Shown here: positions 1 through 64,000 of the stretch, one piece after another
How positions within the stretch are numbered: the first letter of the stretch is position 1
How the letters are laid out: every line of letters starts with the position of its first letter
Origin: a virus
DNA: 64,000 nucleotides
Reading direction: 5' to 3' (one strand)
UHGV virus genome: UHGV-0279745
The notes under the pieces: model-generated
Told to the model about the DNA's origin: nothing
The model's database searches: none
Seen by the model: the letters and a program-made list of their open reading frames with translations, nothing else
Made by a program: the position numbers and the translations under genes

Positions 1-51
1 ATATTGAAGACTGTAAACGTGAGATTATAAGAGCGAATTGGGAGATTATCA

Positions 52-333
52 ATGAAGCGTGAAACAATTGTATTTTGTCAAAACGGTGATGTAAAACAGT
101 ACCGGGGTAAGAAGTTAATTCGTACGTTAGATTATCGCGAAGCAAAACGTTTCGTTGAAGAGTGTGCGTGGTTAATGCATTACGAAGGGAACTATCGTGC
201 CATCTTAGAAGCGCCGCGTTTAGAACGTGCAGTTGCGCAGATGGCAATAGGTAATCCTAAGAACTGTTACCTAGCACGCAAACCAAAATACCTACAGCGT
301 GTCTCGCTAGGCAGTTTTATTGCGGGATTTTAA
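52..333 (+). CDS. hypothetical protein (93 aa)
   Basis: ORF with GGGAGA RBS upstream of ATG; followed by conserved promoter-like element. Confidence 0.6.
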   Translation: MKRETIVFCQNGDVKQYRGKKLIRTLDYREAKRFVEECAWLMHYEGNYRAILEAPRLERAVAQMAIGNPKNCYLARKPKYLQRVSLGSFIAGF

Positions 334-334
334 T

Positions 335-385
335 AAAAATAATTTCAGATATATATTACTTAGGTGAGAGTACAAAAGCTCTCAC
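335..385 (+). promoter_or_regulatory. conserved promoter-like motif (aaaaataatttcagatatatattac) followed by 7-bp-stem hairpin gtgagag/ctctcac (364-385)
   Basis: Near-identical ~75-bp copy at 36581-36655; core motif also at 32201-32226; lies ~30 nt upstream of an RBS and ATG. Confidence 0.5.
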
Positions 386-415
386 TTAACGAAAACCATT
401 TTAGGAGAATATACC

Positions 416-910
416 ATGAACTTCACTAGACTTGATTACACTAACGAATTAGTCGACAAAGAAAAATACAAATTCACAGTTGACTTGGGTTATGGGCTGT
501 GGGACGTAGAAAAAGACGTCCTATACAAAGAATTCCGTGAGCAGTTCGGTGCTTTGTTCTGCGCAGGTTTCCGTAGAAACTCTATCGATGTCGGTTATAG
601 CGCAACACCGTATACCGACGAAGAAATGTTTAAGCTGATAACAGAGATTGTCGGAACACGTGTGGCTAAACGTTTTAATTATTCTAACGAACTTGTTTCG
701 AAAGACCATTACAAATTCACCGTTAGATTACACGTACCCCTCACCGAAGAAGATAAGAATACACTCTATAAAGCCCTACAAACCGAATTCGGTAAAACAC
801 TCAAAGTCGGGTTCCGTAGTCGTAGTATCGACATCGGTATTAGCGTAGACTTGTGCAGTGACGATGACCTTTACGAATTAGTTTCGGAAGTTATCAGAAA
901 ACATCTCTAA
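416..910 (+). CDS. hypothetical protein with internal tandem duplication (164 aa)
   Basis: RBS AGGAG before ATG; two ~80-aa repeats (YTNELVDKEKYKFTVDL...GFRRNSIDVGYS / YSNELVSKDHYKFTVRL...GFRSRSIDIGIS). Confidence 0.7.
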   Translation: MNFTRLDYTNELVDKEKYKFTVDLGYGLWDVEKDVLYKEFREQFGALFCAGFRRNSIDVGYSATPYTDEEMFKLITEIVGTRVAKRFNYSNELVSKDHYKFTVRLHVPLTEEDKNTLYKALQTEFGKTLKVGFRSRSIDIGISVDLCSDDDLYELVSEVIRKHL

Positions 911-965
911 GCATAAATCAACTCATTATCACTTCGACATGTAAAAACTAAAAAGGAAGATAAAA

Positions 966-1742
966 ATGAAAACTGTTGAGTTTAAAAATAGCAGTCTTTG
1001 GGCATACTCGCACATCATTACGAGTTTCCTGAAAAACGTTACTTCGCACCTCGCTTATCAGTTTTGTGGAAATGAGCTCACTATCGGTGGTTTTAACGAG
1101 GAAGAATTAAAACGTGCAAAAGAGTTCATTGACGATGTTCTTCATGGTGATGCGACGTGTTTAGTTGCGAGTTACGTTGCTAAAGACAAAGGAAGATTAA
1201 ACATCATGGCAATTTTCAGGGCGCTCTCCGAAAAAGTATACGAAGTTGAGAAGGTTAGTCATGGCGTTTATATTGTTTACTTTAAACGTTCGGCGGAGAA
1301 AAACGCTGATAAACTTCTGGAGTATTTCGACTGTAACCCAGGGGAAGGTATGGATGTTTATACGCTCGGTTATGATGGGGTACCTCACCGGAATAACCTT
1401 ATTCGTATTGACGAACCTTTTTCAGTCAATGATAGCTCCACGCCTATAGAGTTGGTTCTGGTACACAAAGATCGATTCGCGCATTACGATTCTGATACTA
1501 TTCAACGTGTCCTGAACAACGTTAATATACAGTTTTCACAAACCGAACACCTGGTACGTGCTTGTGTTAGGTCTAACGGCACAACATCATTTTTCCTCGA
1601 ACGTCAAATCGTTTGGCAGACTTATCTGGCTTTGATGGAAGAACTCGATAGGATCGAACCAGTTCAGGTTGGTACAAATTGCTTATATTGGATAAAAACA
1701 AAGGGGTTCATGAATGAAAACACTCAATTCAGATTTGCGTGA
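966..1742 (+). CDS. hypothetical protein (258 aa)
   Basis: ORF with AAGGAAG RBS. Confidence 0.7.
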   Translation: MKTVEFKNSSLWAYSHIITSFLKNVTSHLAYQFCGNELTIGGFNEEELKRAKEFIDDVLHGDATCLVASYVAKDKGRLNIMAIFRALSEKVYEVEKVSHGVYIVYFKRSAEKNADKLLEYFDCNPGEGMDVYTLGYDGVPHRNNLIRIDEPFSVNDSSTPIELVLVHKDRFAHYDSDTIQRVLNNVNIQFSQTEHLVRACVRSNGTTSFFLERQIVWQTYLALMEELDRIEPVQVGTNCLYWIKTKGFMNENTQFRFA

Positions 1743-2142
1743 TTATATCCGTAAGTATCCAGCCAGTATTCCTGTACTGGCTTCACTTACGCTTTCAGGT
1801 ACTGACGTTAACGTCTTAACTGTGGAACAATTTCACGAGATAATAAAAACCGCATATAACTCCATTACCGCAACGTCAGTACGTAAACGTTGCGATTACC
1901 CAGACGGTGATTTCGGTACAGAGATGTTTACCGATTACGCGGTTGCGTTTCTGTTAGGCCGACACTGTCTCGATAAACTTAACACTGCTGTAGAAGGGGA
2001 AACAGTGACGGAAATAGTCAATGCTTGGCAGCAACGTATTCTGAATGACCCTTACTGTCGCCAAGCGTTAAAACGTATGTCCACAACGGCGATTACAAAC
2101 GACCAGCGTGCTTTAGAGTTCTTTAAGCACAACTACAGCTAA
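1714..2142 (+). CDS. hypothetical protein (142 aa), paralogue of 3008-3439
   Basis: Overlaps upstream gene end; shared YIR..P...LA and NDP...L..MS.T motifs with the 3008 gene. Confidence 0.7.
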   Translation: MKTLNSDLRDYIRKYPASIPVLASLTLSGTDVNVLTVEQFHEIIKTAYNSITATSVRKRCDYPDGDFGTEMFTDYAVAFLLGRHCLDKLNTAVEGETVTEIVNAWQQRILNDPYCRQALKRMSTTAITNDQRALEFFKHNYS

Positions 2143-2163
2143 TTTACCAAAAGGAAAAATGAC

Positions 2164-2931
2164 ATGTTTAATATCGAAATTACCCCGCTCGTTAAAACTG
2201 AAATCCGTCCGGTTCCCGAAGCACAATTACTCGATCAACTTTATCGCATATTCCTGGATAAAGGTGTACATTTCCGTGTAGAACAAGTCAATGATGAAAG
2301 CATCGTGTTCTACTGGACTCACAGCAACGATTATCTTTGTGACACTATTGCGAAAGAAATCGGTGAGTTACTCAACCCAGCAGAAGGTACCACGAACGCC
2401 TGGGTAGAAACGACCGAGACTGAACAACCGAAAGCCGAGGCCGAAAAACAGCAGAAAGACGAACCGCACGTCCTCTGGTACGAAGGTAAGAAGATTAAGG
2501 AAATTAAAGAAGCGTTAGAGACCCTCTATCACGACGATTTAGGCATTTACTGGGATAACAGCAAGCTCGTCGTTCGATTGAAGAAAGACGATCGTAACCT
2601 CATGGAAGATATTCGTTCTATCGTTAAGCTGATCGATAACGACGCTGTTCGACTTATTTCGATTCATGGTATCGGAAAAGATACCGCTGATGAACTCATG
2701 CGTGTGGCTGTTCACGAACATAAGGAGAAAATTCATCAATCCGTTTACAAAGGTGAAACGCTCACCGTTTTGATCGACAACGATGTTGAGGTTTTCAAAT
2801 CATTAACGAACTTTATGCGAATAGTTTCAACGGATTCTTATATCGAAAAAGCACGTGCCATGGTTCTCGAAAAGATTTTTGATATTTACAACAAAGATTG
2901 CGATTGTCCTAATTGTCAAAAACGTCGATAA
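2164..2931 (+). CDS. hypothetical protein (255 aa), C-terminal CDCPNC Cys cluster
   Basis: ORF with AAGGAAAAA RBS; terminator hairpin downstream. Confidence 0.7.
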   Translation: MFNIEITPLVKTEIRPVPEAQLLDQLYRIFLDKGVHFRVEQVNDESIVFYWTHSNDYLCDTIAKEIGELLNPAEGTTNAWVETTETEQPKAEAEKQQKDEPHVLWYEGKKIKEIKEALETLYHDDLGIYWDNSKLVVRLKKDDRNLMEDIRSIVKLIDNDAVRLISIHGIGKDTADELMRVAVHEHKEKIHQSVYKGETLTVLIDNDVEVFKSLTNFMRIVSTDSYIEKARAMVLEKIFDIYNKDCDCPNCQKRR

Positions 2932-2956
2932 TTAACGACGTTCTAAATTCATCTAA

Positions 2957-2989
2957 GGGGTGGTAATCCGCCCCTCTATTATTGTATTT
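2957..2989 (+). terminator. rho-independent terminator-like hairpin with T-rich tail
   Basis: ggggtgg-taat-ccgcccc followed by tctattattgtattt. Confidence 0.5.
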
Positions 2990-3007
2990 ACCTAAAGGAG
3001 TATTAAA

Positions 3008-3439
3008 ATGTTTTTCGTACTAAAAGATGAAATCCGTAACTACATTCGTAACAACCCGATTGCTCTGGGCGTTTTAGCAGGTTTCTGTCGTCCAAATACT
3101 GATTTCGATTTAGTTAAGTTAGAAGAATATCAGGAAATTGTGAATACTAACTACTTGCACATCTGTAGCTGGGGTAAACGCCCTCGCGAAGAGTACCCTG
3201 TAGGTGAGTTAGGTGACACTATGCACCGTGACCAGAATCTGATGCACGAATTCGTTGAATACACACTGGAAAATCTTAACTATCCGCTTCTGGTCGACAC
3301 TGTACCAGAAATGGTTGACGAGTGGTTAAGTCGTGTTTACAATGATCCTACTGCCAGCACCCTGCTGAGCCAGATGTCGCAAACTTCTCGCGATATCGAC
3401 ACCCGCACGCTGATGTACTTAGCACACAACGTTCGTTAA
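3008..3439 (+). CDS. hypothetical protein (143 aa), paralogue of 1714-2142
   Basis: Conserved leader cctaaaggagtattaaaATG; paralogue motifs. Confidence 0.7.
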   Translation: MFFVLKDEIRNYIRNNPIALGVLAGFCRPNTDFDLVKLEEYQEIVNTNYLHICSWGKRPREEYPVGELGDTMHRDQNLMHEFVEYTLENLNYPLLVDTVPEMVDEWLSRVYNDPTASTLLSQMSQTSRDIDTRTLMYLAHNVR

Positions 3440-3446
3440 TCTCACT

Positions 3447-3500
3447 CCGCTATAGGCTTCGGTCTATAGCGGAATTAATTTTCTTTCCCTTTTCTTTTTT
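3447..3500 (+). terminator. rho-independent terminator
   Basis: ccgctatag-loop-ctatagcgg followed by long T-rich tract. Confidence 0.6.
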
Positions 3501-3605
3501 GTTATTTTGACACTACTTTACTTACCCTCTACTCGACTATTCCTATGCTGGCTGAGGGATGTAAAACGACCTCTTAAACCTTTTTACTTATTGTGAGTTA
3601 ACGCG

Positions 3606-4454
3606 ATGTCTCTTACGTCAAAACAGAAACTGCTAAAACTCATCAACACTGAAAACAATATTGTTCCGCCATTGACCTTCAGTGATGTTGATATCGGCGA
3701 ACCTACTGGTACTAGGGTTGATACCCAGGTGGTTCTGACTTCTAAACTCAAAGGCGATGAGTCTACTACTTTAACAGTGACTTACCATCGTCGTAATTTG
3801 CCCGAATACCTAACAGGTGAATTGGTATTCGGTAACGACGGTGTTGTAACCGCTACAGATTTGCTTAATGCAATCAACGCAAAATACGATTTAAATATCC
3901 TGCCGTCGGATATCGTTGATGCGAAAGTTGAAGGTGAAACCCATCAGCTTACCGCTAACGAGAAATCCTACGAATGGTGTGGCGAGGTGACACTTACGCT
4001 ACGCGATCCTATTGATCTGGCTAAACTGTTACCTGTTACTCAATTAGAAAACCTGGTAGAGTATCCGTCCACTAAGAAAGGTAACGCAGCGGTTTATTCT
4101 TATCCAATTGACTTCACCGCAGAAAAAGATTACCTCGATCCGATTACCATTAACGACACTGTCGACCTGGCTGAGTTAGCCACTAAACTGGTCAACGTCG
4201 TTGATGAGAAATGGGTAAGCGTACCTAAAAACGCTGCTAATAACCTCTACGGTGCTAAGGTTATCTACGATGGCCCTACCGCAGGTTACGAAGGTGCAAA
4301 TACGAAGTACACGCGTGTGCTGGTACTCGCACTCAGTGGACTGTGTGCTAACCTGACCGGTAATCTGTTAATCCACTTTAACGGTACCGATCGTCCGAAG
4401 TCGAAGATTGAATTAGCTAAAACTAATTCGGTCTTACCGGGATTCTTAGATTAA
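3606..4454 (+). CDS. hypothetical protein (282 aa), distant member of the NTK(V/I)T paralogue family
   Basis: ORF; N-terminal pattern similar to the 4468, 7608 and 8215 genes. Confidence 0.65.
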   Translation: MSLTSKQKLLKLINTENNIVPPLTFSDVDIGEPTGTRVDTQVVLTSKLKGDESTTLTVTYHRRNLPEYLTGELVFGNDGVVTATDLLNAINAKYDLNILPSDIVDAKVEGETHQLTANEKSYEWCGEVTLTLRDPIDLAKLLPVTQLENLVEYPSTKKGNAAVYSYPIDFTAEKDYLDPITINDTVDLAELATKLVNVVDEKWVSVPKNAANNLYGAKVIYDGPTAGYEGANTKYTRVLVLALSGLCANLTGNLLIHFNGTDRPKSKIELAKTNSVLPGFLD

Positions 4455-4467
4455 GAGGATTACAGTA

Positions 4468-4944
4468 ATGACCAGTCAAGAAACTATCTTCGACCTTATT
4501 AAAAAGGCTAACCCAGACGCTGAGCTTGACACCGCCAAAGTTACATTGGGTGAGCCCGTCGTAAGTACCGGTGCGTACAACACCGAAGTTACGGTTGCGT
4601 CAATTAAGAATCTCGGTTATGCTAATAAGCAAACGTTCCAGTATAACCGCATCGATGCAGGTTTGTATTTCCTCAACGTATTGCCGAAACTGTTAGTTGA
4701 ATCAGCCACCACGACTGCGGACCTGTTGCCTGTAATTAACGAACAATATGGCTTAACCCTTACTGAAGACGACGTATGGGTAGAGCAGGTTGGTGAGTTA
4801 CCGCTGGACGGCAGCGCAATCGAGCACGGCATTTTCTTCCGTCCTGAGTGCCTAACCTGGGTCGGTGGTTTTACAGTGCGCGTTGCGCGTAAACCGACTG
4901 TTGAAACACCGCCAGCTAATCCATCGCGCGCTAAGAAGAAATAA
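4468..4944 (+). CDS. hypothetical protein (158 aa), paralogue family member
   Basis: AAGAGGA RBS; terminator downstream. Confidence 0.7.
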   Translation: MTSQETIFDLIKKANPDAELDTAKVTLGEPVVSTGAYNTEVTVASIKNLGYANKQTFQYNRIDAGLYFLNVLPKLLVESATTTADLLPVINEQYGLTLTEDDVWVEQVGELPLDGSAIEHGIFFRPECLTWVGGFTVRVARKPTVETPPANPSRAKKK

Positions 4945-4948
4945 CGAC

Positions 4949-4982
4949 AGGGTGGGGTAATCCCACCCTCTTTTCTTTTTTT
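4949..4982 (+). terminator. rho-independent terminator
   Basis: agggtgggg-taat-cccaccct followed by T-run. Confidence 0.65.
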
Positions 4983-5005
4983 GTGTAAAAGAGGAGTTAA
5001 ACAAA

Positions 5006-5596
5006 ATGGCCGAACGTTGGACTAAAGAAGGTATTATTGCTTCGAAAACAGATTTAGAAGGAGGGTACGTAAACGACCCTGACGATAAAGGTGGGGAAAC
5101 CTGTCACGGTGTAACACTAACAACTGCACGCGAATACGGGTATAAAGGGAGAATGAAGGATCTGACCCGTGCGCAGGCGTTTGATATTTACGATCGCGGT
5201 TGGTGGAAGAAACTTAAACTCGATGAGATTTTAGCTATCTCACCCTTACTCGCAGACCGGATGTTTGATTTTGCTATTAACTCTGGCCGCGTTAACTGTG
5301 TGAAATCGTTACAACGTATTCTGAACGTTTTAAATAACGAAGGGAAACTTTACGCAGATATTGACACTGATGGCGGTATGGGACCTAAAACGCTAGGTGC
5401 CCTGAATGCTTATCTGAATTACCGTAAAGACGAGGGGTTAGGCATCTTAATCTTTGCCTTAATCTCACACCAGGTAACTTACTACACAGAAATCTCCGAA
5501 AAGCGTAAGAAGAATGAAAAATTCGCTTACGGTTGGTATGCGCGTGTGTTCAGGGAAATGCCGGATTATGTGGCGAAGGCGGGGTTAGTAAAATGA
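5006..5596 (+). CDS. GH108-like N-acetylmuramidase with peptidoglycan-binding-like C-terminal region
   Basis: EGGYVNDPDDKGGETCHGVT motif typical of glycoside hydrolase family 108; RBS AAGAGGAG. Confidence 0.65.
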   Translation: MAERWTKEGIIASKTDLEGGYVNDPDDKGGETCHGVTLTTAREYGYKGRMKDLTRAQAFDIYDRGWWKKLKLDEILAISPLLADRMFDFAINSGRVNCVKSLQRILNVLNNEGKLYADIDTDGGMGPKTLGALNAYLNYRKDEGLGILIFALISHQVTYYTEISEKRKKNEKFAYGWYARVFREMPDYVAKAGLVK

Positions 5597-5697
5597 ACTG
5601 GTTTGCTAAACTCTTAGCACTATTGTGGAAAGCGTTAACGTCTGGACGGAAACGTAAAGACGAAAAGCGTGGGTACGAATTTTTCTGGTTTCTATAA
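5593..5697 (+). CDS. small cationic amphipathic peptide (34 aa), unannotated in ORF track
   Basis: ATGA start/stop overlap with muramidase gene; MNWFAKLLALLWKALTSGRKRKDEKRGYEFFWFL. Confidence 0.3.
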   Translation: MNWFAKLLALLWKALTSGRKRKDEKRGYEFFWFL

Positions 5698-5712
5698 GGG
5701 AAGGTGTGGGTA

Positions 5713-6378
5713 ATGGAGAAGCTTCAATATAAACGTTTAGACAATAAGTGGTTTGTATTAACGGAGGATTACCATTATCCGTTTACGTTACGTGAAATTT
5801 ATCACGACCACGTACACTTAGACCGTGCGGTTTATTTAACGGGTGTATTGCCTGACACACAACTGTGGTTAACGGCACCGAAAGGGTTCGTTACCGATTT
5901 AGCGTCGATTCCTGAACACCTCCAGGGAATTTTCCATCCTGACGGGCCGTGGGCACCTGCGGCCTGCATTCACGACCTACTCTATCAAAAATGCAGTACG
6001 GAACGTAGCTATCCCATGACACCGGGTGGTAACGTTTCGCGTATTATCGACAAAGAGTTTTCTGACTTAACGTTCCTGCGTATTATGCAGTCGTTAGAAA
6101 TCTCGCCTTATATCTGCCAAACATTTTATAAGGCCGTCGTTGAATTCGGCTGGGATTCCTACGTAGATCCTAATGCAAAGCCATCCTACAACACTAACGC
6201 GTTTCGTACGTTAGATTATAATCGAAACTATTTATTCGTTCGCGAGTTTAAGGAACCTGCAATCCCTGACCACGAACGTATTGATATCACCACAGATCAG
6301 CCCGTTAATGTCAAATACCTGAACATCAAACGTGCTTTTCTGTCTGGGAGGGAAGATGTTTCATCCAAATCCGAGTAA
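5713..6378 (+). CDS. hypothetical protein (221 aa)
   Basis: ATG at 5713 with GGAAGGTG RBS; conserved-looking TDLASIP and AACIHDLLY motifs. Confidence 0.65.
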   Translation: MEKLQYKRLDNKWFVLTEDYHYPFTLREIYHDHVHLDRAVYLTGVLPDTQLWLTAPKGFVTDLASIPEHLQGIFHPDGPWAPAACIHDLLYQKCSTERSYPMTPGGNVSRIIDKEFSDLTFLRIMQSLEISPYICQTFYKAVVEFGWDSYVDPNAKPSYNTNAFRTLDYNRNYLFVREFKEPAIPDHERIDITTDQPVNVKYLNIKRAFLSGREDVSSKSE

Positions 6379-6871
6379 CTTTAAACTCAAAGAGTTAGTA
6401 CCACAGTCTTATATTGCCAAATACGGCGATTCTGCAATTCGGTTTATGAATCCGTTGTTAATGATTTCGCTACAACAGATTCGTAACCGTTTCGGTAGAA
6501 TGGTGATTAACTCGCCTGCTGCGCAACAGCGTGGCCTAAGAACCTTAGACTTTTTCATCAACCAAGAAAAGCCTAAAGGCGGTAACTATAAACAACGTGC
6601 TTTACAACTCTACTCTGATTCGGGGAGTCAGCACAAGTTCGGTAATGCGATTGATGCAACGTTGTTGGACAGTACCGTAAAGCAGGTTCACGACTACATC
6701 GCCGCTAACCCTGATGAGTTTCCGTTCATTCACTTTATTGAATGCGACATCAGTTGGTTACACATCGACGTTCGTAACCAACCTAACATTACTTTCTGGT
6801 CACCAAATCGAGGTACTGTGAAAGTGGTTAAGCAAAAACCAATCGACTGGAGCTCCTTAGTCGAGATTTAA
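6356..6871 (+). CDS. peptidase M15-like (VanY / L-alanyl-D-glutamate peptidase-type) cell-wall hydrolase
   Basis: SQHKFGNAIDA (SxHxxGxAxD) and WLHIDVR motifs; GGGAGGGAAG RBS before internal ATG. Confidence 0.6.
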   Translation: MFHPNPSNFKLKELVPQSYIAKYGDSAIRFMNPLLMISLQQIRNRFGRMVINSPAAQQRGLRTLDFFINQEKPKGGNYKQRALQLYSDSGSQHKFGNAIDATLLDSTVKQVHDYIAANPDEFPFIHFIECDISWLHIDVRNQPNITFWSPNRGTVKVVKQKPIDWSSLVEI

Positions 6872-6955
6872 CTATTTCTAAGGTGTTTATACCTTATTTT
6901 GTATAAAGACGCTTAGAATGCGTTCTACGCACGATTTGACGGTTAAAATGAATAT

Positions 6956-6994
6956 ACCCTACTCCTTATCGGGAGTAGGGTAGTTTTTATTATT
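6956..6994. terminator. bidirectional terminator between convergent genes
   Basis: accctactcc-ttatcg-ggagtagggt followed by tttttattatt. Confidence 0.6.
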
Positions 6995-7469
6995 CCGCAG
7001 GATGGAGCATTGTTCCGGTGTCAGGAGCTACACCTTCTTTACAGTGGAAGAAAGTAATGCCTTTACCATCACCCGTTTTATATTCTAAAGTAGAATACGC
7101 AAACGTTGGTGTTTTTGAAAGTAACCCATTTACACGGTAGTAACGTTGCCCCGTGATAGGATCGATATTTCCATTAACTTTACCTAATAAATCTTTATAA
7201 AGTTGGGGTGACTCAATCTTACCATTTGGCCAAGTGGCTACCCAGTTAGCGCCAGTATCGATCACAGTTACTGAACCTAACATTAGGTTAGTCGAACTAA
7301 CGACAGGTTTGTAATTTACAAAATCCTGCTCTACACCCATACAGGTGTAAATAACCATGTCGTGTGGCTCTACGGGTACAGTTGAGAATTGGCCGTTAGC
7401 GGTGGGTTGTAAAGCACATCCTGCTAATGAAAAAACACCAACCATAGCGATAAGAAAACGTTTTAGCAT
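6990..7469 (-). CDS. putative lipoprotein (159 aa)
   Basis: N-terminus MLKRFLIAMVGVFSLAGC with lipobox LAGC; start taken at internal ATG. Confidence 0.6.
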   Translation of the reverse strand: MLKRFLIAMVGVFSLAGCALQPTANGQFSTVPVEPHDMVIYTCMGVEQDFVNYKPVVSSTNLMLGSVTVIDTGANWVATWPNGKIESPQLYKDLLGKVNGNIDPITGQRYYRVNGLLSKTPTFAYSTLEYKTGDGKGITFFHCKEGVAPDTGTMLHPAE

Positions 7470-7530
7470 GTTTTCACCTTTTATAAAAAAGTTAAAAATA
7501 ATAATTTTACAGACGACCCTTACTGCCATC

Positions 7531-7560
7531 TGTCATAACTATTAAAACCACTTCTATAAT
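7531..7560 (+). promoter_or_regulatory. possible sigma70-like promoter (-10 TATAAT at 7555-7560)
   Basis: Perfect TATAAT hexamer ~47 nt upstream of the 7608 ATG; -35 is weak. Confidence 0.3.
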
Positions 7561-7607
7561 CCGAACAATACTATGCAATCCACCCTGCCACACACGAGGT
7601 AAAAACG

Positions 7608-8144
7608 ATGGCTAAAGCTTTCAATCTGCAGCTCATTGAAGCTGTTAAAGCTAAAAACCCAGACACTGCGTCTAAACTGACCGTAGAAGACGTTGATTTT
7701 GGCGCTGTTGCTGCGTTCAGCGGCAAATCTGGACGTAATACTAAAATTACGCTGACTGCAAAAGAAAAAAGTGCTAACTTTACCGGCAGCAAAGAATTCC
7801 ATTATATCCGTCTGGCATCCCAAGACCTGATCGGTGCTAAAGCTTACCAGCAGGAAGGTAGCCTCGAACTGGAAAACGCTGCCATTGTAGCCAAACTGAA
7901 CGAAGAGATGGTTACTAAAGGTTATGTAGATGACGCGTTTGCAGAAGGCGAACTCACCATCGAAAAATCTGATGGCGAAAGCGGTGCTAAAGTTTACACC
8001 GTTAAAGTAAACGATGCGCACATCAAATTCTTAGCCGGTACCATTGCCACCTTCACCTATACCAACCCGGTTCCTCCGAAGGTAGCTCTGAGCGGCCTGG
8101 AAGGTGAACTGGATAGCTTCACCGCTCCGGGTATCGGGGGCTAA
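7608..8144 (+). CDS. hypothetical abundant protein (178 aa), paralogue of 8215-8745
   Basis: Strong RBS; biased codon usage; own terminator; NTKITLTA and GELDSFT motifs shared with 8215 gene. Confidence 0.75.
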   Translation: MAKAFNLQLIEAVKAKNPDTASKLTVEDVDFGAVAAFSGKSGRNTKITLTAKEKSANFTGSKEFHYIRLASQDLIGAKAYQQEGSLELENAAIVAKLNEEMVTKGYVDDAFAEGELTIEKSDGESGAKVYTVKVNDAHIKFLAGTIATFTYTNPVPPKVALSGLEGELDSFTAPGIGG

Positions 8145-8153
8145 GTAAGTTAA

Positions 8154-8188
8154 ATCGGGGAGGGGGTAACCTCCCCGATATTTCTTTA
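8154..8188 (+). terminator. rho-independent terminator
   Basis: atcggggagg-loop-cctccccgat followed by T-rich tail. Confidence 0.6.
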
Positions 8189-8214
8189 ACTCGTACTATT
8201 AAGGATTTAAGATA

Positions 8215-8745
8215 ATGGCAGCTACTAACCAGATGATGTTGGTCGCGCTTTATAATGCTGCTAACACTGAGCTACCACATCAGATTACTGATAAAGAAGT
8301 GTCCTTTGGTCTCCCTACTGCGCTGGAAGGCGAAGGTAAGAATACCAAAGTTACCATGACTGCACTGCCGGGTTCTGAGAATTTCAAAGGCGCAATCGAA
8401 CTGAAATACGATCGTCTGGAGCCGGGTGTTGTAGGTCGTATTGAGCTAACTGACGATCTGTCTCGCTGGGTTCAAGAAAATGAACTGCGCGCTTGGTTAC
8501 AATATTACATCAACAAAGTAAAACCTGACGACGCTATCGCACCAGCTGACGTTGTGTACAACACCGAAGACCAGAAAGACGAACATGAAAACGTCACTCT
8601 GCGTACCGTGACGTGCACCGTTACTGAAAGAAACCTCCGTTATAAACCAGGTGTAATGGCAACTTTCGTAATTACGCCGAAAGTTGTTGATAATCGTATT
8701 GACCTGGCCACCACCAACGGCGAGCTGGACGGTTTTACGTCCTAA
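8215..8745 (+). CDS. hypothetical abundant protein (176 aa), paralogue of 7608-8144
   Basis: AAGGA RBS; NTKVTMTA and GELDGFT motifs. Confidence 0.75.
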   Translation: MAATNQMMLVALYNAANTELPHQITDKEVSFGLPTALEGEGKNTKVTMTALPGSENFKGAIELKYDRLEPGVVGRIELTDDLSRWVQENELRAWLQYYINKVKPDDAIAPADVVYNTEDQKDEHENVTLRTVTCTVTERNLRYKPGVMATFVITPKVVDNRIDLATTNGELDGFTS

Positions 8746-8759
8746 GAAAAAATAAAAAT

Positions 8760-8800
8760 ACCTACCTCCTATTACGGGAGGTAGGTATACTATTTTTTTT
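8760..8800. terminator. bidirectional terminator (A-rich upstream, T-run downstream)
   Basis: acctacctcc-loop-ggaggtaggt flanked by aaaaataaaaat and tattttttttc; separates convergent genes. Confidence 0.7.
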
Positions 8801-8809
8801 CGCTGTCGA

Positions 8810-9481
8810 TTACAGCCCTTGCTCTAACGCAAACGCTTTTATCGAATCGTAATCACGTGCTTCAGCCCAAGCCCTGACTTCTCTTTTCTGCTCAGACATT
8901 GCGTGGTGTAGTTTTTGATCGCGCTCAACGATTGCTGCCAGCAACGTCTTGCACTGTTCTAACGTAAACGGTTCGATACGGGTGTTGTTAGCCGTTAACC
9001 AATACGCTGGCGCAGTTTCTGACTGGATATAACGACTCAGTGCTACCTGTGACTTCTCATCTGCCTGGAAAGTGAAATCACCTACCTGAATCTCAGCATA
9101 GCGTGCATCCTGATAACGGAATTCCAAAGCGCTTAGAATTTTCTGAACATCGGTAAAGATGTACCGCACCGTGGAACGTAAACCTGTACGAATTTCTTCC
9201 AGGTCAATCCCCAACGTGTCGTTAACAAAGTCTTTCGCTTTCTGTAGCGTAAACCGTGCTTCGATTTCAGACATGTCGTAGTTACGCATTTGTTCCAATG
9301 CTTCGCGATCAGACATCCCATCAATCAACTTATAGTGCAGTAACGCACAAAACCCTGTACGGCCGTGATCTTCGCTACCGATTTTCTCCATGTAGTTACC
9401 ATGACGATCAATCGGTAAATCGTGCGCAAAATAACGGCGACGGATTTCTTCTTTCGTTAAGCCTTCACCAGTAGCAGACAT
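8810..9481 (-). CDS. hypothetical protein (223 aa), last gene of rSAM/Cys-peptide operon
   Basis: AAGGAGA RBS; 25-nt overlap with upstream gene. Confidence 0.7.
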   Translation of the reverse strand: MSATGEGLTKEEIRRRYFAHDLPIDRHGNYMEKIGSEDHGRTGFCALLHYKLIDGMSDREALEQMRNYDMSEIEARFTLQKAKDFVNDTLGIDLEEIRTGLRSTVRYIFTDVQKILSALEFRYQDARYAEIQVGDFTFQADEKSQVALSRYIQSETAPAYWLTANNTRIEPFTLEQCKTLLAAIVERDQKLHHAMSEQKREVRAWAEARDYDSIKAFALEQGL

Positions 9482-10029
9482 TCATCGTCTCCTTTAATCA
9501 ACCCTAATTCGATTAACAGTTCAAAATCGATATGACGGAATCTTGTGTCGAAGTCCGATTCCCAATCGATACGGATACCCTGGCATTCTTCTGGCGTTAG
9601 CTCAGGAAAAATCACGCTATTAAATTTCTCCCGCTCATCGTAAAACCCATCAATCGGTGAGTTCGGGTTACGTGTTGCGAAGATAGTAATGCCGGGGAAG
9701 GACAATGCCAACACAGTGATAGATTCTGCGCTGGGTTCGCTTAAAGAGCGGCGTAGAAACGCAATTTTGTGACGTGGGAAATCCAATACCCGTTCTTCAA
9801 ACCCTGGGTTACGTTTTTCAATTTCCGCGACCGACAGGTCAGTAAGTTCGGTGCAGTACATTGGGATGATTACAGTCACACCGTGACGAATCAGCAAGCG
9901 TTTTACGTCATCGGTGAAATCTTCACCGTTAATCACCACATAACAACCAAATAGCTTACTGTTTTCCAGAAACTTATCCAGAAGTCGAATTCTACGCTTC
10001 GTAATATTGTTGATCAGAATTGGTTTCAT
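9457..10029 (-). CDS. hypothetical protein (190 aa) in rSAM/Cys-peptide operon
   Basis: ORF overlapping both neighbours (translational coupling). Confidence 0.65.
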   Translation of the reverse strand: MKPILINNITKRRIRLLDKFLENSKLFGCYVVINGEDFTDDVKRLLIRHGVTVIIPMYCTELTDLSVAEIEKRNPGFEERVLDFPRHKIAFLRRSLSEPSAESITVLALSFPGITIFATRNPNSPIDGFYDEREKFNSVIFPELTPEECQGIRIDWESDFDTRFRHIDFELLIELGLIKGDDECLLLVKA

Positions 10030-11314
10030 CTTTGGCTTCTCTTAATAATTTTTCCTTTTGGGCACGTTCACGAACACAGCGTGGGCAATAACACATGCTC
10101 GTGTCGTGGAACGCTTTTGCTGACGTCGTACCCATCTTCTGTTTCCAGTATTCCGCCACCATCAGTTTCGCTGTCGTCCAGCCACACTGACGTCGTTCAG
10201 CGTGATACGCTTTACGGTCTTCTAACGTTCCTTCCCCGTTCTCGTAAGAAGCCGCCGCGCAGCTACCACAAGCGTGTTTCATCGGACAACCTAAACAGGT
10301 CTCTGGGTAGTTGGTATATTGCGTTTGAATCTCTTCTAACAATTTACCGTTGTCCAGACTGACGAATTCCCGACCTACCAACTCAAACACCGCAGAACGC
10401 GACGTTACCGTTGACATAAAGCGGTTACAGCCAAAGATCTTACGGTCAAATCCTAAGCACGTCATGTGCGTTAACGTCCCACAGAACGGACGTAAGCGTT
10501 CTGGGTTCAGCCGTACGGTGTCATTATACAGTAACTGGTCACGCCAGTTCGGTTCCCAAATCGTATCGAAATCCAACCCTTCTGGAATGATGTGCGATAA
10601 GATATTACGTGGGTTGGTGTGTAATCCTTTCTCAACCCAGTAATCTATCACATCCATCATCTGTAAAGCGATTGACGTCGCCATGCTACGTGGCATAACG
10701 TCTTCGAAAGTTACGTTTCCAGAAATTGTCCCACCGCCAGTAATGTCAATTAATGACTTCATCCCCGCAGCATAGAACGGCAGCGTTTCTAACGTAAAGG
10801 TTGCTTTTACGCCGAGCTCTGCAATGCCAACCTCTTTTAAGTAGTTATAGCCACGTACTGCGGCTTCGTAAGAACCCTGGCGTGTTGTTGTGAATATACG
10901 ATAACGGTCATGGGATTCAGGTAAGCCGTCAATCGAAACCCCAACCGAAAGTTTGTCTTTCCAACGTTCTACAATCTCACGGTTCAACGGACGATCTAAC
11001 AGCGTTCCGTTCGTGGAGATACTAAACATAAACGGTCGGTTGTGTTCTTTACACAACTGCTCAGCGGTTTCAAACGCAGCCAGCAGCAGTTTAGGTTGCA
11101 TGAACGGTTCACCACCGATAATGTCAATAATAACTTCAACATTCGGTTCGTTTTTATCACGTTCAAAACAGGCGTGTAAGAAATCAACAATATCTGCCGC
11201 TTTGTTGTTACGCGGGTACTTACGTTCGTAACAATACTCGCAGTCCAGGTTACACGAAAGGTTGGTTACGATCTGATACGTTAACTGCTTAGGGAATTCA
11301 TTTACTTGACTCAT
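9992..11314 (-). CDS. radical SAM enzyme with C-terminal SPASM/twitch-like Cys cluster (440 aa)
   Basis: CNLDCEYC (CxxxCxxC) near N-terminus, GGEP motif, C-terminal CLGCPMKHACGSC plus further Cys pairs; GAGGGG RBS. Confidence 0.8.
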   Translation of the reverse strand: MSQVNEFPKQLTYQIVTNLSCNLDCEYCYERKYPRNNKAADIVDFLHACFERDKNEPNVEVIIDIIGGEPFMQPKLLLAAFETAEQLCKEHNRPFMFSISTNGTLLDRPLNREIVERWKDKLSVGVSIDGLPESHDRYRIFTTTRQGSYEAAVRGYNYLKEVGIAELGVKATFTLETLPFYAAGMKSLIDITGGGTISGNVTFEDVMPRSMATSIALQMMDVIDYWVEKGLHTNPRNILSHIIPEGLDFDTIWEPNWRDQLLYNDTVRLNPERLRPFCGTLTHMTCLGFDRKIFGCNRFMSTVTSRSAVFELVGREFVSLDNGKLLEEIQTQYTNYPETCLGCPMKHACGSCAAASYENGEGTLEDRKAYHAERRQCGWTTAKLMVAEYWKQKMGTTSAKAFHDTSMCYCPRCVRERAQKEKLLREAKDETNSDQQYYEA

Positions 11315-12221
11315 TTGCCGCCCCTCTATTACGCCCTGCCATCACCACACGACGAATATATTCGTACGCCTCTACACCGATAGAGAAGGCCAGTTGGTTA
11401 CATCCCGATTCCAGAACGTTAGGTGCATTCTGGAGTTGGTGCTCACCACCGTCTGCATTAATCCAAAGACTTTCGCTGCAAACGTTACACCCTTCTTCAA
11501 ACACTTTACTTACTGTAAAGCCGCATTCACGACTATTTACTACATTCAGTCGTTCAATGTTATCCTGAACCTGATAGTAGCCGTAAATAAAGTTCATGAC
11601 GTGGTCGGGCGATAAAGGTTTTGGCATTTTCGCATCTAAGAGTAACGTCATTGCACGGAAACCGTAATGGTAAATCGCGCTGTGCAGCTGAATAATATCT
11701 TCGTGCCAGCGTTTGTCCCCTAAACGGTCCCGTGTCAGGACACCCCAAGTCTGGACATTATCCAGCTCGTAGATCGTTTCCAGTGCTTCGTAACAGCCTT
11801 CGTCAATAAAGCGCATAAACGGGCGCTCAGACGACTTAAACCCATCGATGCTAACGTAGACATTGTCAAACTGTTTTAGCAACGGGAGATGCGATTTACG
11901 CATCTTTAAGCCATTGGTATACAACTGGTGTTTGAGTTCTGGACGAATCACTTTTAATTCGTCAACAAACGCCTCAATTTTACGGGTTGCCAGTAATGGC
12001 TCACCACCCGTCCACTGAATTTCGGTAATGGTTGGATTAGCTTCCAACGCTTCCAAAATTCGTTCACGTTGAAACTCTCGCGGAGAATCTTCACGATTCA
12101 TGTAATAGGCTCCACCGCAGAAGCTACAATCCAGGTTGCACTTGGACGTAGCGACTACGGACAATACGGTGGGTTTATCGTATAAACGATTCGATAACCT
12201 TGGTTCTGCATTGGTTGTCAT
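11298..12221 (-). CDS. radical SAM enzyme (307 aa)
   Basis: CNLDCSFC (CxxxCxxC), GGEPLL motif, additional C-terminal Cys residues; overlaps downstream gene. Confidence 0.8.
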   Translation of the reverse strand: MTTNAEPRLSNRLYDKPTVLSVVATSKCNLDCSFCGGAYYMNREDSPREFQRERILEALEANPTITEIQWTGGEPLLATRKIEAFVDELKVIRPELKHQLYTNGLKMRKSHLPLLKQFDNVYVSIDGFKSSERPFMRFIDEGCYEALETIYELDNVQTWGVLTRDRLGDKRWHEDIIQLHSAIYHYGFRAMTLLLDAKMPKPLSPDHVMNFIYGYYQVQDNIERLNVVNSRECGFTVSKVFEEGCNVCSESLWINADGGEHQLQNAPNVLESGCNQLAFSIGVEAYEYIRRVVMAGRNRGAANESSK

Positions 12222-12242
12222 TGCAGGTGACTCCGGTCGTTT

Positions 12243-13130
12243 TTAAATATAATCAATGGCGAACAAAGGATCGTCGTCTACGTTAGCACCAGGGGTTAAC
12301 AAGAATGGAGAGTTATACGCTTCCAAAATACGGTTAAGGTCTTTATAACGGACATTTAAACGTTCTAAATCCGCTAACGTTACGTTACGGTCCAACACCG
12401 CCGACACTGCTGCTTTCTCTTCGTCAGTTAACGTGACTTTCGTCATTAAGAAACTAACGAGTTTTGCCAGATCCGCTTCTGTTGACGGATGCTCGCCAAT
12501 ACGCGTTTGAATCAAATGCTGCATCCAAGGCTTACGGATGCGTTTTGTGATTTCGTGTTCATCCGTCAGGGCAACCCACACGGAACGTTCACGATCCCAC
12601 ACGAACTTATAGCTATACGCCATTAAATCCGCTAAGCAATTAATCCCTAACGCTTCGTACCCTTCAATTTCGATATACGATTCCGTATCGAAATAGTTCT
12701 TCGTTTCTGGTGTTACCAGGGTAAAGAAATACGGGAACGAACCTAAGTAATCCGGCGACCACCAACGACGGGCAACCGGTTTTGCGCCCATTTCTTCAAA
12801 TGGGGTAAAGAACAATTCCATATCTACGGAGTTATTCAAAATCCCGTCACTAAAGAAATATTTACCCGCAACCAGTTTACCACGCAACTCGGAGTCACCG
12901 GTAAAGACCACTACACTTTCTGCCGTCAGATCACGAATCTTAAACGTATTTTCTACACGATAGTTTTTACGATCGGTGAAGAAACGTCCGCGCACTTTAG
13001 GCCATTCGCCCGGCAACTGAGTCAACAGACGAACTTCATCTGCTAAGTGTGCACGTACGGAATCAGGGGAAGAAATGTGAAGTGGATGATTGAAAATTGT
13101 TTTGTACGCTAAATGTAAATCATTCTTCAT
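12243..13130 (-). CDS. hypothetical protein (295 aa) in rSAM/Cys-peptide operon
   Basis: ATG at 13130 preceded by GGAG RBS. Confidence 0.65.
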   Translation of the reverse strand: MKNDLHLAYKTIFNHPLHISSPDSVRAHLADEVRLLTQLPGEWPKVRGRFFTDRKNYRVENTFKIRDLTAESVVVFTGDSELRGKLVAGKYFFSDGILNNSVDMELFFTPFEEMGAKPVARRWWSPDYLGSFPYFFTLVTPETKNYFDTESYIEIEGYEALGINCLADLMAYSYKFVWDRERSVWVALTDEHEITKRIRKPWMQHLIQTRIGEHPSTEADLAKLVSFLMTKVTLTDEEKAAVSAVLDRNVTLADLERLNVRYKDLNRILEAYNSPFLLTPGANVDDDPLFAIDYI

Positions 13131-13279
13131 TGATTGCTCCAATTATTTCACGGTCAAACGGACATTCAGGGTATAGAAACCACCGCACCGTTGCCTACCG
13201 ATAACTTGAAACTCAGTAGTAAACCCGTACAATTAACTCAGTTATTGCGTAATAGACATACTACCACTGGAGGGCTTAG

Positions 13280-13486
13280 TTACCTTCCCCCCGCACCTTT
13301 ACTACAGCTACCACTGCACGACCAGCTACATCCGCCGTTACAGTTATAATGGCTTAAAGGTAAACCGGCAAGGTTATTGGTTGAAGACACAGTGCCCTGG
13401 TTTGCAATATAGTTGTTTGCGTTAGCGGTCGTAATATACCCTTCCGCTGTTACTAACCGATCACGAAGGTTCTTAAGGCTAATCAC
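13280..13486 (-). CDS. Cys-rich precursor-like peptide P3 (short, ~68 aa)
   Basis: GTG start after GGGAGG RBS that overlaps P2 stop; leader ISLKNLRDRL, junction HYNCNGGCSWSCSGSCS. Confidence 0.5.
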   Translation of the reverse strand: MISLKNLRDRLVTAEGYITTANANNYIANQGTVSSTNNLAGLPLSHYNCNGGCSWSCSGSCSKGAGGR

Positions 13487-13488
13487 AA

Positions 13489-13740
13489 TTACCTCCCAGA
13501 ACACCCACCAGAACAACTACCTGAGCAGCCTGCAGAACAGTTTCCTACACACGAGTTAGAACAACTCCCCGTACAGCTTCCTGAACAGCCACCAGAACAG
13601 GTATTCGAACATCCACTACAGCCTGCACTACAACCTGATACACAGTTTGCAGAACAGGAAGAACCACAGCCGCCTGATGCGTTCCCTGTACAACCACCAG
13701 AACAGCTCGAACAGGTCCAGCTACAGCTCCCACCACAGTC
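13489..13740 (-). repeat. low-complexity Cys-codon repeat region (P2 core)
   Basis: Reiterated CSGx / CxGx codon units visible in sequence. Confidence 0.6.
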
Positions 13741-13887
13741 ATAGTGGTTGCGAGCTTGCCCACCGAATAAGTCTGCGTTGTTCGTCGCTTTCCCACGAAT
13801 ATAGTTTTGTACTGCACCCGTATTCTTCAATGCAGTGTTGTCAATGTTATTTAGCCGCGCTTGTAGCGCAGGTAATCCAATTGCCAT
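13489..13887 (-). CDS. Cys/Ser/Gly-rich precursor-like peptide P2 (132 aa)
   Basis: AAGAGGTG RBS overlapping P1 stop; ~50-aa leader then ~80-aa core with Cys at about every fourth residue (about 20 Cys). Confidence 0.7.
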   Translation of the reverse strand: MAIGLPALQARLNNIDNTALKNTGAVQNYIRGKATNNADLFGGQARNHYDCGGSCSWTCSSCSGGCTGNASGGCGSSCSANCVSGCSAGCSGCSNTCSGGCSGSCTGSCSNSCVGNCSAGCSGSCSGGCSGR

Positions 13888-13897
13888 TTTTCACCTC

Positions 13898-14150
13898 TTA
13901 GGTTGGGCCAGAACAGCCACCAGAGCAAGCACCAGAACAACCCGTAGAACAACGGCCCGAGCAAGCACCCCCACAGGTCCCACTGCAACCTGAGCAGCCA
14001 CCGGAACACGTTGAACTACATCCAGTACACTGGTTACCGCACGCAGAGGAGCAGCTACCTACACACACTGACGTACAGGTGCCCGAACAACTCGTACAGC
14101 CATGCGTACAACCGTTTGAGCACGTCCAGCTGCAACTCCCCCCGCAGTCT
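13898..14150 (-). repeat. low-complexity Cys-codon repeat region (P1 core)
   Basis: Reiterated CSGx units. Confidence 0.6.
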
Positions 14151-14296
14151 AACCGACTTGGCGTCCAACCCGAAAAAGTGTCGGCGGCATTATGTGCTTT
14201 CGACGCAACTTGCGGATCAACACGTGGGCCAGTTGCCATTTGGTTCTCTACGTTGGTGATTCGGTCACGTACATTTTTAACACTGATCGCCATCAC
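13898..14296 (-). CDS. Cys/Ser/Gly-rich precursor-like peptide P1 (132 aa)
   Basis: AAGGA RBS; leader MAISVKNVRDRI, junction RLDCGGSCSWTCS, CxxxC-repeat core. Confidence 0.7.
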   Translation of the reverse strand: MMAISVKNVRDRITNVENQMATGPRVDPQVASKAHNAADTFSGWTPSRLDCGGSCSWTCSNGCTHGCTSCSGTCTSVCVGSCSSACGNQCTGCSSTCSGGCSGCSGTCGGACSGRCSTGCSGACSGGCSGPT

Positions 14297-14360
14297 GTAT
14301 CCTTAAAATAAAAAAGAATGGAGGACTACGCCCATAAGCATAGTTCCTCCTGTAATAAAG

Positions 14361-15560
14361 TTATTTCGTACCCGCTTCTGCCTGAACGTCATCACGGGAC
14401 GTCAAGTTAGCGTTAACGTGTACTGAAGCCTGAACCACACCACCGTATTTCTTGTGGAGATAGCCTGTGTGTGGGTTATCTGCCGCAATATGGTTTTGCA
14501 GGTTCTGATTCGCCTGACTGATCGCGTTCGTGTTATTCGCGACCTGTTGTTTAAGCGCATCCAAGTTTTGTTGCAGATTATCAATTTTCTGATCGGACTC
14601 ATTACCCCGCTGTTCTAACGCAGCAATGCGCTGAATCGCTTGATTGAGTTTGGTGCTCAGATCGTTGATATTTTTCTGTAACTGTAACACTAGCGAATTT
14701 AGGTTCGCCAATGCCAATGCCATTTTCTGGTAGTTTTGTGCAACGATGTTAAGTTGGTCGTTCCACGCTTCCAAAGATTTGACAACAGCATCAATACGTT
14801 TTCCTAACGCTTCATCCGCTTTCTTCAACGCATTAATATCAGTAATGGTTGCATCGATGGCAGACTGTACGTCACGGATAAGTGCACGGATCTCCGTTTC
14901 TGTTAACCCGTTAACCTGGTGAATATCCAGATGGTGGACGTTACCCGTGGCGTTAATGTGCGCGTTCAGCGCGTCCAGGAAATCGTTTTTCAGGCTTTCG
15001 AGAATCGCTTTGATGTTCTCAAGCTGTACAGCATCGCCCGCCGTTATCGCATCTTTAATGCCAGCGAGCACTGTAATGATATATTCGAAGCCGTAAATAT
15101 CGCCGACGTCTTTATACGTCGGTGCCGACGGAAATGTATCAGGAACATTTCGCAAGTCTTTAAAGCCAACAGTTCGATTATCGAGATTCAACTCAGCAAT
15201 CGCCTGTTCTATCGCAGTCACGTTTGCCGACTGCGGACCCCCGACTACTTGCGCCGATACCGTGATATCGGTCGGAATCGCGGTGTTCGTTACAACAACC
15301 GCCATTACCACTTCCCGGTTCTTCGTCAATTTCTCGTAAGCCGGGTGTGCAAAAATCAACTCATAGTCCGTTCCGCGCTCATACGTCGCATCGGGGCGGT
15401 TAGCAACCCGCAAGCGGAACGTATCAGCATAAAACGGACCGTCAGGAAAAGCAAACGCACGGTTAACTTTACCTGTGCCTAACGTAACCTGACGCTCCAC
15501 GGCGTTAGAGGTTAGGGTTCCCGTTAAATCTAAAGGGTATTGGTATACAATGGAGGCCAT
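14361..15560 (-). CDS. tail fibre protein (399 aa) with C-terminal coiled coil
   Basis: ATG with AAGGAGA RBS; N-terminal PDGPFY...GTDYEL domain shared with the three large fibres; heptad-rich C-terminus. Confidence 0.75.
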   Translation of the reverse strand: MASIVYQYPLDLTGTLTSNAVERQVTLGTGKVNRAFAFPDGPFYADTFRLRVANRPDATYERGTDYELIFAHPAYEKLTKNREVVMAVVVTNTAIPTDITVSAQVVGGPQSANVTAIEQAIAELNLDNRTVGFKDLRNVPDTFPSAPTYKDVGDIYGFEYIITVLAGIKDAITAGDAVQLENIKAILESLKNDFLDALNAHINATGNVHHLDIHQVNGLTETEIRALIRDVQSAIDATITDINALKKADEALGKRIDAVVKSLEAWNDQLNIVAQNYQKMALALANLNSLVLQLQKNINDLSTKLNQAIQRIAALEQRGNESDQKIDNLQQNLDALKQQVANNTNAISQANQNLQNHIAADNPHTGYLHKKYGGVVQASVHVNANLTSRDDVQAEAGTK

Positions 15561-15600
15561 GGCCACTCTCCTTAATCCGAGACGTCCTTGTCTCGTGGCG

Positions 15601-18600
15601 TTAAGATGTAAACATAAGATTGAACTGGAGCTTATCGATATCGCGGGTTTGTGCTGGGTTAACCGCATCGTACGTGGTTGCCACGTAGACCGTTAATGTC
15701 CCGTCAGCAAACGAAGTTTTCACCGGTGGCGTAGTCCCTGTCTGTCCATCAGTTACAATGACGACAGGTTGAGCCGGGAGTTGATGGAACTGACCCTTAA
15801 CCGCTTTATACACCAAACCAGATTGCGCTGATAACTCCGTGTCGGTATAGACGATAAACGGCGTGTCGATATCTGTCTGTTTAATGACAGTGTTCGTCTC
15901 AACGTCAATCAGCTGAACAGCACCGAACTTCGTACGGTAGCTATCGTATTCATTTTTTGGAATGACAAACGTAGCATGTACACGGACTTCTTCGGCGGGC
16001 TTAAATCCGGCGTGTTCTTTTTCCAGATAGCTGTTAGCAGTTAACGTTACTGTCTGTTCAGTCATCGTACCACCAGACTGGTTTAACCCGTAACGAACTT
16101 GGGTTATACCTGTCGGAGCCGCAAGCCTGATTTTTAGTCTACGGTTAGCGGTGCCGGGATTACCAGGCACTCTAACACGCAGGCTCAAAGCCAGATATGC
16201 ATTCGTACCGGTAGTCGGTTTCGTATACGCACCCAACCACTTCATATTCGCGGTTGCCGCTTGACTGTTCTCAGAAGCAGTAGCCGCTACAACGTTTGCA
16301 GCGACCGCTTTCTGCCAGAACTGGTCAGCGCAGTTCTCATACGCTACTCTACCGATACTTTTATAACCTGCATAGGTTTCCTGTATCGGCAGATTGGGGC
16401 GTGTTGTGATCCCGCTCAACGCATTCCATCTCTGACCATCGACATACCCCGCACCATTGCTCGCGGATGCCGTGGGGGCTTTCAGCGGTTGGTTAACCAA
16501 GGTTTGGAGTGGACCCGTTTTTCGATCGTACGCCGCTGCAACGTCGTGCTGATCTCTAACAGCAGCGTGTTCTTCTAATTCACGAACCCTGCCTAACCGT
16601 TTCACTTTATCGATGTTAATAGCAACTATGCGCTTTTTATCGGTTGTAACTGTACCAACAAATAATCGCGAAGTCGTATCCGGCAGCTTTTCCAGCCCGA
16701 TCCGATATTGAGCTTTCGAACCTACAAGAGCAGCATGAACATAGAACGTCTGGTTAGCATGGTTTTCTGGGAATTCGTTGCTTAAATCCACCGACCACGT
16801 CGGTAATGTATAGCTATTACTACCGAAATCTAACCTGACCTCTTCCGTCAAGTATAGAATCCAACCTTCCGCAGTCTCCACGCCTGCAATAATAACCGCC
16901 TGCCCCGCTGTTGAGAATGTGGTATCATTAACGAACTCTTCGACTGTATATGCGTTACCTGAACAGAAAACGCGGTCAGCTTTAGAGAAAATTCGTGCCA
17001 TCTTGTCCCAATTACCCGCACCCATGTAACAACCAGATTCTGGGTTGTGGGCAGGAGCCATCTGACGCAACTGTGACTTACCGGGAACGCGAGTCCAACC
17101 CGACCCAGGGTTAAAGGTATACTTCGCAGCGTAACCCAAAGCATTTAGGTCCCCGATATTCCGTATTGTCAGCGTATAAGGCAACCATAGACCGAAGTTT
17201 ACACCGTCGGCAGAAGCAAAAATTGGCTGGCCTACACGTCGCGTTTTATTGCCCGCTTCTTCCCTCAGAGACTGATAACTTAAGCCGTAATCAAGGTCTA
17301 AGAACCAATCAACGAGTTTGAAAGTAGCCGAGTTAAAACGTAGATAACCGTTTTCTTTGGTCGGACTTACCATGAAGTAATAGATGTCGAGAACTCGACG
17401 TCCGTTACTCAGGGTTTTCATACATGAGACTTGTAATAAGTCGAACTCACAAACAGTGTTAATGCCTAGCAACCAGAGCGCAAACAACGCGTTGCCGCTT
17501 TGGTGTGCTGCACTGATGCGTTCGTTCGCGTAACCGTTTGCTTGACCAGATGGTGCACCGTCGACAATCATCCTAATCATCTTCTGGCGATCCGCTTCCT
17601 CTAACGTCAGCCGTTCTGATGACAGGGCAAAGTTACCGTAGATGTTTCGATATGGGAAGGTTTCCGCTTTCGTCAAATACCAACCGTTTAATTGCCCGTG
17701 ACGCTCCTCAGGAGTCATGCAAGCAGCCATACAGCTTAACTGTTCGTAAAGGGTTGCATCAACTTCTCGACGGTTGTTGTTCGGACCATAACCACTATAT
17801 CCGGGAACGTCATAAGGTTTACTTGGGTCAACTTCTACTTCGATCGTATAGCGGTTGCGCGGATTGGATAGCCAAACCTTATTCGAACCACCAATACCGA
17901 CAGGATGAGAAAGACCGATTGTATAGATAGAACCGCGACCTTTATCCCATGTAAATGTTGCTTCGCCTGAGGTATTGTTTGGGTTATCATAACGCAGATA
18001 ATCAAAAAACTCTTTGCCTTGCGTACTTTTAATAGTAACGTTCGGCATCTGGTCCGCATCGTTAATCTGCCAGCAGGAAAGCATCATTCCCGAGACATTA
18101 GGTTTAGCATACGTCGCAAAACAACGATTGTTTGCTTGGCCGCCACCCCACTTACGACTGGTTTCTACAGTTGAGCCATCCGCGAACGTCAGTGTGGTAG
18201 TATCAACCTTAATGGGGAAACGTTCGGCACCCTCTAACGTAACTCTGCCCGTTAACGTATCGATTGTGAAACTTGTTGACCATTGACGGAAATTAATCGT
18301 CGAACCGTCGGCAGCCGCAAACCACACGGTGGGTACATGGTTCACACGAATCACGCTGTCGCGCACCGCACAAGCATGGCTACATTCTGGACCGTGAACA
18401 AAACTGTGACCGATTGTCCATTTAGCCCGTGCCTCTGGCGGGTAATACGTAAAGAACTGACCAGTCTGCGACTCTTCGGTCTTCTGACCAATTCGTAAAC
18501 AGAGGTTATCTCCGAATTGCCCCATTTCTCCGGTTAGGGTTACACGTTCAAATTCTAACTCAGTATTGTTAGTCAAATCGGCTTTACGTAAACGCCATGC

Positions 18601-20784
18601 CGCCACGGCATAAGCAGAGTTATTTACCGTGGAACGAAGAAGATAAACGTGGTCGTCAACTAACACAACATCGTCGGCTTCTGGCCAAGGATTCCAGGTT
18701 TGTTCCACAGTACCGCTGGGGTTGCCATTACGGTACTTAGGCATTGTAACACGACACACCACCGTGTGTTTACTGTGGTCCATCGAACCATTGAACAACA
18801 CCAAATAACGGTTATTGTCAGAACCCAGACAAATAATCGCTTCCTGACCACCGATCAATATCGCTTTTAAGGTCACCCCAGGGTATTTACTCATCCCAAC
18901 AGGATGGTATTTCACCGAAGTTTGCTGAGGGTTCACAAACACATTCGACGTATTGATATCAGCATAGCCGTAGTAAATAGCCTCTGTACCAGGTACACCA
19001 TTAGAAGCATTACGTAACGAATAAACTTTACCTTGTTGGAATCCTACAACGCCTTTCTGATAGGACTGGTTCTTTGTAAAACCTGAATAATTACCGAGCG
19101 CCGGAATGGGTAAGAAGTTTTTGTTACCGAACTTCGCCCCACCGACAGTCCACGCAGGTAAGATGGTATTCAGTTTATCAGAAACTTTCTTGATCTCTTT
19201 TGCGAACAACCACCCTTGACGCGAAGTGGCAGCTTTATCGTTCGTGGTATCAATCGCATCCCACAACTGTAAGATACCATCCACAGTCGCACTGCCAATC
19301 GGGACATTATCCAAATCGGCGGTAGTGTGCGTGTGCTCCTTCACACTTTTATTTTTCAGCACATTCGCTAACGCTTTTGTTACCGGTTTAGCGATCGGCA
19401 TGGTGTTATCCATCTTATCGATACCGAAATCGGTTTTCGTTAAGGTTAACACCATTTTATCGCCCGTCTTAACAAACCCTTTACCGTTAACCGTATAGTC
19501 ATCGTCAACGTACAGGTCCAAGCGGTCTTTTAATTCGGTCACCGCCTTTTGGGAAATAGCAGTGCCTAGTGCTACGGATGTTGCGATATTCGTAATCGAA
19601 AACACCCCATAAACCGACTCGGTTGCTGTGGGAATATTCGCGTTCAACGTTAGCGGATTAGACTGCTTCGCCGTACCGTACGGTTTTACGCTGTCTGATG
19701 GTTTGAAATAGGCATTCGCTTCAAGTAACGTTACAGACGTCAGGTACATGTTCACCATTTCTGGTGTAACCAAATACACAGAGTTGTAAACCGGCGCTAA
19801 TACATCCTGCTCTGACCCAGAGTGTACCCAAAGCGTATTCAGTCCCGCACTAAATTCAACCGCTAAACCCGATTCGTTGTTGTCCTGGTCCGCTTTAATC
19901 ACTAACGGTTGCGGTGAGGTAATTAACCACTTATCACCACGGATACTGATAATGTGCCCGCCTGCGGTTTTAAACGTCAGTTCGTTACCGTTCGTGCTCC
20001 CCCATCGACCGTAAACAGTGCCGAGGGCTTCACCCATTAACTGATCAACGTCTGACTGCTCAATACCCGCCGAACCCATCAGCGTAGCCAACTCGTCAAT
20101 CGTCAGTCCAAACGCTTTTGTCGCGTCAACAGCACGTCCCAAAACCGGAAGGGCACCAACGTCAGTGGTCGTATACTGGTGTGCGTTAGGATTAAGGTGG
20201 TGTTGGTATAACTCCTCGTCGAAAACCTTTTTACCGTTCTCGTAAATCAGGTTAGTGACTTCGGTAAACGCTGCATCTAACTCTGTTGAACGTTGAACGA
20301 TTTTCTTACGGATGTCGTTTAACGCTTTAACAACCTCATCCCTCAGAATAGCTTCTTCTAAGTTAGCAGGAGGATCGATGGGTTGAATAACTGGCGCATA
20401 CGCCATTAACTCTGACCAGTCCACGTTACGTGGGTCTTTCAGGTCAGTACGAACTAAGAACTTTCCGATTTCAGATTGCGGTACACGATACTGGCGTGCT
20501 ACCCCTAAAATCTCATATTCGATTTCTGTTGCGGTCAGCAACATGAACCCGCCGTAGATCTGATCTTGCTCAGCTTCTGCGAGTTCTTTAAAGTAATAGC
20601 CTAAATAGTAGTCCAACCCCTCAATCAGAGTACGACGTCCGTTAGGCGCGGTATCGTCGGCTACTGTGAGTTTTAATCCGATACGATAAAAAGGTCCTTC
20701 AGGCGGAATGACCACATTAAATCGGTTAGGGTACGTCGCTGTGCTTAACGTACCGTTAAACTGCGCCGCGTCTTCTCTCGGCAT
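15601..20784 (-). CDS. long tail fibre protein (1727 aa)
   Basis: Shared N-terminal fibre domain (PEGPFY...GLDYYL); very large late gene; AGGAG RBS. Confidence 0.85.
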   Translation of the reverse strand: MPREDAAQFNGTLSTATYPNRFNVVIPPEGPFYRIGLKLTVADDTAPNGRRTLIEGLDYYLGYYFKELAEAEQDQIYGGFMLLTATEIEYEILGVARQYRVPQSEIGKFLVRTDLKDPRNVDWSELMAYAPVIQPIDPPANLEEAILRDEVVKALNDIRKKIVQRSTELDAAFTEVTNLIYENGKKVFDEELYQHHLNPNAHQYTTTDVGALPVLGRAVDATKAFGLTIDELATLMGSAGIEQSDVDQLMGEALGTVYGRWGSTNGNELTFKTAGGHIISIRGDKWLITSPQPLVIKADQDNNESGLAVEFSAGLNTLWVHSGSEQDVLAPVYNSVYLVTPEMVNMYLTSVTLLEANAYFKPSDSVKPYGTAKQSNPLTLNANIPTATESVYGVFSITNIATSVALGTAISQKAVTELKDRLDLYVDDDYTVNGKGFVKTGDKMVLTLTKTDFGIDKMDNTMPIAKPVTKALANVLKNKSVKEHTHTTADLDNVPIGSATVDGILQLWDAIDTTNDKAATSRQGWLFAKEIKKVSDKLNTILPAWTVGGAKFGNKNFLPIPALGNYSGFTKNQSYQKGVVGFQQGKVYSLRNASNGVPGTEAIYYGYADINTSNVFVNPQQTSVKYHPVGMSKYPGVTLKAILIGGQEAIICLGSDNNRYLVLFNGSMDHSKHTVVCRVTMPKYRNGNPSGTVEQTWNPWPEADDVVLVDDHVYLLRSTVNNSAYAVAAWRLRKADLTNNTELEFERVTLTGEMGQFGDNLCLRIGQKTEESQTGQFFTYYPPEARAKWTIGHSFVHGPECSHACAVRDSVIRVNHVPTVWFAAADGSTINFRQWSTSFTIDTLTGRVTLEGAERFPIKVDTTTLTFADGSTVETSRKWGGGQANNRCFATYAKPNVSGMMLSCWQINDADQMPNVTIKSTQGKEFFDYLRYDNPNNTSGEATFTWDKGRGSIYTIGLSHPVGIGGSNKVWLSNPRNRYTIEVEVDPSKPYDVPGYSGYGPNNNRREVDATLYEQLSCMAACMTPEERHGQLNGWYLTKAETFPYRNIYGNFALSSERLTLEEADRQKMIRMIVDGAPSGQANGYANERISAAHQSGNALFALWLLGINTVCEFDLLQVSCMKTLSNGRRVLDIYYFMVSPTKENGYLRFNSATFKLVDWFLDLDYGLSYQSLREEAGNKTRRVGQPIFASADGVNFGLWLPYTLTIRNIGDLNALGYAAKYTFNPGSGWTRVPGKSQLRQMAPAHNPESGCYMGAGNWDKMARIFSKADRVFCSGNAYTVEEFVNDTTFSTAGQAVIIAGVETAEGWILYLTEEVRLDFGSNSYTLPTWSVDLSNEFPENHANQTFYVHAALVGSKAQYRIGLEKLPDTTSRLFVGTVTTDKKRIVAINIDKVKRLGRVRELEEHAAVRDQHDVAAAYDRKTGPLQTLVNQPLKAPTASASNGAGYVDGQRWNALSGITTRPNLPIQETYAGYKSIGRVAYENCADQFWQKAVAANVVAATASENSQAATANMKWLGAYTKPTTGTNAYLALSLRVRVPGNPGTANRRLKIRLAAPTGITQVRYGLNQSGGTMTEQTVTLTANSYLEKEHAGFKPAEEVRVHATFVIPKNEYDSYRTKFGAVQLIDVETNTVIKQTDIDTPFIVYTDTELSAQSGLVYKAVKGQFHQLPAQPVVIVTDGQTGTTPPVKTSFADGTLTVYVATTYDAVNPAQTRDIDKLQFNLMFTS

Positions 20785-20794
20785 CGTAAAGACT

Positions 20795-20840
20795 CCTACT
20801 TTTAAATAAAATGGATACCCCTCCCCGTTACAGGGAGGGG
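20795..20840 (-). terminator. terminator between tail-fibre genes (minus-strand orientation)
   Basis: cccctccc-loop-gggagggg hairpin with U-rich tract on the minus-strand downstream side. Confidence 0.5.
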
Positions 20841-20878
20841 TTACCTACGGACACACAACTGCCCGCAGGCAGCCTGTC

Positions 20879-23800
20879 CTAAGTACGATCCCCTAACTGC
20901 TTCCCGTTAAGTTCTCGTTTCAGTACAGCCAAAATCCACTTCCACGCTTTACTCGTGATGTGGTACGGATTGCGTTTCTCCATTAAGAACTGACTTTCGC
21001 CGCTACGGAGTTCGAAGCTCTGCGCATTGAGTTGGTCTTGGCGAACACCTTTCTCGTCAGTGACATCTAACGAACAGGTAAAGTTAAGCTCGTAGCCTTC
21101 AGGATTATTACCCGGTGGTTCTAAGACAATATAAATGTCCTGCCCTACACGTAGGTCCTTTGGCGTAAGGGTAACTGCTTTACCTGTGTCCGCGCTGGTC
21201 GAAAGCGCAAACGGCACGCTATCGATAGCTGATACATACGCGTCCTTCCCAGCATCACCGATAATCACCTTACCCGGCCAGTTACACTTCACCGTTCCTG
21301 TCACTTTTGCAACACGGTACTGCTGTTTATCAGCACCTTGTGCAAAGCGTAAAATGAGTTTATGCCGATACCGGTTTGCGGCAGCTTTGGATGTACTCCA
21401 CTCATTGTTCCAGGATGCATGAAGTTCACCTTTCTTGGCCATCAAAGCACCACGAGACAGCTTACGTGGGAAGAATTGTGCCGGAAGTTGCCCTTCGTGG
21501 GAAATCGCTACACTCCCTTGTCCGGTTGGAAGTGCTATTGTTTCCGTAGGGCAATAATTTAACTCGTACACGTGTGTTGTAGGATCGATCAATTTCTGAT
21601 AGTAATCGCCGTCCTTACTGTCCGCTAACCAACCAACGGAAGAGTCCGTATACGATTCAAACAGTGAACGTAAATAGTGATACTTATCGATATCGATGTT
21701 ACCCGTTTTTGGATCGATCAGGGCATGGTTAATAGTGAGGAAACACTTCTCACTCAAACCATTAAACGCCAGCCCCACTCCGTCGCCGGTAAAATAGTCT
21801 ACCAGGTCAAATGGAAGCGTCATTTCTATTTGTCGCAAGTTGATAGTCGTTGAACCAAACTGCGAAAAAGATAGCGCTAAACGAAGTACACGAGTATTAA
21901 CATTATAACGATAACGAATCATCCCACGCGGCGCATGGTTCGCGGAGATCTTATCACCGTTTGGACCCCACCCAATTAAATCGAGTATTTCGGCGTTTGC
22001 TACTTCACCATTAAACAAAACGTCTTTAGTCGTGATTTCAACTGACGTTTCCCTTCCGGCATCCATCAACATCGAACCGTTATTCAACTCGAAGCTCTTG
22101 TGCCAAACTTCAGAAGTCGAACCAGCACCTACACCCACCTTACAAGTTTTACTAGTAAGGTTAATACGCACATAACGGCGTCCCACTGTACCACCCTGCG
22201 AGCTTGCGCACAAAATAAGATCAGGTGCCGCAGACAGTGCCTTGGTCCCTCCAATGTCATCAACATCGAAAACGAATGAGCCTTCGAACGTTGGTGCGTT
22301 ATTTTCCTTCGGGTTAAATGGCGTGAACCAACAATAAGGCGTCGCGCCCTCGGTTGAGAAAATCAACTCTAAGTCAGATTTAACATTTAATCCGTGGGAA
22401 TAAGAAAAGAGACCGCGACTTAAGGTACAAAGCGTTCCACCGCTTCCGCTACCTAAGGTTTTTCGATATATTAAAGCGCGGGGTTCAGCAATAGCACGGT
22501 TTAATAACGGCAACCGTGGGTTATCCGTTAACGTCCAGTCGACAGAACTGAGTCCGTGTGCTTTACGAGCGTCGATGTGCTCACTAACCTCGGTACTTTT
22601 CCCGAAATCAAACGTAGTTTCAAAACTCACGGTTTTATTCGAGTAAGATTCACCGGCAACAATATCAACGTAGCCGATATAACCGCGCTCAGGGTCAACT
22701 GCAATACTCTGAATTGGCTCAGTACGCGAATACAGAGAGCCTGTGAGCATGTTAACGTACAGATAATGACGAATGCCTACGTGTGTTGTAACGAACTCTT
22801 GGAGAAGCTCTACGTGCGTTTCAGGGCCACTGAAATAAACGGGGTAGTCACCGTCGTAAATTTCGAATTGCACCGCTGCGGATTTAGCCGTGTCGCTACA
22901 CTCAGCTTTAACCGCCACGGTGTAGTTTTCAACGTCTGCTGATGTTTCATACACTGCAACGAGCGGAGACTGGCCTGTGGCTGCCTGGATACCGTTAATG
23001 TAAACTGTAACCGGGCCACCCCCTGCGGCATAAACCCAAAGCTTCGGCTGGCGTGCTCTTACCCGCGTTTTGGCCAACACAGTAACAACTGACTGGTCAC
23101 CCATCTGTGAGGCAGTTTTACCTACCGGAACAGATTGGAAACCCATTAGTGGTGGTTCTTCAATACCTGTCCAGTTAATGCCCTTACCAGCACTCACTTT
23201 CCCCGTAGGCCAAGTCGTCTCAATTTGGTTGTTCGGTGAGAACCAGTTAAACATCGGCGTAGTTTGCAGGTCAATCGAACCTGTAACGGCGCTATCAGCT
23301 TTCGCACCGTTCAGCAAATAGAAATACTTCAAATCTTGAACGGAGATTGCCGTACCCTGACTATTAAAACGCCAGTCTGCACCTTTTACCGCAGCAAAAT
23401 CCGTTACCGACCCTTCTTTCGCGTTTGCAATCGCCGCAGCAACCACATCTAAACGCGCCGAAAGTTCTTTTAAGATGTTCGGTACCACTGCACGGTTTTC
23501 AACCAAACCGTTCTGGTTAGTTGCGTAACGACCGATACCGTAAACGGATTGCGAGGCTTTATAAATGCCTAGTTCCGACCAATCGTGATGGTGACCCGCA
23601 TCCGCTAAGCCGCTAAGCGCCGCATTTAACTCGGTAGACAACGGCTTGTCAACGTCTGCGGTGTTATCCGCTTGCCCTAACCCCAGATCAGCTTTCGTGA
23701 TTGTCCTGGAGCCGTCGTTCATCGGCTTACCGTTAATCATGGTCGTTTTAGCCACATACCCCGATAGGTCAGTCGAGTATGGTGCTAACGACGCCGGTGT

Positions 23801-25081
23801 TGCAGCAACCCCAGTCGTTTCTGTACCTTTACCTGTTTTAAGTTTAGCGACGCCTTTTTCGGCGGTTGTCGCTTTTGTTGGGTCGATAGTCCCGACAATG
23901 GGATCGGCGCGAGAACCTTTACCGGTAAAGCTAATCCCATTACGACCTTCAATGTACACCTTCGAATCGTCAGGGTCGCCACCGCCACCAGAACCCGCAT
24001 CTGGATCTTGTTGGTATTCCATCAACGCCGTGGTAGTCAGTAACGGGTTACCGTTCAGGGTGAGTTTGTTCATCCCTAAAGCATCGCCTGTTGACTCGAT
24101 GCGTAATGTGTTTTTACCGGCACGCCAATTAATGTAACGTCCTGCACCTGTGCCTTCCAGATGTCCTACCGCTAATACCACAGAACCGTTGGATTTTAAC
24201 GTAAAACCATCGTTAGCAAAAATGATTTCGGACTCACCGTTTTTCGAACGGAACTGTGCGCGGTTTCCTGACAGCGTACAGTTAAACACGCCCCGTACTT
24301 CCGAAGAAATCCAGTGAGAGATATACGTGTCGATAACTGACTGGGGTAAACGAAACGCTTTCAGCTCATCCGTCAGTGCTTTCAACTTTAACCCGTAGGC
24401 CATAAAGGTGTCGGGCGTTTTCAAGTTAACAGGATGCGCGTTAATCTGCGCGGATGTGGTTTCGTGCGGGTTCTTCGCTGCGATATGTGCTGGGTAGTTA
24501 AATGCTTCGATTTCTTTACCCAACGCAGTCACTAACGCTTTAACTTCAGCTAATTTGTCTTTAATTAGCTGGTTAGCGTCGTCGGTTTTCAATTCAATAT
24601 CGTGAACTGCCGACGCTAAATATTTTTTGTTCAGCAAATCCGCCCAGGACGTTGCTGCTGGCGTCGCTGGATATAACGATGGTCTACCGTCTAATAACAA
24701 CCAGTCAGCACTGACTGGGTTATTCAAATATTTCACCAGTTCATCGAGAATATCAACAAACGGGTCGTAGAACGTACCGCCGAGCATTTGTCCTTCAAAG
24801 GTTACGATACCCTTGATGGATGGGTTGATAAGGTGTACCCCACAATACACGTTGGCTGCTACCGAGTCATCCAGTTCCGTCAGCTGATATTGCAGTTCGT
24901 AGTCCACCCCACGACTCAGTGGGGTGGTTGAACCTGGTTGTCTGACGACCAAATCTTCAAAGAACGGGCGGTGGTCTAAAATCACCACCCGATCGTTGTT
25001 ATTTTCTGACCCGATGATACGCTCCTCTAAGAAGTGATTCTCGGCTTTCGTCCCCCGAGGATCGTAAGGATACGCTTTCAT
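20879..25081 (-). CDS. long tail fibre protein (~1400 aa)
   Basis: ATG at 25081 with AAGGAG RBS; N-terminal DHRPFF...GVDYEL domain. Confidence 0.85.
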   Translation of the reverse strand: MKAYPYDPRGTKAENHFLEERIIGSENNNDRVVILDHRPFFEDLVVRQPGSTTPLSRGVDYELQYQLTELDDSVAANVYCGVHLINPSIKGIVTFEGQMLGGTFYDPFVDILDELVKYLNNPVSADWLLLDGRPSLYPATPAATSWADLLNKKYLASAVHDIELKTDDANQLIKDKLAEVKALVTALGKEIEAFNYPAHIAAKNPHETTSAQINAHPVNLKTPDTFMAYGLKLKALTDELKAFRLPQSVIDTYISHWISSEVRGVFNCTLSGNRAQFRSKNGESEIIFANDGFTLKSNGSVVLAVGHLEGTGAGRYINWRAGKNTLRIESTGDALGMNKLTLNGNPLLTTTALMEYQQDPDAGSGGGGDPDDSKVYIEGRNGISFTGKGSRADPIVGTIDPTKATTAEKGVAKLKTGKGTETTGVAATPASLAPYSTDLSGYVAKTTMINGKPMNDGSRTITKADLGLGQADNTADVDKPLSTELNAALSGLADAGHHHDWSELGIYKASQSVYGIGRYATNQNGLVENRAVVPNILKELSARLDVVAAAIANAKEGSVTDFAAVKGADWRFNSQGTAISVQDLKYFYLLNGAKADSAVTGSIDLQTTPMFNWFSPNNQIETTWPTGKVSAGKGINWTGIEEPPLMGFQSVPVGKTASQMGDQSVVTVLAKTRVRARQPKLWVYAAGGGPVTVYINGIQAATGQSPLVAVYETSADVENYTVAVKAECSDTAKSAAVQFEIYDGDYPVYFSGPETHVELLQEFVTTHVGIRHYLYVNMLTGSLYSRTEPIQSIAVDPERGYIGYVDIVAGESYSNKTVSFETTFDFGKSTEVSEHIDARKAHGLSSVDWTLTDNPRLPLLNRAIAEPRALIYRKTLGSGSGGTLCTLSRGLFSYSHGLNVKSDLELIFSTEGATPYCWFTPFNPKENNAPTFEGSFVFDVDDIGGTKALSAAPDLILCASSQGGTVGRRYVRINLTSKTCKVGVGAGSTSEVWHKSFELNNGSMLMDAGRETSVEITTKDVLFNGEVANAEILDLIGWGPNGDKISANHAPRGMIRYRYNVNTRVLRLALSFSQFGSTTINLRQIEMTLPFDLVDYFTGDGVGLAFNGLSEKCFLTINHALIDPKTGNIDIDKYHYLRSLFESYTDSSVGWLADSKDGDYYQKLIDPTTHVYELNYCPTETIALPTGQGSVAISHEGQLPAQFFPRKLSRGALMAKKGELHASWNNEWSTSKAAANRYRHKLILRFAQGADKQQYRVAKVTGTVKCNWPGKVIIGDAGKDAYVSAIDSVPFALSTSADTGKAVTLTPKDLRVGQDIYIVLEPPGNNPEGYELNFTCSLDVTDEKGVRQDQLNAQSFELRSGESQFLMEKRNPYHITSKAWKWILAVLKRELNGKQLGDRT

Positions 25082-25094
25082 CAAAAAATTCTCC

Positions 25095-28000
25095 TTAATC
25101 GCGAATGATTACCGCCTGCACTTTATTGTTGGTGTCGATAAACGACATTACGCGCTCCTTGTTAAGATAAGGAGGTATCGGTAACGCAGCGTAATCCGCC
25201 AGGTTGTTATTAAATTCAGTTGCCACTAACGCATTAAGCGTTTCGGGGTCTGAACTGACACCGGTCAATTCCATAACGCGCACACGATTTAATGAGGAAT
25301 AGTTGCTAATATAGTCTAACAACGTACCATAGACTTTATTCGCGGTTGCGCTGTCTGCCGTAGAACGGATGTTGGCACGAACCTCATCCTCATAAAGTCC
25401 CCCTAAACCGTAGTAAATAGGGGTATACGGATCGTTAACGATAGGTGCGATATTGAACCCTGTTAGACGGTCAGTTAGAGGGATTTTCTGCGTAGCTCCC
25501 CCTGCTGCCGTGCAACTTACGTATTTATCAGTCGCAGATAAAAACACCACGATGGTATACGTAGTGCCCGCTAAGGTCAATGTTGCGTTAAACGTTATTG
25601 CGTTATTTGCAGCACGGGTGTGGGTAAACGTTACGTCAGGTTGTAACGTATTCCACGGTGCAGGCGTAACACGCTTCGTTGGTGTGAAACCTAACACTAC
25701 CGATTTCCCGCTACCGAAGTTCAAACCGAACCCTGCGTAACAATATTCACCGTTGCTGTCAGTTAAACGATAACCACGAGTGATAAGTAACGACAACCGC
25801 ATAAACTCGCCGTCGGTGTTTTTCCAACAACCTAAAACAGTTTCTAGCACCGTGCCGGTTTTTGCGTTGCTTTCTGTTTCCCAACTGACTCGCATTCCTG
25901 CGTTCTTAAAAGCTGGGAACATGTTGTGGATAAACCCGTGTAGGTTATCGCTTACCCCTTTCGCGTCAAAAATCCACTTGGATGCGAGCTGGTCGTATTT
26001 CACCCCGTCTAAAGCTTTATACTGCCCACCGGCAACATAACGCCAATCTGCTTCACCGCGTACTACTGCCTGGAGTCCAGAAGCCCAGCAAGGCGCGCCT
26101 ACCGTTAAGTTAGCTAACCCAAGCGCTGCACGTGACGCGGAGCGCTGAATGTGTGCGTTGTCATCGGCTTTATGATCTTTCAGTTCACGGAAATCACCCA
26201 ACCGTGTGACATTACGCATTTCCGTAACGAACACCTCAGAAATGTCGTTAACACCAATCAACCCTACACGCGTCATGGTATCCGTTTCAGCCTGACTGTA
26301 GCTGTCGTGGACAATATACTTCGCTTTGTTGTCAACGATGTCAACAAAAATCCCTGCGTAGATTTCTGTATTCAATTTCGGAAAACGTTCACTGACGTTA
26401 ATCGTCATCAACGGAACGTCGTACGTTTCACCACCGATAAAATACGTTGAAGCTGGAAGCGTGACCAGAATTTTGTCTTTGACCGTAAGGTCTATTAAGT
26501 CGTTACCAGACTCACCAAAACGTATAATGTCAAGACGTGCCTCCGAGTCAACGCCGCCGACAGCGCGCTCCAATTTTTCAATCTGGGAAGTCTGCGCCAT
26601 TACCACACTCCCATCGAGTGCTAAAGTCGCATCATCCACATCCAGACCAAATTTAATCAGACCACGTTGCGCTGTGGTTGCGTTCCCAGTACCAAAAGCG
26701 GTAAACGGGTGTTGGTGAACTTTAGGCGAGTATTTATCTAACTCCGCACGTTGTGCTGTAGAAATCGGTAAATCAACATCAGGCGTATTCGCAACATTAC
26801 CTAAACCAAAGGTAATCTTATCGATAGTGACCGAGCTGGTAAGTTGCATGTCGTTAATGTACGATTTAACTGCAACTAACTTACCGGTGAACTCAGCATC
26901 GAGTTTTTTAATCAGTGCTGGCGTTGCTGCAAGGTTTTCAGCGGTACCGAACTCATCGGTCAACTGCCAAGCTGCCAGAGCTGTTGTATCAGTCGCGGTA
27001 GGGAGAATAAAGGTCGCTACGAACGGCGAGGCTTTTATCCCGCTACCGGTGATCGTAACCGTTGTTGTCGAGTTTGCGTAGAATAAACCTGTACCACCTG
27101 CGGTATTGCCTGGTAGATACGGGGCCACGGTGGTGGGGTCTAAAAGTTTTTTACCACGCCACAACAATCCTCGGTCATCAGGGTATAGCACAAGCTGGTT
27201 AGTACCTGCTTGGAACGTTACGGGGTTGTTACCCACGTTAACATCAGTTGAACCTTGGCCAATAAACTTGATGGATTTCGGATCAACGACAAACTGAGCG
27301 CCTAAACGTGTCTCGTCAACAACATCCGGTGCTTTCTTAATGGTAACCGTGTTACCTTTGTTTTGCGAACTAATGGTAACGGCGTCGGCAACATTATTGA
27401 TCAGCGATTTAAAGTGGTGCTGATTCTCTAATGCTTCTAACGCGGCGTCCATGTTATTGAAGTTAATCCGACCGCTATACGTTTTACTGTTTACGGTAAT
27501 AACGACGTCAAACACATTCCCTGTACGCTTCAGTTGAAAACGTAGCGCAAAATCCCCATCCGGTATTGCCGGATTAGGAGCTTGCGAAATATACCGAACT
27601 GCCGGTACCGGACTACCGTAACCGTGCAACGCCAGTTCGATAGTAAGAGTACCGGACCAGACTTCACCGCTAATCTCTACGTACTTACCGGAGTTACTAC
27701 CAGGATTTTCGTAGAAACGTAAACCAACCCTACCGACCGCTTCATTACCAGACGCTGTTTTACGTCCAGTAACAATAAAGTCAATATCTTGCAGGTTGGC
27801 AGGCACCGCATTAAAGTTAGCACTGAAACCGCTTTTCGCTCCTGTATAACGAAGCGCACCGTGATATCTGTGACCACTACTAACATAGCTTTCGCTAAAA
27901 TAAGGACTCACGTATTTCGACATCGAGACCGGATCAACTTCCGTCGTGAACGAAGTAAAACCCGGAAGTGTGGTAATCGTGCCGTTAACGTTCTTGCTCG

Positions 28001-29417
28001 CCGATTCACGAAGCAGTTTTTTCTGTGCGGTTAACGTTGCTTGTGTTGGGTACTTAGCATTAACGTAATCCGTTAACTGCTGTTTCGTTTTCCCGTAAGC
28101 TAACGCGGCATCCGACGCAATACCATTCAGTTCTAACGCACGGATCGGACCCCACGTATCGGTGTGCGGGTTGTCCTTACGTGTAACGTGTTCGTGTGCA
28201 GGCGCGTTACGATACAGCTGCTCAACTAACTGATGGTATTTAACTATTAACTGGTAAACATCGTTATCGACGTCAGGTTCTGGTGCGCCGGGTAAAGAAC
28301 GAATTTGAATATAATCGTTTTCGGCCGCATACCAGTTTAGATTAATGTTCGTTTTAAACTTCAACCATTTAGCAACATCCGTTTTCGAATACCCTGCCGA
28401 GAACTCATCAGGCGGCGTATCGACATTGAATGTGTAATCCATGGTCTGTTTATTTGTTTTTACTACGATGACGTAAACACCGTTTCCGGGTTGACGGGTT
28501 ACACTAAAATCGATATCGTTTTTTAACTCATCGTCAGTTAAACCGTTGATTAACGTATAATCGTAGTTTGTTGAACCGCTACCAATAGCGACCGTTAAGA
28601 CCAGTGAGATTTTGCGCTGTTTTAGCTGCAACCGTAGAATGCTTGCCCCGCCGTTAGCATAACAGAGCATCCAATCGATCTGTTCGTTTGGATTCAATTT
28701 CGTCATGTCTGGCAGAATAGCAGGAATTCTGTGTTTCACTGACAGGGCGTAGTCGTTAAAGGTTGCAGTTTTATAACTCAAGCTATAACGATGACGGGTA
28801 GTGTTGTAGGTGAAGCCACCTTTATTGTCGTATACGGCATACTGCTCGGAAGTGATAACCTTGCTATTAGCACGGTATTCTAAATCCAGGGTATTACGCG
28901 CGATGGGGTTAAGCCGACTCACGACTTCCCCTAACGAATCGCCTAATCCAGCAATAGCCTGCATTAATTCCAGTTCACCTTTCCAATTCTCCCAATCGAA
29001 CTGGATATCGACCGGCGGAAAGTAAACGTCCCCGATGACGGTGTCCCACTGACACGCAGACGGGTATTTATCTTTATTGAGTTCGCGTTCTGCGGTAATC
29101 TGTTGTTGGGTAGCCTGACCACAACCAACGGCGTGGTAATCTACCGTGAAATTCGATTTGTATTTGTCGTTAACAATCCAAATCATCCCGTGAATGAGAT
29201 AGGCTGTGCGCAACATACCGGTCTCGTACGGGTGTGTAATAACGTAATCGTCGCCTAAGGTCAGTGTTTTGCCGCCGCTCTTGACCACCAGGGATGTGGT
29301 GAAAAAAGGGGCGTGGGCAGGTACCAACATTCGGTATTTCGTACCAATGACGGCGACCGCTTCACCGGTTATTTTATTCCCCGGTTTTTTGAAGTGTGGG
29401 TCTAGGACGACAGCCAT
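25095..29417 (-). CDS. long tail fibre protein (1440 aa)
   Basis: AGGAG RBS; N-terminal AHAPFF...GDDYVI domain. Confidence 0.85.
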   Translation of the reverse strand: MAVVLDPHFKKPGNKITGEAVAVIGTKYRMLVPAHAPFFTTSLVVKSGGKTLTLGDDYVITHPYETGMLRTAYLIHGMIWIVNDKYKSNFTVDYHAVGCGQATQQQITAERELNKDKYPSACQWDTVIGDVYFPPVDIQFDWENWKGELELMQAIAGLGDSLGEVVSRLNPIARNTLDLEYRANSKVITSEQYAVYDNKGGFTYNTTRHRYSLSYKTATFNDYALSVKHRIPAILPDMTKLNPNEQIDWMLCYANGGASILRLQLKQRKISLVLTVAIGSGSTNYDYTLINGLTDDELKNDIDFSVTRQPGNGVYVIVVKTNKQTMDYTFNVDTPPDEFSAGYSKTDVAKWLKFKTNINLNWYAAENDYIQIRSLPGAPEPDVDNDVYQLIVKYHQLVEQLYRNAPAHEHVTRKDNPHTDTWGPIRALELNGIASDAALAYGKTKQQLTDYVNAKYPTQATLTAQKKLLRESASKNVNGTITTLPGFTSFTTEVDPVSMSKYVSPYFSESYVSSGHRYHGALRYTGAKSGFSANFNAVPANLQDIDFIVTGRKTASGNEAVGRVGLRFYENPGSNSGKYVEISGEVWSGTLTIELALHGYGSPVPAVRYISQAPNPAIPDGDFALRFQLKRTGNVFDVVITVNSKTYSGRINFNNMDAALEALENQHHFKSLINNVADAVTISSQNKGNTVTIKKAPDVVDETRLGAQFVVDPKSIKFIGQGSTDVNVGNNPVTFQAGTNQLVLYPDDRGLLWRGKKLLDPTTVAPYLPGNTAGGTGLFYANSTTTVTITGSGIKASPFVATFILPTATDTTALAAWQLTDEFGTAENLAATPALIKKLDAEFTGKLVAVKSYINDMQLTSSVTIDKITFGLGNVANTPDVDLPISTAQRAELDKYSPKVHQHPFTAFGTGNATTAQRGLIKFGLDVDDATLALDGSVVMAQTSQIEKLERAVGGVDSEARLDIIRFGESGNDLIDLTVKDKILVTLPASTYFIGGETYDVPLMTINVSERFPKLNTEIYAGIFVDIVDNKAKYIVHDSYSQAETDTMTRVGLIGVNDISEVFVTEMRNVTRLGDFRELKDHKADDNAHIQRSASRAALGLANLTVGAPCWASGLQAVVRGEADWRYVAGGQYKALDGVKYDQLASKWIFDAKGVSDNLHGFIHNMFPAFKNAGMRVSWETESNAKTGTVLETVLGCWKNTDGEFMRLSLLITRGYRLTDSNGEYCYAGFGLNFGSGKSVVLGFTPTKRVTPAPWNTLQPDVTFTHTRAANNAITFNATLTLAGTTYTIVVFLSATDKYVSCTAAGGATQKIPLTDRLTGFNIAPIVNDPYTPIYYGLGGLYEDEVRANIRSTADSATANKVYGTLLDYISNYSSLNRVRVMELTGVSSDPETLNALVATEFNNNLADYAALPIPPYLNKERVMSFIDTNNKVQAVIIRD

Positions 29418-29485
29418 TCTCTACTCCTATAGTCCGTGGGCGTCGAAGTTCATACTATGACTTGAATCTATAGAGGAAAAGAGCT

Positions 29486-30748
29486 GTGACTACTGCTTAT
29501 CAAGTGCGGCCCGACAGCGCTTTTGGCTTCTCTCGAGAGTCCCGTACCTGGGGAGCCATCGATGTCACGCAACCCTTAAATACGTTGTGTTCAGACTACC
29601 ACACCTTTGAGATCGGTTTAAGTGCACTTGGTAAAGACTATACGTTAGTCAGCCAATACCATCTTGCCGAACTACAAAACCGAACAGACACTTTACAAGA
29701 TTGGTTAAATGAAAAAGCCGGAAACGTCATCCCTACTCTAAAAGCCGGATTGCCGAAACTCGAATTCGGTTGGGCACATTACCAATCGATTAATGCCGAC
29801 GTACCCGTTGAAACATATCTGTGTCCGTCTGGGTACCACCACAGTCAAGATTTCAGCTTAGATGATGCTGATGACGTTGTCATCGTTTGTGAGGACAAGT
29901 GGAAGGACAAATACCGTAATAGTGTACTGTACAACATTAACGGTCAATGGGTACCGCACCAGACAGATACCGTAGGTGTCCGATTACCCGGGGCCGGTAA
30001 AATCGTACGGAGAGCCTGTACGCCAGATATCGGCTGTATGGTTTTTGGTCAGTTAGGGAATGTTAAAACTTACCCCATTGCCAACCTTACCCTAAACAAG
30101 CTCGACACTACACGTGACTATTACTCCACGTTAATGATTTCGCTACCTGAGTCTATTACGGGAAAAACGGTGGGTTTCGTCATCGGTGGACTGTTACGTT
30201 GGTTACCTCCTGGCGGTTATTTCTCCGACCGTGCGATCATGATTTCTTTACCGAATTTTGATCTTGCGCGGACCGTTCTGGAAACCCGTCGCTATTACGA
30301 CTGGGACGCCATCGGTGTAGGGGATTTATCAACGCCTACTAATGTCCAACGCATTCGCAACCCCGAAACATTAAAGGCGCTTTTACTCCACGAGTCTTCG
30401 TTTATCTTTACGGTAGATAATCCGTATTTAGAAGAAGAGGTTGTGGGTGTATCGCATAACGCAGTTTGGGGACGTTGTTATCTCAAGGACCCTAGCGATC
30501 CTGATTCTGAAAAACCATTAGGGTACTTAAATAATCGCTTCGGAAAGACGGTGGGCTATTGGCCTACATGGGAGGAGGGTGAGTGGGTATTTAACACCAC
30601 CGAATTCGACAGTCAAAACTACGTCTTTCGTGAAGCCCGGTGGTATAATCAGAAGAAGATTAACGACGCGCAAGCAATCGTCGGTCCATTCGGTCCCTGG
30701 GAAAAAGTGTATTTAGAAATGCATCGCTTTAGAGCACGAAAAAAATAA
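29486..30748 (+). CDS. hypothetical protein (420 aa), divergent from tail-fibre block
   Basis: GTG start with AGAGGAAAAGAG RBS; terminator downstream. Confidence 0.7.
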   Translation: MTTAYQVRPDSAFGFSRESRTWGAIDVTQPLNTLCSDYHTFEIGLSALGKDYTLVSQYHLAELQNRTDTLQDWLNEKAGNVIPTLKAGLPKLEFGWAHYQSINADVPVETYLCPSGYHHSQDFSLDDADDVVIVCEDKWKDKYRNSVLYNINGQWVPHQTDTVGVRLPGAGKIVRRACTPDIGCMVFGQLGNVKTYPIANLTLNKLDTTRDYYSTLMISLPESITGKTVGFVIGGLLRWLPPGGYFSDRAIMISLPNFDLARTVLETRRYYDWDAIGVGDLSTPTNVQRIRNPETLKALLLHESSFIFTVDNPYLEEEVVGVSHNAVWGRCYLKDPSDPDSEKPLGYLNNRFGKTVGYWPTWEEGEWVFNTTEFDSQNYVFREARWYNQKKINDAQAIVGPFGPWEKVYLEMHRFRARKK

Positions 30749-30754
30749 AGTAAC

Positions 30755-30796
30755 CTCCTACCCTCTAAGAGGGTAGGAGTAGCACGTTTTTTTTTC
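30755..30796. terminator. bidirectional terminator
   Basis: ctcctaccctc-taa-gagggtaggag flanked by A-run and T-run; between convergent genes. Confidence 0.7.
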
Positions 30797-30798
30797 GC

Positions 30799-31008
30799 TT
30801 AGTCTTTTTTGTAGACAATTGCGTTACCGTGCAGTTTGTTGTTGCCGGAAATACCGATAACTTTGAATGCGTCGCCGCCAATTTTTTCAGCTTCAGCAGC
30901 CAGCTTACCCGTTACATGATCAACGGTGTCGCCGAAAGCGCTAACGTTACCGATTTTCTTAAACTCTTCTGGAATATGCTCAGCAGAAGAGAACTCTTTA
31001 ATAGACAT
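30799..31008 (-). CDS. small hypothetical protein (69 aa)
   Basis: ATG with GGAGAG RBS; isolated by hairpins on both sides. Confidence 0.6.
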   Translation of the reverse strand: MSIKEFSSAEHIPEEFKKIGNVSAFGDTVDHVTGKLAAEAEKIGGDAFKVIGISGNNKLHGNAIVYKKD

Positions 31009-31214
31009 AACAGCTCTCCATTTCAAAAGGAAGGTGGTCTAAGACCGACGTGTGTTACAACCGAAGCATAAGATAGCTCCTCCCCGTAGGGAGGAGTAGA
31101 GTGCGCGAAAAAAGTGGCCTGCTTAACTAAACGATGGGTTTAAGAAAAGTGTTGATAAAAAGCTTTACCAACGTCAGGTCACAATATATAAACACAACGT
31201 AAGAAAAAGGGGAA

Positions 31215-32180
31215 TTATTGCGGAGGTGATGTCGGACCATGTTTACCTTGGTGAATGTGAACGCTAAAGGTAATACCGGAAATAATGGCATCTTTAACCG
31301 TAAAGACACCCACACCTTCACCCGTACCACCGTATTTGAAGTTCTTAGCGATTTCCAAATTACCGGTGAACATCGCTTCCTTCCCTTCTTGTTTAAAGTT
31401 CGGCGTTTTGAACGTTGTCGAACTGCCCGCTTCTGTTAACCAGGTTTGTGTTTTAAACGTAACGGAATTCGCTGCTTCCGTATTGCGGACTTCGCATTTT
31501 TCATTAATCGTTTTCGTTTCCAGGTTAATAGAACGCTTTGAATAAATGAACGCATCTTCTTTGTTGATGTTCACTTTTGAAAGCATCGCATTCTCAAACC
31601 CGAGATCATCTTCAACCGAGTTAATGTAATACTTATTCCCTTTGTGGTCAACACACTGCCACGTGCCATTTGCATTATCAAACTGAAATAACCACGCCGC
31701 TTTCTCACCGTTCACCATACTTGTTCTTAGCGTGATATGTTTGTCAATCGTCGAGATATTCAACACATACGCATTGGACAGGTCATCCGCCATCTGGTTT
31801 TCAGAATCAGCAGACCACGCGTAAACCGCATCCTCTAATCGCTTAACGTTAGCAAAGTTCAGATCAATCCAAAAATAAATATCGGTTTTCCCCAAACGTA
31901 ACAAGATAACGTAATCTTCTCGTTTAACGTCAGGGGAATTAATTCGGTTGGAGTTAAACTTCCACCACTTTGCTGTTATCGTGTTACCCGTCTTAATGGT
32001 TAGGTTATCTGTTGCACCAGATGTTTCATGTGTCTTTTCAGTTGCTGAAGAAACAGATTGCACCACAGTAGGGTTAGCAAAGTTGGTTTCAATTGGTATC
32101 ACTTTTACCCGATCTGTACCACGGGGTTTGTCTTCCGCGACGATACCAATTGAGAAAAAATCAACACTGGATTTCTCCAT
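31215..32180 (-). CDS. hypothetical protein (321 aa), possibly virion-associated
   Basis: AAGGAA RBS; beta-rich composition with C-terminal HIHQGKHG motif. Confidence 0.7.
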   Translation of the reverse strand: MEKSSVDFFSIGIVAEDKPRGTDRVKVIPIETNFANPTVVQSVSSATEKTHETSGATDNLTIKTGNTITAKWWKFNSNRINSPDVKREDYVILLRLGKTDIYFWIDLNFANVKRLEDAVYAWSADSENQMADDLSNAYVLNISTIDKHITLRTSMVNGEKAAWLFQFDNANGTWQCVDHKGNKYYINSVEDDLGFENAMLSKVNINKEDAFIYSKRSINLETKTINEKCEVRNTEAANSVTFKTQTWLTEAGSSTTFKTPNFKQEGKEAMFTGNLEIAKNFKYGGTGEGVGVFTVKDAIISGITFSVHIHQGKHGPTSPPQ

Positions 32181-32200
32181 CGGGACGTTCCTTAGATCGG

Positions 32201-32260
32201 AATTGATTTCAGATATATATTACTTAAGTGAATAGGGGCTGAACTGGCACTTCAGCCCCT
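32201..32260 (+). promoter_or_regulatory. third copy of the promoter-like core motif (atttcagatatatattactta) followed by 10-bp-stem hairpin (32234-32260)
   Basis: Shares core with the elements at 335 and 36581; hairpin aggggctgaa/ttcagcccct. Confidence 0.45.
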
Positions 32261-32313
32261 ACGGACACGTTTCATTCGAAACGGATTGATTAAACCATTT
32301 GGGGAGACAGATC

Positions 32314-32457
32314 ATGTCTACTAAAAAGAAAGAAAGTCTCAATGAGCTGCTCAAACGGCTTAAAGACTACACTCCATTTAGTACCTGTTATCGGAAGGTA
32401 CTAAAATTTTACAGTCTGCCCCTTTATTCTGCTACTCGGGATACCGGTAGGGGGTAG
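32314..32457 (+). CDS. small basic ORF (47 aa), not in ORF track
   Basis: GGGGAGA RBS 6 nt upstream of ATG; downstream of promoter-like element. Confidence 0.3.
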   Translation: MSTKKKESLNELLKRLKDYTPFSTCYRKVLKFYSLPLYSATRDTGRG

Positions 32458-32601
32458 GGGGCATTATGTATACGGATATAAATAGCGGAGGTATACGTAG
32501 TATACCGACATACTCTTCCCAGAGGAACGTAGTGACTTCCTTATACCTCTTTTACAATCCATAATAATAGACTCCCCTTTATTGAGATTAGCGAGTAAAT
32601 C

Positions 32602-33336
32602 ATGAGAGAATTATTAGACGATATCTTTACTAACACCAATTTAGAACTTTCTTCTACGGTGGTTAATGAACTAATAGGGCAATCCCAACCTGCTAAGTTA
32701 GTCTCTGCTGAAACAATTAAACCCGAAGATTATCCAGACAGTGACGTTATCGACAGCATGGTTGACGAATACACGATAAGCAGTCACGCCAACCGGTTCT
32801 TCTTTGTTCTTAATACCGAAACCAGCGTCATTTTATTCTATAAATTGATCAGTGACGCCGAACTTGAAGTCGTAGCGGAACATGTTCGCCTCATTGCCAG
32901 CACGCCTACCGTTTCCGATGTTACGTTTATTGGAGGAAGCAGTATGCTGACGCTATACTCTTACTTCCCACTGTTTAGACATGGGGTAGGGTTAATCAAG
33001 CATGTAGAAAACCTTCCCACTGATGTAGAATTAACGTTGCTCGGCCGGGACATCAGTCTTTATCCCTTAAAAGATAACGGTAAGTTATACGGTTTACGTA
33101 TCTATGTTTCTTGGTTAGAGGGATACCGCGTTATTGAACTGATTGCATCAGGCTTAACAAAACAAATCCCAGAGGCGGAAACGATTTCTAAAGCCACTCA
33201 CCTAGTTGAGATTAATCCAGACGATCCGTTTTTACAGTATCACACAGAAAATTCCCTTCGTGGTGTCGCTGCCGTAAAAGGGTGGAGTTGTGCTGAGATT
33301 ACGAAGGGCTATCTGCTGCTAATTAAAACCGCGTAA
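32602..33336 (+). CDS. hypothetical protein (244 aa), member of the GW...QLLF C-terminal motif family
   Basis: C-terminus VKGWSCAEITKGYLLLI; N-terminal LDDIF shared with 35166 gene. Confidence 0.7.
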   Translation: MRELLDDIFTNTNLELSSTVVNELIGQSQPAKLVSAETIKPEDYPDSDVIDSMVDEYTISSHANRFFFVLNTETSVILFYKLISDAELEVVAEHVRLIASTPTVSDVTFIGGSSMLTLYSYFPLFRHGVGLIKHVENLPTDVELTLLGRDISLYPLKDNGKLYGLRIYVSWLEGYRVIELIASGLTKQIPEAETISKATHLVEINPDDPFLQYHTENSLRGVAAVKGWSCAEITKGYLLLIKTA

Positions 33337-33362
33337 GTAAAAACCTAAAAGGAGAATATATC

Positions 33363-33917
33363 ATGTATCTGACTAAACTGAAAAATGAAATTATCCAATC
33401 CCTTGAAAAAGGTGTAGGTGAACATTTCTTTAACTGTCCCTATACCGTACTGACCAATACCATTATTCAGCCAGGTGCGATGATAGTAGGGGTGAGTGTA
33501 CAAGCTGTGGAGGAAACCCCGCTGCGTCGCAACATCACGCGTAAAACGCATATCCCATTTAGAACGGGCTTTACAGATTACCTTCAGAGCTTACTGAAAG
33601 ATAGCGTTTGGAAAACAGGCAGCTTCTTCCACGATGGGAAGACTTCCACGCTGGTTTATAAAGAGAACACCAAGTATCTGGTTGATTTTCTCTTAGCGCG
33701 TCAATACGATTTCTTTCCATCCCCTTCTGGCACCACCCCTGATAATCCAGGTAAGTTATTAAACCAAGACGAAGCCGAAGCACTCTTTACAAGACTTCGG
33801 AATGAGCACTGCGATGTTGATGACTGGGAAACGTTGATCGCTGTCGCCAAAGTACATGGTTGGTATACTGTACGTAAAATCGGTCAGCAGTTGTTGTTCT
33901 TAGCTTACCCTGCTTAA
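33363..33917 (+). CDS. hypothetical protein (184 aa), GW...QLLF family
   Basis: AAGGAGA RBS; C-terminus HGWYTVRKIGQQLLFLAYPA. Confidence 0.7.
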   Translation: MYLTKLKNEIIQSLEKGVGEHFFNCPYTVLTNTIIQPGAMIVGVSVQAVEETPLRRNITRKTHIPFRTGFTDYLQSLLKDSVWKTGSFFHDGKTSTLVYKENTKYLVDFLLARQYDFFPSPSGTTPDNPGKLLNQDEAEALFTRLRNEHCDVDDWETLIAVAKVHGWYTVRKIGQQLLFLAYPA

Positions 33918-33946
33918 GTAACGAAAAACCCTAAAGGAGAGTAAAA

Positions 33947-35098
33947 ATGCGAAATATTATTTCTAAGCCAGGACATGCCAAGATCCTAAAAGAACTGATG
34001 GACAGATGCTATAATCGGACTTGGTCACTACCAAGCTTAACCATCGAGTCTTCATTACAACGTGAGTTGTTTGGTTATAACTTGGGCTGTTGTGTACTTA
34101 GTGAATACAACCAGGTTATCGCGCCTGTCGATGTCTGTACTTCCGATGAAGAAATTGAAGGTTACCAGTTCACAGCTTACACAAATTGTGGACTAAATTA
34201 CCGTAAACTCGTTGTTAGGGAAATGAGTAGCAACCGGAAGATTATGTTTAAGGTCTTCCCAAGTGGTAAAGTCAGTAATTTATGTTTTCAGCTTGAGAAA
34301 GTGCCCTTTCACGGTGCAGCCATTTTAACTAAACCAGAACTCCTGTTATTAAGCGGGTTAATTGGCTTTGAAGTAAAAACCATCAAAGTTGAGCAGGAAC
34401 TTACACGAAACGATTTCGGCTCAACTTGGTACGAAAGTTTCTTCCGCTACGAAATGTTAAGTGATAAAGCTATCAAACTCACTTACCGTTCTACCGACGA
34501 CATCGTTTACCACATTTTAATTAGCGGCGAACCCCACCAGATTATTGAAGTCGGAGGAGAAAAATCCGTGCGTACCTTAAAAGATGAATTAACTGATTTT
34601 GTTAACAAAATTGATAACGTGGGTATCAGTGAATTATTGTTCCCGATTCAACATCCAGAGCTGCTTGACGAGAAATCTGAAAACGTGGTTATGGGTGTGC
34701 ATTTACTTCCTGACCATCTTGCTATCTACCGTACACTTTCTAAGAATCAACTTAAAGTGTGGTGCCTGTTAAAAGACCTTTTAACAGAGGCGGGGTGGTC
34801 GTGTAGTGTAGATGTTAACTGTGAAGGAGTTGCGTTCTTCATCACAATAGGCAATCGTAGTTTTTCTGTCGATTTACCTACTCGCAGCTATTACAATTTC
34901 TTCCCGACCGCAGAAGGACGTACTGAAAAAGAACCCGCATTACTGCTCAGTGCTGAGGAGTCCAATGCGTTAATGGCGAAACTAAAGGCGAAAGACGAGA
35001 AGCTGGATGCTTTACATCTACCTATAATCGGGAAAGACTACGGTTGGGCTGACGTGCAAAAATACGGCAGTCAGCTGTTGTTTGTTGCTGACCTTTAA
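33947..35098 (+). CDS. hypothetical protein (383 aa), GW...QLLF family
   Basis: AAGGAGAG RBS; C-terminus YGWADVQKYGSQLLFVADL. Confidence 0.7.
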   Translation: MRNIISKPGHAKILKELMDRCYNRTWSLPSLTIESSLQRELFGYNLGCCVLSEYNQVIAPVDVCTSDEEIEGYQFTAYTNCGLNYRKLVVREMSSNRKIMFKVFPSGKVSNLCFQLEKVPFHGAAILTKPELLLLSGLIGFEVKTIKVEQELTRNDFGSTWYESFFRYEMLSDKAIKLTYRSTDDIVYHILISGEPHQIIEVGGEKSVRTLKDELTDFVNKIDNVGISELLFPIQHPELLDEKSENVVMGVHLLPDHLAIYRTLSKNQLKVWCLLKDLLTEAGWSCSVDVNCEGVAFFITIGNRSFSVDLPTRSYYNFFPTAEGRTEKEPALLLSAEESNALMAKLKAKDEKLDALHLPIIGKDYGWADVQKYGSQLLFVADL

Positions 35099-35165
35099 TA
35101 AGTGAAACTACACTTTCTCTAACTGCCGCGCTTTAGTCGCGGCTTTTGTTAAGAAGGAAATAGAA

Positions 35166-35939
35166 ATGAAAGTCCATTTAGACGACATCTTTAAAACCGA
35201 ACCGTATATGATCGAAGGTTCGCTAACATCACTACTATTTGCCGATAGATTAGATCGTACGCTGCAATTACAATCGGTCGAATCTGCACCCGTTGATGAT
35301 GTAGAGCGTTACGAGCGCATCAATCATACGCGGGGTGAGTATCGTCGCTATAAGCCAAATTCACTAAGCATCAAGCTCTGGCAAGTGAGCACAGGTAAAG
35401 TATTAACTTATCGCGCTGTCGGTAGTTATTACATTCAACAAGCCAAAGAATGGCTAGAGAAAGTTAAAGAACTGAACTTCGATCTACTGAGCAAAAAACT
35501 GCGCGATCATAACGCCAGTTTGCCGATACGTAATTATTTCTCCACGATTGAAAATAGTCGATGCTTCGTTTCACGTGAAACCACGATATTACCTGGGGCT
35601 GATGTTCAGACGACACTAAAAGATGTGGTTGTGAAGAAAATCTTTCATGAATCTGAACACGTTGGATTTCGTATCTATTTAACGCACAAGAGACCATTTA
35701 CCGTGATTCACGTTGTTACCGCACCCGAAGGCTCAGCGGTTATTCGAGAACTTCCTGATGCTCGAGACCGTTGCCCTAATGAGCCGCTTTATTTAATGTC
35801 AGGAACAAAATCAACCGCGTTGATGTCCCGTTACAGCATGTTAGATGTTGTTGACGCTGCTATGAAACTGGGTTGGAAAGAAGTGCAGCAACATGGTAAA
35901 CAATTGCTGTTTATTGCCGATGTAAAACTTAATCAATAG
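35166..35939 (+). CDS. hypothetical protein (257 aa), GW...QLLF family
   Basis: AAGGAAA RBS; C-terminus LGWKEVQQHGKQLLFIADV. Confidence 0.7.
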   Translation: MKVHLDDIFKTEPYMIEGSLTSLLFADRLDRTLQLQSVESAPVDDVERYERINHTRGEYRRYKPNSLSIKLWQVSTGKVLTYRAVGSYYIQQAKEWLEKVKELNFDLLSKKLRDHNASLPIRNYFSTIENSRCFVSRETTILPGADVQTTLKDVVVKKIFHESEHVGFRIYLTHKRPFTVIHVVTAPEGSAVIRELPDARDRCPNEPLYLMSGTKSTALMSRYSMLDVVDAAMKLGWKEVQQHGKQLLFIADVKLNQ

Positions 35940-35951
35940 TGAGGTGGTACC

Positions 35952-36530
35952 GTGTACCGATTAATAGAAATGCGAAAAGACGTTTGGTTGGAAAACCTCG
36001 TCGATGGGGAGCTTGAGGGAATAGAGCTTTCCTTACCAGAAAGAGCGGACACGGTATTGGTCTTTCTGATAAAACAGGCAGCGAAGGAACCGGTAGGAAT
36101 CTTCAGCGTGGACTATAAAGACCCACGAGGGATTCATTTACGGAACATTTGCAGTGGTTTGGAAAGCTTACCGGCTAATCCGTTCTTAAACTACGCAAAA
36201 CGTAAACTCCAGCCAGGGCAACATCTCTGGGTAGTTCTAGCGCCTGATACACGCATTATACGTGACGACCTGACTGCGTTTGTCCAAGCAACGAAAGTCA
36301 GTTTGTACAATCCTAATGCGGATCGTACCGATATGCCGTTTACAATCACCTTAGAAGACGATGGAACGCAAGAGGGTATTGAGGCAATTACGGAATTAGT
36401 AAACTCTTATCCGGTAGCGTCTATTGAGTTAGAAAACCCAAACCGATTACCGTTGGGTGATTTACTCGAATGGATTGAGCTGAATACCGAGTTCCTCATT
36501 AACTCCCGGCAGTACCGGTTCGATGTATAA
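35952..36530 (+). CDS. hypothetical protein (192 aa)
   Basis: GTG start with GAGGTGG RBS; terminator downstream. Confidence 0.6.
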   Translation: MYRLIEMRKDVWLENLVDGELEGIELSLPERADTVLVFLIKQAAKEPVGIFSVDYKDPRGIHLRNICSGLESLPANPFLNYAKRKLQPGQHLWVVLAPDTRIIRDDLTAFVQATKVSLYNPNADRTDMPFTITLEDDGTQEGIEAITELVNSYPVASIELENPNRLPLGDLLEWIELNTEFLINSRQYRFDV

Positions 36531-36534
36531 CATC

Positions 36535-36567
36535 GGTGGGGGTAAACCCCCCACCTTTTATTTTTTT
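36535..36567 (+). terminator. rho-independent terminator
   Basis: ggtggggg-taaa-cccccacc followed by T-run. Confidence 0.7.
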
Positions 36568-36580
36568 GTTCGTTAATATT

Positions 36581-36631
36581 AAAAATAATTTCAGATATAT
36601 ATTACCTAGGTGAGAGTACAAAAGCTCTCAC
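36581..36631 (+). promoter_or_regulatory. second copy of promoter-like motif plus gtgagag/ctctcac hairpin
   Basis: About 95 percent identical to 335-410 over ~75 bp. Confidence 0.5.
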
Positions 36632-36660
36632 TTAATAAAACCATTTTAGGAGTATTAAAG

Positions 36661-37032
36661 ATGAAAAACGAATTATTTAAAGACCCGTTTGTTGTATTAA
36701 TGATCGTTACTCGCGCTGCCACTAACCCAGAAAACCTGAAACGTTTACTTACTAACGAAGCATACCTTATCGAACAGCGTGACGCGCAGTTAGCCAAACC
36801 GCACGCTGAAGGCCAGGCGAAAGACCTTATCTCTATTTTCCGTAACGAAGAATGGCGTAAAAACAACGAGCTGTCCGACAACTTGACGGTTGCAATTGCA
36901 AAACTCTTGACACTGTTCAATCTCGACAAAGACATTAACCAAAGCCTTTCTACAGAAGAACGTCTGGAAATGATAAGAGGTATCGGAGATAGTTATACAC
37001 AGATTAAAGCATTCCCCAACACAGTTATTTAA
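36661..37032 (+). CDS. hypothetical protein (123 aa)
   Basis: ATG after conserved leader ttttaggagtattaaag. Confidence 0.7.
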   Translation: MKNELFKDPFVVLMIVTRAATNPENLKRLLTNEAYLIEQRDAQLAKPHAEGQAKDLISIFRNEEWRKNNELSDNLTVAIAKLLTLFNLDKDINQSLSTEERLEMIRGIGDSYTQIKAFPNTVI

Positions 37033-37078
37033 TTTCATAATTTGTGGGAATTTCCCCATAACCCGAAGGAGCATTTCA

Positions 37079-37540
37079 ATGAAAACCTTTATCACATTCT
37101 TAATAACCATTTTAACTTTCGGCCTCAATAGCGCACACGCCGCTATCAACAGCTGGGAACAAATACAAAACCCTGGGCAGGCAGTTTACGAAATCGAGGA
37201 CACCGCCGGAAACGGACTGTCTATCAACTGTGACACAGAAACTGCGAATCGCAAATTTTACGGTCGCATGGTTTGGTATTACGGTGAACCCGTAGGTGCA
37301 ACTAACGCGGAAGATAACACGATGGATATTGTCGTAAACGGCAAAACCTATAACATCCCTACCGTGGACGGTAGTGACAAAGCAGAACACGCTTGGGTTG
37401 CTTTCGTTAAAGCTATCGGTAATGCCAAAACTTTCAGTGTGAGTATCAATGGTAACGATGCCGCTAACTTTACCGTAGAAGGCGAACGTCTGTCTGAAAC
37501 TTTCTTCCAAAACTGTGGACACACCCGTCCTAACAAATAA
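37079..37540 (+). CDS. small secreted protein (153 aa) with Sec signal peptide
   Basis: MKTFITFLITILTFGLNSAHA then AINS; GAAGGAG RBS. Confidence 0.7.
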   Translation: MKTFITFLITILTFGLNSAHAAINSWEQIQNPGQAVYEIEDTAGNGLSINCDTETANRKFYGRMVWYYGEPVGATNAEDNTMDIVVNGKTYNIPTVDGSDKAEHAWVAFVKAIGNAKTFSVSINGNDAANFTVEGERLSETFFQNCGHTRPNK

Positions 37541-37562
37541 CTATTAGTCTTTTTTAGAGTGC

Positions 37563-37955
37563 GTGAAAATGAATATCAGAACTATACTTTATACCATCAT
37601 TATTTTCTGTGCGGTCGGAATTACTGGCACTTATGCTTTCGGTGATTCAGATGTCCGTTATTACGAACCGGCTCCTGACTCACCGATTATCAACCCGGAT
37701 GAGACGCCTACGTTAATGCGCAGTTTCGGTAAACTACAAGTTTATCGTTTAGTGCGTGGTGAAACGTGTACGGGATTACTCATTGCTGACACCCGTGCAC
37801 AAGTCTACCAACGTCTGACGGATATCGCCTGCGAACAACCAAAAGTCATGTCAGTTAGTATCCATCCGCTATCAGTTGGTAACTATACCGCTGTGGACTT
37901 CTTTCACAACGCCGAATTAATCGGACGTGTTACCTTAAATCGCCCTGCTGAATAA
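37563..37955 (+). CDS. small secreted protein (~130 aa) with signal peptide; start uncertain (GTG 37563 or ATG 37569)
   Basis: N-terminal hydrophobic segment TILYTIIIFCAVGITGTYA. Confidence 0.65.
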   Translation: MKMNIRTILYTIIIFCAVGITGTYAFGDSDVRYYEPAPDSPIINPDETPTLMRSFGKLQVYRLVRGETCTGLLIADTRAQVYQRLTDIACEQPKVMSVSIHPLSVGNYTAVDFFHNAELIGRVTLNRPAE

Positions 37956-37973
37956 TCTAAAGGAGTAGTTATA

Positions 37974-38459
37974 ATGAAACGTTTACACACATTGATGTTC
38001 TTTCTGGTTTTCTTGTTTATCGGTGTCACGCCAACTGTAGATGCGGCCTCCGTAGACGAATTGCTTACCTGCGATGGAAACGCTTGGGAAGGTCAGCCAA
38101 ATGCGTGCCCAAACATCAACGACTTGTACGATACCGATAAGTCGTTTAAAGCCGTTGTTGATAAAACATTAGACCCTGTGGGACTGGATGGTATGTTCGG
38201 CTCTAAAGGTTACATGGATGGCCCTGGTGGTAACATGTATCCGGTAAACATCAACAACAAAATCTGGATTGAAAGTGGCGGTTGTAAAGCTAACGCTTGT
38301 GGTTGGGAATACATCGTAACGCTATACAACCCACACACCAAGAAACTCGTCGGCTATTACTACAACATCGACCCCGGTTATCTGATTTGGTTCGGTGATA
38401 TCGGTGTTGCCGAATTCGCTTACCTGGTTAAGAAATACGTAGAACAATCTAAATACTAA
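37974..38459 (+). CDS. small secreted protein (161 aa), 4 Cys
   Basis: MKRLHTLMFFLVFLFIGVTPTVDA signal peptide; AAAGGAG RBS. Confidence 0.7.
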   Translation: MKRLHTLMFFLVFLFIGVTPTVDAASVDELLTCDGNAWEGQPNACPNINDLYDTDKSFKAVVDKTLDPVGLDGMFGSKGYMDGPGGNMYPVNINNKIWIESGGCKANACGWEYIVTLYNPHTKKLVGYYYNIDPGYLIWFGDIGVAEFAYLVKKYVEQSKY

Positions 38460-38470
38460 GGACTTTTATC

Positions 38471-38881
38471 ATGAAAACTATCATCAATACTCTTCTCATT
38501 GCAATGGCTGTTCTGTTCTCTGTCAACGCTACAGCAAAAACAATACAGTTGCCAGACAATATTAAGTACGTCAATAGTACCGATGATTTCTATTGTACGG
38601 AAATTGACGGGTTGTACTGCCAGGCGAAAAGCCTGTTTAAATACAAAGGTAGCAGATACGTATTCATCGTTGAGCAAGGTGGTGCCTGGTGCTACGACAG
38701 CCCAATGTCCGTACTCAACCTCGAAACGTGGAAGGCTCAGCGTCTCGAATACAACGACAAACGTCTGTGCTCTGGTAATAACAAACCATTCTTCGAAGTC
38801 GTAGATGGTGTGCCAATGGTAGGGATATTAGACACTTCGGAAAAACCTATCGTTGTAGCTATGGATAAACTTAAAATTTAA
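38471..38881 (+). CDS. small secreted protein (136 aa), 4 Cys
   Basis: MKTIINTLLIAMAVLFSVNATA signal peptide. Confidence 0.7.
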   Translation: MKTIINTLLIAMAVLFSVNATAKTIQLPDNIKYVNSTDDFYCTEIDGLYCQAKSLFKYKGSRYVFIVEQGGAWCYDSPMSVLNLETWKAQRLEYNDKRLCSGNNKPFFEVVDGVPMVGILDTSEKPIVVAMDKLKI

Positions 38882-38891
38882 GGAGTAACTC

Positions 38892-39281
38892 ATGCGTCTC
38901 GTCTGCGTTTTAGCATTCTTCTTCTCCCTGAGTGTAGCAGCATCTACTCAAGTTAACGATTTACTGCTAACCCCAAACAACAATACCGATTACCAGTACA
39001 ATCCTCCGGGGTTTGAAGTTTGTGAAGTCGGTGAAACAATCTGCCAAGAAGTCGGCGCAGACGGGCGCTATATTCTGGTAAAAGCTGATGGTGGCACAAT
39101 GTGTCCCGCAGGTTATTACTTTCTGCTCGATTCCGTCGCAAGAGAGGTTCTTCCTATCACCACGAAAACGTGCGACCCTACCGTTGTCTTAACTCTCGCT
39201 AAAAGCAAATCTCGCGACCGTTATCTGATCGTTATCGAAGAACGGGGCAAGATGGCTGGTGCTATCGAATTAGATCATTGA
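38892..39281 (+). CDS. small secreted protein (129 aa), 4 Cys
   Basis: MRLVCVLAFFFSLSVAAS signal peptide; AAGGAG RBS; terminator downstream. Confidence 0.7.
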   Translation: MRLVCVLAFFFSLSVAASTQVNDLLLTPNNNTDYQYNPPGFEVCEVGETICQEVGADGRYILVKADGGTMCPAGYYFLLDSVAREVLPITTKTCDPTVVLTLAKSKSRDRYLIVIEERGKMAGAIELDH

Positions 39282-39292
39282 GTGTAGTCTTG

Positions 39293-39318
39293 GCCCCGAT
39301 ACGTTCGGGGTCCTTTTT
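39293..39318 (+). terminator. rho-independent terminator
   Basis: ccccga-loop-tcgggg followed by ctttttac. Confidence 0.55.
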
Positions 39319-39347
39319 ACGACATGTTTACCTAAAGGAGTATTAAA

Positions 39348-39824
39348 ATGCAATTATCTAACGTTTACCAAGCTGCGCAATTTCATCATGACCTGTCGGC
39401 TAAACCTGAACAAATTCGCCACAACTTAACGGTGGCCTGGAAACTGCTGCGTATCGCCGAAGCCTCGCGCCTTAACGATCAGTCGACGATTATCGAAACG
39501 GTGCGCACACTACATCCAGTCGACCTGGAAACAATCTGGACCTTTGATTTAACCCGAATTTATCACCGTCGTTTTAATGCGGCAGTTGATGCGATCCGTC
39601 CTTACTTTCACCACCTGCGGACAACACGCGAAAATGACACTGCACTTGAATGGGTATTGGTACAAAGCGTATGGAGCGACTACATTTATCTCCTTTCTTT
39701 AGAGACGGGTGAATGTATCGTTGCTAACGAAGTTTTTTCAAGTAACGCAGAAATGTATCGTTCCTTCGCGACGATTAAAGGTGAAACACAACCTATTTTA
39801 TCACTCACGCACTTAGGGCTGTAA
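39348..39824 (+). CDS. hypothetical protein (158 aa)
   Basis: Conserved leader tttacctaaaggagtattaaaATG, identical to the one at 3008. Confidence 0.7.
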   Translation: MQLSNVYQAAQFHHDLSAKPEQIRHNLTVAWKLLRIAEASRLNDQSTIIETVRTLHPVDLETIWTFDLTRIYHRRFNAAVDAIRPYFHHLRTTRENDTALEWVLVQSVWSDYIYLLSLETGECIVANEVFSSNAEMYRSFATIKGETQPILSLTHLGL

Positions 39825-39832
39825 TTAGCCCG

Positions 39833-39860
39833 GCCCCGTTTACTCGGGGCTTCTTTTTTT
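39833..39860 (+). terminator. rho-independent terminator
   Basis: gccccg-tttact-cggggc followed by T-run. Confidence 0.65.
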
Positions 39861-39880
39861 GATCTAAAAGGAAAGACCAG

Positions 39881-40489
39881 ATGAACGAAATTACATTAGT
39901 TCGTTTTCTTGAAGCGATGCAAAATGCAGAGCGCTTTTCGCATACGCCTTTATTCATTGACTTAATGGAAGAAGAAGTAGAGGGATTCCTGGCATACCCT
40001 CGCTTACGGGAATATTTTAAACGTAAAACACCGACTGCTTACGAAAAGTTGGTTTACGCGCTTGAGAACAGTACAACATTGTTAACGTCACCTTTTAAGG
40101 CGTTGGAGGCTTTAGACCCGGCTGGTACCACAAGTATCCCACAACGTGTCGTGTTCTACTATATCGACCACGATCGAATCAAAGCCGATGTTGTTAACTG
40201 GATCTCTGAAAACGCAGTTCCTGAAACACGCACTTTTAATCTCTGTCCTGTAGAAGAAGGGTGGAAGGTCGGTAGCCACTATTCTTACCCGTACCAATCC
40301 ATTAAATCGCCGTTTTTATACCCGGTTTATCTGGATGACGTTACACCTGGAAATTGTATCCCGGTAACAAATCTGATCTGTACATTGACGATGGAAGTCT
40401 TAGCCACAAAGGCGGGACAGGTTTGGGTAGAAAACACGAAGAACGTCGATTATTGGACTTCAATGGGTTATCACCTGTACACCAAATAA
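39881..40489 (+). CDS. hypothetical protein (202 aa)
   Basis: AAAGGAAAG RBS. Confidence 0.7.
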   Translation: MNEITLVRFLEAMQNAERFSHTPLFIDLMEEEVEGFLAYPRLREYFKRKTPTAYEKLVYALENSTTLLTSPFKALEALDPAGTTSIPQRVVFYYIDHDRIKADVVNWISENAVPETRTFNLCPVEEGWKVGSHYSYPYQSIKSPFLYPVYLDDVTPGNCIPVTNLICTLTMEVLATKAGQVWVENTKNVDYWTSMGYHLYTK

Positions 40490-40493
40490 CGTT

Positions 40494-40535
40494 TGGGAGA
40501 ACCTTCGGGTTCTCCCTTTCTTTATTTTTTTTTCT
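40494..40535 (+). terminator. rho-independent terminator
   Basis: gggagaacc-ttcg-ggttctccc followed by long T-run. Confidence 0.7.
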
Positions 40536-40569
40536 TTTTACACCACACTCCGTCTTTATGGAGGTGGGT

Positions 40570-43074
40570 ATGCTAAAAGTTGAACGGATTATACTCAAAG
40601 GTTTTACGGGGATGGGATTACATGAAATTGAAACCTTCGATTTCACTATCCAGTCTCCGACAACAATTATCCTGGGTGGGAACGGCTGCGGGAAAACCAG
40701 TCTACTGTCTGTGTTCCTACCCTTAGCACCGGCTAAAACCGAATTCAGGGACGGCGGTTCTTACACAAACTACTGTTTAGTTGGCGATCAACGCTATCGT
40801 TTCAAAGTTGCCCGTAAAGGCAACTCTTTGGTTTGCGATATTGAGAACCTGACCACGGGGGCAAAGATCGTCGAGCAAGGTAATGCGAAAGTCTACAACT
40901 CCCGTGTTGAAGAAATCACAGGTATTACAAAAGAGATTAAAGAATTATTAAATGGTGAGGTGTTGTTAACCGATGCGGGAACCGAATTACGCCGCAAATG
41001 GTTTTACCGTTTAAGTACCTCTGATCTCACTTACGCGTTAGGGTTTTATCAACGTTTACGTAAAAACCTTACTGCCTTAAATGGGGGTATTGAAATCACC
41101 AGCCGTAAGATCGCCGAATTACGGACGCGTGTTATTGAGAACGAGGAAGAACGGCAGCAGTTAGCGACGAGATTAAAAGGTTTGGAATCGGATTTACGTG
41201 AACTGAACCGAGAAATCGAACAGTTACCAGGATTAAATCGTGCCGTCACCATCGAAACAATCCAAGCGTTATTAAACAGCTTGGGTCCAACCATCGACGC
41301 AATATTACAACATCGTGGTGGATTGCCTACTGATGAACAGATACTGGCCGCGCGACAAAACGAAGCGACGGCCCGCGAAGCCGTCGTGTCTACTGAAACA
41401 GAGGTATCGATGTTGAATAAAGACTTGTCGCTACTGATGGATGAGTCGACACGACAAGACTACCTGATGCGGAATCACGAAGGTCTCAAGAATACACTGG
41501 CACGTTTACGTGAGTTACTTACCAAATGGGACACCGAGCATCTCTTTCCGGGTTTATTTAACGACAACATCAATTTAGACCAACTTCGTGCGGCTACCGA
41601 CGCGCGTGTTTGGGGGCAACGGTTAGGAACAACACTGGACGCAATTCATTCAACCGAAAAACTTAATGTTTTGGAAGAACGGCTTCTGGTGATGGATCAA
41701 AAAACCGCAGGGTTGCGGGATAGACTCCAGCGAGTGGAGAACGTTTTACAGAATTTAAATCACGAACGTAATCACTACTTAGAAACAGCGGAAGTGGATT
41801 GCCCGCAGTGTCGGTTTAAGTTCCGTCCTGGCGTTACGCGTTCTTTACCTGAACTTGAGTCTTCGATTCGCGGACAACAACAGCAGCGCACGGAACTGCA
41901 AACGCAGTTAGAGACTCTATTACGCGATCGTGTTGAGTTAGAATCCGATGTAACTTATATGCGGCAGGTTCGTGAGATTGTACTGACGTATTCAAAGGAC
42001 CCGGTATTGAGCATGTTCTTTAAGCGTTTGCAAGAACGTAACGTTTTCACAGAATCACGTGAACAGTTCGGGAGTCTATGCGCAGCGTTTGACAGTGAGT
42101 TGTACTCTGCTATTGAGTACCATGAAACCCGTCAACGGTTAGTGAAGGCGGAAAAAGAATGGCAGGATGCCGTGGCGGCCGTTGGTAACGTCGATGGTGC
42201 TTTACAACAGAAAATTGCTTTCCAACAGTCACGATTAGGTAAAGCCACAGAGATGCTCTCAATGCGTCGTAGAGAGTACGAACTGGCTAACACGACACTT
42301 ACCTATCTGGTGAATGTTAAACGTGCTGTAGATGATTTCAGTGCGTTATTCGAACGGTTAGAGAGTGATGTTAAGGTTACGTTGACAAATACGGTCGTCG
42401 AGGAACTCTTACGTGCACGAGAAGGGAAGCTGGATGCTTTTACAACCGCACGCGAACGTTATCGTCAGATGGAAAATGAATTGAATCAGCTCAACAGTTT
42501 GGAACGCGAACTTGCTGACTTACAAGCCCAGCAATTCAATAACAAACTGATGATTCAAGCCTTCTCTCCAGAAAAGGGTGTACTTAGAAAGTATTTTTAC
42601 AACGCTATCGTTAGAATCACAGAGTTAATGACGCGTTATATCGAACAGGTCTGGACGTACCCCATGCGCGTTATGCCTTGTGACCTCACTGACGGCGATT
42701 TGGATTATACTTTTCCTGTCCAGCTAAAAACGCATCCTGAGCCTGTTCCTGACGTGCGTAAAGGGTCTAAGGCGCAGCGTGCGATATTTAATCTGATGTT
42801 CAGGCTGACTGCGTACAAAGCGCTGAAGTTGCATCAGTTTCCGTTGCTTTTGGATGAGCCTTCGGAAGGCATGGATGAGGAGCACCGTAACAACCTGGTC
42901 GGTTTTATTAAAACGTTAGCAAACTCGGGAGAATTTTCCCAACTGTTGGTAGTCTCCCACGAAGCCGAGGTTCATTCTAAACTTAATGAAGCATCGTACT
43001 GTGTCATCGAACCGGAAGGGGTGACATTGCCTGCGGTGTATAACGAAGGAGTAAAAATTGTTTATGCAAACTGA
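40570..43074 (+). CDS. SbcC/Rad50-like recombination ATPase (835 aa)
   Basis: Walker A GGNGCGKTS, long coiled-coil middle with CPQC zinc-hook-like motif, Walker B LLLDEPSEGMD, VSHEAE H-loop region; GGAGGTG RBS before ATG 40570. Confidence 0.8.
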   Translation: MLKVERIILKGFTGMGLHEIETFDFTIQSPTTIILGGNGCGKTSLLSVFLPLAPAKTEFRDGGSYTNYCLVGDQRYRFKVARKGNSLVCDIENLTTGAKIVEQGNAKVYNSRVEEITGITKEIKELLNGEVLLTDAGTELRRKWFYRLSTSDLTYALGFYQRLRKNLTALNGGIEITSRKIAELRTRVIENEEERQQLATRLKGLESDLRELNREIEQLPGLNRAVTIETIQALLNSLGPTIDAILQHRGGLPTDEQILAARQNEATAREAVVSTETEVSMLNKDLSLLMDESTRQDYLMRNHEGLKNTLARLRELLTKWDTEHLFPGLFNDNINLDQLRAATDARVWGQRLGTTLDAIHSTEKLNVLEERLLVMDQKTAGLRDRLQRVENVLQNLNHERNHYLETAEVDCPQCRFKFRPGVTRSLPELESSIRGQQQQRTELQTQLETLLRDRVELESDVTYMRQVREIVLTYSKDPVLSMFFKRLQERNVFTESREQFGSLCAAFDSELYSAIEYHETRQRLVKAEKEWQDAVAAVGNVDGALQQKIAFQQSRLGKATEMLSMRRREYELANTTLTYLVNVKRAVDDFSALFERLESDVKVTLTNTVVEELLRAREGKLDAFTTARERYRQMENELNQLNSLERELADLQAQQFNNKLMIQAFSPEKGVLRKYFYNAIVRITELMTRYIEQVWTYPMRVMPCDLTDGDLDYTFPVQLKTHPEPVPDVRKGSKAQRAIFNLMFRLTAYKALKLHQFPLLLDEPSEGMDEEHRNNLVGFIKTLANSGEFSQLLVVSHEAEVHSKLNEASYCVIEPEGVTLPAVYNEGVKIVYAN

Positions 43075-43243
43075 TTGGTTCCGTCGTATTGTGGATGCGG
43101 TAGGGTTTGGCTTCATGTCCATTTTAGCGGTTCTTTATGTCATGTTTTGTGTGGTGATGATTTTATGGGTAGTTTCATCTTATCTGATTAAACTATCGTG
43201 GGGTTCAATTTGGCGTCAACGCGAATGCGAATGGCGGAATTAG
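43064..43243 (+). CDS. small membrane protein (59 aa)
   Basis: Hydrophobic core FGFMSILAVLYVMFCVVMILWVV; overlaps SbcC-like gene end. Confidence 0.45.
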   Translation: MQTDWFRRIVDAVGFGFMSILAVLYVMFCVVMILWVVSSYLIKLSWGSIWRQRECEWRN

Positions 43244-43253
43244 GAGAGGGAAT

Positions 43254-43352
43254 ATGGTTGTAGGGGTTCTGTTAACACTTGGCTCGTTGTGGTTAATTGG
43301 TAAAGGTTTAAACTGGCTGATTAAACGTCACCGTTGGGCGTTCGAAGATTAA
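43254..43352 (+). CDS. small membrane peptide (32 aa), not in ORF track
   Basis: TAGGAGAGGG RBS 3 nt before ATG; MVVGVLLTLGSLWLIGKGLNWLIKRHRWAFED. Confidence 0.4.
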   Translation: MVVGVLLTLGSLWLIGKGLNWLIKRHRWAFED

Positions 43353-43409
43353 CCACCCAAATAATCCAGAAGATACCCTCCGGTGTGAGGGTATTGACAG
43401 GAGCAGAAA

Positions 43410-43538
43410 ATGACCACGATAAACGCTACGAATGTAGCGATATCCGCACTATACGACGCGGAACTTTCATGGGGTGGATTAATAATCACCACAGCCATAT
43501 TAGCCGCTGCGGCTTTCGTCATCGCGCGTTGGTTTTAA
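43410..43538 (+). CDS. small membrane peptide (42 aa), not in ORF track
   Basis: AGGAGCAGAAA RBS; hydrophobic C-terminal half GLIITTAILAAAAFVIARWF. Confidence 0.4.
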   Translation: MTTINATNVAISALYDAELSWGGLIITTAILAAAAFVIARWF

Positions 43539-43569
43539 TTTTACTTTTTTGCGTCTCTAAGGTTTGCAA

Positions 43570-44013
43570 ATGGAAATTTATTTGTTGAACGCATCTTCTA
43601 AAGTCGGTGAGCGACAAGCTGCCGATTTACTCAAACTACACTACCGTTACTTAGACCACCAGGCCACGTTACTGAAAATCAAAATGTCGGTGCCGAAGTT
43701 AAATGCGCGACAGCTGATCGAAGGTAACTGCATAGTTCTGGTGTATCAGGATGATGTCGCGGTAGGATACTGTAGTTATCGGAATCGTAACGGCTCACTT
43801 AAGATACGTTCGGTATACGTGCTCCCAGACCATCGTCAACGGGGTGTAATGAAAGAGATTTTCAAAGCAATTGCAGCTGATGAAGTTTTCGGCGAGATTG
43901 TTACTGGCATGTATGCGAAATGTAAAGAAGCAAAAGAGTATTTCATCCGACGCGGCTATCAGGCGGTTTACTCACGCGATCGTGAGTGGGTCGATTTTAG
44001 CAAAACATTCTAA
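43570..44013 (+). CDS. GNAT-family N-acetyltransferase (147 aa)
   Basis: Acetyl-CoA-binding motif A-like VYVLPDHRQRGVMKEIF; size typical of single-domain GNAT. Confidence 0.65.
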   Translation: MEIYLLNASSKVGERQAADLLKLHYRYLDHQATLLKIKMSVPKLNARQLIEGNCIVLVYQDDVAVGYCSYRNRNGSLKIRSVYVLPDHRQRGVMKEIFKAIAADEVFGEIVTGMYAKCKEAKEYFIRRGYQAVYSRDREWVDFSKTF

Positions 44014-44079
44014 AAACAATAAAGCTCTCTTGGCGTACCTCACTATGAGTGTGAGAAATTTACGTCAGGAGAGCTAATT

Positions 44080-44325
44080 ATGTTAAAATCGTACGGAGTG
44101 GGTGGTTTGGATACGAGTATTTGTTGGAAAGAATACGAACGTGCGAAAGCGTTCTTACAGCATCCCAATGTGGGGACAATAGGTAAGGTCTGTTTCGGCA
44201 AACCTTCACTGACGGCTTGTATCCAAGGGGCTTTAGGGACGTTGCCACCCGAAACACATTTCGAGCCTGAGGAGAATATGAATGTTCACAGAGAACCCAT
44301 CAATTTACGGCATACCGTTGAATGA
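44080..44325 (+). CDS. hypothetical protein (81 aa)
   Basis: GGAGAG RBS before ATG. Confidence 0.5.
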   Translation: MLKSYGVGGLDTSICWKEYERAKAFLQHPNVGTIGKVCFGKPSLTACIQGALGTLPPETHFEPEENMNVHREPINLRHTVE

Positions 44326-44650
44326 AATTGATATTCTGCAAATTTGTTATCAGTGCGGCGACTTCGGTAAGACACAAGTAACGCCGTTAGTTAAGCTTTT
44401 AGGTTACTTGCCTGAAATCGAGTTACCTTTTGTTAAACCTAGCTTAGTTCGTCGCGCATCGTGTCGCGAAGCTTATTTGCTCTGGAAACACAATATTTCA
44501 GTAGAGAAGGTCTGGGACCGTATGAACGATCATCAGTTCCGTGAGCAGGTCGTGCACACGCTTAACTTGGCACTGACTATGCAACGCCTGGGCTTACAAC
44601 ACGAGGGTTTAGAAGCGGCGGTCAAGCAATGGATTACGAAAAATCGATAA
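44282..44650 (+). CDS. hypothetical protein (122 aa)
   Basis: GAGGAG RBS; overlaps previous ORF. Confidence 0.55.
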   Translation: MFTENPSIYGIPLNEIDILQICYQCGDFGKTQVTPLVKLLGYLPEIELPFVKPSLVRRASCREAYLLWKHNISVEKVWDRMNDHQFREQVVHTLNLALTMQRLGLQHEGLEAAVKQWITKNR

Positions 44651-44737
44651 TGGGTAAAACATATATCGCTATACTTGTCGAGCTATCAATCGGCGGTACA
44701 CGTTTTAATACTACACATCAACTCCGGGCGTTTCGTT

Positions 44738-45235
44738 ATGTTAACGGTACGTAAAGAATCTGAAATTGGTAACGATCTTTTTAATGCGCCCGAAGACTAT
44801 AAAGTCGTTACCATTAATTGCGTAGGAGCGATGGGTCGCGGTATTGCACTCGCGTGTCGTGAACGCTACCCCAACCTTTACCAGGATTATCGTAAGCGGT
44901 GTCGTGAAAACGAAATTAAGATTGGAAACGTTTACGTTTACTCTGACGAAAAGTGTATCTTGCTCCCCACGAAAACCCATTGGCGCTTAAAGTCCCAGGT
45001 TTCTTATGTTACTGCGGGCATTACCGCACTAGCGGATTGTGCTGAGGATCTGGATACCAGCGTTGCTATCCCTCCACTGGGAATGGCAAACGGGTGGTTA
45101 GATTCCTGGGAAAGACAAGAAATCTTTTTGTGGCTTTACAAAAAACTTGAATCAAGGAGACAACACTACACGTTATACTTACCTGATAAGTTGTACCAAG
45201 AAGCAGAGTCATTAATTCCAAACTCTTTTAAATAG
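44738..45235 (+). CDS. macro-domain-like protein (~165 aa); start uncertain
   Basis: VVTINCVGAMGRGIALA resembles the macro-domain VNAAN...GGGVA motif; AIPPLGMANGWL resembles the second macro motif. Confidence 0.55.
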   Translation: MLTVRKESEIGNDLFNAPEDYKVVTINCVGAMGRGIALACRERYPNLYQDYRKRCRENEIKIGNVYVYSDEKCILLPTKTHWRLKSQVSYVTAGITALADCAEDLDTSVAIPPLGMANGWLDSWERQEIFLWLYKKLESRRQHYTLYLPDKLYQEAESLIPNSFK

Positions 45236-45335
45236 ATATTATCATTAGGGCACACAACAAAGGAGTATTAGCTGTCCGCGCCGTCATTTCGTCTTACGGA
45301 ATACGGAAATGTATAAATCCAACTGGAGAAACAAA

Positions 45336-46034
45336 ATGTTTCGTATCTTCTTTCTTTTACTGGTAACACTTTTCGCGTTTAACGCACAGGCGTCAACGTC
45401 AACGCCACATTCTAAGCATCAGCGTGAGTTTGCACAAATCCAACATCGGTTCGAAAAAGTCAGCCCGTTAATTGTGGAAATCTCACGAAAGCAGGGCGTT
45501 GATCCCAAGCTGATGATTACGCTGATTTATCGTGAATCGCGTTTTGATCCCAAGGCTTACAACAAAAGCTCACGAGCACATAGCCTGGTACAAATGCTTC
45601 CAAGTACCAAACGTAATCTGCTAAAGCTTTATGGAAAAGAATTAGGTCTTAGTCAGAACGCCGATTTGTATAATCCGCGCAACGCTGTTTTGCTGGCTAC
45701 CGCGTATGTTAAACATCTTGAGAAGGGGTTAACCAAACGACTCAAACGCAAGCCCACCATGGCTGAAATTGCGTTAGCTTACCACTGGGGTGAAAGTGGC
45801 GCTCACACGCGAATCAAAAGCAAATCTCGAGCAGCACAACGAGAAATGGCAGGCTTTATGAAAGACGCCGCGTTCTATAGCGCGAAAATCGATGTGCCTG
45901 TTGTTGTGGGCTCGGCCCCACGTCAGCTTGCGTTTGCGAAGAAAACACCACGTCAGATTCAACTGGCGGAAGTTAGTAGAATTTGGGATACGATAAACAC
46001 GAGTTTTCCAATCAATAGAGGAGTTACCCTTTGA
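45336..46034 (+). CDS. secreted lytic transglycosylase (SLT-domain) protein
   Basis: Signal peptide MFRIFFLLLVTLFAFNAQA; YRESRFDP, SLVQMLPST and AYHWGESG motifs typical of SLT domain; GGAGAA RBS. Confidence 0.65.
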   Translation: MFRIFFLLLVTLFAFNAQASTSTPHSKHQREFAQIQHRFEKVSPLIVEISRKQGVDPKLMITLIYRESRFDPKAYNKSSRAHSLVQMLPSTKRNLLKLYGKELGLSQNADLYNPRNAVLLATAYVKHLEKGLTKRLKRKPTMAEIALAYHWGESGAHTRIKSKSRAAQREMAGFMKDAAFYSAKIDVPVVVGSAPRQLAFAKKTPRQIQLAEVSRIWDTINTSFPINRGVTL

Positions 46035-46540
46035 GCATCGTAGTAACCGATTGGTATAAAGGCATTACAAAAGCCGCACAATTGACCGCGAAAGACGTTT
46101 ACAGTATCGTCCGAAGCAGTATCGAAGACGAGATTAAGTCGGATGAAGAATTCGCTGAGAAACACGAATTTTACGATGCTTTACCCACAGCATTCGGCGA
46201 CGACGAAGAAGAAGGTTTAGAGTTTGACTGGAACGTCAACCTTGCCTTACTGTGGATTTGTGGTTTACGGCCAACGGTAAAAGAAACCGAAGAAGGAAAA
46301 GTCTTGCTTTGGAATTTTACCGGGCAGTATAACCGTAATTTAGTCTTTAAACAGGCGTATATGGACGCTACTGTAGAACTTCAAAATCTACTGCTTGGCG
46401 AAAACACATACTGCCAACGCAGTTTCTTAACGATTCTGGAAAAACTTGTGTCGACACACAAAGTCTGGCGTAAAGAAGACGCCCCGGAACATATGTTCAT
46501 TTTAGAGTACGCTGTCATTCCAAATCAGCCGTTCTTCTAA
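46031..46540 (+). CDS. hypothetical acidic protein (169 aa), TTG start
   Basis: AGAGGAG RBS 8 nt upstream of TTG; no in-frame ATG near 5' end. Confidence 0.5.
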   Translation: MSIVVTDWYKGITKAAQLTAKDVYSIVRSSIEDEIKSDEEFAEKHEFYDALPTAFGDDEEEGLEFDWNVNLALLWICGLRPTVKETEEGKVLLWNFTGQYNRNLVFKQAYMDATVELQNLLLGENTYCQRSFLTILEKLVSTHKVWRKEDAPEHMFILEYAVIPNQPFF

Positions 46541-46546
46541 TCCCTA

Positions 46547-46584
46547 CCCCTTACCCTATACGGTGTAAGGGGTACTTTTATTTT
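46547..46584 (+). terminator. rho-independent terminator
   Basis: ccccttac-loop-gtaagggg followed by tacttttatttt. Confidence 0.6.
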
Positions 46585-46606
46585 CATTCCCTAAAGGAGC
46601 AGAGTT

Positions 46607-47086
46607 ATGATAAAATTCATTTGGCGTTATCCAACGCGTTTTTGGTTTGTGGTACTTGAACTGTGTATGGTTCTTGTAGCGGTTACTTTTGTCGAAGCGC
46701 CCGCCTCGCAGTTGGCCATTTTCTGCCTTTTCGTGACTGTCCCTGTATGGGTGATTGCGAAGGCTATTAAGTTCGTCATGGTGTGTTGGGCGAATTATAC
46801 CTGTCCGTATAAGCCTAAACAAATCATGAAATGGCTGATGTATATTGAAGAACGTTTACCGGCGCAACATAAATTACTGGGCTGGTCGTCAATGTTGGAT
46901 ATTGCACTAGAAACCAATGCAAAGTTCCCCGGTGCGAAAAACCCTTATTTGTTGATGGCGGTAATTGTTGCACAACAAAAACTGGTGGGTGACCGTTGGT
47001 TGCCAGAAGAAGCGAAAGCGTATATCCGTAAACATCCAAAAGCTTTTTACTCGGTAGGACAATGGCGTAACTTGCCATTATTTTAA
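46607..47086 (+). CDS. membrane protein (159 aa)
   Basis: AAAGGAGCAGAG RBS; multiple hydrophobic segments. Confidence 0.65.
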   Translation: MIKFIWRYPTRFWFVVLELCMVLVAVTFVEAPASQLAIFCLFVTVPVWVIAKAIKFVMVCWANYTCPYKPKQIMKWLMYIEERLPAQHKLLGWSSMLDIALETNAKFPGAKNPYLLMAVIVAQQKLVGDRWLPEEAKAYIRKHPKAFYSVGQWRNLPLF

Positions 47087-47140
47087 CTTTTTTACATAAC
47101 CCTTAGTTGATTTGAACAAACCTAAAAGAGGACTATTAAA

Positions 47141-48076
47141 ATGACTTTTCCATCTGAAGTAATTCACGAACTGGCTAACACGCTACGTCGTTACCATAGC
47201 AGCAAGACGATGCAAACCAATGTGGGTGCGACCGCCGACTTTTTACGTGGTTATTTCCTGGGCAGAAATCCAACGTCGATTACACAGGAAACGGTTTTCT
47301 CTATCGAACGTACCTCCTTAATCCTTCCAATTGATAATTTCACTGCGTTTCAAGAAAGGAATACGTTCAACTTCTCTATGGGAATGCTGTATTCGACCAT
47401 CGCCATTAATCCCATCATGAGAGATGACCCATCTTTCGTGCCTTACCAACATACAACGGATCACGGTAATTGGTTCGTTGTGGTAGAACAAGGTGCGAAT
47501 CAGTATGATGTTGTTGCAGCTCGTGACGAAGCTTTCTTTGATTTAGGGCAGATTTATCGCCGTCAAGAAATTGCGTTTGACCTACGTCAAGGTAATATCG
47601 GATTAAGTGGGTCTGCTGTCTATTTCATCCTGAGTAGTTGGTCACATGTAGGTTTTGTGCTGATGAAAAAAGGACCGTTGTTCAACTCACCGTTGGTAAA
47701 ATACCATAACCCTGAGGAAGGAGATCATGACGAAGAAGAAACGGTACCTAGCACAGAAGTCGCCGTTTGTGAAAACTACGATGATCTGAAATCTGTACTC
47801 GTTAAGCGTGATGTTTTCGAATCGTTAAACCTGGATTTCCCCGGTGACGAAAATGAAATATCCGTAGCTGACCTGGTAGAAGCGTTGTGTCAGAAAGACC
47901 AAGCTAACGAAATTAGCGACGAAGAAGCAGAACTCTTCCAAGTTCAACAACTCGTCAGCAAGGTTATCGGTGGACAGGGAATCGTTGACACTCTTATGGC
48001 TCTACCGCCGAAGAAACGAACTCAGAAGTATATTCGTGAGCTGGTTCTTGAAAACCTGGGTCAAACCAAAAAGTAA
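47141..48076 (+). CDS. hypothetical protein (311 aa) with acidic C-terminal half
   Basis: Conserved leader gaggactattaaaATG; terminator downstream. Confidence 0.7.
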   Translation: MTFPSEVIHELANTLRRYHSSKTMQTNVGATADFLRGYFLGRNPTSITQETVFSIERTSLILPIDNFTAFQERNTFNFSMGMLYSTIAINPIMRDDPSFVPYQHTTDHGNWFVVVEQGANQYDVVAARDEAFFDLGQIYRRQEIAFDLRQGNIGLSGSAVYFILSSWSHVGFVLMKKGPLFNSPLVKYHNPEEGDHDEEETVPSTEVAVCENYDDLKSVLVKRDVFESLNLDFPGDENEISVADLVEALCQKDQANEISDEEAELFQVQQLVSKVIGGQGIVDTLMALPPKKRTQKYIRELVLENLGQTKK

Positions 48077-48084
48077 TTTAAATC

Positions 48085-48120
48085 CCCTACTCCTCCGGGA
48101 GTAGGGTTAATTCTTTTTCC
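48085..48120 (+). terminator. rho-independent terminator
   Basis: ccctactcc-tccg-ggagtaggg followed by ttaattctttttcc. Confidence 0.65.
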
Positions 48121-48137
48121 ACCTTAGGAGTATTAAA

Positions 48138-48689
48138 ATGTTTCCATCGTCTGAATATTTAACTCATCTGGCTTACGGTATTCGCCGTGGTTCTGTTTTC
48201 CGCACACGTTTAAAGGATATAAATTTCCTGGCTAATTTCTTATTTGATCGTTTGTGGGATGGCGATAGTGTTTACAAAAAGATCACCGTAACACAACTTT
48301 ATTCCCTTATAGCAGCATCTGAAATTGTGCCTACGGATATTCGTCGATTTAAACGACAGCATAACGGGGATGTTACAATCAGCTTTCTTGATCGTTCTCC
48401 TATTACCGTTGAAATCGACGATCGTATTGACGCTAATAGTGAAATGTCTGGTTGGAAGATTCTGTTTGATTGTGGCAATCGTTATGCGGTACTTGGTTCC
48501 TCTGATGAGCGCGACTTCCCATTCGACAAACCCTACTACTACCTCAGTGAAGACGATTTCCCGGATAAAGAATCCAACATCTTTTTAAACGGAGACACAG
48601 TTTACTTCATTTTTCGTACCTGGAACGATGTTGCTGCTATGATTGCTCAAGGCGTCATCGATTACCGTAAACTAGAAGTTGACATTTAA
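48138..48689 (+). CDS. hypothetical protein (183 aa)
   Basis: Conserved leader ccttaggagtattaaaATG. Confidence 0.7.
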   Translation: MFPSSEYLTHLAYGIRRGSVFRTRLKDINFLANFLFDRLWDGDSVYKKITVTQLYSLIAASEIVPTDIRRFKRQHNGDVTISFLDRSPITVEIDDRIDANSEMSGWKILFDCGNRYAVLGSSDERDFPFDKPYYYLSEDDFPDKESNIFLNGDTVYFIFRTWNDVAAMIAQGVIDYRKLEVDI

Positions 48690-48698
48690 AATAAAAGC

Positions 48699-48733
48699 TA
48701 CCCTACTCCCGAAGGAGTAGGGTAATCTTTTTT
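48699..48733. terminator. bidirectional terminator between convergent genes
   Basis: taccctactcc-cgaa-ggagtagggta followed by T-run. Confidence 0.7.
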
Positions 48734-49355
48734 AGTTAACTAACCCGTTAGCTTTAAGAATCTCTAACATTTGGTTGTTTAACTCTTTTAATTTTTTGTT
48801 CTCTTCTGTCAACGCAGCAACTTTCTCACCTAATGGAATAGATTCACGAATTTTATTTTTTCGTGCCGCTTCCATCTGCAAGTGTTGTTCCTCCGTTACC
48901 TTTCCTTCATACTCGAGCGTTGTAATTTCAACTTTCGGCTCAATCCCTAGTGTATGCGTGAGAATATCTGAAACGTCTTTTGTTATAGACGACACTTTCA
49001 CGTAATCCGGTACCAGTGCCAAATCTACCACTAACACATTTCGTTGATACGTGATCCCGGATAAACCTGGGTATGATTCCAGGTAGGTGTCAGGTATGTA
49101 TACAACTTGACCGTCCCGAGATTTAAATGTCAGAATCGATGCACTAACATTCGCATCTGCTAAATATTCTTCACGTCCTAGCCCTACTGGCTGGTAATAC
49201 GAGTTATAAACGTCAATATTCTGACGTACTAAATCTGGGAAGGTACGTGACGCTTCTACCGTATAAATGACCGTCTCGGCTAAAGTAAACGGTGTTTTTA
49301 CTTTAAACAGTCCCGTGGTGTTGACTGGTACCTGGAGTGGTAAACGCGTAGCCAT
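48732..49355 (-). CDS. hypothetical protein (207 aa) with C-terminal coiled coil
   Basis: GAGGAG RBS overlapping stop of upstream gene. Confidence 0.7.
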   Translation of the reverse strand: MATRLPLQVPVNTTGLFKVKTPFTLAETVIYTVEASRTFPDLVRQNIDVYNSYYQPVGLGREEYLADANVSASILTFKSRDGQVVYIPDTYLESYPGLSGITYQRNVLVVDLALVPDYVKVSSITKDVSDILTHTLGIEPKVEITTLEYEGKVTEEQHLQMEAARKNKIRESIPLGEKVAALTEENKKLKELNNQMLEILKANGLVN

Positions 49356-49358
49356 TCA

Positions 49359-50732
49359 TTACTCCTCGTCTAACTCGGTGTACCATTTCGCTTTCCGAGA
49401 CAGGATACGATATTCTACGTTGTCGTATTCAAACACCCAGAAGTAGTTATCAGGGTCAGCCTCATCGACCAGTTTTACAACATCTAAGCTGGTTTGATAC
49501 GGGTGGTATTCTTCCGCAGCAATAAGTGCCTGGAAGAATAACGCCAACCATTCGGTCGTTGTTTTCGACATACGCGCAATATCAGGGTTAGTCGTCGCAA
49601 TTAACGCATAATCCGGGATAGTTTCGTGTAAGGTCGCTTTCCGTGTATCGTTTTCCGGTCCACTGATTACAACACAGTTTAATGATTTATAAACTGTTGG
49701 TAAGTCAGTTACGTCTGTTGTAGGTTTACTGATCGTTTTAGTATTTCTTTCTGCTACCGTCTGGTCTGCCCATTCTCCAAACCGACTGATAGCTTTGACC
49801 CAGAAATCATATGGAAGGATGGGGGAATAAAGCGCCGCCACATCTTCCTCATTGGGTATCCCACGAATTTTCCATCCAGGGACAATTGTAAATTTCGTGG
49901 TAGTGAAAATTTCGGGAAATACTTTTACCCCGATAGGGACAGTAAAGCTAGAATTAGCGAGAATATGTTCTCGCAACGCTTGCTTTATTTTCGTTGGGTT
50001 TTTTCCCGCACGTCCGTAGATAATAACCGACATTGGGACAACTAGGGTAGACTCGTAGTTTTCTTGATCGTGCCAAGTATAGTAGTTGGTTTGGATGGCG
50101 GTATAAGGAAACCCTGCCATTAACTCATTGATTTTCTTATGGTGTTCGGTAAGGTTAAACCCTTCCATCGCCTTTTCAACGACTGACTTGGTCGACAAAA
50201 ATGTGTCGATTGGTGAAATCGGCATCTGTACTTCGATTTCGAACCCTGTGTAATCTTGATCGAAGTCTTCATCCGAGAACCAAACAATGATCTGATTATC
50301 TACATCAGTGTCATCTTGTACTTGATCTGCCGTTACTTCATATTTCCAGCTCACCCAACGTGGGAACCAGTTACTGTTCGTCTGTATCATCGCACCAGAC
50401 TGAACACCAGAAATGGTTGATTGGAATTGGCCTAATAACAGGCGCTGGAATTCGAGTTCGTCATTTCTCAGATTCCCCAAGATGGCTTGCTGGTAAATCC
50501 ATTGAGAAACGGTTAGAATATGATCAGAAAATTCGGCTGGTACAACAACCGTCTGTTTTTCTCGTTTAGACGTAAAAGTCACCAATTGAACTTGCAAATT
50601 GGTTTTAGTAAACGTCTGTTTACTCTTCGCGTACGAGAGTGTCAAATCCGACAGCTCGCCCACCGGAGCGGTGACGCCGTCCTGATTGTCAAACAGTGCC
50701 GGTATCTGAATAAAACCTTGTAAGTCTAACAT
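49359..50732 (-). CDS. hypothetical protein (457 aa)
   Basis: Long ORF co-oriented with the 207-aa gene. Confidence 0.7.
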   Translation of the reverse strand: MLDLQGFIQIPALFDNQDGVTAPVGELSDLTLSYAKSKQTFTKTNLQVQLVTFTSKREKQTVVVPAEFSDHILTVSQWIYQQAILGNLRNDELEFQRLLLGQFQSTISGVQSGAMIQTNSNWFPRWVSWKYEVTADQVQDDTDVDNQIIVWFSDEDFDQDYTGFEIEVQMPISPIDTFLSTKSVVEKAMEGFNLTEHHKKINELMAGFPYTAIQTNYYTWHDQENYESTLVVPMSVIIYGRAGKNPTKIKQALREHILANSSFTVPIGVKVFPEIFTTTKFTIVPGWKIRGIPNEEDVAALYSPILPYDFWVKAISRFGEWADQTVAERNTKTISKPTTDVTDLPTVYKSLNCVVISGPENDTRKATLHETIPDYALIATTNPDIARMSKTTTEWLALFFQALIAAEEYHPYQTSLDVVKLVDEADPDNYFWVFEYDNVEYRILSRKAKWYTELDEE

Positions 50733-50757
50733 AATTAAAAATACTCCGAGGTGAGCA

Positions 50758-51261
50758 ATGGGTTCATTTTTTAAAGTGCTTCCGTTCTTCCTTCAGATGT
50801 TAATGGAAGCATTTAAACCAGGAGAAGGAGAAAACGTATCAAGAGCAAGCAAGATAATGACTTTAATCATCACGATCTTGTTGTCGTATTCTGGCTTCGT
50901 CTCCTACGCCTATGTACAACAGTTTCACGCGCTCGTTGCAGTGCAGTCTCATGACACTTATATGTCGCAGTCTTACCAAGAGATGAAACAAGATCGAGAT
51001 AAACTAAAAGAAGATAATGGGAAGTTATACGACAGGCTCTTCGTTTGCCTCGGCCAGAAACCGCCATATGAAAGCACGTTTAATTCATCGAAAGCGAGCG
51101 GTACGGCGAAGGATCTGTCTTCGACAAAACCAGAAACTCCTGTTAATCCAGCTTCAACACCAGAACAACGTAAAGAGGCTTCGGCGAGACCTGTTGGCAA
51201 TTTAAATGCGAACAGTTTTCGACAGGAGATCATAAAGACGCTAACGTCTTCTAAGGAGTGA
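50758..51261 (+). CDS. hypothetical membrane-anchored protein (167 aa)
   Basis: GAGGTGA RBS; N-terminal hydrophobic segments. Confidence 0.65.
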   Translation: MGSFFKVLPFFLQMLMEAFKPGEGENVSRASKIMTLIITILLSYSGFVSYAYVQQFHALVAVQSHDTYMSQSYQEMKQDRDKLKEDNGKLYDRLFVCLGQKPPYESTFNSSKASGTAKDLSSTKPETPVNPASTPEQRKEASARPVGNLNANSFRQEIIKTLTSSKE

Positions 51262-51264
51262 TTG

Positions 51265-51720
51265 ATGAAAATGCTGTTATTCATCATGATGGTGTTCGTG
51301 GGGTTGGTGAGTAATAGCTACGGCGACGAAGTTAAACGTCCAGCTTATAGGCCACTGGAACTTCCTCCTACACCACCAATAATGGTGAATTGGAAAATTG
51401 ACAATAATGCAATGCGTGAGTATGTTGCGGATGTCAACACCTATGCTTACTACGTTTATGTCTACACCCGAAATTTAAACCAACAAGCCGTTAAACGTGG
51501 CTGGAGCCCACCAATGCTGGCTCCACTTTGTGAGCGTTATGAGTTACCGAAGTTACATGTTGTACCTGAACGCTTATCTCTTGACGAAAGCTCTTTAACG
51601 CCCCAGGAGATTAGCCGTGACCTATCGCGTAAACTCAATAATTTGTTGTGGAATTACCGTTCCGACCGTCAGACACTACTCGATTCGTATAACCAATACT
51701 TGACATCGTGTTTGTACTGA
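51265..51720 (+). CDS. secreted protein (~151 aa) with signal peptide
   Basis: AAGGAG RBS before ATG; MKMLLFIMMVFVGLVSNSYG. Confidence 0.65.
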   Translation: MKMLLFIMMVFVGLVSNSYGDEVKRPAYRPLELPPTPPIMVNWKIDNNAMREYVADVNTYAYYVYVYTRNLNQQAVKRGWSPPMLAPLCERYELPKLHVVPERLSLDESSLTPQEISRDLSRKLNNLLWNYRSDRQTLLDSYNQYLTSCLY

Positions 51721-51724
51721 CACC

Positions 51725-51766
51725 CCCTCCTGTACCCATTCGTGGTACAGGAGGGTCTTTCTTTTT
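51725..51766 (+). terminator. rho-independent terminator
   Basis: ccctcctgtacc-loop-ggtacaggaggg followed by T-run. Confidence 0.7.
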
Positions 51767-51810
51767 AACGTTTGCAACTATTTTAATGTAGACTAACAGG
51801 AGAATTCAAC

Positions 51811-52545
51811 ATGACCTACCCAAAAATTGTCACCCCGTACACACCGACGCTGGTTATTGGTGCTGATGCTGAAACCAAATCATTACGCCCCGATGCTTAT
51901 CTGTTAAGTGCGGGTTTAGTGGCTTTTGACGTCCCTACATTGAAAATGGTCGGTTCCTCATACATCAGGATCGATCCTAACGATCCTAAAGCAAAAGCCA
52001 TTTTCCACGAAGACCCACAAACCGTTGGTTGGTGGGAAGGTAAAGGCGAACCCGAATACGCACCGTCTCGTGAAGCCTATGCGGAAGCATGGGGTGGGAC
52101 GACAGCATTGCCAGACGCGCTCTGGGCGATGCAAAAATGGCTCGGGGAGATCACCGCAAAACACGAGTTTGTGATTACCATGCGTGGTCCTGACTTCGAT
52201 GCGCCGATTTTCATGAACGCATTCGCACAATGTGATATTCCGCCAGGGAAGTTCCGTAAATTCAGTGCACTGGATAGCGATCGTACCGCAGAACGTTTAG
52301 CCTTTGCATTTGGGTTCGAGCCTGACCTAACCGTAGAGCAAATTTACTGGACACGCGGTAAGCCCGCTTTTGAGCACCACGCTATGTGGGATGCGGCAAA
52401 AGAAGCCTACACCACGGCACGTATTTACCACCTCGCTTTGGTCACTCGCCAATACGGGTTTGAACGCGCCAAAGCCTGTCACGAAGAACTGAAAACGGGC
52501 GAGTATGTTGCGCCGCAGATTCGTGATCAATTAACCAGGGATTAA
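51811..52545 (+). CDS. DEDDh-type 3'-5' exonuclease-like protein (244 aa)
   Basis: Exo I-like VIGADAET, Exo II-like RGPDFDAPIF, Exo III-like HHAMWDA motifs. Confidence 0.6.
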   Translation: MTYPKIVTPYTPTLVIGADAETKSLRPDAYLLSAGLVAFDVPTLKMVGSSYIRIDPNDPKAKAIFHEDPQTVGWWEGKGEPEYAPSREAYAEAWGGTTALPDALWAMQKWLGEITAKHEFVITMRGPDFDAPIFMNAFAQCDIPPGKFRKFSALDSDRTAERLAFAFGFEPDLTVEQIYWTRGKPAFEHHAMWDAAKEAYTTARIYHLALVTRQYGFERAKACHEELKTGEYVAPQIRDQLTRD

Positions 52546-52547
52546 GA

Positions 52548-54068
52548 ATGAAGAACGTTGATGTTGCAGTAATTTACACGGATGGTAGCCATTTGACCTC
52601 CCCGCTCGGTACAGGAGCGGGGATTCATGGATACTTATTTAATCGTGAAGCGATTGAGGATGGTCGGGTTTACCGTCATCCCTCTATTCCCGAGGGGATT
52701 ACGACGTCAGGATACCGCCAGATAAACAAGGATGAAAAACTTCCACCTTTACCAGAAACCGTGGAGTTTATTGACGGTGTTGTGCCTGTACCAAAAATGT
52801 CACACTCCGACGTTGCAGAACTCGTGGCTTTCCTGACCGTCTTCGAACACGCACCTTTCGTTGCCAAAAACTATGTTATCTATATCGATGCCTCTTACGT
52901 TGTCAACACGTATAACGATTGGATTGATGGTTGGGCTGCACGCGGTTGGCGTCGTGCAGACGGTACGCCTATTGCGAACTTGGAATTAATCCAACGGATG
53001 TGGGAGGTTAAACAGCGGTTAAAGAAAGAAGGGAAAGGTATTCGTGTCCTTAAAATTAAAGGGCACTCAGGACGCTATGGAAACGAGCGTGCCGACGAGT
53101 TAGCACGGAAAGGTTCAAGTATTTCGGCTCGAGGTGAGGGGTTAGACTATACACCGTATTGGTCAAAAGACGAGATGCCTGAGGAAGAACAGCAACCAGA
53201 AGTTGTTGGTGAAGGTGTCAATTTGTCTGCTTTTCCCGATATCTGTGTTACGAAGTTCTGTTACCCGATGGTGAACGAACCGCATCCCACTGTTACAGTT
53301 AACGGTAATAAACTTTATTACATGTTCGGTGGGAACCATGCAAAACAGAAGGACGATATCGTCTTCGTTGGTAAGTACATTCCAGATGCACAATTCTGCG
53401 TAATGTTTACCAAAGAACCATGGAACAACGTATACGAGTTGGTAAATACCCACTCTGCGAAAGCGTGGGAAGGGGTGCCCCGTTTACGTCAGTTTGATCC
53501 CATTGCCGTTGTTTTTAACTTATTCGTAAAACGTAAGAAGTTCGCAGAAGCCGCAGGTAACGGTATTCCTGTCGATCGGATGCATTTTAGCGAAGACAAA
53601 AACCTGTGGATGTTTGAAGATCTTTCGATTACACGAATTCTTCGTCCCGCGTTATTGTCTTATCGCTGCATTACGATTCGTGATGAGCTTGCAGGTTGGT
53701 TACGCGATGCCATGGAGGGGAAAAACTCAGTCGTAATGAACGACATTACTGACCTGCTTTACGATGAGAAAGGTAAGCCGAAGAAAGACTTTTATCGTAA
53801 CGTAGATAAAGGTTTTGACGTAACTATCCATATCCCTGGTAGTAAAAACAAGGTTAAAACCATCCTTACTCGAGGTATCGACATACCGACGCGTACGGAA
53901 ATCAACCGTATGAAAGAACCAGAAGGACGATTCTACGTGGCGGTACGGCGTCCAGAACGGCAGTATATCGAGTACGCGTTGGTTTATATTGGGGAAAAAT
54001 ATCATGGGTTGTGGTGTGGCTATTATTCAAACAAACGAATATTGACGGATAAGGAGCTTGAATGCTGA
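52548..54068 (+). CDS. RNase HI-like domain fused to a ~310-aa C-terminal extension (506 aa)
   Basis: N-terminal IYTDGS, AELVA, IDAS and GHSGRYGNERADELA motifs match the RNase H fold catalytic residues. Confidence 0.7.
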   Translation: MKNVDVAVIYTDGSHLTSPLGTGAGIHGYLFNREAIEDGRVYRHPSIPEGITTSGYRQINKDEKLPPLPETVEFIDGVVPVPKMSHSDVAELVAFLTVFEHAPFVAKNYVIYIDASYVVNTYNDWIDGWAARGWRRADGTPIANLELIQRMWEVKQRLKKEGKGIRVLKIKGHSGRYGNERADELARKGSSISARGEGLDYTPYWSKDEMPEEEQQPEVVGEGVNLSAFPDICVTKFCYPMVNEPHPTVTVNGNKLYYMFGGNHAKQKDDIVFVGKYIPDAQFCVMFTKEPWNNVYELVNTHSAKAWEGVPRLRQFDPIAVVFNLFVKRKKFAEAAGNGIPVDRMHFSEDKNLWMFEDLSITRILRPALLSYRCITIRDELAGWLRDAMEGKNSVVMNDITDLLYDEKGKPKKDFYRNVDKGFDVTIHIPGSKNKVKTILTRGIDIPTRTEINRMKEPEGRFYVAVRRPERQYIEYALVYIGEKYHGLWCGYYSNKRILTDKELEC

Positions 54069-54730
54069 TCGTTTATAGTGAGGTCTTGTCAAAAGCCCCC
54101 CGGTTTTTACAAACTCACTTTATGTATAACGCACGGCAGTATTGGGGCTTTAAAGCCCCTTACTCCGAAGATTGGGAAGTTGTGGAAAAGTTAGCATTTG
54201 TGTTTTCTCTTTCGTTGTTGTGGGAGATCATTGCACTATACAACGCGGGTTGTGATATCCCGGAGAACGGCTTTTTCCAACAACACCTATTCCAAAAATT
54301 CACAGCATCGGTAGAAAATCATGAAGTGCGCAAGGAGTGTATCGGCTACGCAGAGCATTCTGAAGAATTGAGAAAGATTTCCAAATTAGTTATCACGCGG
54401 ACATGGGCTGAATTCGAAACTTACCCCGAAAAAATAATTTGGTTTAATCGTGAACAGTTTATTAAAGAGGCAGTCAGTCAACATCCCGTTCGACTAATCG
54501 TGTTAAAGCCGTCAGATCTCGCCTTACGCCACATCTATTCGTCTCCAGAGGAAATCGTTTTTTCCTCTGGAACAACAGATTATGGTATTTTTAAACAAGG
54601 CGATTCTTGGATTCTTCCACACGATTTAGACGGGTATTTGCTCAGTAGCGATCAAATACATTCGGGTTATGACTCACAGGTGAAGGAGTTTACAGTCGAT
54701 CCTTTTTTCGCTAAAAATATTCTTAGATAG
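54062..54730 (+). CDS. hypothetical protein (222 aa)
   Basis: AAGGAGC RBS; overlaps upstream stop. Confidence 0.65.
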   Translation: MLIVYSEVLSKAPRFLQTHFMYNARQYWGFKAPYSEDWEVVEKLAFVFSLSLLWEIIALYNAGCDIPENGFFQQHLFQKFTASVENHEVRKECIGYAEHSEELRKISKLVITRTWAEFETYPEKIIWFNREQFIKEAVSQHPVRLIVLKPSDLALRHIYSSPEEIVFSSGTTDYGIFKQGDSWILPHDLDGYLLSSDQIHSGYDSQVKEFTVDPFFAKNILR

Positions 54731-54766
54731 ATATTATCCAGGTGTAACACCATTGGAGTTATTAAA

Positions 54767-55507
54767 ATGCTAAAAGTTTATGTCCCTCAATTACAACGTA
54801 TCAATCCCTCGTTGTTCGAGGGAATCTTTTATAAAATTTGGCCACAATACTTCAATGAACGTTTGAAAGACCCAAGGTGGTCGACCGTACAAGGAGAATT
54901 CTTTTATACCGCACAAACCGCCTGCACAGGTATTTTCACTCAGTTCATTGGAGAAATTATTAACGCCGTCAACACTAACCGAACTGTCGACCTACGTGAC
55001 GTTACAGTAGACCTCTCATCAATCTACGATAACTACGATTGTGATGATGCTGTGTTCGAACACTTTTCTGTTGAAGACGTTTGGGAAGCAGTGTACCAGT
55101 GGTTAGAGTATTACGTGAATTACCTACTCTCCCCAGAGATGTTAGAAACCTTCAACAAAGCACTCTTTCCTATTTATAACGACTTACTCAACGTTAAACA
55201 AACAAAGAACCTGGTTGGGTTCTGGTATTCGACCTACGACGCCGAATGTAAGTTGTGGGAAAAAGAAATGATTGCTTACGGGATAGAACGGGGAGACTAT
55301 GTTGAGATTCACTGTGGTTTCTGGCCATTCAGTCACTACGAGAACGCACGGCTTGGTATCTCACGATTGTGGTCGTTTTATCTCTGTGAAGCTACGGGCG
55401 TTATTTACCTTGAAGACAGCGGCGCACAAATCCCTAACGGTACTGTTGTAACATACTGCCAGATTCGTGAAGATCGGGGTCGGCCAATTTATCAGGAGTA
55501 CGTATAA
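54767..55507 (+). CDS. hypothetical protein (246 aa)
   Basis: Conserved leader ggagttattaaaATG. Confidence 0.65.
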   Translation: MLKVYVPQLQRINPSLFEGIFYKIWPQYFNERLKDPRWSTVQGEFFYTAQTACTGIFTQFIGEIINAVNTNRTVDLRDVTVDLSSIYDNYDCDDAVFEHFSVEDVWEAVYQWLEYYVNYLLSPEMLETFNKALFPIYNDLLNVKQTKNLVGFWYSTYDAECKLWEKEMIAYGIERGDYVEIHCGFWPFSHYENARLGISRLWSFYLCEATGVIYLEDSGAQIPNGTVVTYCQIREDRGRPIYQEYV

Positions 55508-56049
55508 TGAAAATACTTATCGATTTCTCACTCAGCGAGTCACGGGGCAAATTAAACAAACTGTTAAGTGAGATGCGTAGCCGCGTTGCGTTTGAACTGC
55601 ACGACGCGATAGCAGTACATGAGAACAAGATTTCTGAAGAACACAGTGGGGTCGAAATTACTATCCTGGATTCAGAAGCGATGGTGAATAATCTCATTGA
55701 ACAGTTAGAGCGAAAAATCCATTCGGCCATGACATACCCACATCTAGTGCGGGTAACTGATCCCGATACGGATATTCACCTGATTCTTGAGAAAGCCTTT
55801 CTACATGCCGCGCATTACTTACAGAATAATGCTCCAGATACCCTCGATGAAGTGTATGTCGCCATATTGCAGCGACAATCTTCAACGACGGATATAATAG
55901 ACACAACGTGTTGGAGCGATATTCTTACCAACGAAACAATGTCCCGTATCCGGGATATTTTCCTTGAGACACTCGGGTTAGTTGAGAAAATCTGCCATGC
56001 TGAGCTCATCTACCTGTCATCAAAATACGGTCAACCTAAAGGAGTATAA
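55507..56049 (+). CDS. hypothetical protein (180 aa)
   Basis: ATG overlapping upstream stop; AGGAG RBS. Confidence 0.65.
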   Translation: MKILIDFSLSESRGKLNKLLSEMRSRVAFELHDAIAVHENKISEEHSGVEITILDSEAMVNNLIEQLERKIHSAMTYPHLVRVTDPDTDIHLILEKAFLHAAHYLQNNAPDTLDEVYVAILQRQSSTTDIIDTTCWSDILTNETMSRIRDIFLETLGLVEKICHAELIYLSSKYGQPKGV

Positions 56050-56051
56050 TC

Positions 56052-56576
56052 GTGGATATTTTAATTCAGCTTCGCAAGAAAACAACCATTGCCACACCGA
56101 TAGCGCTAGAGGAGAAAATCTCTGGTGCGGTTGCACGCAAGCTCTGTGGTGCTCACGGCTTTAGCGACCATCAGGAGCGGGTCGTTACTGTCGCCACATT
56201 ACACAACTTACGACACACAGTACATTACTGTTTAGTTGACAACGTCACCATCACTCTTGATGATAACGTAAATGTCGACCAACTGCGGCGCGAAATTGTC
56301 CACAAGATCGAGGCTTACAATAGACGTTTCGAACGGGCATGTACGCGTTTAACTGATGACGAAGCACTACGAAAACGTTTGAAACTTGAAATTGAATATG
56401 CAGCGCAACGTTATGGGGTTGGCGGTACCGAACCGTGTCTGACCGAACAAGAAATCACGTTAGCAATCGAGGTTTATACCACTCTCTGCTGCGCCATCCT
56501 AAAAGAGACCAACCACGAAATTACAAAAGCGTTGTTAAACACCGCAGACAAAATCACCCCAATTTTAGGACAATAA
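56052..56576 (+). CDS. hypothetical protein (174 aa), GTG start
   Basis: AAAGGAG RBS before GTG. Confidence 0.6.
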   Translation: MDILIQLRKKTTIATPIALEEKISGAVARKLCGAHGFSDHQERVVTVATLHNLRHTVHYCLVDNVTITLDDNVNVDQLRREIVHKIEAYNRRFERACTRLTDDEALRKRLKLEIEYAAQRYGVGGTEPCLTEQEITLAIEVYTTLCCAILKETNHEITKALLNTADKITPILGQ

Positions 56577-56577
56577 A

Positions 56578-57066
56578 ATGAACTTAAATCATAACTTCGA
56601 TATTCGTGACACCGATTTCGTACATGAATTTCTCAATAACGAAACGCGTGTACGAAAAGAAATTGAAGAAAAGTTGACTCCGTTGGTTGTAGACACTCCC
56701 TGGATGGCGGACTACGCCGCGTCCTACTTTTCTTCTCAGAGCTTATTTGGATACATATTTATCATACTTGACTTCTTCGATCCATCAAGCAAGCGCATAA
56801 CAGAAACATACGTTCGGCAACGCCTACGCCACGGTCGCAACGAGTTCTTAAAGAAAGTTTCTGATGCGTACCACATGGGTCGATTCCCTACTCCGCTAGT
56901 CCCTTATACAGAACCGGAATGGGATAAATTTTATACCCGGATTTGGGTTGAAGACTCTCTCTTGAACGAAATCGTAGAAATCATCAAGCGTAACGAAAAC
57001 CAACTTGCTCTGCAACTATGGGAGTGGCTAAAAGCTAATTATCCTGATTACGTCAAAATCGACTAA
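56578..57066 (+). CDS. hypothetical protein (162 aa)
   Basis: ORF tightly packed after previous gene. Confidence 0.65.
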   Translation: MNLNHNFDIRDTDFVHEFLNNETRVRKEIEEKLTPLVVDTPWMADYAASYFSSQSLFGYIFIILDFFDPSSKRITETYVRQRLRHGRNEFLKKVSDAYHMGRFPTPLVPYTEPEWDKFYTRIWVEDSLLNEIVEIIKRNENQLALQLWEWLKANYPDYVKID

Positions 57067-57072
57067 TAGACA

Positions 57073-57103
57073 CCCTAGCTTCGGCTAGGGTTACTTTATT
57101 TTT
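57073..57103 (+). terminator. rho-independent terminator
   Basis: ccctagc-ttcg-gctaggg followed by ttactttattttt. Confidence 0.65.
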
Positions 57104-57125
57104 AACCATTTTAGGAGAATAAACC

Positions 57126-58052
57126 ATGTATTTGTACAAAAGTAAAAAAGTAAAAGGTATTAAAGACTGCCTTAGACAAATGGGGTCTCAGCATCTTGAA
57201 AATGTAATGGAAGAAAACCGAATAAAGGAAAATCCTGTCTCGAAATGGATAAAAAAGAATCGTAACCATTTAACCAATGCCTTTATACCTTACGACGCTG
57301 AGTTAGGTCTCAAAGATCCCCGTTCCCTTCACGCACAAACATTAGCAATTGGATGGCTATACGGTGGTGCTTCCTTAATATCCAACCAAGCACTTAGAGA
57401 ACTTGTTTTCGAGACTGAGATGCCCAGTAAATTCCCTGAAGAATGGTTGGACTTTATACCTACCTGGACTGTGGCAATCGACGTAGGTAAAGAGGATGAG
57501 ACTTTCTTTCTCGGCTATCGAAAAAACGGGAATAGAAGGTTTATCATAATTGCTACAAATACTGATTACGGGTTAACAGAAGGCGTTACCACAATTGCCA
57601 CTTGTTCGTTAGAGCTTCGTAGTGCAGGAAACGGGCTTGTGGAAATCGACTATGCCGACGGTGTGGAGAACGAACAAGAAAAGATGCTATGGTTATCTCT
57701 GGCCAAAGCCGCTACTTCGATGATATTTCTGTGCACGCTAATCCCGCCCAATTACAGGGAGTCTTTTAATGATATTAAGTTCAAGGAAATCAAAAAGAAC
57801 GGTAGTATTAGTTACGACGTTAAACCTCGTGAACGCGATGTTAAGATAGATATCACGCCAGGACAAGTGAATTATCTAAAAGGGTTTAACACTGACTTGA
57901 AAACCATGCAGGGTATCAAACATGCTAAGGCTGCCCACATCCGTCGCGCTCACTGGCGCAGATATTGGGTCGGCCCTAGAAATGGTGAAAGAAAAAGAAA
58001 ACTTTGTTGGATTCCACCTACATTTGTCCGTGGCTACGTACCCCACAATTAA
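57126..58052 (+). CDS. hypothetical protein (308 aa), paralogue of 58077-58976
   Basis: Leader ttttaggagaataaaccATG; C-terminal AHIRRAHWRRYW motif. Confidence 0.7.
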   Translation: MYLYKSKKVKGIKDCLRQMGSQHLENVMEENRIKENPVSKWIKKNRNHLTNAFIPYDAELGLKDPRSLHAQTLAIGWLYGGASLISNQALRELVFETEMPSKFPEEWLDFIPTWTVAIDVGKEDETFFLGYRKNGNRRFIIIATNTDYGLTEGVTTIATCSLELRSAGNGLVEIDYADGVENEQEKMLWLSLAKAATSMIFLCTLIPPNYRESFNDIKFKEIKKNGSISYDVKPRERDVKIDITPGQVNYLKGFNTDLKTMQGIKHAKAAHIRRAHWRRYWVGPRNGERKRKLCWIPPTFVRGYVPHN

Positions 58053-58076
58053 GCTAAAGTGTTTAGGAGTATTAAA

Positions 58077-58976
58077 ATGACAACGAATAATAGACTTTAC
58101 GGGAAAGCGCTAAGACGCATGAGCGAACAAATAGAAAAGGCACACCAAACAATTCACGGATTAGATCAGTGTCGTTTTATTCGGTTCATTAACGAGCATA
58201 AACGTCAAATACCCGTAACGTTTATACCAGTTAAAGATCCGACCTATCGTGAGTATGGCGTTACAGAACAGATTCCCAGACTGATTAAGCAGTCTCTGGG
58301 ACTAGGATGGCAATACGCTGCTGTTGAAATCATCTCGGATGAAGAACTGATGGCGCTCTTAGCAAAAACTGAGAGACTAAAAAATATCCCGTACTTCTGG
58401 ATAGAAACCATCCCTTCATTTACTTTCTCGGTTACTGTAAATCTCGACGAAAGTCCAATCACGTTATTTATCGGAAGACGTCTTTACGAAGGTGAAGAAG
58501 TTCTCTTTGTGATGTCATGCGAAGAACATGGCGAGTCGGTATACATGGAGTTTGAGATTTACACGATCGACAAAAGTAATGATGATTTCGTGGAGTTAAA
58601 GCCGCTCCTTACTTCGGTTAAGGAGAATCAACGACTACTCGACGCGGTCTACATCGGGCTATATCTTTCATCACGAATTAAGCGAACCGAACGTGAGAAG
58701 AAAGAATTTCGCGGAAGGTCCATTCGTTATGTTCCTGATACAGAAATTCGCCCACGTAGTGAAGCAGTCGTTTTAGATGTAAGTCCGGTACAATGGGAAG
58801 ATATAGAGCAGCAACGCAAGGAAGGACACGAGGTTTGTTTGGCGATTTATTGCGCCGCACATATCCGTCGTGCGCATTGGAAGCGTGTATGGTGTGGTAA
58901 AATGTCAGAAATGCGCTGGCGCGAATGGCGATGGATAGCGCCGAGTTACATTTCTGGATTTTATCGTGGGAAATAA
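58077..58976 (+). CDS. hypothetical protein (~299 aa), paralogue of 57126-58052
   Basis: Leader taggagtattaaaATG; C-terminal AHIRRAHWKRVW motif. Confidence 0.7.
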   Translation: MTTNNRLYGKALRRMSEQIEKAHQTIHGLDQCRFIRFINEHKRQIPVTFIPVKDPTYREYGVTEQIPRLIKQSLGLGWQYAAVEIISDEELMALLAKTERLKNIPYFWIETIPSFTFSVTVNLDESPITLFIGRRLYEGEEVLFVMSCEEHGESVYMEFEIYTIDKSNDDFVELKPLLTSVKENQRLLDAVYIGLYLSSRIKRTEREKKEFRGRSIRYVPDTEIRPRSEAVVLDVSPVQWEDIEQQRKEGHEVCLAIYCAAHIRRAHWKRVWCGKMSEMRWREWRWIAPSYISGFYRGK

Positions 58977-58983
58977 ATAGTTT

Positions 58984-59031
58984 ACCCCTAGACCGTGTGG
59001 TCTAGGGGTAACTTTACTTTTTTATTTTTTG
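58984..59031. terminator. bidirectional terminator
   Basis: acccctagacc-gtgt-ggtctaggggt followed by long T-rich tract; convergent genes. Confidence 0.7.
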
Positions 59032-59777
59032 TTTGCCTTAAGCGCTTTTAAGCGTTCGGCAGTAACGTTCAGGCATTCGATTAACTCGTTAACCTGTTTC
59101 ATGAACAGACCAAACAGCTCCACCCAATCGGATGCAAAATCTAACATCATCGTCAGTTCTTTTGCTACATTCGGATGAATGTTTTGTTCAGACAAGATTT
59201 CCGACGTAGTGCGAATGGACTCGATTGACTTGTCGATGTTCGTCCGTAAACGTTTCGTAATTTCAACGTTCAGGGCTTTAGCACGATTAAACGCAACGTC
59301 AATCTCAGACGCGCTGTGGTACGTCTTCTCAATTGGTCGCTGGTCAATAACGTTATTAGTGTACGATTTCGCTAATAAGTTAACCAGGTCTTTCGGGTTA
59401 ACATTACGTAACGGCAAATTAACGTTTTTGTAACGGAAACCAATCGGTAATGACAGTACCCCCACATCATGTGTAAGGGCCGAAAGTTGTTTATCGACCG
59501 GCAGCAGAATACCCGTATAGATGTTTTGTAGTGAACTCCATACGGATTCTAAGCGGTTCAAATGATCCATCACGTAGGTATTAAAACCAGGTGGGACGAT
59601 AACCAACATTCCCGCAAAGTGTAGGAATTTTTCTTGTTGCATCCACTTGGAAACGTCCGACATCTCGTCATAAGTGGTTAATGCAATCTCTTGTTGAGGG
59701 CCGCTAAACCCTTTCGGTAAGATTGCAGACGCTTTAGCGGCGAAGCTAGATAACGCTGCAAGTGGATTTACATTCAT
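59022..59777 (-). CDS. hypothetical protein (251 aa)
   Basis: GAGGT RBS; single minus-strand gene in plus-strand block. Confidence 0.65.
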   Translation of the reverse strand: MNVNPLAALSSFAAKASAILPKGFSGPQQEIALTTYDEMSDVSKWMQQEKFLHFAGMLVIVPPGFNTYVMDHLNRLESVWSSLQNIYTGILLPVDKQLSALTHDVGVLSLPIGFRYKNVNLPLRNVNPKDLVNLLAKSYTNNVIDQRPIEKTYHSASEIDVAFNRAKALNVEITKRLRTNIDKSIESIRTTSEILSEQNIHPNVAKELTMMLDFASDWVELFGLFMKQVNELIECLNVTAERLKALKANKK

Positions 59778-59875
59778 TCTAAAACCTCGGATTATAAGTC
59801 AGGGTTACATAGTAAAGTCTTTTTACAGTTCACCCAAACCTTATGACCGAGACTCTTCCATAAAGGTAAAGCTCG

Positions 59876-60175
59876 ATGAAAATCAAATTACTGACTCGAA
59901 ACACCACACCGCGTTTAGAACCGGAAATTTATCTGACGCCTGTTAAAAAAGGTCAGAACGGTAAACCTATTCAAGTTGGAAAAGTCTTGAGCGTAACGTC
60001 GTGCCCGAGCGGTAAACGTGTTATGGAACTGGAAATTGACGAGCGTAATAAACGCCGTTTCGAGTCTATTGAAAACCCTTATCCTGAAAATGCGGAAGAA
60101 GTTACTGAGTGGGTAGAGACCTACTTTGAATTCTGGCACAACCGCCGTCTTCTTCTTCCGACCAAGAATCGTTAA
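59876..60175 (+). CDS. hypothetical protein (99 aa)
   Basis: AAAGGTAAAG RBS. Confidence 0.6.
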   Translation: MKIKLLTRNTTPRLEPEIYLTPVKKGQNGKPIQVGKVLSVTSCPSGKRVMELEIDERNKRRFESIENPYPENAEEVTEWVETYFEFWHNRRLLLPTKNR

Positions 60176-60190
60176 TTATCGGAGCGCTAA

Positions 60191-61687
60191 ATGGCAGGCC
60201 CAACTAAGCAAGTTATCGGTGAAGTAATTCGTCCACGTTTTAACGTTTACACCATCATGGATCATGCCTTAGGTAACTACGAAAAAGGTGAAGATGGTTT
60301 GTACTACCTTAACGGTGGTTTTGCCCACATCATGGGTTTCGCAGGTCGCGGTAACACTTTTAAATCCACCTTGTTAGATTTCTGTATCTTCCAAATCCTG
60401 CAACGTTATAAAGCAGAGTGGGGTTCTAAGTACGATACAGAAGTGTCCGCTGCCCTCGATCGTTTAGAAACTGGGTACATCTCTGCCATGAACGCCAACG
60501 GTATCGACGACGGAACATCTGTACTGGAGCTTATCCACGAAGGTCGTTATAACCTGGTCGGTTCTGACGTAATGCCTGGGGAACAGTATTACAGTGATTA
60601 TATTCGTGATGAAGTTGAAAAACGCTTCAAACAGTATATGTCTGGTAAGACCCGTGTAACACCGTTCCCCGATCCGGTTCGTCGTAAGTTAAAAGAAATC
60701 CTGGACCCCTGGCTTTATTCTATCGACTCCCTGTCAGAGTGGCATTCCAGTTCGCTGGAAGACAAACACGCAAAAACGGATATCGGGGATTCTGATCAGA
60801 ACATCCTGAACGCCCACGACGCACTGCAAAAATCGAATATGATGAGCCGCTGGCCGTCTGCGTTTGCACGCGGCGGTTTTTACATGGGCTTCGTGGCACA
60901 GATGGCCGATGACTCTGGGAAAGCGATGGCGGGTGGCCGACAGGCTCAAAAAGCAAATGCGAAAATTCTCGACGACGCCAACGACGATTTAAAATTCGCA
61001 GGTATTCCTCGACGTCAGCTTAGCTTTTTAACAAACTCTTTTATCGTCGCGACGAAATCAGGTGAGCTGAAGAAAGACCAGAGCTATAACGCACAGACCG
61101 GTGTTAACGAAGAACTTTATCCGACGTCACGTTCTAAAGCGATGAATGCGTCGGTAAACGACTTGAAGATTATCACCTTTACCCAGTATCGTGCGAAGGG
61201 TGGTCACACCGGTGTGAAATTCCAGATGATCTTCTCTCAGGAAATGGGTCTGTTGTATCACCTGAGCCTGTGGCATTATTTAAGTGACACGCTGAAGAAG
61301 TCAGACTTTGGTTTCACATCAAGCGGTAGTGGAGGTTCCATCAAAGAACTTGACATTCTACCTGGTGTGAAATTCCAACGCACGACAATCCGTGATATGA
61401 TTTCTGATAACGCACGCTTACGTCGCGCTTTAGAAATCACTGCGGCAATTGCGTATATGCAAAACAACTACCATCGTCTTGAAATGAAGTATCATCTCAG
61501 CATGGGTGAGATTTACAAACTGATTGACGAGAAGTGGGACTGGAATGAAATTCTGGATAACACGGTAGAATACTGGATGTTTAAAGACCAGGAAACCAAA
61601 GGCGGTAAACGTACACTGACTGCACGTACCATTCTGGGTATGGCTGTTGATGGGCTAGAACCGAAGTTCCTGACGAAAAAGAAATAA
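60191..61687 (+). CDS. RecA/UvsX-like recombinase-type ATPase (498 aa), tentative
   Basis: P-loop-like GFAGRGNTFKST; Walker B-like LYSIDSL; recombination-gene neighbourhood. Confidence 0.5.
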   Translation: MAGPTKQVIGEVIRPRFNVYTIMDHALGNYEKGEDGLYYLNGGFAHIMGFAGRGNTFKSTLLDFCIFQILQRYKAEWGSKYDTEVSAALDRLETGYISAMNANGIDDGTSVLELIHEGRYNLVGSDVMPGEQYYSDYIRDEVEKRFKQYMSGKTRVTPFPDPVRRKLKEILDPWLYSIDSLSEWHSSSLEDKHAKTDIGDSDQNILNAHDALQKSNMMSRWPSAFARGGFYMGFVAQMADDSGKAMAGGRQAQKANAKILDDANDDLKFAGIPRRQLSFLTNSFIVATKSGELKKDQSYNAQTGVNEELYPTSRSKAMNASVNDLKIITFTQYRAKGGHTGVKFQMIFSQEMGLLYHLSLWHYLSDTLKKSDFGFTSSGSGGSIKELDILPGVKFQRTTIRDMISDNARLRRALEITAAIAYMQNNYHRLEMKYHLSMGEIYKLIDEKWDWNEILDNTVEYWMFKDQETKGGKRTLTARTILGMAVDGLEPKFLTKKK

Positions 61688-61731
61688 ATAGGCTCGGGTA
61701 GGGTAAACCCTACCCGACCTAAGGAGTCATC

Positions 61732-62031
61732 ATGCGTTATCAAACGGAGATTGTGGAACGCTTAAGTGAAGGATTGGCAAGTGTTAATTTAGAAACAGCG
61801 GCCGAATTTCGTGAAGCCTTCACTCACCCGTTTCCCGATCTGGAATCCTTTTGTTTAAAGGTCGCTGAGTATTACTCGAATCTATTAGTACGTTACGGGT
61901 ATGCGCCAGTACGTTCCGAACTTCCTGAAAACACGGAAGCTATCAGCTACTGGATTGACCTGCTTGAAGCAGAAACGTTATCCAATTTACGTAAGGCGGT
62001 AGACAATGAAACTCGAACCAGCGCGGCGTAA
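61732..62031 (+). CDS. hypothetical protein (99 aa)
   Basis: AAGGAG RBS. Confidence 0.55.
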   Translation: MRYQTEIVERLSEGLASVNLETAAEFREAFTHPFPDLESFCLKVAEYYSNLLVRYGYAPVRSELPENTEAISYWIDLLEAETLSNLRKAVDNETRTSAA

Positions 62032-62674
62032 AAAGGCGGAAGCCTACGCCTTACAAATCTTAAAGTTGGTAGACCCTTCTGGCATTAATGCTGAAGCCGC
62101 GAAGAAAGCCTTCGCACGAATGACCGACGAACAGTTTAACCGACTTCGTAACGGTTTACCTATTTACAACCCGGTGGGAAGTAAAGTCGAAATTGACCAC
62201 CTGCGCAATATCGAGGTGTGCAAAATTCTCGGGGTAAACCTGGAGCAACGACTCTGGTTAACAGAACCAAAAACGGGTGTTTATCACCGTACTCGTTACC
62301 CTCACTTAGTCTTACGCTTGCCTGTCCGTCGTCAGACACAGATGCAAGAAAAGAAAATGGCGGTTGCGAAAAACGACAAAGTTCGCGATAAACTCTCCGG
62401 TCAAGTCGTCGGACCTTCCAAAGCATCCGGGGTGTCCTTCCCAGAGGCATACATCATGTATTCCGATGGTCACGACTGGACACTGAAAGAGTTCTTGTGG
62501 GCGCGTGGTGGTAACGACGCACTACAACGTGCTTTCTATCAATCTCTGCGCCAAACCGGTAAAGGGCGTATTGATTTGCCTGGAGCGGAGCGAACGAGTT
62601 CTAAAGCAACGCGTACGTGGTCAGCGTACCTAAAAGCGATGCATATCGGTAACAACATAGGCCATCCGTCATGA
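62006..62674 (+). CDS. hypothetical protein (222 aa)
   Basis: ORF overlapping neighbours. Confidence 0.6.
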   Translation: MKLEPARRKKAEAYALQILKLVDPSGINAEAAKKAFARMTDEQFNRLRNGLPIYNPVGSKVEIDHLRNIEVCKILGVNLEQRLWLTEPKTGVYHRTRYPHLVLRLPVRRQTQMQEKKMAVAKNDKVRDKLSGQVVGPSKASGVSFPEAYIMYSDGHDWTLKEFLWARGGNDALQRAFYQSLRQTGKGRIDLPGAERTSSKATRTWSAYLKAMHIGNNIGHPS

Positions 62675-63393
62675 GATTATCTCGGCGTTTCTTAATCGAT
62701 ATTGATACGTTATTTGATACGCGTTTAGGTTGGGTAAAAGCCGTTAAGCCTGAAAGCTTAGCATTGCTAGACTACGATGTTTATCGTCGTCGCTATACAG
62801 AAGCTTGGGCTGGCGTACTTGGATTTGAAAAATGGGATGAAGAGTGGCGGAAGCGGGATAAGCGCGCGTTGATTAATGCGCAACCTACTGAATTATTGGC
62901 AACAATGAAAAACGAATTCGAGTGTATGTTGCTTGAAATCGAAATGCATTCGCCAATTGAAAAACCCACTCTGACCATCAATACGTGGCCGTATACGGAT
63001 TTAACGGGCGAAGAACTTCAAGCCTTTTTGAATCTGTTTCGGATGTACTACAATAACGTACAAGTTGAATTGGTGTCTTGGTCGTTAGAAGATCTCACAC
63101 CGGGGAGATTGTCGTTGGCGTGGGATTGCTGGATAATGTACGATTGGTTCGAGTGGATTAAGCTTAACGCTACGCACTTGAAAAAACCGATTCCGAGCTT
63201 TACCATCACACACCCTGCCATGCTCACACCAGAACTGACCGGGGAATTGGTTGAACAAATCAAACAAGACGGCGTTAATCCGTTTAAGGAACATATCCGG
63301 TTTATGGCAGAGTGGGTCGGTGTCGACCCACGAGATGCCGCTTTATTTAGTCTTGCTCGCCCTGCTCAGGACGTGCAAACGCCGCCGTCATAA
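62671..63393 (+). CDS. hypothetical protein (240 aa)
   Basis: ATGA overlap with upstream gene. Confidence 0.6.
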   Translation: MRLSRRFLIDIDTLFDTRLGWVKAVKPESLALLDYDVYRRRYTEAWAGVLGFEKWDEEWRKRDKRALINAQPTELLATMKNEFECMLLEIEMHSPIEKPTLTINTWPYTDLTGEELQAFLNLFRMYYNNVQVELVSWSLEDLTPGRLSLAWDCWIMYDWFEWIKLNATHLKKPIPSFTITHPAMLTPELTGELVEQIKQDGVNPFKEHIRFMAEWVGVDPRDAALFSLARPAQDVQTPPS

Positions 63394-63811
63394 TGGACTT
63401 AACATCGATTTGTTCGCCTACTGGTGCCAGCTCCCCTTCTGTTACTTCAACATCAGGAATAACAGGAACGGGGGGCTGGTAGCCCTGGGTTTCTTCGATT
63501 TCCTCATCGTGACGACGTATTTTGATATTACCGCGTTGCATGAGGATGCTATTAAGTGCATTCGCCAAATCTTGGTTAGCTTCGCTGTTTTTCTGTGCAG
63601 CAGCAACACGACGTTTGGAAATGATTTGTTTATCGACGTCGTTAAGCAAAGACCCCAGCCGGTCTACCGTTTTCAAGTCTTTGTGTGCTTGAGGATCGTC
63701 CAAGATGAGATTCACAATCCGTACACGGGCTTGTTGCGTTTGGCGGAGAAGCGATTCTTCGTCGTCCACATCTCCATCAAACGCCTGATATTTCACTTCT
63801 TCGTCAGCCAT
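63347..63811 (-). CDS. hypothetical acidic protein (154 aa)
   Basis: GAGGTAG RBS; chosen over the low-complexity opposite-strand ORF 63251-63889. Confidence 0.55.
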   Translation of the reverse strand: MADEEVKYQAFDGDVDDEESLLRQTQQARVRIVNLILDDPQAHKDLKTVDRLGSLLNDVDKQIISKRRVAAAQKNSEANQDLANALNSILMQRGNIKIRRHDEEIEETQGYQPPVPVIPDVEVTEGELAPVGEQIDVKSIMTAAFARPEQGEQD

Positions 63812-63882
63812 TCTTACTACCTCAATTTCAAAAAGAAGTCAGACAGATATTATCTACGTGAGACATTCTTTAGGAGTGAATT

Positions 63883-64000
63883 ATGTTAACAGGAATAATA
63901 ACTCGTTTTAAACAACGGTTAGAGAATAATCGTTTAAAAGCCCTCAGAGAGTCTCTGAAGCAGGAGTTCCATAAGAACACCCACAACCCCTATGTCAGAG
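63883..64000 (+). CDS. hypothetical protein, 5' fragment (continues beyond window)
   Basis: TAGGAGTGAATT RBS before ATG at 63883. Confidence 0.45.
   Translation, partial: MLTGIITRFKQRLENNRLKALRESLKQEFHKNTHNPYVR

Follow-up and report, generated by a model that had tools for sequence, protein, structure and literature searches.

A five-gene block of predicted periplasmic proteins in a jumbo phage related to SPN3US includes a divergent member of the Ivy inhibitor family

The 64,000-nucleotide stretch of DNA analysed here (the window) derives from a nucleus-forming-type jumbo phage, kin to SPN3US and phiEaH2. Between positions 37079 and 39281, five adjacent plus-strand genes (g1–g5) each encode a protein with a cleavable Sec-type signal peptide, as judged by sequence rules. 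They belong to what is, from its sequence signals, one transcription unit, composed of a terminator, an early-type promoter, a gene for a 123-residue cytoplasmic protein, g1–g5 and a second terminator. The features of the unit are listed here.

36535..36555, plus strand: intrinsic terminator at the predicted 5′ boundary of the unit, GGTGGGGG-TAAA-CCCCCCACC followed by a T-run; it ends the gene at 35952–36530
36570..36612, plus strand: conserved promoter-like element, AATATTAAAAATAATTTCAGATATATATTAC-CTAGGT-G, with its core at 36596–36605
36610..36631, plus strand: 5′-UTR hairpin found by sequence inspection, GTGAGAG-N8-CTCTCAC, also present in the element copy at 350
36661..37032, plus strand: leading gene of the unit, encoding 123 aa with its start at ATG 36661 and an AGGAG ribosome-binding site
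37079–37540, plus strand: g1, 153 aa; signal peptide at residues 1–21, mature part of 132 aa with two conserved Cys
37563–37955, plus strand: g2, 130 aa from GTG; two mature Cys, cleavage at TYA↓F
37974–38459, plus strand: g3, 161 aa; signal peptide at residues 1–24, Cys33–Cys45 and Cys104–Cys109
38283..38300, plus strand: codons for the C-x4-C loop CKANAC of g3, predicted to correspond to CKPHDC, the inhibitory loop of Ivy
38471–38881, plus strand: g4, 136 aa, predicted to be exported, four Cys; orthologue of SPN3US gp182 (phrog_8968)
38892–39281, plus strand: g5, 129 aa, predicted to be exported, four Cys; orthologue of SPN3US gp183 (phrog_5248)
39292..39312, plus strand: intrinsic terminator at the predicted 3′ boundary of the unit, 11 nt past the g5 stop codon

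Near-identical copies of the promoter-like element occupy the intergenic gaps at 350 and 32214, and within 36500–40000 the nucleotide matches to other phages are confined to this element. It is similar to the early consensus of the AR9 virion RNA polymerase, AAATATATATTAT-(6N)-G (PMC5312081), and the unit is likely to be expressed early. Eight relatives carry one copy of the element, zero to two genes upstream of their signal-peptide gene cluster. The close relative L024 shares the terminator arrangement 5′ of the unit and lacks the gene at 36661..37032, whose product has no signal peptide and matches phrog_27024 (unknown function). A sigma-70 promoter search gave no excess around the block, and Rfam gave no match anywhere in the window. 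A literature search on the motif TATATTAC returned nothing informative, and no motif was found in the text of the 201phi2-1 transcriptome paper.

An open reading frame check recovered all five genes on the plus strand at the coordinates listed above, confirming the run of signal-peptide genes described in the sequence-only reading. Their N-termini carry one or two positive charges followed by an uncharged hydrophobic core of approximately 12–16 residues (mean Kyte–Doolittle value 2.8–3.3 in a 9-residue window) and, from g1 to g5, the small-residue −3/−1 sites AHA↓A, TYA↓F, VDA↓A, ATA↓K and VAA↓S. These cleavage sites are kept in the orthologues of seven other phages, and the mature proteins are predicted to begin, in the same order, with AINSWE, FGDSDV, ASVDEL, KTIQLP and STQVND. 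In g3, MKRLH precedes a 13-residue hydrophobic core and VDA↓A, an arrangement recognised by heuristic rule and kept in its homologues. AAGGAG-type ribosome-binding sites precede the four genes other than g2, which has a weak one, and g2 more likely starts at ATG 37569 (128 aa), which matches the call in a close relative. The mature proteins contain two, two, four, four and four Cys, from g1 to g5; as had been noted from the sequence, each of the last three has four, and the spacings of g4 and g5 are alike (8/24/26 vs 7/20/23). Sequence rules, conservation and the membership of g3 in the Ivy family point to periplasmic export of all five.

The home-made signal-peptide rule flagged 7 of the 75 crude open reading frames of the window. 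Inspection by eye added 45309–46034 and a lipobox start inside 6990–7529 and removed 50758–51261, which is membrane-protein-like, for a total of 8 of 75. Given this number, a run of at least five occurs in 2.3e-4 of random orders and is unlikely by chance. SPN3US-like phages regularly have three or four signal-peptide genes in a block, which makes the run a conserved trait and no oddity of the present genome.

Profile comparison (hhalign) of the mature domains splits g1–g5 into three unrelated families, namely YfjT (g1), Ivy (g3) and the gp181–183 type (g4, g5 and probably g2), and rules out five tandem paralogues. Searches of all five proteins returned sub-threshold noise only in Pfam, no match in PADLOC and nothing but a weak Ivy match, to g3, in NCBIfam. 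In the PDB, searched with single sequences and with profiles, no match was significant and there was only a sub-threshold, in-register match to Ivy.

Sequence comparison places g3, as a divergent member, in the Ivy family of lysozyme/lytic-transglycosylase inhibitors. Its match to NCBIfam Ivy (NF007443; E 1.3e-3, 18.6 bits) does not reach the curated cut-off of 180, and Pfam gave no match at E ≤ 1, the Pfam Ivy threshold not being reached. The alignments to the PDB Ivy entries 1GPQ and 1XS0 are in register and sub-threshold, and hhalign with K-12 Ivy gave E 3–5e-4 (3.4e-4 to 4.5e-4) over 75 columns. A profile of g3 and its close homologues, searched against 1.84e9 proteins, recovered 53 matches at E ≤ 1e-3; 24 of the 29 aligned members match PF08816 Ivy (best E 7.6e-12), and the distant relatives recovered are all PF08816 members. 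Both Cys of the C-x4-C loop are invariant in the 29 members, and g3 keeps the Lys. Loops of the g3 clade follow the variable pattern CK[AST][NHD][AT]C, the close E. coli relatives having CKAHAC, CKANTC or CKSNAC. In g3, an Asn (N107) stands in place of the His with which the Ivy loop enters the active site of lysozyme. Between two close phages, agreement is 65% in g3 vs 90–93% in the flanking genes, and the loop residues vary too; this excess divergence and variable loop form the pattern expected for a protein that tracks variable targets.

E. coli Ivy is a soluble protein extracted from periplasmic fractions (PMC2267010). It was originally described as an inhibitor of vertebrate lysozyme (PMC3660660, PMC2267010), and PMC3660660, citing Clarke 2010, reports that Ivy, which carries the CKPHDC loop, controls bacterial lytic transglycosylases too. 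A preprint (10.1101/2024.04.20.590424) describes an Ivy-like protein of E. coli O121 with the loop CKANTC, a model of which superposes on 1XS0 Ivy at 0.81 Å, and whose knockdown raised the plating efficiency of T7. The same loop is found among E. coli members of the g3 clade, and by this motif the preprint's hypo_04657 probably belongs to that clade. Since the lysozyme of T7 is an amidase, the change in T7 plating may have a different origin.

On sequence and modelling grounds, g4 and g5 are paralogues in the SPN3US gp181–183 family of predicted disulfide-bonded, all-beta proteins. They match PHROG profiles at E 2.8e-33 (g4) and 5.3e-31 (g5), cross-match between PHROGs 8968 and 5248, and have the four-Cys pattern F-x-C..C..[YF]xLV..GG..C..G..[ND]..C in common. 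In hhalign, mature sequences of the four-Cys subfamilies match one another at 83–97%, g4 reaching 96.8% (E 2.5e-10) with the gp181 type and 83.5% (E 8e-6) with the g5 type. The best-conserved gene of the block is g5. g2 is the orthologue of SPN3US gp180 (phrog_9424), occurs in 59 phage records and probably belongs, distantly, to the family of g4 and g5. It aligns with the g5 family at E 1.4e-3 (hhalign probability 17%) and cross-matches PHROG 5248 at E 2e-3, the match including the signal peptide. Furthermore, Foldseek matches the g5 model to a 126-residue Kwan protein, most likely the g2-type gp200, with probability 1.0 and TM 0.53. The moderate-confidence g5 model is all-beta with two propeller-like blades, lacks a long coiled coil and is unlike known lysozyme inhibitors; the low-confidence g1 model (mostly beta plus two helices, also lacking a long coiled coil) is unusable. 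A similar GG-x-C-x-G strand-loop-strand motif had raised the possibility that g4 and g5 are Ivy-like, which was rejected at hhalign E 0.16–0.25.

The sequence of g1 identifies it as a clear YfjT homologue across its full mature domain, and its homologues are annotated with PF27224, the family named YfjT. Alignment with E. coli K-12 YfjT gave 24% identity over 133 aa in blastp (E 5e-14) and 97.2% (E 3.5e-11) for the mature regions in hhalign. The alignment is colinear, and W5, Y16, N29–C30, P73, G77, A84–W85 and C125, both Cys among them, are invariant. Searches of phage genomes by tblastn gave no match for g1 and none that was significant for K-12 YfjS and YfjT.

The YfjT, Ivy-like and gp181-type families recur side by side in enterobacterial CP4-57-type islands. 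Islands of Yersinia, Hafnia, Photorhabdus and Pantoea have the order YfjP–YfjR–[gp181 type]–YfjT–YfjQ (a genome scan with the gp181-type alignment: three species only). An E. coli island has the order [180-aa signal-peptide protein]–[Ivy-like]–DUF932, and that of K-12 the order yfjR–ypjK–yfjS–yfjT. A literature search on the y-ome proteins YfjS and YfjT found no paper assigning a function. Most relatives of the phage (SPN3US, phiEaH2, Machinavirus) are without an Ivy-like gene, so inhibition of peptidoglycan hydrolases may not be assumed for the conserved core of g2, g4 and g5. In the supplementary mass-spectrometry table of the SPN3US virion (PMC5105663), gp173 is followed by gp193; gp180–183 are absent, which marks these homologues as non-virion proteins in SPN3US.

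The favoured reading, proposed by analogy and as a serious possibility somewhat short of probable, is that the unit provides an early periplasmic shield against incoming peptidoglycan hydrolases, which would exclude superinfecting phages and guard the cell against lysis from without. The products would be exported through Sec early in infection, lose their signal peptides, form disulfides and act in the periplasm. By analogy with Ivy, the CKANAC loop of g3, clamped by a disulfide, would enter the active-site cleft of an enzyme with a lysozyme fold or of a lytic transglycosylase and so inhibit it. The likeliest targets of g3 would be the tail-borne peptidoglycan-cutting enzymes of phages that attack an already infected cell, an identity suggested by the analogy; the result would be exclusion of the second phage and resistance of the cell to lysis from without. 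A precedent for this principle is T4 Spackle (gp61.3), which is made early, inhibits the tail lysozyme gp5 in the periplasm and causes superinfection exclusion (PMC7677548).

A mechanism based on family membership is available for g3 only, and the roles of the other four are suggested by context. For g1 (YfjT family) and for g2, g4 and g5 (gp181/YfjS-like), the same protective role is proposed, as additional proteins that bind or inhibit targets in the periplasm, because these three families accompany one another in mobile elements of two unrelated kinds. It is doubtful, though conceivable, that the three families form a mobile 'periplasmic anti-lysin kit', each directed against a different class of wall-breaching enzyme of the invader. 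Such a kit would be expressed first by the incoming element, from an SPN3US-like early operon or from CP4-57-type islands beside anti-restriction and DUF932 genes. The envelope functions suggested in the sequence-only reading are partly supported: an Ivy-family g3 fits superinfection exclusion, the inhibition of enzymes in the periplasm and peptidoglycan protection, while receptor masking is unsupported.

Control of the phage's own lysis is an unlikely alternative to this protective role. Here g1–g5 would act as anti-lysins or lysis-inhibition factors, restraining the phage's exported lytic transglycosylase or host autolysins until due time. The window does encode an SLT-domain enzyme with a Sec signal (45309–46034), called endolysin in relatives and conserved in 140 jumbo-phage records, and the core of g2, g4 and g5 co-occurs with the SLT gene throughout SPN3US-like phages. 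Ivy itself is reported as an inhibitor of bacterial lytic transglycosylases (Clarke 2010, cited in PMC3660660). However, the promoter of the operon is early-type, and the SLT gene lies 6 kb away in a separate unit. Relatives share the SLT gene without having an Ivy-like gene, and the homologous families also occur in CP4-57-type islands, which encode no endolysin.

Protection from incoming hydrolases may also be set against a takeover of the envelope, or exclusion, without enzyme inhibition, in which g3 would be the sole enzyme inhibitor. The other proteins would act by masking or modifying receptors, by stopping DNA from crossing the periplasm, or by remodelling Tol–Pal or outer-membrane functions. 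Non-inhibitory envelope mechanisms are common among known exclusion proteins. The two propeller-like blades of the g5 model suggest a protein-binding scaffold, and the lysozyme inhibitors PliC/MliC, PliI and PliG match none of g1, g2, g4 and g5. This reading is nevertheless considered quite unlikely, as there is no positive evidence for a receptor or partner, and the tight, repeated linkage to an Ivy-like gene argues for a common theme.

Arrays of small exported or lipoprotein immunity proteins are a known pattern on mobile elements. Correspondingly, the block might keep the host alive through the long latent period of a jumbo phage by giving immunity to agents other than phages that act in the periplasm, such as type VI effectors (amidases or muramidases), bacteriocins of the colicin or pesticin type, or animal lysozyme. 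Ivy was first known as an inhibitor of vertebrate lysozyme (PMC3660660, PMC2267010), and Salmonella lacks a chromosomal ivy gene (PMC2267010). Against this, the sole phenotype recorded for an Ivy-like relative, placed in the g3 clade by its loop motif, is phage-related; a nearby effector gene was not found and PADLOC gave no match, which leaves such immunity very unlikely.

It is scarcely credible that the N-termini are uncleaved membrane anchors and that the genes encode parts of a lysis system or structural proteins (of spanin, antiholin or virion type): SPN3US gp180 has a lipobox-like LAAC motif, but the Cys of the g2-type hydrophobic region is not conserved, the cores are short (12–16 residues) and followed by conserved AXA-type sites, the all-beta g5 model and the mostly beta, low-confidence g1 model have no long coiled coil, gp180–183 are missing from the SPN3US virion proteome, the promoter is early-type, and E. 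coli Ivy, of g3's family, is a soluble periplasmic protein (PMC2267010). Among spanin and lysis-cassette features, no conserved lipobox was found, nor any holin or endolysin within the unit. Far from the block, the window also encodes a GH108 protein (5006–5596).

To our knowledge, periplasmic superinfection exclusion is understood at the molecular level for very few phages, T4 Spackle being the chief case. The present locus places an Ivy-family inhibitor in a jumbo phage, and g3 has no tblastn match in 50,697 deposited phage genomes; the sole functional report near it is the preprint on an E. coli gene of the same clade by loop motif. Furthermore, g3 is linked to two exported families that are also in the CP4-57 cryptic prophage of K-12, where their genes are still 'y' genes. 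Were the kit to be real, it would provide a function for yfjS and yfjT of the E. coli y-ome, and would define a novel class of fold for inhibitors of peptidoglycan hydrolases, namely a disulfide-locked, two-blade propeller-like unit. The locus could explain how long-latency jumbo phages protect the host wall, and could reveal whether phages and islands exchange anti-lysin alleles. In phage cocktails, such genes would render an infected cell refractory to other phages.

The closest known systems include SPN3US gp180–gp183 and phiEaH2 gp104–107 (PHROGs 9424, 8968 and 5248), among which are the orthologues of g2, g4 and g5. These occupy the same place, preceding gp184, gp185 and gp186 (SbcC-like and essential), and have the same promoter element. 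The window differs in having the Ivy-like g3 where a gp181-type gene stands and in adding the YfjT-like g1 and the 123-residue leader gene, and the identities are only 30–51%. In the CP4-57 prophage of E. coli K-12, YfjT is a homologue of g1 with the conserved Cys pair. The position of YfjS, between yfjR and yfjT, is held in other islands by gp181-type relatives of g4 and g5, and YfjS weakly resembles the g5 family (E 1.4e-3) and the g2 family (E 2.7e-2) over its full length. However, YfjS is a lipoprotein with two mature Cys, and at most a putative homologue of g2, g4 and g5. PliC/MliC, PliI and PliG too are small, beta-rich proteins of the periplasm with disulfides, and are exported or are lipoproteins.

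Ivy (E. coli YkfE, PF08816, 1GPQ/1XS0) resembles g3 in its Sec signal peptide and similar size, and g3 aligns in register around ..CKxxxCG... In contrast, g3 scores below the curated thresholds, reads CKANAC where Ivy reads CKPHDC (an Ala for the Pro, an Asn for the His), belongs to a clade in which this loop is variable, and has an additional predicted N-terminal disulfide, C33–C45. It is carried by a lytic jumbo phage, and its clade is also found in CP4-type islands, not at the chromosomal ivy locus. The likeness to T4 Spackle is one of proposed working principle alone, that of a small, early, Sec-exported phage protein acting against a tail hydrolase; Pfam and PHROG searches of g1–g5 found no families besides the phrog_9424, 8968 and 5248 types. 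Spackle is one protein, probably with a fold unrelated to that of Ivy, whereas the present block comprises five proteins of three families whose protective function is proposed from family and context.

The sequence-only reading described five consecutive plus-strand ORFs at 37079-39281, and all five (g1–g5) are present as described. Gaps of 10–46 nt separate the genes, and AAGGAG-like ribosome-binding sites precede four of the five.

Features of the five-gene block and its flanks
36535-36555, strong intrinsic terminator at the 3′ end of the upstream gene
36596-36605 (+), core of an AT-rich promoter-like element, ...AATAATTTCAGATATATATTAC-CTAGGT-G, after the upstream terminator
Between this element and the 123-aa gene, 5′-UTR hairpin
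ATG 36661, 123-aa gene without a signal peptide, ahead of g1
37079-37540 (+), g1, 153 aa
37563-37955 (+), g2, 130 aa from GTG, or 128 aa from ATG 37569, the start annotated in the close relative L024
37974-38459 (+), g3, 161 aa
38471-38881 (+), g4, 136 aa
38892-39281 (+), g5, 129 aa
39292-39312, second terminator, 11 nt past g5

Sec-type signal peptides had been claimed for all five products, and cleavage is predicted at AHA-A, TYA-F, VDA-A, ATA-K and VAA-S (g1–g5, respectively). The small residues at −3/−1 are conserved in orthologues from seven other phages, and export of g1–g5 is a well-supported prediction. The window's 75 crude, non-overlapping ORFs were scored at their N-termini for a positive n-region, a hydrophobic core and small residues at −3/−1; this simple rule selected g1–g5, 50758-51261 and 51262-51720. 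Inspection by eye added two signal-peptide-like cases, 45309-46034 and a lipobox start internal to 6990-7529, and removed 50758-51261, which has the look of a membrane protein. Given eight such genes among 75 ORFs, a run of at least five occurs in 2.3e-4 of random orders. The mature parts of g1–g5 contain 2, 2, 4, 4 and 4 Cys, in agreement with the earlier count of four in each of the last three, and the Cys spacing of the last two is similar, as had been noted (8/24/26 in g4 and 7/20/23 in g5).

Other envelope-targeted genes occur at 50758-51720 (+), where the membrane protein (50758-51261) precedes a 152-aa signal-peptide protein (51262-51720), and at 6990-7529 (−), where the internal start MLKRFLIAMVGVFSLAGC forms the lipobox. 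Both loci match PHROGs of unknown function, and may encode spanin-like or lysis components.

The promoter-like element is present in three near-identical plus-strand copies (…ATTTCAGATATATATTACYTAGGTGA…), at 350-359, 32214-32223 and 36596-36605. The copies at 350 and 32214 are each intergenic and upstream of plus-strand genes, and those at 350 and 36596 are also alike in their 5′-UTR hairpin and start-codon spacing. In eight related phages, the core TATATATTAC has exactly one perfect copy per examined locus, 0–2 genes ahead of the signal-peptide cluster; the copy of SPN3US, a related jumbo phage, lies directly upstream of gp180. The layout between the two terminators is that of a single operon. 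Because the element is similar to the early consensus determined experimentally for the virion RNA polymerase of jumbo phage AR9, AAATATATATTAT-(6N)-G (PMC5312081), the g1–g5 block is probably an early unit.

A macro-domain protein (44675-45235, +; Pfam 3e-6, PHROG 'phosphatase') belongs to a separate unit ~5 kb downstream of the operon. Elsewhere, a block of large minus-strand ORFs includes two adjacent radical-SAM proteins (9992-11314 and 11298-12221, −; Pfam 3e-15 and 6e-14) beside two paralogues of 132 aa that contain 20 and 21 Cys (13489-13887 and 13898-14296, −). Together, 9992-14296 could be a peptide-modification or metal-cluster module.

At the nucleotide level, only a ~60-nt stretch within 36500-40000 is matched in other phages. 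The g2, g4 and g5 proteins match 43–59 SPN3US-like jumbo-phage records at 27–52% identity, from phages of Salmonella, Erwinia, Escherichia, Proteus and Cronobacter. Their SPN3US orthologues are gp180 (g2), gp182 (g4) and gp183 (g5), and the downstream order gp184, gp185 and essential SbcC-like gp186 is common to SPN3US and the window. These matches and the clear synteny identify the window as a new relative of the Seoulvirus/Erskinevirus/Machinavirus group. Three signal-peptide genes occur in a row in Machinavirus, four in Seoulvirus, Erskinevirus and Wellingtonvirus, and five in the window's clade, which has g3 in place of a gp181-type gene and g1 as an extra; metagenomic L024 carries all five. 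The gp181-type proteins of Salmonella phages SPFM1, SPFM8 and SPFM12 (P0127-P0129) look like scrambled or permuted SPN3US gp181, which probably reflects faulty assembly or annotation of the three deposited genomes.

Profile–profile comparison of mature sequences, with signal peptides cut off, related the gp181 type to the g4 type (96.8%, E 2.5e-10) and the g5 type (94.9%, E 4.5e-8), and g4 to g5 (83.5%, E 8e-6). The g2–g5 match reached only 17% (E 1.4e-3), and g1 and g3 showed no relation to the remaining members. By these profiles, the block comprises three families rather than one.

The g3 motif CKANAC resembles the loop CKPHDC of Ivy, a family of lysozyme inhibitors. Direct comparisons gave a weak match to NCBIfam Ivy (E 1.3e-3, far under the cut-off), E 3.4e-4 to 4.5e-4 against E. 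coli K-12 Ivy (hhalign) and, for a profile built from g3 and close homologues, E ~0.8 against the Ivy crystal structures 1GPQ and 1XS0, with the loop in register. Most decisive was the g3 profile HMM run exhaustively against 1.84 billion representative proteins, which gave 53 matches. PF08816 (Ivy) is matched by 24 of the 29 aligned proteins (best E 7.6e-12); these are every distant one, while g3 and its four closest homologues lack the match, g3 by itself falling under the curated Ivy thresholds. Both loop Cys are invariant across the alignment, with a wider-family consensus of C-[EKQ]-x-H-[ND]-C-G. Thus, by transitive homology, g3 is an Ivy superfamily member.

The closest relatives of g3 are absent from 50,697 deposited phage genomes and lie in E. 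coli chromosomes (61–67% identity; annotated only as 'hypothetical'), in a CP4-type island ordered dynamin-like, YjcZ, patatin, 180-aa signal-peptide protein, Ivy-like gene, DUF932, anti-restriction, RadC, DUF987 and CbeA. According to the PHAGEPACK preprint, a hypothetical protein of E. coli O121 has an Ivy-like domain and the loop CKANTC; its knock-down raised T7 plating efficiency, and its model superposes on Ivy at 0.81 Å (10.1101/2024.04.20.590424). As this loop also occurs in E. coli g3-clade members P0011, P0012, P0015 and P0029, the O121 protein very probably belongs to the clade. Flanking genes of the window and L024 are 90–93% identical, and g3 only 65% (37974-38459 vs 3501-3983 in L024). 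Phage alleles are as distant from one another as from the E. coli island alleles (61–76%), and the clade's loop varies as CK[AST][NHD][AT]C. This pattern is expected of a protein tracking variable targets or of allele exchange, and suggests rapid diversification or phage–island exchange of g3.

In the same island, the conserved trio upstream of the Ivy-like gene (dynamin-like GTPase, YjcZ and patatin-like phospholipase; E. coli chromosomes L004-L009, ~650-7000) looks like an uncharacterised defence-type module; an IS21-family element breaks it in some strains.

Close homologues of g1 occur only in related jumbo-phage contigs, pre-annotated as PF27224, a family named YfjT. Against YfjT of the E. 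coli K-12 island CP4-57, g1 has 24% identity over 133 residues (E 5e-14; hhalign 97.2%), in a colinear alignment with both Cys invariant. By this homology g1 is a YfjT-family protein; a literature search found no paper assigning YfjT a function. In bacteria, the gp181 type has only a few homologues (Yersinia rohdei, Hafnia paralvei, Photorhabdus akhurstii and Pantoea ananatis), and each of them sits in a CP4-57-like island with the order YfjP-like GTPase, YfjR-like regulator, gp181 type, YfjT, YfjQ (DUF932), then anti-restriction, RadC and CbeA/CbtA. The equivalent K-12 slot contains ypjK, yfjS (a lipoprotein) and yfjT, and YfjS resembles the g5 and g2 families weakly, though over its full length (E 1.4e-3 and 2.7e-2, respectively). 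Other E. coli strains have, in this slot, a 180-aa signal-peptide protein sharing the motif G-C-x-Y-x-L-D, followed by the Ivy-like gene. The strongest argument for a common functional theme is that the three phage-block families are also neighbours in a mobile element of quite another kind.

The best-supported proposal is that the early operon would flood the periplasm with proteins that bind or inhibit peptidoglycan-breaching enzymes, with g3 as the Ivy-type inhibitor and g1, g2, g4 and g5 as putative partners. The infected cell would be shielded against superinfection and lysis from without through the long jumbo-phage cycle. Confidence in this protective function falls a little short of even, and is much higher for the anatomy of the block.

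The main rival is that g1–g5 could restrain the phage's own exported lytic transglycosylase until lysis. This 241-aa protein (45309-46034, +) has a strongly hydrophobic, cleavable-type signal peptide (…FAFNAQA-STS) and an SLT domain (Pfam 8.8e-15), and its gene is conserved in 140 jumbo-phage records as 'putative endolysin' or 'transglycosylase'. It is a candidate partner of the periplasmic proteins because a Sec-exported endolysin-type enzyme needs restraint. A second peptidoglycan hydrolase (5006-5596, +) combines GH108 and PG_binding_3 in an endolysin-type architecture without a signal peptide. Other rivals are that g1–g5 exclude phages by something other than enzyme inhibition, or that they confer immunity to wall-degrading agents of bacterial or animal origin. 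The block matched no known defence system. Spanins or holins are rejected by the lack of a conserved lipobox, of a neighbouring lysis gene and of any long coiled coil in the predicted g5 and g1 models, and by the early-type promoter. Ordinary virion proteins, the identity that the sequence-only reading named as counting against its proposal, are likewise rejected, as the SPN3US virion mass-spectrometry table passes from gp173 to gp193, skipping gp180-183.

The gene families are already known as 'hypothetical' PHROGs or a recent Pfam entry, and T4 provides the precedent for the exclusion principle. Three things appear new: the occurrence of an Ivy-family gene in a lytic jumbo phage, recognition of the block as a conserved early operon and the three-family linkage with CP4-57-type islands; this linkage makes yfjS and yfjT experimentally approachable. 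As for mechanism, Ivy uses a disulfide-clamped loop to block lysozyme and additionally keeps bacterial lytic transglycosylases in check (Clarke 2010, as cited in PMC3660660); g3 differs in having Asn at the position of Ivy's active-site-directed His. T4 Spackle, an early exported phage protein, excludes incoming phages by inhibiting their tail lysozyme (PMC7677548).

Follow-up and report, generated by a model that had tools for sequence, protein, structure and literature searches.

The 64,000-nucleotide stretch of viral DNA analysed here (UHGV virus genome UHGV-0279745, hereafter the window) carries a stand-alone GNAT-fold acetyltransferase gene that is held under purifying selection, belongs to a small family confined to phages and is an accessory, not a core, gene of the SPN3US-like jumbo phages. 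Its product falls into no known GNAT subfamily, and the reading we favour, at a probability of roughly 0.4, is that it would act as an acetyl-CoA-dependent protein acetyltransferase on host or phage proteins, independently of the anti-DarT macro-domain protein AdfM that is encoded downstream. It is probable that the protein works as an acyl-CoA N-acyltransferase of one kind or another, and the chances that its target is a protein lie a little below even; its use of acetyl-CoA, its catalysis and its substrate class are all predictions from sequence. The gene and its surroundings, in window coordinates, are as follows.

40570..43074, + strand: SbcC/Rad50-like ATPase gene, ortholog of SPN3US gp186, at the head of the gene block
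43410-43538, + strand: 42-aa ORF just upstream of the GNAT gene, with a hydrophobic C-terminal stretch, GGLIITTAILAAAAFVIARWF
43559..43562, + strand: AAGG, a putative Shine-Dalgarno-like element read from the sequence, 7 nt 5' of the GNAT ATG
43570..44013, + strand: GNAT-fold acetyltransferase gene, 147 aa, ortholog of SPN3US gp191, PHROG 3810
43819..43863, + strand: codons of GNAT residues 84-98, VLPDHRQRGVMKEIF, at the end of beta4 and the start of alpha3
43878-43911: place of a 34-bp GNAT deletion in a natural relative (L003 6309-6310, on ENA contig k141_659670 of 224,967 bp; protein P0006, 3 contigs)
43942..43944, + strand: codon of the family-invariant F125, aligned to the general-acid Tyr of other GNATs
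44080..44325, + strand: small ORF between the GNAT and macro genes, 81 aa, PHROG 28329/12626
44282..44650, + strand: small ORF between the GNAT and macro genes, 122 aa, PHROG 11720
44738..45235, + strand: DarG2-like macro-domain gene, ortholog of AdfM (anti-DarT factor macro)
45309..46034, + strand: SLT-domain transglycosylase gene, directly 3' of the macro gene

The GNAT open reading frame runs on the + strand from an ATG at 43570 to a stop at 44013 and encodes a basic (pI 9.3), single-domain protein; the ORF listing stretches it to a TTG at 43564, but the orthologs begin at the ATG. Three Pfam GNAT models score above their gathering thresholds (PF13508, 32.2 vs 27; PF00583, 32.1 vs 20.7; PF13673, 25.4 vs 23.6), and PHROG 3810, annotated as 'acetyltransferase', matches the protein over its full length (E 1.7e-25, residues 2-145), which bears out the original prediction of a stand-alone phage GNAT with an acetyl-CoA-type motif. 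Taken together with these matches, the low dN/dS of 0.045-0.059 against four same-genus relatives (about 0.05) establishes a real gene under purifying selection. That the orthologs are acetyltransferases by name is already recorded in RefSeq and PHROGs, and PGAP labels the ortholog in relatives deposited as plasmids a 'GNAT family N-acetyltransferase'; in the text of the 2016 paper on the essential genes and virion proteins of SPN3US, gp191 goes unmentioned.

At the nucleotide level the window matches nothing in the phage collection, and it represents an undescribed genus of SPN3US-like jumbo phages, enterobacterial, uncultured and of ~225 kb. A tblastn search with the GNAT returns 53 phage records with at least 80% of the protein covered at 26-40% identity, all of them ~240 kb jumbo phages of Salmonella, Erwinia, Escherichia and Proteus, from the genera Seoulvirus (SPN3US), Erskinevirus, Machinavirus and Wellingtonvirus. 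Within the window's own genus, uncultured contigs carry the protein at 84-99% identity, and near-identical GNATs are found on contigs of 221-226 kb, some metagenomic and others from assemblies of E. coli, Salmonella and Shigella; one such sequence (P0007) alone occurs on 141 contigs from these sources. Within complete bacterial genomes, two relatives are labelled as circular plasmids, NZ_CP173450.1 (E. coli 98232 p98232-contig_4, 221,873 bp; locus L109) and NZ_CP134650.1 (Enterobacter ludwigii, 222,441 bp), with about 76% nucleotide identity over the macro-SLT region. A carrier state, or culture contamination, by a widespread and formally undescribed phage genus is suggested. Asesino, which lies in the SPN3US-like group, is treated as a nucleus-forming chimallivirus (PMC13309987).

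Orthologs in PHROG 3810 include phiEaH2 YP_007237764, Caitlin gp201 (YP_009292274), Stratton gp213, Huxley gp202 and WP_079772529. With the gp191 orthologs the window GNAT has in common full-length homology, the same block position and the residues L21, L28, R89, F125 and W140, which are invariant in the family, together with G66, which is nearly so. It differs from the Seoulvirus and Wellingtonvirus orthologs in keeping Gly92, replaced there by Lys and Tyr, respectively, and from the cultured-phage orthologs in lacking a C-terminal tail of 12-16 residues. When a profile of 42 members was compared with 1.84 billion cluster representatives, only 8 clusters were recovered at E < 1e-30 and five more full-length relatives between 1e-25 and 1e-17, beyond which lies a continuum of generic GNATs that match the core only. 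The contigs of the five distant relatives (P0063-P0067) were not found in IMG/VR or the JGI metagenomes, and cultured phages yielded no relatives of this type beyond the known family. The nearest neighbour of the GNAT in BFVD is the Wellington paralog.

The gene block is collinear in every relative examined, in the order SbcC/Rad50-like ATPase, tiny ORFs, GNAT, small ORFs, macro and SLT genes, and the GNAT keeps its position in five genera and in metagenomic contigs; between the GNAT and macro genes lie 2-6 small ORFs, which vary among relatives. At the head of the block, SPN3US gp186 is essential (PMC5105663). The ORF listing stretches the SbcC gene to a TTG at 40354, which would carry it through a strong terminator hairpin (40495-40516), and since the hairpin lies inside that extension the start is probably the ATG at 40570 (834 aa, as called in locus L003). 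PADLOC returns LmuB-like matches to the SbcC protein (E 1.3e-18), presumably because both have the SMC/ABC ATPase fold. The 42-aa ORF at 43410-43538 looks like a small membrane protein from its hydrophobic stretch, and in the E. coli 'plasmid' relative, too, a 42-aa hypothetical-protein gene (L109 2155-2283) lies a short way before the GNAT.

Hairpins of 9 bp, GC-rich and followed by T-runs, bracket the block from SbcC to ORF47141, at 40495-40516 (+ strand) and at 48085-48106 (both strands, hence bidirectional), and between 40516 and 48085 there is no strong intrinsic terminator on the + strand. Sites that resemble terminators number 21, about double the 9.2 of shuffled sequence. A sigma-70 promoter scan is uninformative, since SPN3US-like phages use their own polymerases.

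While single-sequence AlphaFold prediction of the GNAT was unusable (pLDDT 42), an AF2 model built on the 42-sequence alignment reached a pLDDT of 94.4 and shows the complete b1-a1-a2-b2-b3-b4-a3-b5-a4-b6-b7 GNAT topology. Motif A reads R89-Q-R-G92-V-M94, with R89 and G92 agreeing with the first two positions of the Q/R-x-x-G-x-G/A signature of the beta4-alpha3 loop and Met standing at the last. Where SSAT2, YjcF and archaeal Ard1 have their general-acid Tyr, the family has the invariant F125; the catalytic pair of RimI, Glu103 and Tyr115, aligns with G112 and F125. No acidic residue that could serve as a general base is conserved in the family alignment. In the core clade H24, Y25, Q31, G52, N53, Y67, C68, Y70, R71, R80 and M94 are at least 90% conserved, M94 being invariant there. 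Read as an enzyme, the protein would hold acetyl-CoA through the beta4-alpha3 loop (R89-x-x-G92-x-M94) and beta5/alpha4, and an amine substrate would lodge in a cleft bounded by the alpha1-alpha2 arm, by beta4/beta5 and by the beta6-beta7 hairpin, on which the invariant W140 sits. As an invariant Phe occupies the Tyr position, acetyl transfer would be direct, proceeding without a Tyr general acid.

The motif is less well preserved in sister genera. The Seoulvirus orthologs (SPN3US gp191, L001 5995-6483; P0033, P0040 and P0048) have the motif A RRRKTM, with no glycine, and carry no Pfam domain in the precomputed GNAT matches; canonical CoA binding may, judging by the motif, be in the course of loss in this branch. 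Wellingtonvirus-type phages have the GNAT in tandem duplicate (gp214/gp215, L005 5516-5971 and 5968-6450; also L006, L010, L013 and L014), the upstream copy having a more canonical RRRGVA and a Glu at the general-base position of RimI, and the downstream copy, which is the ortholog, a Tyr in place of the motif-A Gly. Since motif A is degenerate in these genera, some family members may be poor catalysts or none at all.

By analogy with Rac of phage LUZ19, which is active with a similar motif, such departures from the textbook active site need not be disqualifying. Among characterised phage GNATs Rac gives the best local similarity, 29% over 79 aa, and the likeness is limited to the part from beta2 to alpha3 (about residues 48-126; hhalign probability 64%, 57 columns). 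There, the motif A region of Rac, VLPRYRNSGVVREFI, shares with that of the window GNAT the pattern VLPxxRxxGV(V/M)(R/K)E, and the motif of Rac itself, R-N-S-G-V-V, likewise ends in a bulky residue. Rac is an active acetyltransferase of host proteins and requires its acetyl-CoA pocket for function (PMC7552054). Both it and the window GNAT are stand-alone proteins of about 150 aa from lytic phages with their own RNA polymerase, which SPN3US-like phages carry (PMC5105663) as phiKMV phages do. The two are members of different families, Rac of PHROG 3986 and the GNAT of PHROG 3810. To our knowledge, among the stand-alone GNATs of lytic phages Rac alone has been characterised as acting on host proteins; AcrVA5 is another GNAT of a mobile element.

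Protein N-terminal and lysine acetyltransferases (NatD, RimI, Ard1, HP0935 and Naa50) are frequent near the top of the matches to the window GNAT, with polyamine, tabtoxin, ArsN and aminoglycoside enzymes close behind. The likeliest substrate would in our view be an amine on a host or a phage protein, at either a Lys side chain or the N-terminus, and the enzyme may serve host takeover or counter-defence by modifying its target, much as phiKMV-type Rac does. Given that these phages bring their own RNA polymerases, such an enzyme could plausibly be used to disable host machinery.

More specific identities were sought among the known subfamilies. No NCBIfam family comes near its cut-off, so that a housekeeping assignment does not emerge from the profile search; PADLOC has no match for the GNAT and a PDB sequence search gave nothing above the family cut-off. 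RimI (TIGR01575) scores 15 bits against a cut-off of 86.4 and also fails on its catalytic residues, which leaves the name 'ribosomal-protein-alanine acetyltransferase', given to some orthologs in GenBank, without support. ArsN2 reaches 29.7 of the 125 bits needed, AAC(6') models match a single one of the 42 members, with E no better than about 5e-4, and the NCBIfam model for PaiA matches one of the 42 at E 0.0076; all of these were rejected.

The small-molecule enzymes among these matches bring us to an unlikely but substantial alternative, in which the GNAT acetylates a small-molecule amine, such as a polyamine, an amino acid analogue, an antibiotic-like toxin or a nucleotide-derived signal, and so alters host metabolism or neutralises the molecule. 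Weak matches, in profile and in fold, to the thialysine/diamine acetyltransferase SSAT2, PaiA-like Ta0374, the tabtoxin resistance protein, ArsN and phosphinothricin acetyltransferase point this way, even though no NCBIfam small-molecule family comes near its cut-off. A functional precedent also exists within the phage group, in that GNATs of phiEaH2 and Caitlin are reported to have spermidine N-acetyltransferase activity, which the SPN3US homolog did not show (PMC9992855). The enzymes tested there (YP_007237670 of phiEaH2 and YP_009292176 of Caitlin), however, map to other genes: in phiEaH2 the validated gene lies ~78 kb from the GNAT ortholog, and the window's genus has a separate ortholog of it, 49-50% identical, on the same contigs but outside the window. 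SPN3US-like phages have at least three GNAT genes each (in phiEaH2 also gp012 and gp020, L101 7555-7923 and 12619-13083; further loci L105-L108), the gp020 type being the experimentally validated spermidine acetyltransferase. The phage spermidine acetyltransferases resemble the window GNAT in size, fold and the LL-x-LH start of helix alpha1, but have canonical RSEGVG and FYERYGF motifs, unlike the window GNAT family. An hhalign comparison between the two families gives E 7e-12 over 129 columns that include helix alpha1; against a baseline of 101 generic GNATs this score ranks only 83/101, and no special relationship is therefore indicated. The window gene is thus not the spermidine acetyltransferase tested in SPN3US-like phages.

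It is decidedly unlikely that the protein is a GNAT-fold pseudoenzyme or ligand sensor, one that binds acetyl-CoA, CoA or a host protein without transfer, as PanZ/PanM does. The degenerate motifs of the sister genera aside, the window GNAT itself retains R-x-x-G, Rac works with a similar motif, and the match to PanZ is no better than those to dozens of active enzymes. Many active GNATs also do without the Tyr/Glu pair, which counts further against a loss of transfer.

That the gene is accessory can be seen from its gain and loss across the phage group. In CR5 (Derbicusvirus) the backbone from SbcC to macro-SLT is kept, other ORFs occupy the place where the GNAT would sit, and no member of the GNAT family is found anywhere in the genome. 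In one natural 225 kb genome the 34-bp deletion listed above frameshifts the gene after about residue 102 and leaves the macro gene intact, so at least this natural genome gets by without the GNAT, provided that the deletion is no artefact of assembly. Faster evolution than that of the neighbours, as a sign of an arms race, was considered and rejected, the GNAT being 39.6% identical to its SPN3US counterpart and the neighbouring genes 30-78%.

The macro gene, which the original prediction had placed ~0.7 kb downstream in the same orientation, does start on the same strand at 44738, after a gap of 725 nt. Its product matches NCBIfam DarG at E 2.5e-36, with just the macro half of that model covered (125.6 bits, below a 250-bit cut-off that is set for the two-domain antitoxin) and PADLOC DarG at E 3.8e-37, and in the alignment N27, which corresponds to N23 of PhiKZ gp104, and K79 are invariant. 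By sequence, then, it is assigned as an ortholog of AdfM, in the family of anti-DarT2 DNA ADP-ribosylglycohydrolases. AdfM enters the phage nucleus, strips the ADP-ribose placed by DarT2 from DNA and neutralises DarT2 alone (PMC13309987, 2026); ADP-ribose removal was shown for PhiKZ gp104, nuclear localisation for AdfM of PhiKZ, PhiPA3 and Asesino, the last from the same phage group as the window, and neutralisation of DarT2 in E. coli for PhiKZ AdfM by itself (PMC13309987).

This identity makes good one half of the earlier suggestion of a shared anti-defence module, in that the neighbour is an anti-defence gene, and leaves the other half, the pairing with the GNAT, in difficulty. If the two formed one module, the GNAT would acetylate DarT or another effector, or an ADP-ribose-related substrate for the macro protein. 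The genes are close and on one strand, both are present in every SPN3US-like phage examined, and their co-transcription is possible for want of a strong terminator, but such a transcript would also span the SbcC and transglycosylase genes, vertical inheritance of the whole collinear block could by itself produce the co-occurrence, and the ORFs in between are not constant. Macro homologs occur in 264 phage records. Among 80 diverse IMG/VR loci and a set of cultured examples, a GNAT within 2 kb of the macro gene on the same strand is confined to the SPN3US-like lineage and the Moabite/2050HW type, and FBKp24 has one by annotation and Pfam; about 65 other AdfM-like loci, Goslar and the PhiKZ-like phage U5 have no neighbouring GNAT. 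GNATs are otherwise rare at these loci, none of 150 distant ORFs being one. In Serratia phage Moabite the GNAT lies directly upstream of the macro gene with a 38-nt overlap (gp058/gp059, L015 3523-4432), and in 2050HW and Klebsiella phage FBKp24 (gp066/gp065, L019 2035-3423) a GNAT likewise directly precedes the AdfM-like macro gene; locus L092 is of this kind as well. In this type the GNAT follows genes for an RNA polymerase subunit and a helicase.

The GNATs of Moabite and FBKp24 have no specific relation to the window family, so that this second lineage gives a weak hint of pairing; by a rough estimate, chance adjacency in two of roughly 15-20 lineages would not be unusual. The pairing is lineage-specific and mostly explained by collinear inheritance. 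Adding that CR5 keeps the macro gene without a GNAT, that the genome with the broken GNAT retains it and that PhiKZ AdfM works alone, we consider a joint module very unlikely, and the AdfM identity accounts for the macro gene without need of the GNAT. Smaller still is the chance that PHROG 3810 represents a new jumbo-phage counter-defence class alongside AdfM, inactivating by acetylation a host immune effector, DarT for one, or acting on a NAD/ADP-ribose-derived molecule. Such a class might draw on the atypical active site, which lacks Tyr/Glu but has H24, C68, R71 and R80 unchanged across the core clade, and the independent Moabite/FBKp24 adjacency would then be convergent evidence.

Least credible of all is a tRNA-linked acyltransferase, either a TacT/AtaT-like enzyme whose acetylation of aminoacyl-tRNA would shut off translation or a Mom/Fem-like enzyme that would take its acyl group from aminoacyl-tRNA in place of acetyl-CoA: the basic charge of the protein, the invariant R71 and R80 on beta3 and beta4, the degenerate CoA-pyrophosphate loop of several genera, a weak PDB sequence match to an aminoacyl-tRNA-dependent peptide synthase (E 0.037) and the precedent of Mom as a tRNA-dependent phage GNAT (PMC13219725) speak for it, but membership of the TacT/AtaT/KacT toxins, judged by specific similarity and an adjacent RHH/HTH antitoxin gene, was rejected.

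As it stands, the window GNAT adds one accessory member to the list of jumbo-phage GNATs. It would matter more if its substrate proved to be a host defence or takeover target, chimalliviruses being candidates for phage therapy.

What the first reader, a model, noticed from the sequence alone, without database searches (positions are those of the whole stretch)
44738..45235. Macro-domain-like protein in a phage: possible ADP-ribose-binding or de-ADP-ribosylating factor
The protein contains VVTINCVGAMGRGIALA and AIPPLGMANGWL, which resemble the two signature regions of macro domains (VNAAN...GGGVA and the FP-IS-G-G loop). Macro domains bind or hydrolyse ADP-ribose adducts, so a phage copy could reverse host ADP-ribosylation-based immunity (for example DarT-type DNA ADP-ribosylation) or process NAD-derived signalling products.
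Basis: partly seen in the sequence, partly recalled or inferred. Interest (0 to 1): 0.5.

Follow-up and report, generated by a model that had tools for sequence, protein, structure and literature searches.

The report
Jumbo-phage AdfM anti-DarT macrodomain
This gene in a nucleus-forming jumbo phage encodes a stand-alone copy of the bacterial DarG antitoxin's macrodomain, which most likely strips ADP-ribose off phage DNA to defeat the host DarTG2 defence; the family was published in 2026 as AdfM, so this is a correct but already explained finding.

Summary
The ORF at 44738-45235 (+, 165 aa) is real, carries both quoted motifs and is under strong purifying selection (dN/dS 0.08). It is a macrodomain: Pfam Macro scores above its threshold, and the AlphaFold2 model (pLDDT 93.4) matches the DarG macrodomains best (TM 0.77-0.86). 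It belongs to the DarG2 class: PADLOC DarG 3.8e-37, and the family profile scores 99-154 bits against DarG structures versus 33 bits or less for TARG1 and other macrodomains. The catalytic Lys (K79) and Asn (N27) are conserved. DarG's C-terminal DarT-binding domain is absent, and no DarT lies nearby, so it is an orphan antitoxin-like enzyme. The window is collinear with the chimallivirus SPN3US. The ORF is the positional orthologue of Erwinia phage Asesino gp217 (62% identity) and a homologue of PhiKZ gp104 (41%). Both are named AdfM in Morgan et al., Cell Rep 2026. That paper showed that PhiKZ AdfM removes DarT2 ADP-ribose from DNA, is imported into the phage nucleus and protects against DarTG2. 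The gene is a new member of a known kind. The one open point is a clade-specific Gly-to-Trp change in the second ADP-ribose-binding loop, in a subclade that has never been assayed enzymatically.

The parts
44738..45235 (+). adfM-like CDS (165 aa plus stop): a stand-alone DarG2-type macrodomain, predicted to be a DNA ADP-ribosylglycohydrolase
   Evidence: ORF and translation. Pfam Macro above its gathering score. PADLOC DarG 3.8e-37. NCBIfam antitoxin_DarG 125.6 bits over profile positions 7-156 of 338 only. AF2 pLDDT 93.4. Foldseek top hits are DarG macrodomains. 62% identity to Asesino AdfM gp217. dN/dS 0.084.
44804..44854 (+). Residues 23-39, VVTINCVGAMGRGIALA. Contains T25 and N27 (N27 codon 44816-44818, equivalent to Taq DarG N22 and PhiKZ AdfM N23) and ADP-ribose-binding loop 1, G30-x-M32-G33-R34-G35.
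   Evidence: N27, G30, M32, G33 and G35 are invariant in alignment A1, which includes the DarG and PhiKZ AdfM sequences. N22A in Taq DarG and N23A in PhiKZ AdfM reduce activity. R34 takes the place of Taq K29.
44969..44983 (+). Residues 78-82, T-K-T-H-W. K79 (codon 44972-44974) is equivalent to the catalytic Lys K80 of Taq DarG and K78 of PhiKZ AdfM. H81 and W82 are equivalent to Taq H82 and W83.
   Evidence: T78 and K79 are invariant in A1 and A2. K80A inactivates Taq DarG, and W83 is proposed to stack on the modified thymine. K78 is named as the putative active-site residue in PhiKZ AdfM.
45065..45100 (+). Residues 110-121, AIPPLGMANGWL: ADP-ribose-binding loop 2. G115, A117, N118 and G119 correspond to Taq G117, G119, N120 and G121. 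W120 replaces Taq G122, a clade-specific change.
   Evidence: P112, P113, L114, G115 and G119 are invariant. M116 and W120 are nearly invariant within the enterobacterial-type phage clade. Ala at the Taq G119 position is also present in the enzymatically active PhiKZ AdfM. This is the least confident part of the model, with block pLDDT 85-86. In DarG the same loop moves on ligand binding.
40569..43074 (+). Synteny anchor, not part of the enzyme: SbcC/SMC-like ATPase gene, orthologue of SPN3US gp080 and Asesino gp207
   Evidence: phrog_77, 5.1e-92. 58% identity to SPN3US 168891-171407. The start at about 40569 comes from gene calls on identical contigs. The TTG start at 40354 is a mechanical extension.
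43564..44013 (+). Synteny anchor: GNAT acetyltransferase gene, orthologue of SPN3US gp075 and Asesino gp212
   Evidence: phrog_3810, 1.5e-25. Pfam Acetyltransf_1 on identical contigs. Same relative position in SPN3US and Asesino.
45309..46034 (+). Synteny anchor: lytic transglycosylase (SLT) gene immediately downstream, orthologue of SPN3US gp068 and Asesino gp218
   Evidence: phrog_4067, 5.6e-47. PF01464 SLT on identical contigs, where the gene is called from the equivalent of window 45336. Same position in SPN3US and Asesino.

Best explanation
The ORF encodes an AdfM-type anti-defence enzyme: an orphan copy of the macrodomain of the bacterial DarG2 antitoxin, carried by a nucleus-forming jumbo phage (family Chimalliviridae, related to SPN3US). 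When the host DarTG2 system is triggered, the DarT2 toxin ADP-ribosylates thymidines in TNTC-type motifs of single-stranded phage DNA. That modification blocks replication and packaging. The phage macrodomain binds the ADP-ribose moiety through loop 1 (GAMGRG) and loop 2 (PPLGMANG). It cleaves the thymine-ribose bond using the conserved lysine K79, with N27 positioning the substrate, and so restores unmodified DNA. It lacks DarG's C-terminal DarT-binding domain, so it works only by erasing the modification and not by sequestering the toxin. By analogy with its Asesino orthologue, it is probably imported into the phage nucleus, where the DNA is. What is shown here: the fold, the DarG2-class membership, residue conservation, the orphan status, orthology and synteny with Asesino AdfM, and purifying selection. 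What is shown in the literature for homologues: the enzymatic activity, the anti-DarTG2 phenotype and nuclear import. What is inferred for this protein: its activity, its target and its localisation.
For: Macrodomain membership: Pfam PF01661 above its gathering score. DarG class: PADLOC DarG 3.8e-37, and NCBIfam antitoxin_DarG is the only family hit at E<=1. PDB by sequence gives DarG macrodomains at 1.7e-25 and 1.2e-20; one search confirms the identity of 5M31, 5M3E and 5M3I. With the family profile, DarG scores 154, 142 and 99 bits, against 33 for TARG1 and 30 or less for Appr-1''-p phosphatases and viral macrodomains. Structure: AF2 pLDDT 93.4 and pTM 0.90; Foldseek ranks 1-3 are DarG macrodomains at TM 0.77-0.86 and rmsd 1.9-2.3 A, and rank 4 is the fused DarTG. 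Residues: K79 = Taq K80 and N27 = Taq N22 = PhiKZ N23, with T78, G115, N118 and G119 conserved. Orthology: 62% identity, gapless and full-length, to Asesino gp217 YP_009290835.1, which the AdfM paper lists as AdfM and shows to be nuclear; 41% identity to PhiKZ gp104. Gene order is the same in the window, SPN3US and Asesino: SMC, GNAT, macro, transglycosylase. The window is collinear with SPN3US 131.8-191.6 kb at 57% mean amino-acid identity, and Seoulvirus and Erskinevirus belong to Chimalliviridae. Orphan status: no PADLOC hit in 10 neighbouring ORFs, and the nearest cellular relatives are mostly 335-355 aa proteins with an N-terminal macrodomain, the DarG2 architecture. Function of homologues: PhiKZ AdfM removes DarT2-installed ADP-ribose from an oligonucleotide, rescues DarT2 toxicity, and its deletion sensitises PhiKZ and PhiPA3 to DarTG2. 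The macrodomain alone suffices as an antitoxin in Taq DarG. Purifying selection: dN/dS 0.084. The DarT2 motif TNTC is not avoided in the window, with 2187 sites against 2118 +/- 38 expected, so targets are plentiful.
Against: No activity, phenotype or localisation was measured for this protein or for any member of its 'PPLGM-A-N-G-W' subclade. For Asesino AdfM only localisation was tested. Loop 2 differs from DarG: Taq G119 becomes A117 and Taq G122 becomes W120. G119E impairs Taq DarG, although Ala at that position is compatible with activity in PhiKZ AdfM. Taq Q34, an ADP-ribose contact, is A39 here. The protein scores below NCBIfam's DarG cut-off (125.6 against 250), because half of the model is absent. 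Chimallin, PhuZ and PicA are not within the 64-kb window, so nucleus formation by this phage is inferred from collinearity with SPN3US. The host and any DarTG2 system it carries are not known; a 91% relative lies in a Salmonella enterica assembly.
Confidence: 0.8

Rival explanations
1. It is a DarG/TARG1-class hydrolase whose physiological substrate is not DarT2-modified thymidine. The substrate could be another macromolecular ADP-ribose adduct: ADP-ribosylated protein (as for TARG1), ADP-ribosylated RNA from an RNA-targeting ART defence, phosphate-linked DNA or RNA ends, or the products of a phage-encoded ADP-ribosyltransferase.
For: TARG1 is the next-closest structural class (TM about 0.70; 33 bits) and uses the same catalytic lysine. 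The clade-specific loop 2 (A117, W120) and A39 in place of Taq Q34 could alter substrate recognition. The AdfN paper notes that ADP-ribosylglycohydrolase counter-defences may also detoxify other DNA or RNA ADP-ribosylating defences. Many jumbo phages encode their own ARTs.
Against: DarG outscores TARG1 by more than 60 bits with the family profile and by six orders of magnitude in Foldseek E-value. H81 and W82 are retained; W83 in Taq DarG is proposed to stack on thymine, whereas TARG1 has Ala at that position. The orthologous family was shown to act on DarT2-modified DNA. No ART or other Pfam domain was found in 20 unassigned ORFs of the window, nor any PADLOC hit in 10 neighbours, although three quarters of the genome lies outside the window.
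Confidence: 0.1
2. It processes a small ADP-ribose derivative and not DNA. Candidate activities are ADP-ribose-1''-phosphate phosphatase ('Appr-1-p processing', 'phosphatase'), O-acetyl-ADP-ribose deacetylase (a YmdB-like 'RNase III regulator'), or hydrolase or sponge for NAD-derived immune signals. These are what several database annotations of homologues suggest.
For: Homologues are annotated 'putative Appr-1-p processing protein', 'phosphatase' or 'O-acetyl-ADP-ribose deacetylase (regulator of RNase III)'. Even the DarG crystal structures carry such depositor names. Weak sequence matches to Appr-1''-p phosphatase structures exist, at E 0.02-0.06.
Against: These names are legacy, transferred annotations. 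The same labels sit on 5M31 and 5M3I, which are experimentally DNA ADP-ribosylglycohydrolases. Matches to true Appr-1''-pases cover only loop 1 (residues 10-58 or 23-78) and score 30 bits or less, against 99-154 for DarG. No NCBIfam deacetylase or phosphatase family hits at E<=1. The catalytic lysine of the TARG1/DarG mechanism is present.
Confidence: 0.05
3. It is a catalytically weakened macrodomain that only binds ADP-ribose or ADP-ribosylated DNA, as a reader or shield. The bulky Trp in the diphosphate-binding loop would have compromised hydrolysis.
For: The G-to-W change at the Taq G122 position lies in the loop that closes over ADP-ribose. This loop has the lowest model confidence. Enzymatic activity has never been shown for this subclade.
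Against: K79 and N27 are invariant or nearly so, and the whole pocket is conserved under strong purifying selection. Taq G122 is not among the listed ADP-ribose contacts. W120 is itself nearly invariant across the clade down to 37% identity, which suggests an adapted feature and not decay.
Confidence: 0.05

Closest known systems
AdfM (anti-DarT factor macro) of chimalliviruses: PhiKZ gp104, PhiPA3 gp108, Goslar gp83, Asesino gp217 (Morgan et al., Cell Rep 2026, PMC13309987)
   Same: A stand-alone DarG2-like macrodomain of about 160-166 aa, encoded by a chimallivirus. The conserved active-site Asn and Lys are N27 and K79 here, N23 and K78 in PhiKZ. It is 62% identical and gapless to Asesino gp217 in the same gene neighbourhood, and 41% identical to PhiKZ gp104.
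   Different: It comes from a phage lineage absent from the 50,697-record phage collection at DNA level. It belongs to the enterobacterial-type subclade with loop 2 'PPLGMANGW' and a C-terminal 'YLP...EA...IPNSFK' helix, where PhiKZ has 'PPLGCANGG' and a 9-residue insertion before loop 2. Enzymatic and genetic tests were done only on the PhiKZ and PhiPA3 type.
DarG2 antitoxin of the DarTG2 toxin-antitoxin and phage-defence system (T. aquaticus and M. tuberculosis DarG; PDB 5M31, 5M3E, 5M3I; fused DarTG 7OMU)
   Same: The macrodomain fold matches at TM 0.77-0.86 and rmsd about 2 A. Identity is 32-34% over the structure-based alignment (39-42% over the sequence alignment). The catalytic Lys, the Asn and both ADP-ribose loops are present. 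The macrodomain alone is sufficient to neutralise DarT.
   Different: It lacks the C-terminal DarT-binding domain: only positions 7-156 of the 338-position NCBIfam model match, and the score is below the cut-off. It is not adjacent to a darT gene. It is encoded by a virus, so it works against the host system instead of serving as its safety catch. Loop 2 carries Ala and Trp in place of two Gly.
AdfN, the orphan DarG1-like NADAR enzyme of T-even phages (Johannesman et al., Nat Commun 2025, PMC11825919)
   Same: The same strategy: a phage carries an orphan antitoxin-like ADP-ribosylglycohydrolase that erases DarT-installed ADP-ribose from its DNA, with no toxin binding.
   Different: An unrelated fold (NADAR, not macro). 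AdfN acts on guanine adducts made by DarT1 and does not counter DarTG2.
AdfA (RB69/T4) and AdfB (ICP1 Gp145)
   Same: Phage-encoded anti-DarT factors.
   Different: These are small non-enzymatic proteins thought to bind and block DarT. AdfB mimics the DarG C-terminal domain, which is exactly the part that the protein studied here lacks.
TARG1 (human C6orf130; PDB 4J5Q/R/S)
   Same: The same macrodomain subclass and the same catalytic-lysine mechanism. It is the next-best structural class, at TM about 0.70.
   Different: Only 18-20% identity and 33 bits against the family profile. TARG1 has Ala where DarG and this protein have the Trp proposed to stack on thymine. It acts on protein-linked ADP-ribose.

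Membership tests
Macro domain superfamily (Pfam PF01661) | Sequence matches the family HMM above the curated gathering score | tested here: met
   27.9 bits against a cut-off of 22, E 2.4e-6, residues 25-116 on profile positions 3-104 of 118.
Macro domain superfamily (Pfam PF01661) | Three-layer alpha/beta/alpha macro fold with a mixed beta-sheet | tested here: met
   AF2 model with pLDDT 93.4 and pTM 0.90, and alternating strands and helices. 198 PDB chains match at E<=1e-3, and the listed top matches are dominated by macrodomains.
DarG2/TARG1-class ADP-ribosylglycohydrolase macrodomain | Catalytic lysine equivalent to Taq DarG K80 and TARG1 K84 | tested here: met
   K79, in the invariant T78-K79 pair of alignments A1 and A2.
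DarG2/TARG1-class ADP-ribosylglycohydrolase macrodomain | Substrate-positioning Asn (Taq N22, PhiKZ AdfM N23) and the ADP-ribose-binding loops | tested here: met
   N27 is invariant in A1. Loop 1 residues G30, M32, G33 and G35 and loop 2 residues P112-G115 and G119 are invariant. The deviations are A117 for Taq G119, W120 for G122 and A39 for Q34.
DarG2/TARG1-class ADP-ribosylglycohydrolase macrodomain | Closer to DarG than to any other macrodomain class in both sequence and structure | tested here: met
   Profile against PDB: 154, 142 and 99 bits for DarG, against 33 or less for the rest. Foldseek E 1e-13 for DarG, against 1e-7 or weaker for the other classes. PADLOC and NCBIfam each return only DarG.
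DarG antitoxin of a DarTG toxin-antitoxin system (NCBIfam NF048014, equivalog) | Full-length two-domain protein (macrodomain plus C-terminal DarT-binding domain) scoring above the curated cut-off | tested here: not met
   125.6 bits against a cut-off of 250. Only profile positions 7-156 of 338 are matched, and the protein ends at residue 165. The downstream gene is a transglycosylase.
DarG antitoxin of a DarTG toxin-antitoxin system (NCBIfam NF048014, equivalog) | Encoded next to a darT toxin gene | tested here: not met
   No PADLOC family, DarT included, hits any of 10 flanking ORFs. The flanks are conserved phage genes.
AdfM (chimallivirus anti-DarT factor macro) | Stand-alone DarG2-like macrodomain homologous to PhiKZ gp104 and Asesino gp217 | tested here: met
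   62% identity over 159 aa with no gaps to Asesino gp217, E 2e-74. 41% identity to PhiKZ gp104, E 4e-31. The same flanking genes as in Asesino and SPN3US.
AdfM (chimallivirus anti-DarT factor macro) | Encoded by a member of Chimalliviridae (nucleus-forming phage) | tested here: inconclusive
   The window is collinear with SPN3US (genus Seoulvirus, Chimalliviridae) over about 60 kb at 57% mean amino-acid identity. It includes the orthologue of SPN3US gp048, annotated as an RNA polymerase beta subunit. However, chimallin, PicA and PhuZ lie outside the window, and Pfam does not recognise the RNAP fragment.
AdfM (chimallivirus anti-DarT factor macro) | Removes DarT2-installed ADP-ribose from thymidine in ssDNA and protects the phage from DarTG2 | not testable with these tools
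   Shown for PhiKZ (biochemistry and genetics) and PhiPA3 (genetics) in PMC13309987. Inferred here from orthology and conserved active-site residues.
AdfM (chimallivirus anti-DarT factor macro) | PicA-dependent import into the phage nucleus | not testable with these tools
   Localisation was shown for the PhiKZ, PhiPA3 and Asesino proteins. Import recognises phage-specific surface residues and not a known linear motif.
MacroD/YmdB O-acetyl-ADP-ribose deacetylases and Appr-1''-p phosphatases | Best sequence or profile match to these families over the whole domain | tested here: not met
   No NCBIfam hit at E<=1 other than DarG. Appr-1''-pase structures match only residues 10-58 or 23-78, at 30 bits or less.

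The most novel reading that the evidence does not exclude
The enterobacterial-type AdfM subclade may be functionally distinct from PhiKZ AdfM. This subclade has loop 2 'PPLG-M-A/V-N-G-W', Ala at the Taq Q34 position and a conserved C-terminal helix, and it includes this protein, SPN3US gp070 and Asesino gp217. The invariant Trp in the loop that clamps the diphosphate could retune substrate specificity. Possible targets would be the different sequence contexts used by enterobacterial DarT2 enzymes, or another ADP-ribose-nucleic-acid linkage such as that made by RNA-targeting ARTs. The clade-specific C-terminal helix could be the surface read by this lineage's nuclear importer.
Probability: 0.12. 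Interest if true: 0.45.

Novelty: new member of a known kind. Interest (0 to 1): 0.22.

Why it matters
The gene adds one more, fairly divergent, member to a counter-defence family described in 2026. It comes from an apparently unsequenced, probably Salmonella-associated chimallivirus lineage. Practically, it means the legacy annotations of its homologues ('hypothetical protein', 'phosphatase', 'Appr-1-p processing protein', 'protein-ADP-ribosylation protein') should be replaced by 'AdfM / DarG2-like DNA ADP-ribosylglycohydrolase'. It also predicts that SPN3US-type jumbo phages, which are being considered for Salmonella, E. coli and Erwinia biocontrol, are intrinsically resistant to DarTG2. It does not open a new question. 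The only scientifically open point is whether the Trp-containing loop 2 subclade has the same substrate specificity as PhiKZ AdfM.

Tried and rejected
1. Near-identity DNA search of 43500-46100 against 50,697 phage records found no match. The phage could therefore only be placed by protein similarity.

2. I looked for a cognate DarT or any other defence-system protein next to the gene (PADLOC on 10 flanking ORFs). There was none, so the idea that this is a phage-borne complete DarTG module is rejected.

3. I looked for a phage-encoded ADP-ribosyltransferase or other NAD/ADP-ribose enzyme that the macrodomain might partner with. Pfam on 20 unassigned ORFs gave only a DUF7941 hit.

4. I tried to confirm a chimallivirus hallmark inside the window. 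Pfam does not recognise the orthologue of SPN3US 'RNA polymerase beta subunit' gp048. Chimallin, PicA and PhuZ are not in the window.

5. The sigma-70 promoter and intrinsic terminator scan around the gene was no better than shuffles for promoters. The terminator-like hits were weak and lay inside ORFs. It was uninformative, as expected for phages that use their own RNA polymerases.

6. Avoidance of the DarT2 motif TNTC was tested as an alternative escape route. The motif is not depleted (O/E 1.00, z +1.8).

7. The longer TTG-started ORF (44675) was considered as the true start. It is rejected because homologues start at the equivalent of 44738.

8. The annotations 'phosphatase', 'Appr-1-p processing' and 'RNase III inhibitor' were considered as functional leads. 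They are rejected as legacy labels, because the same labels are attached to the DarG crystal structures themselves.
Full report
OBSERVATION. An ATG at 44738 opens a 165-codon frame that ends with TAA at 45233-45235 on the + strand. VVTINCVGAMGRGIALA is residues 23-39 and AIPPLGMANGWL is residues 110-121. The mechanical ORF list also shows a longer TTG-started version from 44675. However, all close and distant homologues begin at the equivalent of 44738, and residues 2-6 form a core beta-strand in the structure model. The gene is clearly functional. Four independent assembled contigs encode the identical protein while differing by 5-6 synonymous and 0 nonsynonymous substitutions. Against a 91%-identical relative dN/dS is 0.084.

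WHAT IT IS: FOLD AND CLASS. Pfam's Macro model (PF01661) matches above its gathering score, at 27.9 against 22 bits. More specific libraries are far more decisive. The PADLOC DarG model gives E 3.8e-37. NCBIfam returns only the equivalog model 'antitoxin DNA ADP-ribosyl glycohydrolase DarG', at 125.6 bits. By sequence, the closest solved structures are 5M3I (E 1.7e-25), 5M31/5M3E (1.2e-20) and 7OMU (1.4e-11). The original paper confirms that these are the macrodomains of M. tuberculosis and T. aquaticus DarG, and the fold search labels 7OMU as the fused Thermosipho DarTG. A profile of 44 family members scores 154, 142 and 99 bits against these three. It scores only 33 bits against TARG1 and 30 bits or less against Appr-1''-p phosphatases, alphavirus macrodomains and SCO6735. 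An AlphaFold2 model built on that alignment is high-confidence (mean pLDDT 93.4, pTM 0.90). Its three best PDB matches are the DarG macrodomains (TM 0.77-0.86, rmsd 1.9-2.3 A, E about 1e-13), followed by the fused DarTG. A six-order-of-magnitude drop in E-value then separates these from TARG1 and the viral macrodomains.

ACTIVE SITE. Jankevicius et al. (PMC5179494) define the functional residues of Taq DarG. K80 is the catalytic lysine, and K80A is inactive. N22 gives the second-strongest mutational effect. K29 and G119 also matter. H82 and W83 are implicated, with W83 proposed to stack on the thymine. The ADP-ribose contacts are N8, L9, T20, N22, V31, Q34, T79, G117, G119, N120 and G121. In the alignment with the DarG fragments and PhiKZ AdfM these map as follows: K80 to K79, N22 to N27, T79 to T78, T20 to T25, H82 and W83 to H81 and W82, K29 to R34, V31 to I36, G117 to G115, N120 to N118 and G121 to G119. 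N27, T78, K79, loop 1 (G30, M32, G33, G35) and loop 2 (P112-G115, G119) are invariant across phage and bacterial sequences. There are three deviations. A39 replaces Q34. A117 replaces G119, a substitution shared with the enzymatically active PhiKZ AdfM. W120 replaces G122, which is not a listed contact. M116 and W120 are nearly invariant in the whole enterobacterial-type phage clade, down to 37% identity. The Trp is therefore a lineage feature and not a lesion.

ARCHITECTURE AND CONTEXT. Only the N-terminal half of the DarG models is matched (positions 7-156 of 338; 7-152 of 329). The protein ends about 10 residues after the macrodomain, so the C-terminal DarT-binding domain is absent and the NCBIfam cut-off of 250 bits is not reached. 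None of 10 flanking ORFs matches any defence-system model, DarT included. An exhaustive profile search of 1.84 billion representatives finds 926 relatives at E<=1e-30. After the 160-165 aa phage-type proteins, the best hits are mostly 335-355 aa proteins with the macrodomain at residues about 6-155, which is the canonical DarG2 layout. The gene is thus an orphan, antitoxin-derived enzyme. Its neighbours are an SbcC/SMC-like ATPase, a GNAT acetyltransferase, a phrog_11720 protein, and a lytic transglycosylase downstream.

WHOSE GENE IT IS. No phage record matches the locus at DNA level. tblastn finds the protein in 264 phage records, the best being SPN3US-like Salmonella jumbo phages (65%) and Erwinia jumbo phages (58-63%). 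ORF-by-ORF comparison shows the whole window to be collinear with SPN3US 131.8-191.6 kb at a weighted mean of 57% amino-acid identity. The shared genes include the paralogous giant virion proteins, the radical-SAM pair, RNase H, a UvsX-like recombinase and the gene annotated 'RNA polymerase beta subunit'. Seoulvirus (SPN3US), Erskinevirus (Asesino), Machinavirus and Derbicusvirus are all genera of Chimalliviridae, the nucleus-forming phages. The exact protein occurs on at least 10 assembled contigs with identical gene order. A 91% relative lies on a 226-kb contig of a Salmonella enterica isolate assembly, which suggests the host range.

WHAT IS ALREADY KNOWN. Morgan et al. (Cell Rep 2026, PMC13309987) describe exactly this family as AdfM, 'anti-DarT factor macro'. 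PhiKZ gp104 removes DarT2-installed ADP-ribose from a TNTC oligonucleotide, and an N23A mutation impairs that activity. It fully rescues DarT2 toxicity in E. coli. Deleting it from PhiKZ or PhiPA3 causes 3-6 log titre losses on DarTG2-expressing hosts, together with accumulation of ADP-ribosylated phage DNA. The proteins from PhiKZ, PhiPA3 and Erwinia phage Asesino localise to the phage nucleus. The paper's alignment lists Asesino gp217 (YP_009290835.1) as an AdfM. That is the very gene matched by our ORF, at 62% identity over 159 residues without a gap, and it sits in the same SMC, GNAT, macro, transglycosylase neighbourhood. PhiKZ gp104, translated from the paper's construct, is 41% identical. 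Our ORF is therefore the positional orthologue of a named AdfM.

MECHANISM (best explanation, confidence about 0.8). After infection triggers DarTG2, DarT2 ADP-ribosylates thymidines in single-stranded phage DNA. The phage macrodomain binds the ADP-ribose through loops 1 and 2 and cleaves the base-ribose bond with K79, assisted by N27. This restores replicable and packageable DNA. Without a DarT-binding domain it can act only as an eraser. That is sufficient in principle, because the Taq macrodomain alone rescues DarT toxicity. Targets are abundant: TNTC is not depleted in the window, with 2187 sites against 2118 +/- 38 in dinucleotide shuffles. Nuclear import is inferred from the Asesino orthologue. 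What this study shows directly is the fold, the class, the residues, the orphan architecture, the orthology and the selection. The activity, the target and the localisation are inferred from homologues.

RIVALS. (i) A different macromolecular substrate, such as protein, RNA or the products of a phage ART. TARG1 is the next class and loop 2 is modified. Against this, DarG outscores TARG1 massively, the thymine-stacking Trp is retained, and no ART was found in the 30 ORFs scanned. Confidence about 0.10. (ii) Small-molecule processing, as the legacy names 'Appr-1-p processing', 'phosphatase' and 'RNase III inhibitor' suggest. Those same labels are attached to the DarG crystal structures, and true phosphatases match only loop 1. 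Confidence about 0.05. (iii) A binding-only, catalytically weakened protein because of W120. The invariant K79 and N27 and the strong constraint on the gene contradict this. Confidence about 0.05.

NOVELTY AND VERDICT. The family, its activity, its anti-DarTG2 role and its link to the phage nucleus are already published. This is a new member of a known kind, from a chimallivirus lineage not yet present in the phage sequence collection. The residual open point is that the enterobacterial-type subclade ('PPLGMANGW', including Asesino and SPN3US) has been examined only for localisation and never for catalysis or phenotype. A shifted specificity cannot be excluded, at a probability of about 0.12. 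Interest is low to moderate (0.22). The value of the finding lies mainly in correcting annotations and in predicting DarTG2 resistance of SPN3US-type biocontrol phages.

Noticed in passing
window 44650-44754 (+): A 34-aa ORF (MGKTYIAILVELSIGGTRFNTTHQLRAFRYVNGT). Its ATG overlaps the stop of the upstream gene (TAATG), and its last 17 nt overlap the start of the macrodomain gene. Gene callers call it on most related contigs. It is kept open in the 91% relative, with 6 of 34 substitutions. SPN3US has an 82-aa gene (gp071) overlapping its macro gene in the same place. The ORF could be a real small protein or a translational-coupling remnant.
   Followed up: partly
window 416-4454, 32602-35098, 36610-37540, 37974-38459, 46607-48689, 56052-58976 (+): Blocks of ORFs with no detectable SPN3US counterpart. 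They have no Pfam domain, except DUF7941 at 3606-4454. These are lineage-specific accessory islands within an otherwise collinear genome, and plausible places for further host-takeover or anti-defence genes.
   Followed up: partly
window 14361-29417 (-): Four consecutive paralogous virion-protein genes of 435, 1727, 1401 and 1440 aa that cross-match each other's PHROG families (phrog_2163, 7449, 8078, 7557). They are orthologous to SPN3US gp099-gp096 at only 48-77% identity. The third is much longer than the 494-aa stretch that aligns with SPN3US.
   Followed up: no
window 9992-12221 (-): Two adjacent radical-SAM / 4Fe-4S proteins, conserved with SPN3US gp103 and gp102 at 82% and 69% identity. 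They lie next to a DUF4376-like gene. Their function in the phage is unknown.
   Followed up: no
window 43564-44013 (+): A GNAT acetyltransferase gene stays two to five genes upstream of the macrodomain gene in the window, SPN3US and Asesino. No functional link was tested.
   Followed up: no
window 40354-43074 (+): The mechanically listed 906-aa TTG-started ORF over-extends the SbcC/SMC-like gene. Gene calls on identical contigs, and the SPN3US orthologue, indicate an 834-aa protein starting near 40569.
   Followed up: partly
whole window; L009 (GCA_014613015.1 contig AAWEAX010000007.1): The phage has no match of about 85% identity or more at DNA level among 50,697 phage records, judged from one 2.6-kb stretch. 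Its proteins average 57% identity to SPN3US. A close relative forms a 226-kb contig in a Salmonella enterica isolate assembly. This is probably an undescribed chimallivirus genus carried in Salmonella cultures.
   Followed up: partly
P0049 (database protein, not in the window): A 435-aa protein made of two tandem DarG-like macrodomains, each with the NxVG...GxG, KDHW and GCGLGG motifs, plus a basic C-terminal tail. It is the second-best representative hit of the family profile. Its source and context are unknown.
   Followed up: no
homologues in phage records: Annotations of the same protein across GenBank are inconsistent: 'hypothetical protein', 'phosphatase', 'protein-ADP-ribosylation protein', 'putative Appr-1-p processing protein' and 'macro domain-containing protein'. 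In several SPFM phages the gene appears split or mis-called (152- and 123-aa fragments P0043-P0047).
   Followed up: no

Follow-up and report, generated by a model that had tools for sequence, protein, structure and literature searches.

The DNA analyzed here is a 64-kb stretch of viral sequence, referred to below as the window. Its ORF listing contains, on the forward strand, an ATG-initiated ORF at 52548..54068 that encodes 506 amino acids. The protein is about 3.3 times the size of a stand-alone RNase HI (155 aa), in agreement with a preliminary description of the same DNA, which had put the ratio at roughly three. The PHROGs family phrog_3265 covers residues 1–504 with an E-value of 4e-170, and an identical 506-aa protein with the same neighbours is present on 12 independent public metagenome-assembled contigs, among them the 163,933-bp Logan contig ERR7366519_395; together, these two results rule out a chance origin of this 506-aa RNase H gene. 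Opposite-strand ORFs of 63–96 aa lying within it had no support and were disregarded. Throughout, we use the name Rhc (RNase H-clamp), which comes from two October 2026 preprints (PMC13648698, PMC13648687). The gene and its surroundings are laid out as follows:

40354-43074, + strand: SbcC-like nuclease subunit, flanking the rhc region
51725..51755, + strand: terminator-like hairpin with a 12-bp stem and a T-rich tail, just upstream of the exonuclease gene (consensus scan)
51811..52545, + strand: DEDDh 3'-5' exonuclease, Rv2179c-like, 244 aa, not part of Rhc (PF16473, phrog_255, motifs)
52548..54068, + strand: rhc gene as assigned here, coding for a 506-aa RNase H-clamp protein orthologous to PhiKZ gp155/Nlp2, Goslar Rhc, and Asesino gp226
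54062..54730, + strand: 222-aa ORF, phrog_9472 (function unknown, E 6e-15), whose ATG overlaps the rhc stop by 7 nt
57072-57091, + strand: terminator-like GC-rich hairpin with a T-rich tail (consensus scan)
60191-61687, + strand: UvsX-like recombinase, colinear with Goslar_00243
62006-62674, + strand: split RNA polymerase beta piece, colinear with Goslar_00240

The exonuclease gene, rhc, and five small ORFs are all encoded on the + strand and are packed between the hairpins at 51725-51755 and 57072-57091. As read from the sequence, this arrangement suggests a single transcription unit, with the hairpin at 51725..51755 as a possible 5' boundary of the exo-rhc unit; the scan that produced both hairpins used consensus only, and its total number of sites in the region was not above that in shuffled sequence. 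The downstream 222-aa gene was also called on four metagenomic contigs.

The ORF upstream of rhc matched PF16473 (Rv2179c-like 3'-5' exoribonuclease) with an E-value of 2.5e-11 and phrog_255 ('exonuclease') with an E-value of 3.8e-44. Its DEDDh-type motifs are GADAET at position 17, GPDFD at 126, and HHAMWDA at 189, and a PDB sequence search with the 244-aa protein returned no match. The junction between the two genes reads GAT TAA GA ATG, leaving a 2-nt spacer, and AGGGA stands upstream of the rhc ATG. The preliminary description was thus accurate in placing the RNase H gene directly after a DEDDh-type exonuclease gene at this spacing.

Several further features were observed elsewhere in the window. 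Two adjacent radical-SAM domain genes, at 9992-11314 (-) and 11298-12221 (-), both match phrog_1802 and lie in a jumbo-phage structural region. At 14361-29417 (-), four paralogous genes for virion structural proteins of 435, 1727, 1401, and 1440 aa follow one another and carry modules of phrog_2163, 7449, 8078, and 7557; this set looks like the expanded family typical of SPN3US-like phages. Tandem paralogues at 57126-58052 (+) and 58059-58976 (+), both phrog_6160, precede a bidirectional terminator-like hairpin at 58982-59011.

Domain architecture of the 506-aa protein

The protein has two domains joined by an acidic segment, with the following features, all on the + strand:

[quoted passage not shown]
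52581..52583: codon of catalytic D12 (equivalent of E. coli RNase HI D10), D in 43/44 sequences, the exception being N-terminally truncated
52641..52763: ~40 family-specific residues (32-72) inserted after strand 2 and before strand 3 of the RNase H fold
52818..52820: codon of catalytic E91 (E48 equivalent), invariant
52887..52889: codon of catalytic D114 (D70 equivalent), invariant
53064..53096: segment GHSGRYGNERAD, running from the catalytic His H173 (H124 equivalent) to the fourth carboxylate D183 (D134 equivalent), both invariant in 44/44
53142..53243: acidic, partly disordered linker, residues 199-232, pI 4.05 (pLDDT <50 at 209-218; composition)
53244..54065: C-terminal domain predicted to be sliding-clamp-like, residues ~233-506, pI 8.95
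53331..53345: GNHAK motif, residues 262-266, with G262 invariant and H264 and K266 at least 90% conserved
53646..53666: PALLSYR motif, residues 367-373, with P367, L370, Y372, and R373 at least 90% conserved

All four RNase H motifs that had been assigned to the first ~190 residues were located in the window protein: YTDGS (10-14), AELVA (90-94), IDAS (113-116), and GHSGRYGNERADELA (172-186). Pfam RNase_H (PF00075) matched residues 81-190 with 75 bits against a cut-off of 25.8 (E 8.8e-21), and phmmer against the PDB aligned residues 86-191 with E. coli, Thermus, and human RNase H1 (E ~1e-11). A weak separate phmmer match joined residues 8-25 to strand 1 of RNase HI. Because the matches to RNase HI are split in this way, into 8-25 and 86-190 with the stretch between them unmatched, an insertion of ~40 residues is placed between strands 2 and 3. 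AlphaFold2 modelled the insertion as structured (pLDDT 91-95), and in the alignment the Goslar and PhiKZ proteins carry an insertion of comparable length between the same strands.

The catalytic Asp/Glu residues, on whose conservation the preliminary description had made its reading depend, were checked in a 44-sequence alignment: E91, D114, and D183 are present in all 44 sequences and D12 in 43. D114 corresponds to D119 of Goslar and D102 of PhiKZ, whose mutation yielded the nuclease-dead proteins (PMC13648698, PMC12571901). The invariance of the catalytic residues across 44 diverse homologues argues for selection on catalysis. For the window protein, the present analysis thus establishes an intact active site within a two-domain architecture.

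The linker segment is acidic and low in complexity. AlphaFold2 modelling of the whole protein gave a pLDDT of 90 and a pTM of only 0.57, and in the model the RNase H and clamp domains appear to be joined by a flexible linker; flexible linkage of the RNase H domain has been reported for PhiKZ Rhc (PMC13648687).

For the C-terminal part, annotation and structure prediction had been proposed as a check, and both were performed. Pfam assigned the domain to no clamp sequence family; its sole hit was sub-threshold (BNR_3) and was judged to be noise. In the PDB sequence search, no solved chain spanned the domain. Modelled alone, the domain reached a pLDDT of 85 and a pTM of 0.84, and the predicted fold resembles the PCNA, 9-1-1, gp45, and beta clamps together with the herpesvirus processivity factors UL44, PF-8, and BMRF1. 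A clamp-like fold is accordingly what the present analysis finds in the model of this domain, and a Foldseek search of BFVD recovered the same domain in other jumbo-phage 'ribonuclease H' proteins. Residues 199-506 used alone as a tblastn query retrieved PhiKZ gp155, PhiPA3, and PCH45.

GNHAK and PALLSYR are the two most conserved motifs of the C-domain in the 44-sequence alignment, and both contain residues that correspond to published Goslar mutants. K266 aligns with Goslar K259, which is among the residues changed in the DNA-binding mutant, and the positions of L370 and Y372 are occupied in Goslar by L363 and W365, which were changed in the polymerase 'assembly' mutant (PMC13648698). The correspondence as a whole is partial: at the five Goslar DNA-binding positions the window protein has three basic residues (R233, K259, and R318 correspond to K236, K266, and K330), K262 and R264 fall opposite D269 and I271 where the alignment contains indels, and of the five assembly residues only the L370 and Y372 positions are clearly conserved. 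A catalytic role for the conserved GNHAK-KDD motif was considered and rejected, since the His is not kept in Goslar and the Lys matches one of the residues altered in the Goslar DNA-binding mutant.

Orthologues, gene order, and phage lineage

Over its whole length the window protein could be aligned with PhiKZ gp155 (25% identity, E 7e-31), and over residues 68-497 with the 508-aa Goslar Rhc (24% identity, E 5e-26). The preliminary description had called the C-terminal part a large unknown domain; an extra domain is indeed present, but the full-length match to PhiKZ gp155 and Goslar Rhc means that it is unknown no longer. All eleven residues named in the preprint's mutants are present at the stated positions of Goslar_00246, which identifies this protein as the preprint's Rhc. 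With respect to numbering, the gp190 (Rhc) of the preprint is Goslar_00246 in record MK327938, where the tag Goslar_00190 designates an unrelated 364-aa protein; the preprint is best matched to this record by sequence.

Searches of phage genomes by tblastn retrieved full-length orthologues from Asesino (gp226, 66%), phiEaH2, the SPN3US group (~64%), CR5 (47%), and others, and remoter full-length matches from phiKZ-like phages and from Ralstonia, Serratia, and Vibrio jumbo phages. Erwinia phage Asesino, whose gp226 is 66% identical, is the nearest relative in culture. Gene order in the window matches Asesino gp221-gp235, and five window genes including rhc are colinear with the Goslar_00240-00249 block. 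Orthology and synteny of the window Rhc are thus directly observed here. A megablast search with the exo-rhc region against 50,697 phage records returned no match; this result, together with the occurrence of the protein on metagenome contigs only, indicates that the window represents a distinct uncultured lineage related to the Asesino/SPN3US phages.

The family Chimalliviridae includes the genera Erskinevirus (Asesino) and Seoulvirus (SPN3US), and experiments have shown that Asesino forms a chimallin nucleus, with gp039 as its verified chimallin (PMC11724907). The chimallin and polymerase genes are absent from the 64-kb window, and tblastn with PhiKZ or Goslar chimallin returned ~100 records, none of them from the Asesino/SPN3US clade; simple BLAST is not adequate for family assignment from so divergent a protein as chimallin. 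Because these genes lie outside the window and tblastn is blind to the clade, assignment of the window phage to Chimalliviridae rests on its relatives, synteny, and taxonomy. An orthologue of DNAP-C was found in Asesino, the SPN3US group, and CR5, so the expected partner of Rhc exists in the clade. Taken together, we consider it very probable that the window gene encodes the Rhc of an uncultured, nucleus-forming chimallivirus that is kin to Asesino and SPN3US. The Rhc family is already known, and the window adds a new, uncultured, and divergent orthologue to it.

When 1.84 billion representatives were searched with a C-domain profile, 971 clusters matched. Among the best 150 of these 971, nearly all proteins are 450-560 aa long and carry the C-domain at ~200-510, after an RNase H domain of ~200 aa; this pattern of length and position in the best 150 clusters indicates that fusion to RNase H is the rule for the C-domain. 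Short 'clamp-only' proteins were considered as stand-alone clamps, and the one that was checked (P0071) proved to be a contig-end fragment. Separately, Rhc homologues of 668-752 aa (P0075, P0094, P0096, P0126, and P0153) carry an in-frame N-terminal module of GIY-YIG / I-TevI type followed by a complete Rhc. In P0094 (locus L012:4001-6037), the ORF is complete within a 16.8-kb contig and has as neighbours the divergent virion genes also present in the window. These proteins could be genuine homing endonuclease fusions or read-through gene calls.

Function of Rhc and alternative readings

PhiKZ gp155 (Nlp2) was described in a 2025 Nature paper as a core protein of Chimalliviridae with an RNase HI domain, essential for nucleus maturation and genome amplification (PMC12571901), and Rhc is essential in both PhiKZ and Goslar (PMC12571901, PMC13648698). 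In the PhiKZ cryo-EM structure, a single Rhc, with no ring, sits on a split B-family polymerase composed of DNAP-N gp82 and DNAP-C gp50; the emerging duplex is held jointly by the clamp-derived C-domain and the polymerase thumb, and Rhc strongly raises primer extension (PMC13648687). In Goslar, replication and the transcription of a late-gene subset both need Rhc. For this transcription, the catalytic activity of the RNase H and DNA binding through the clamp are both needed, whereas polymerase binding is dispensable, a pattern that was read as R-loop removal (PMC13648698). An in silico interaction screen for PhiKZ and GFP-Rhc pull-downs in Goslar identified DNAP-C, PicA, a RuvC-like nuclease, and RNA polymerase subunits (PMC13648698).

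By homology with these orthologues, which are 24-25% identical to it, the window Rhc most likely binds the polymerase and DNA, has RNase H activity, stimulates synthesis, removes R-loops, and localizes to the phage nucleus. The clamp would grip duplex DNA leaving the polymerase active site, a grip that would shift the enzyme from exonuclease activity to processive synthesis, and the flexibly tethered, catalytically competent RNase HI domain would remove RNA annealed to the template. Independently of the polymerase, the RNase H of Rhc would also resolve R-loops that arise from transcription uncoupled from translation in the phage nucleus. The invariant active site, together with GNHAK and PALLSYR residues that match Goslar mutant residues, supports extension of the published Rhc model, at the level of sequence, to a third chimallivirus lineage.

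PhiKZ and Goslar conflict on whether replication needs RNase H catalysis. PhiKZ gp155 is a bona fide RNase H, and its D102N variant fully complements a knockdown (PMC12571901); in vitro, polymerase stimulation by the Goslar protein survives the D119N change and is also seen with the clamp domain by itself (PMC13648698). Such results would fit an RNase H domain that is mainly structural or a sensor, with an essential job that is non-catalytic, whether polymerase scaffolding, licensing of amplification, or PicA/Imp1-dependent nuclear cargo. We regard this as rather unlikely, given that the catalytic residues do not vary among the 44 homologues, that the PhiKZ and Goslar proteins are both active RNases H in vitro (PMC12571901, PMC13648698), and that Goslar D119N rescues replication only partly and transcription not at all (PMC13648698). 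Far less probable still, to the point of being hardly credible, is a C-domain that forms a true ring, an oligomer encircling DNA with several RNase H heads. The likeness of its predicted fold to PCNA, 9-1-1, gp45, and the beta clamps would fit such a ring, as would the lack of any other recognisable clamp in chimalliviruses (PMC13648698, PMC13648687), to be set beside the single Rhc of the PhiKZ structure.

The interpretation in the preliminary description is borne out in part. It had further suggested a coupled nuclease module for primer removal or DNA processing. In the full form of this idea, the RNase HI fusion and the DEDDh exonuclease would be translationally coupled, with the RNase H nicking or removing RNA primers, the 3'-5' exonuclease trimming the products, and the C-domain serving as an adaptor. 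The 2-nt spacer, the AGGGA upstream of the ATG, and the terminator-like hairpin upstream of the pair are consistent with this, and the adjacency is kept in Asesino (where gp225-gp226 show the same exo-rhc order), phiEaH2, the SPN3US group, CR5, and four metagenomic contigs. It is absent, however, in Goslar, where the PF16473 protein is Goslar_00147, ~100 kb from the rhc gene Goslar_00246, and in PhiKZ, where no exonuclease lies beside gp155 and the small ORFs gp154 and gp156 are found there. The exo-rhc adjacency is specific to the Asesino/SPN3US/CR5 clade. In several Erwinia phages, moreover, the upstream gene is annotated as hypothetical only, and tight packing is usual throughout the operon, the next gene itself overlapping rhc. 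No such exonuclease appears in the PhiKZ in silico screen or the Goslar Rhc pull-downs (PMC13648698). Because the adjacency is clade-limited and the exonuclease was not recovered with Rhc, the module is unsupported beyond operon packing, and we judge it very unlikely. Slightly less so, though still unlikely, is a narrower version in which the exonuclease is a clade-specific extra partner of the Rhc–polymerase machine in the Asesino/SPN3US/CR5 clade, including the window phage. If this were true, the exonuclease might degrade RNA or DNA 3' ends left by RNase H at R-loops or primers, and the two-nuclease module would be real in that lineage and not family-wide.

Comparison with known systems

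Rhc, the reading preferred here for the window gene, accounts for replication in nucleus-forming jumbo phages, in which neither a sliding clamp nor a primase is recognisable. The preliminary description rightly sensed the extra C-domain as the interesting part; the field has already settled its identity, and no new question is opened by it.

Among characterized proteins, PhiKZ gp155 (Rhc/Nlp2) and PhiPA3 gp176 share the two-domain architecture, a similar length (482 versus 506 aa), and the same catalytic residues, and their clamp domain is matched by sequence alone. Compared with PhiKZ, identity is low, the acidic linker of the window protein is longer, and the neighbourhood differs, gp154 and gp156 replacing the exonuclease. 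Goslar Rhc is of near-equal length (508 aa) with a similar domain boundary (~200-210), its D119 corresponds to D114, and it is flanked by virion, UvsX-like, and RNA polymerase genes that run colinear with those of the window. It differs in its 24% identity, in K262 and R264, which are non-basic in the window protein, and in an exonuclease gene that is not adjacent. Asesino gp226 and the SPN3US 'putative ribonuclease H' (phrog_3265) are closest, with 66% and 64% full-length identity and the same local order including the exonuclease, although they have no nucleotide-level (megablast) match to the window.

Among cellular enzymes, E. coli RnhA and the human RNase H1 catalytic domain resemble the window protein in fold, in their DEDD plus His active site, and in having the basic protrusion. 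Unlike the single-domain RnhA (~150 aa), the window protein is three times larger, has a ~40-residue insertion and a C-domain of ~300 residues, and belongs to a family whose orthologues are integrated into a polymerase complex. The modelled C-domain is alike in fold to PCNA, 9-1-1, T4-type gp45, Pol III beta, and the monomeric factors UL44, PF-8, and BMRF1, and a processivity-factor role beside a B-family polymerase is drawn from the orthologue literature (PMC13648687). In contrast to ring clamps, it has no membership in their sequence families and is covalently fused to a nuclease, and PhiKZ Rhc forms no closed ring (PMC13648687). Retroviral reverse transcriptase likewise integrates RNase H physically with a DNA polymerase, an analogy drawn in PMC13648698, and HIV RNase H chimeras are among the phmmer matches of the window protein in the PDB. 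Unlike the RNase H of reverse transcriptase, Rhc associates with its polymerase transiently and non-covalently; that polymerase is a B-family enzyme that copies DNA templates, and no reverse transcription is involved.
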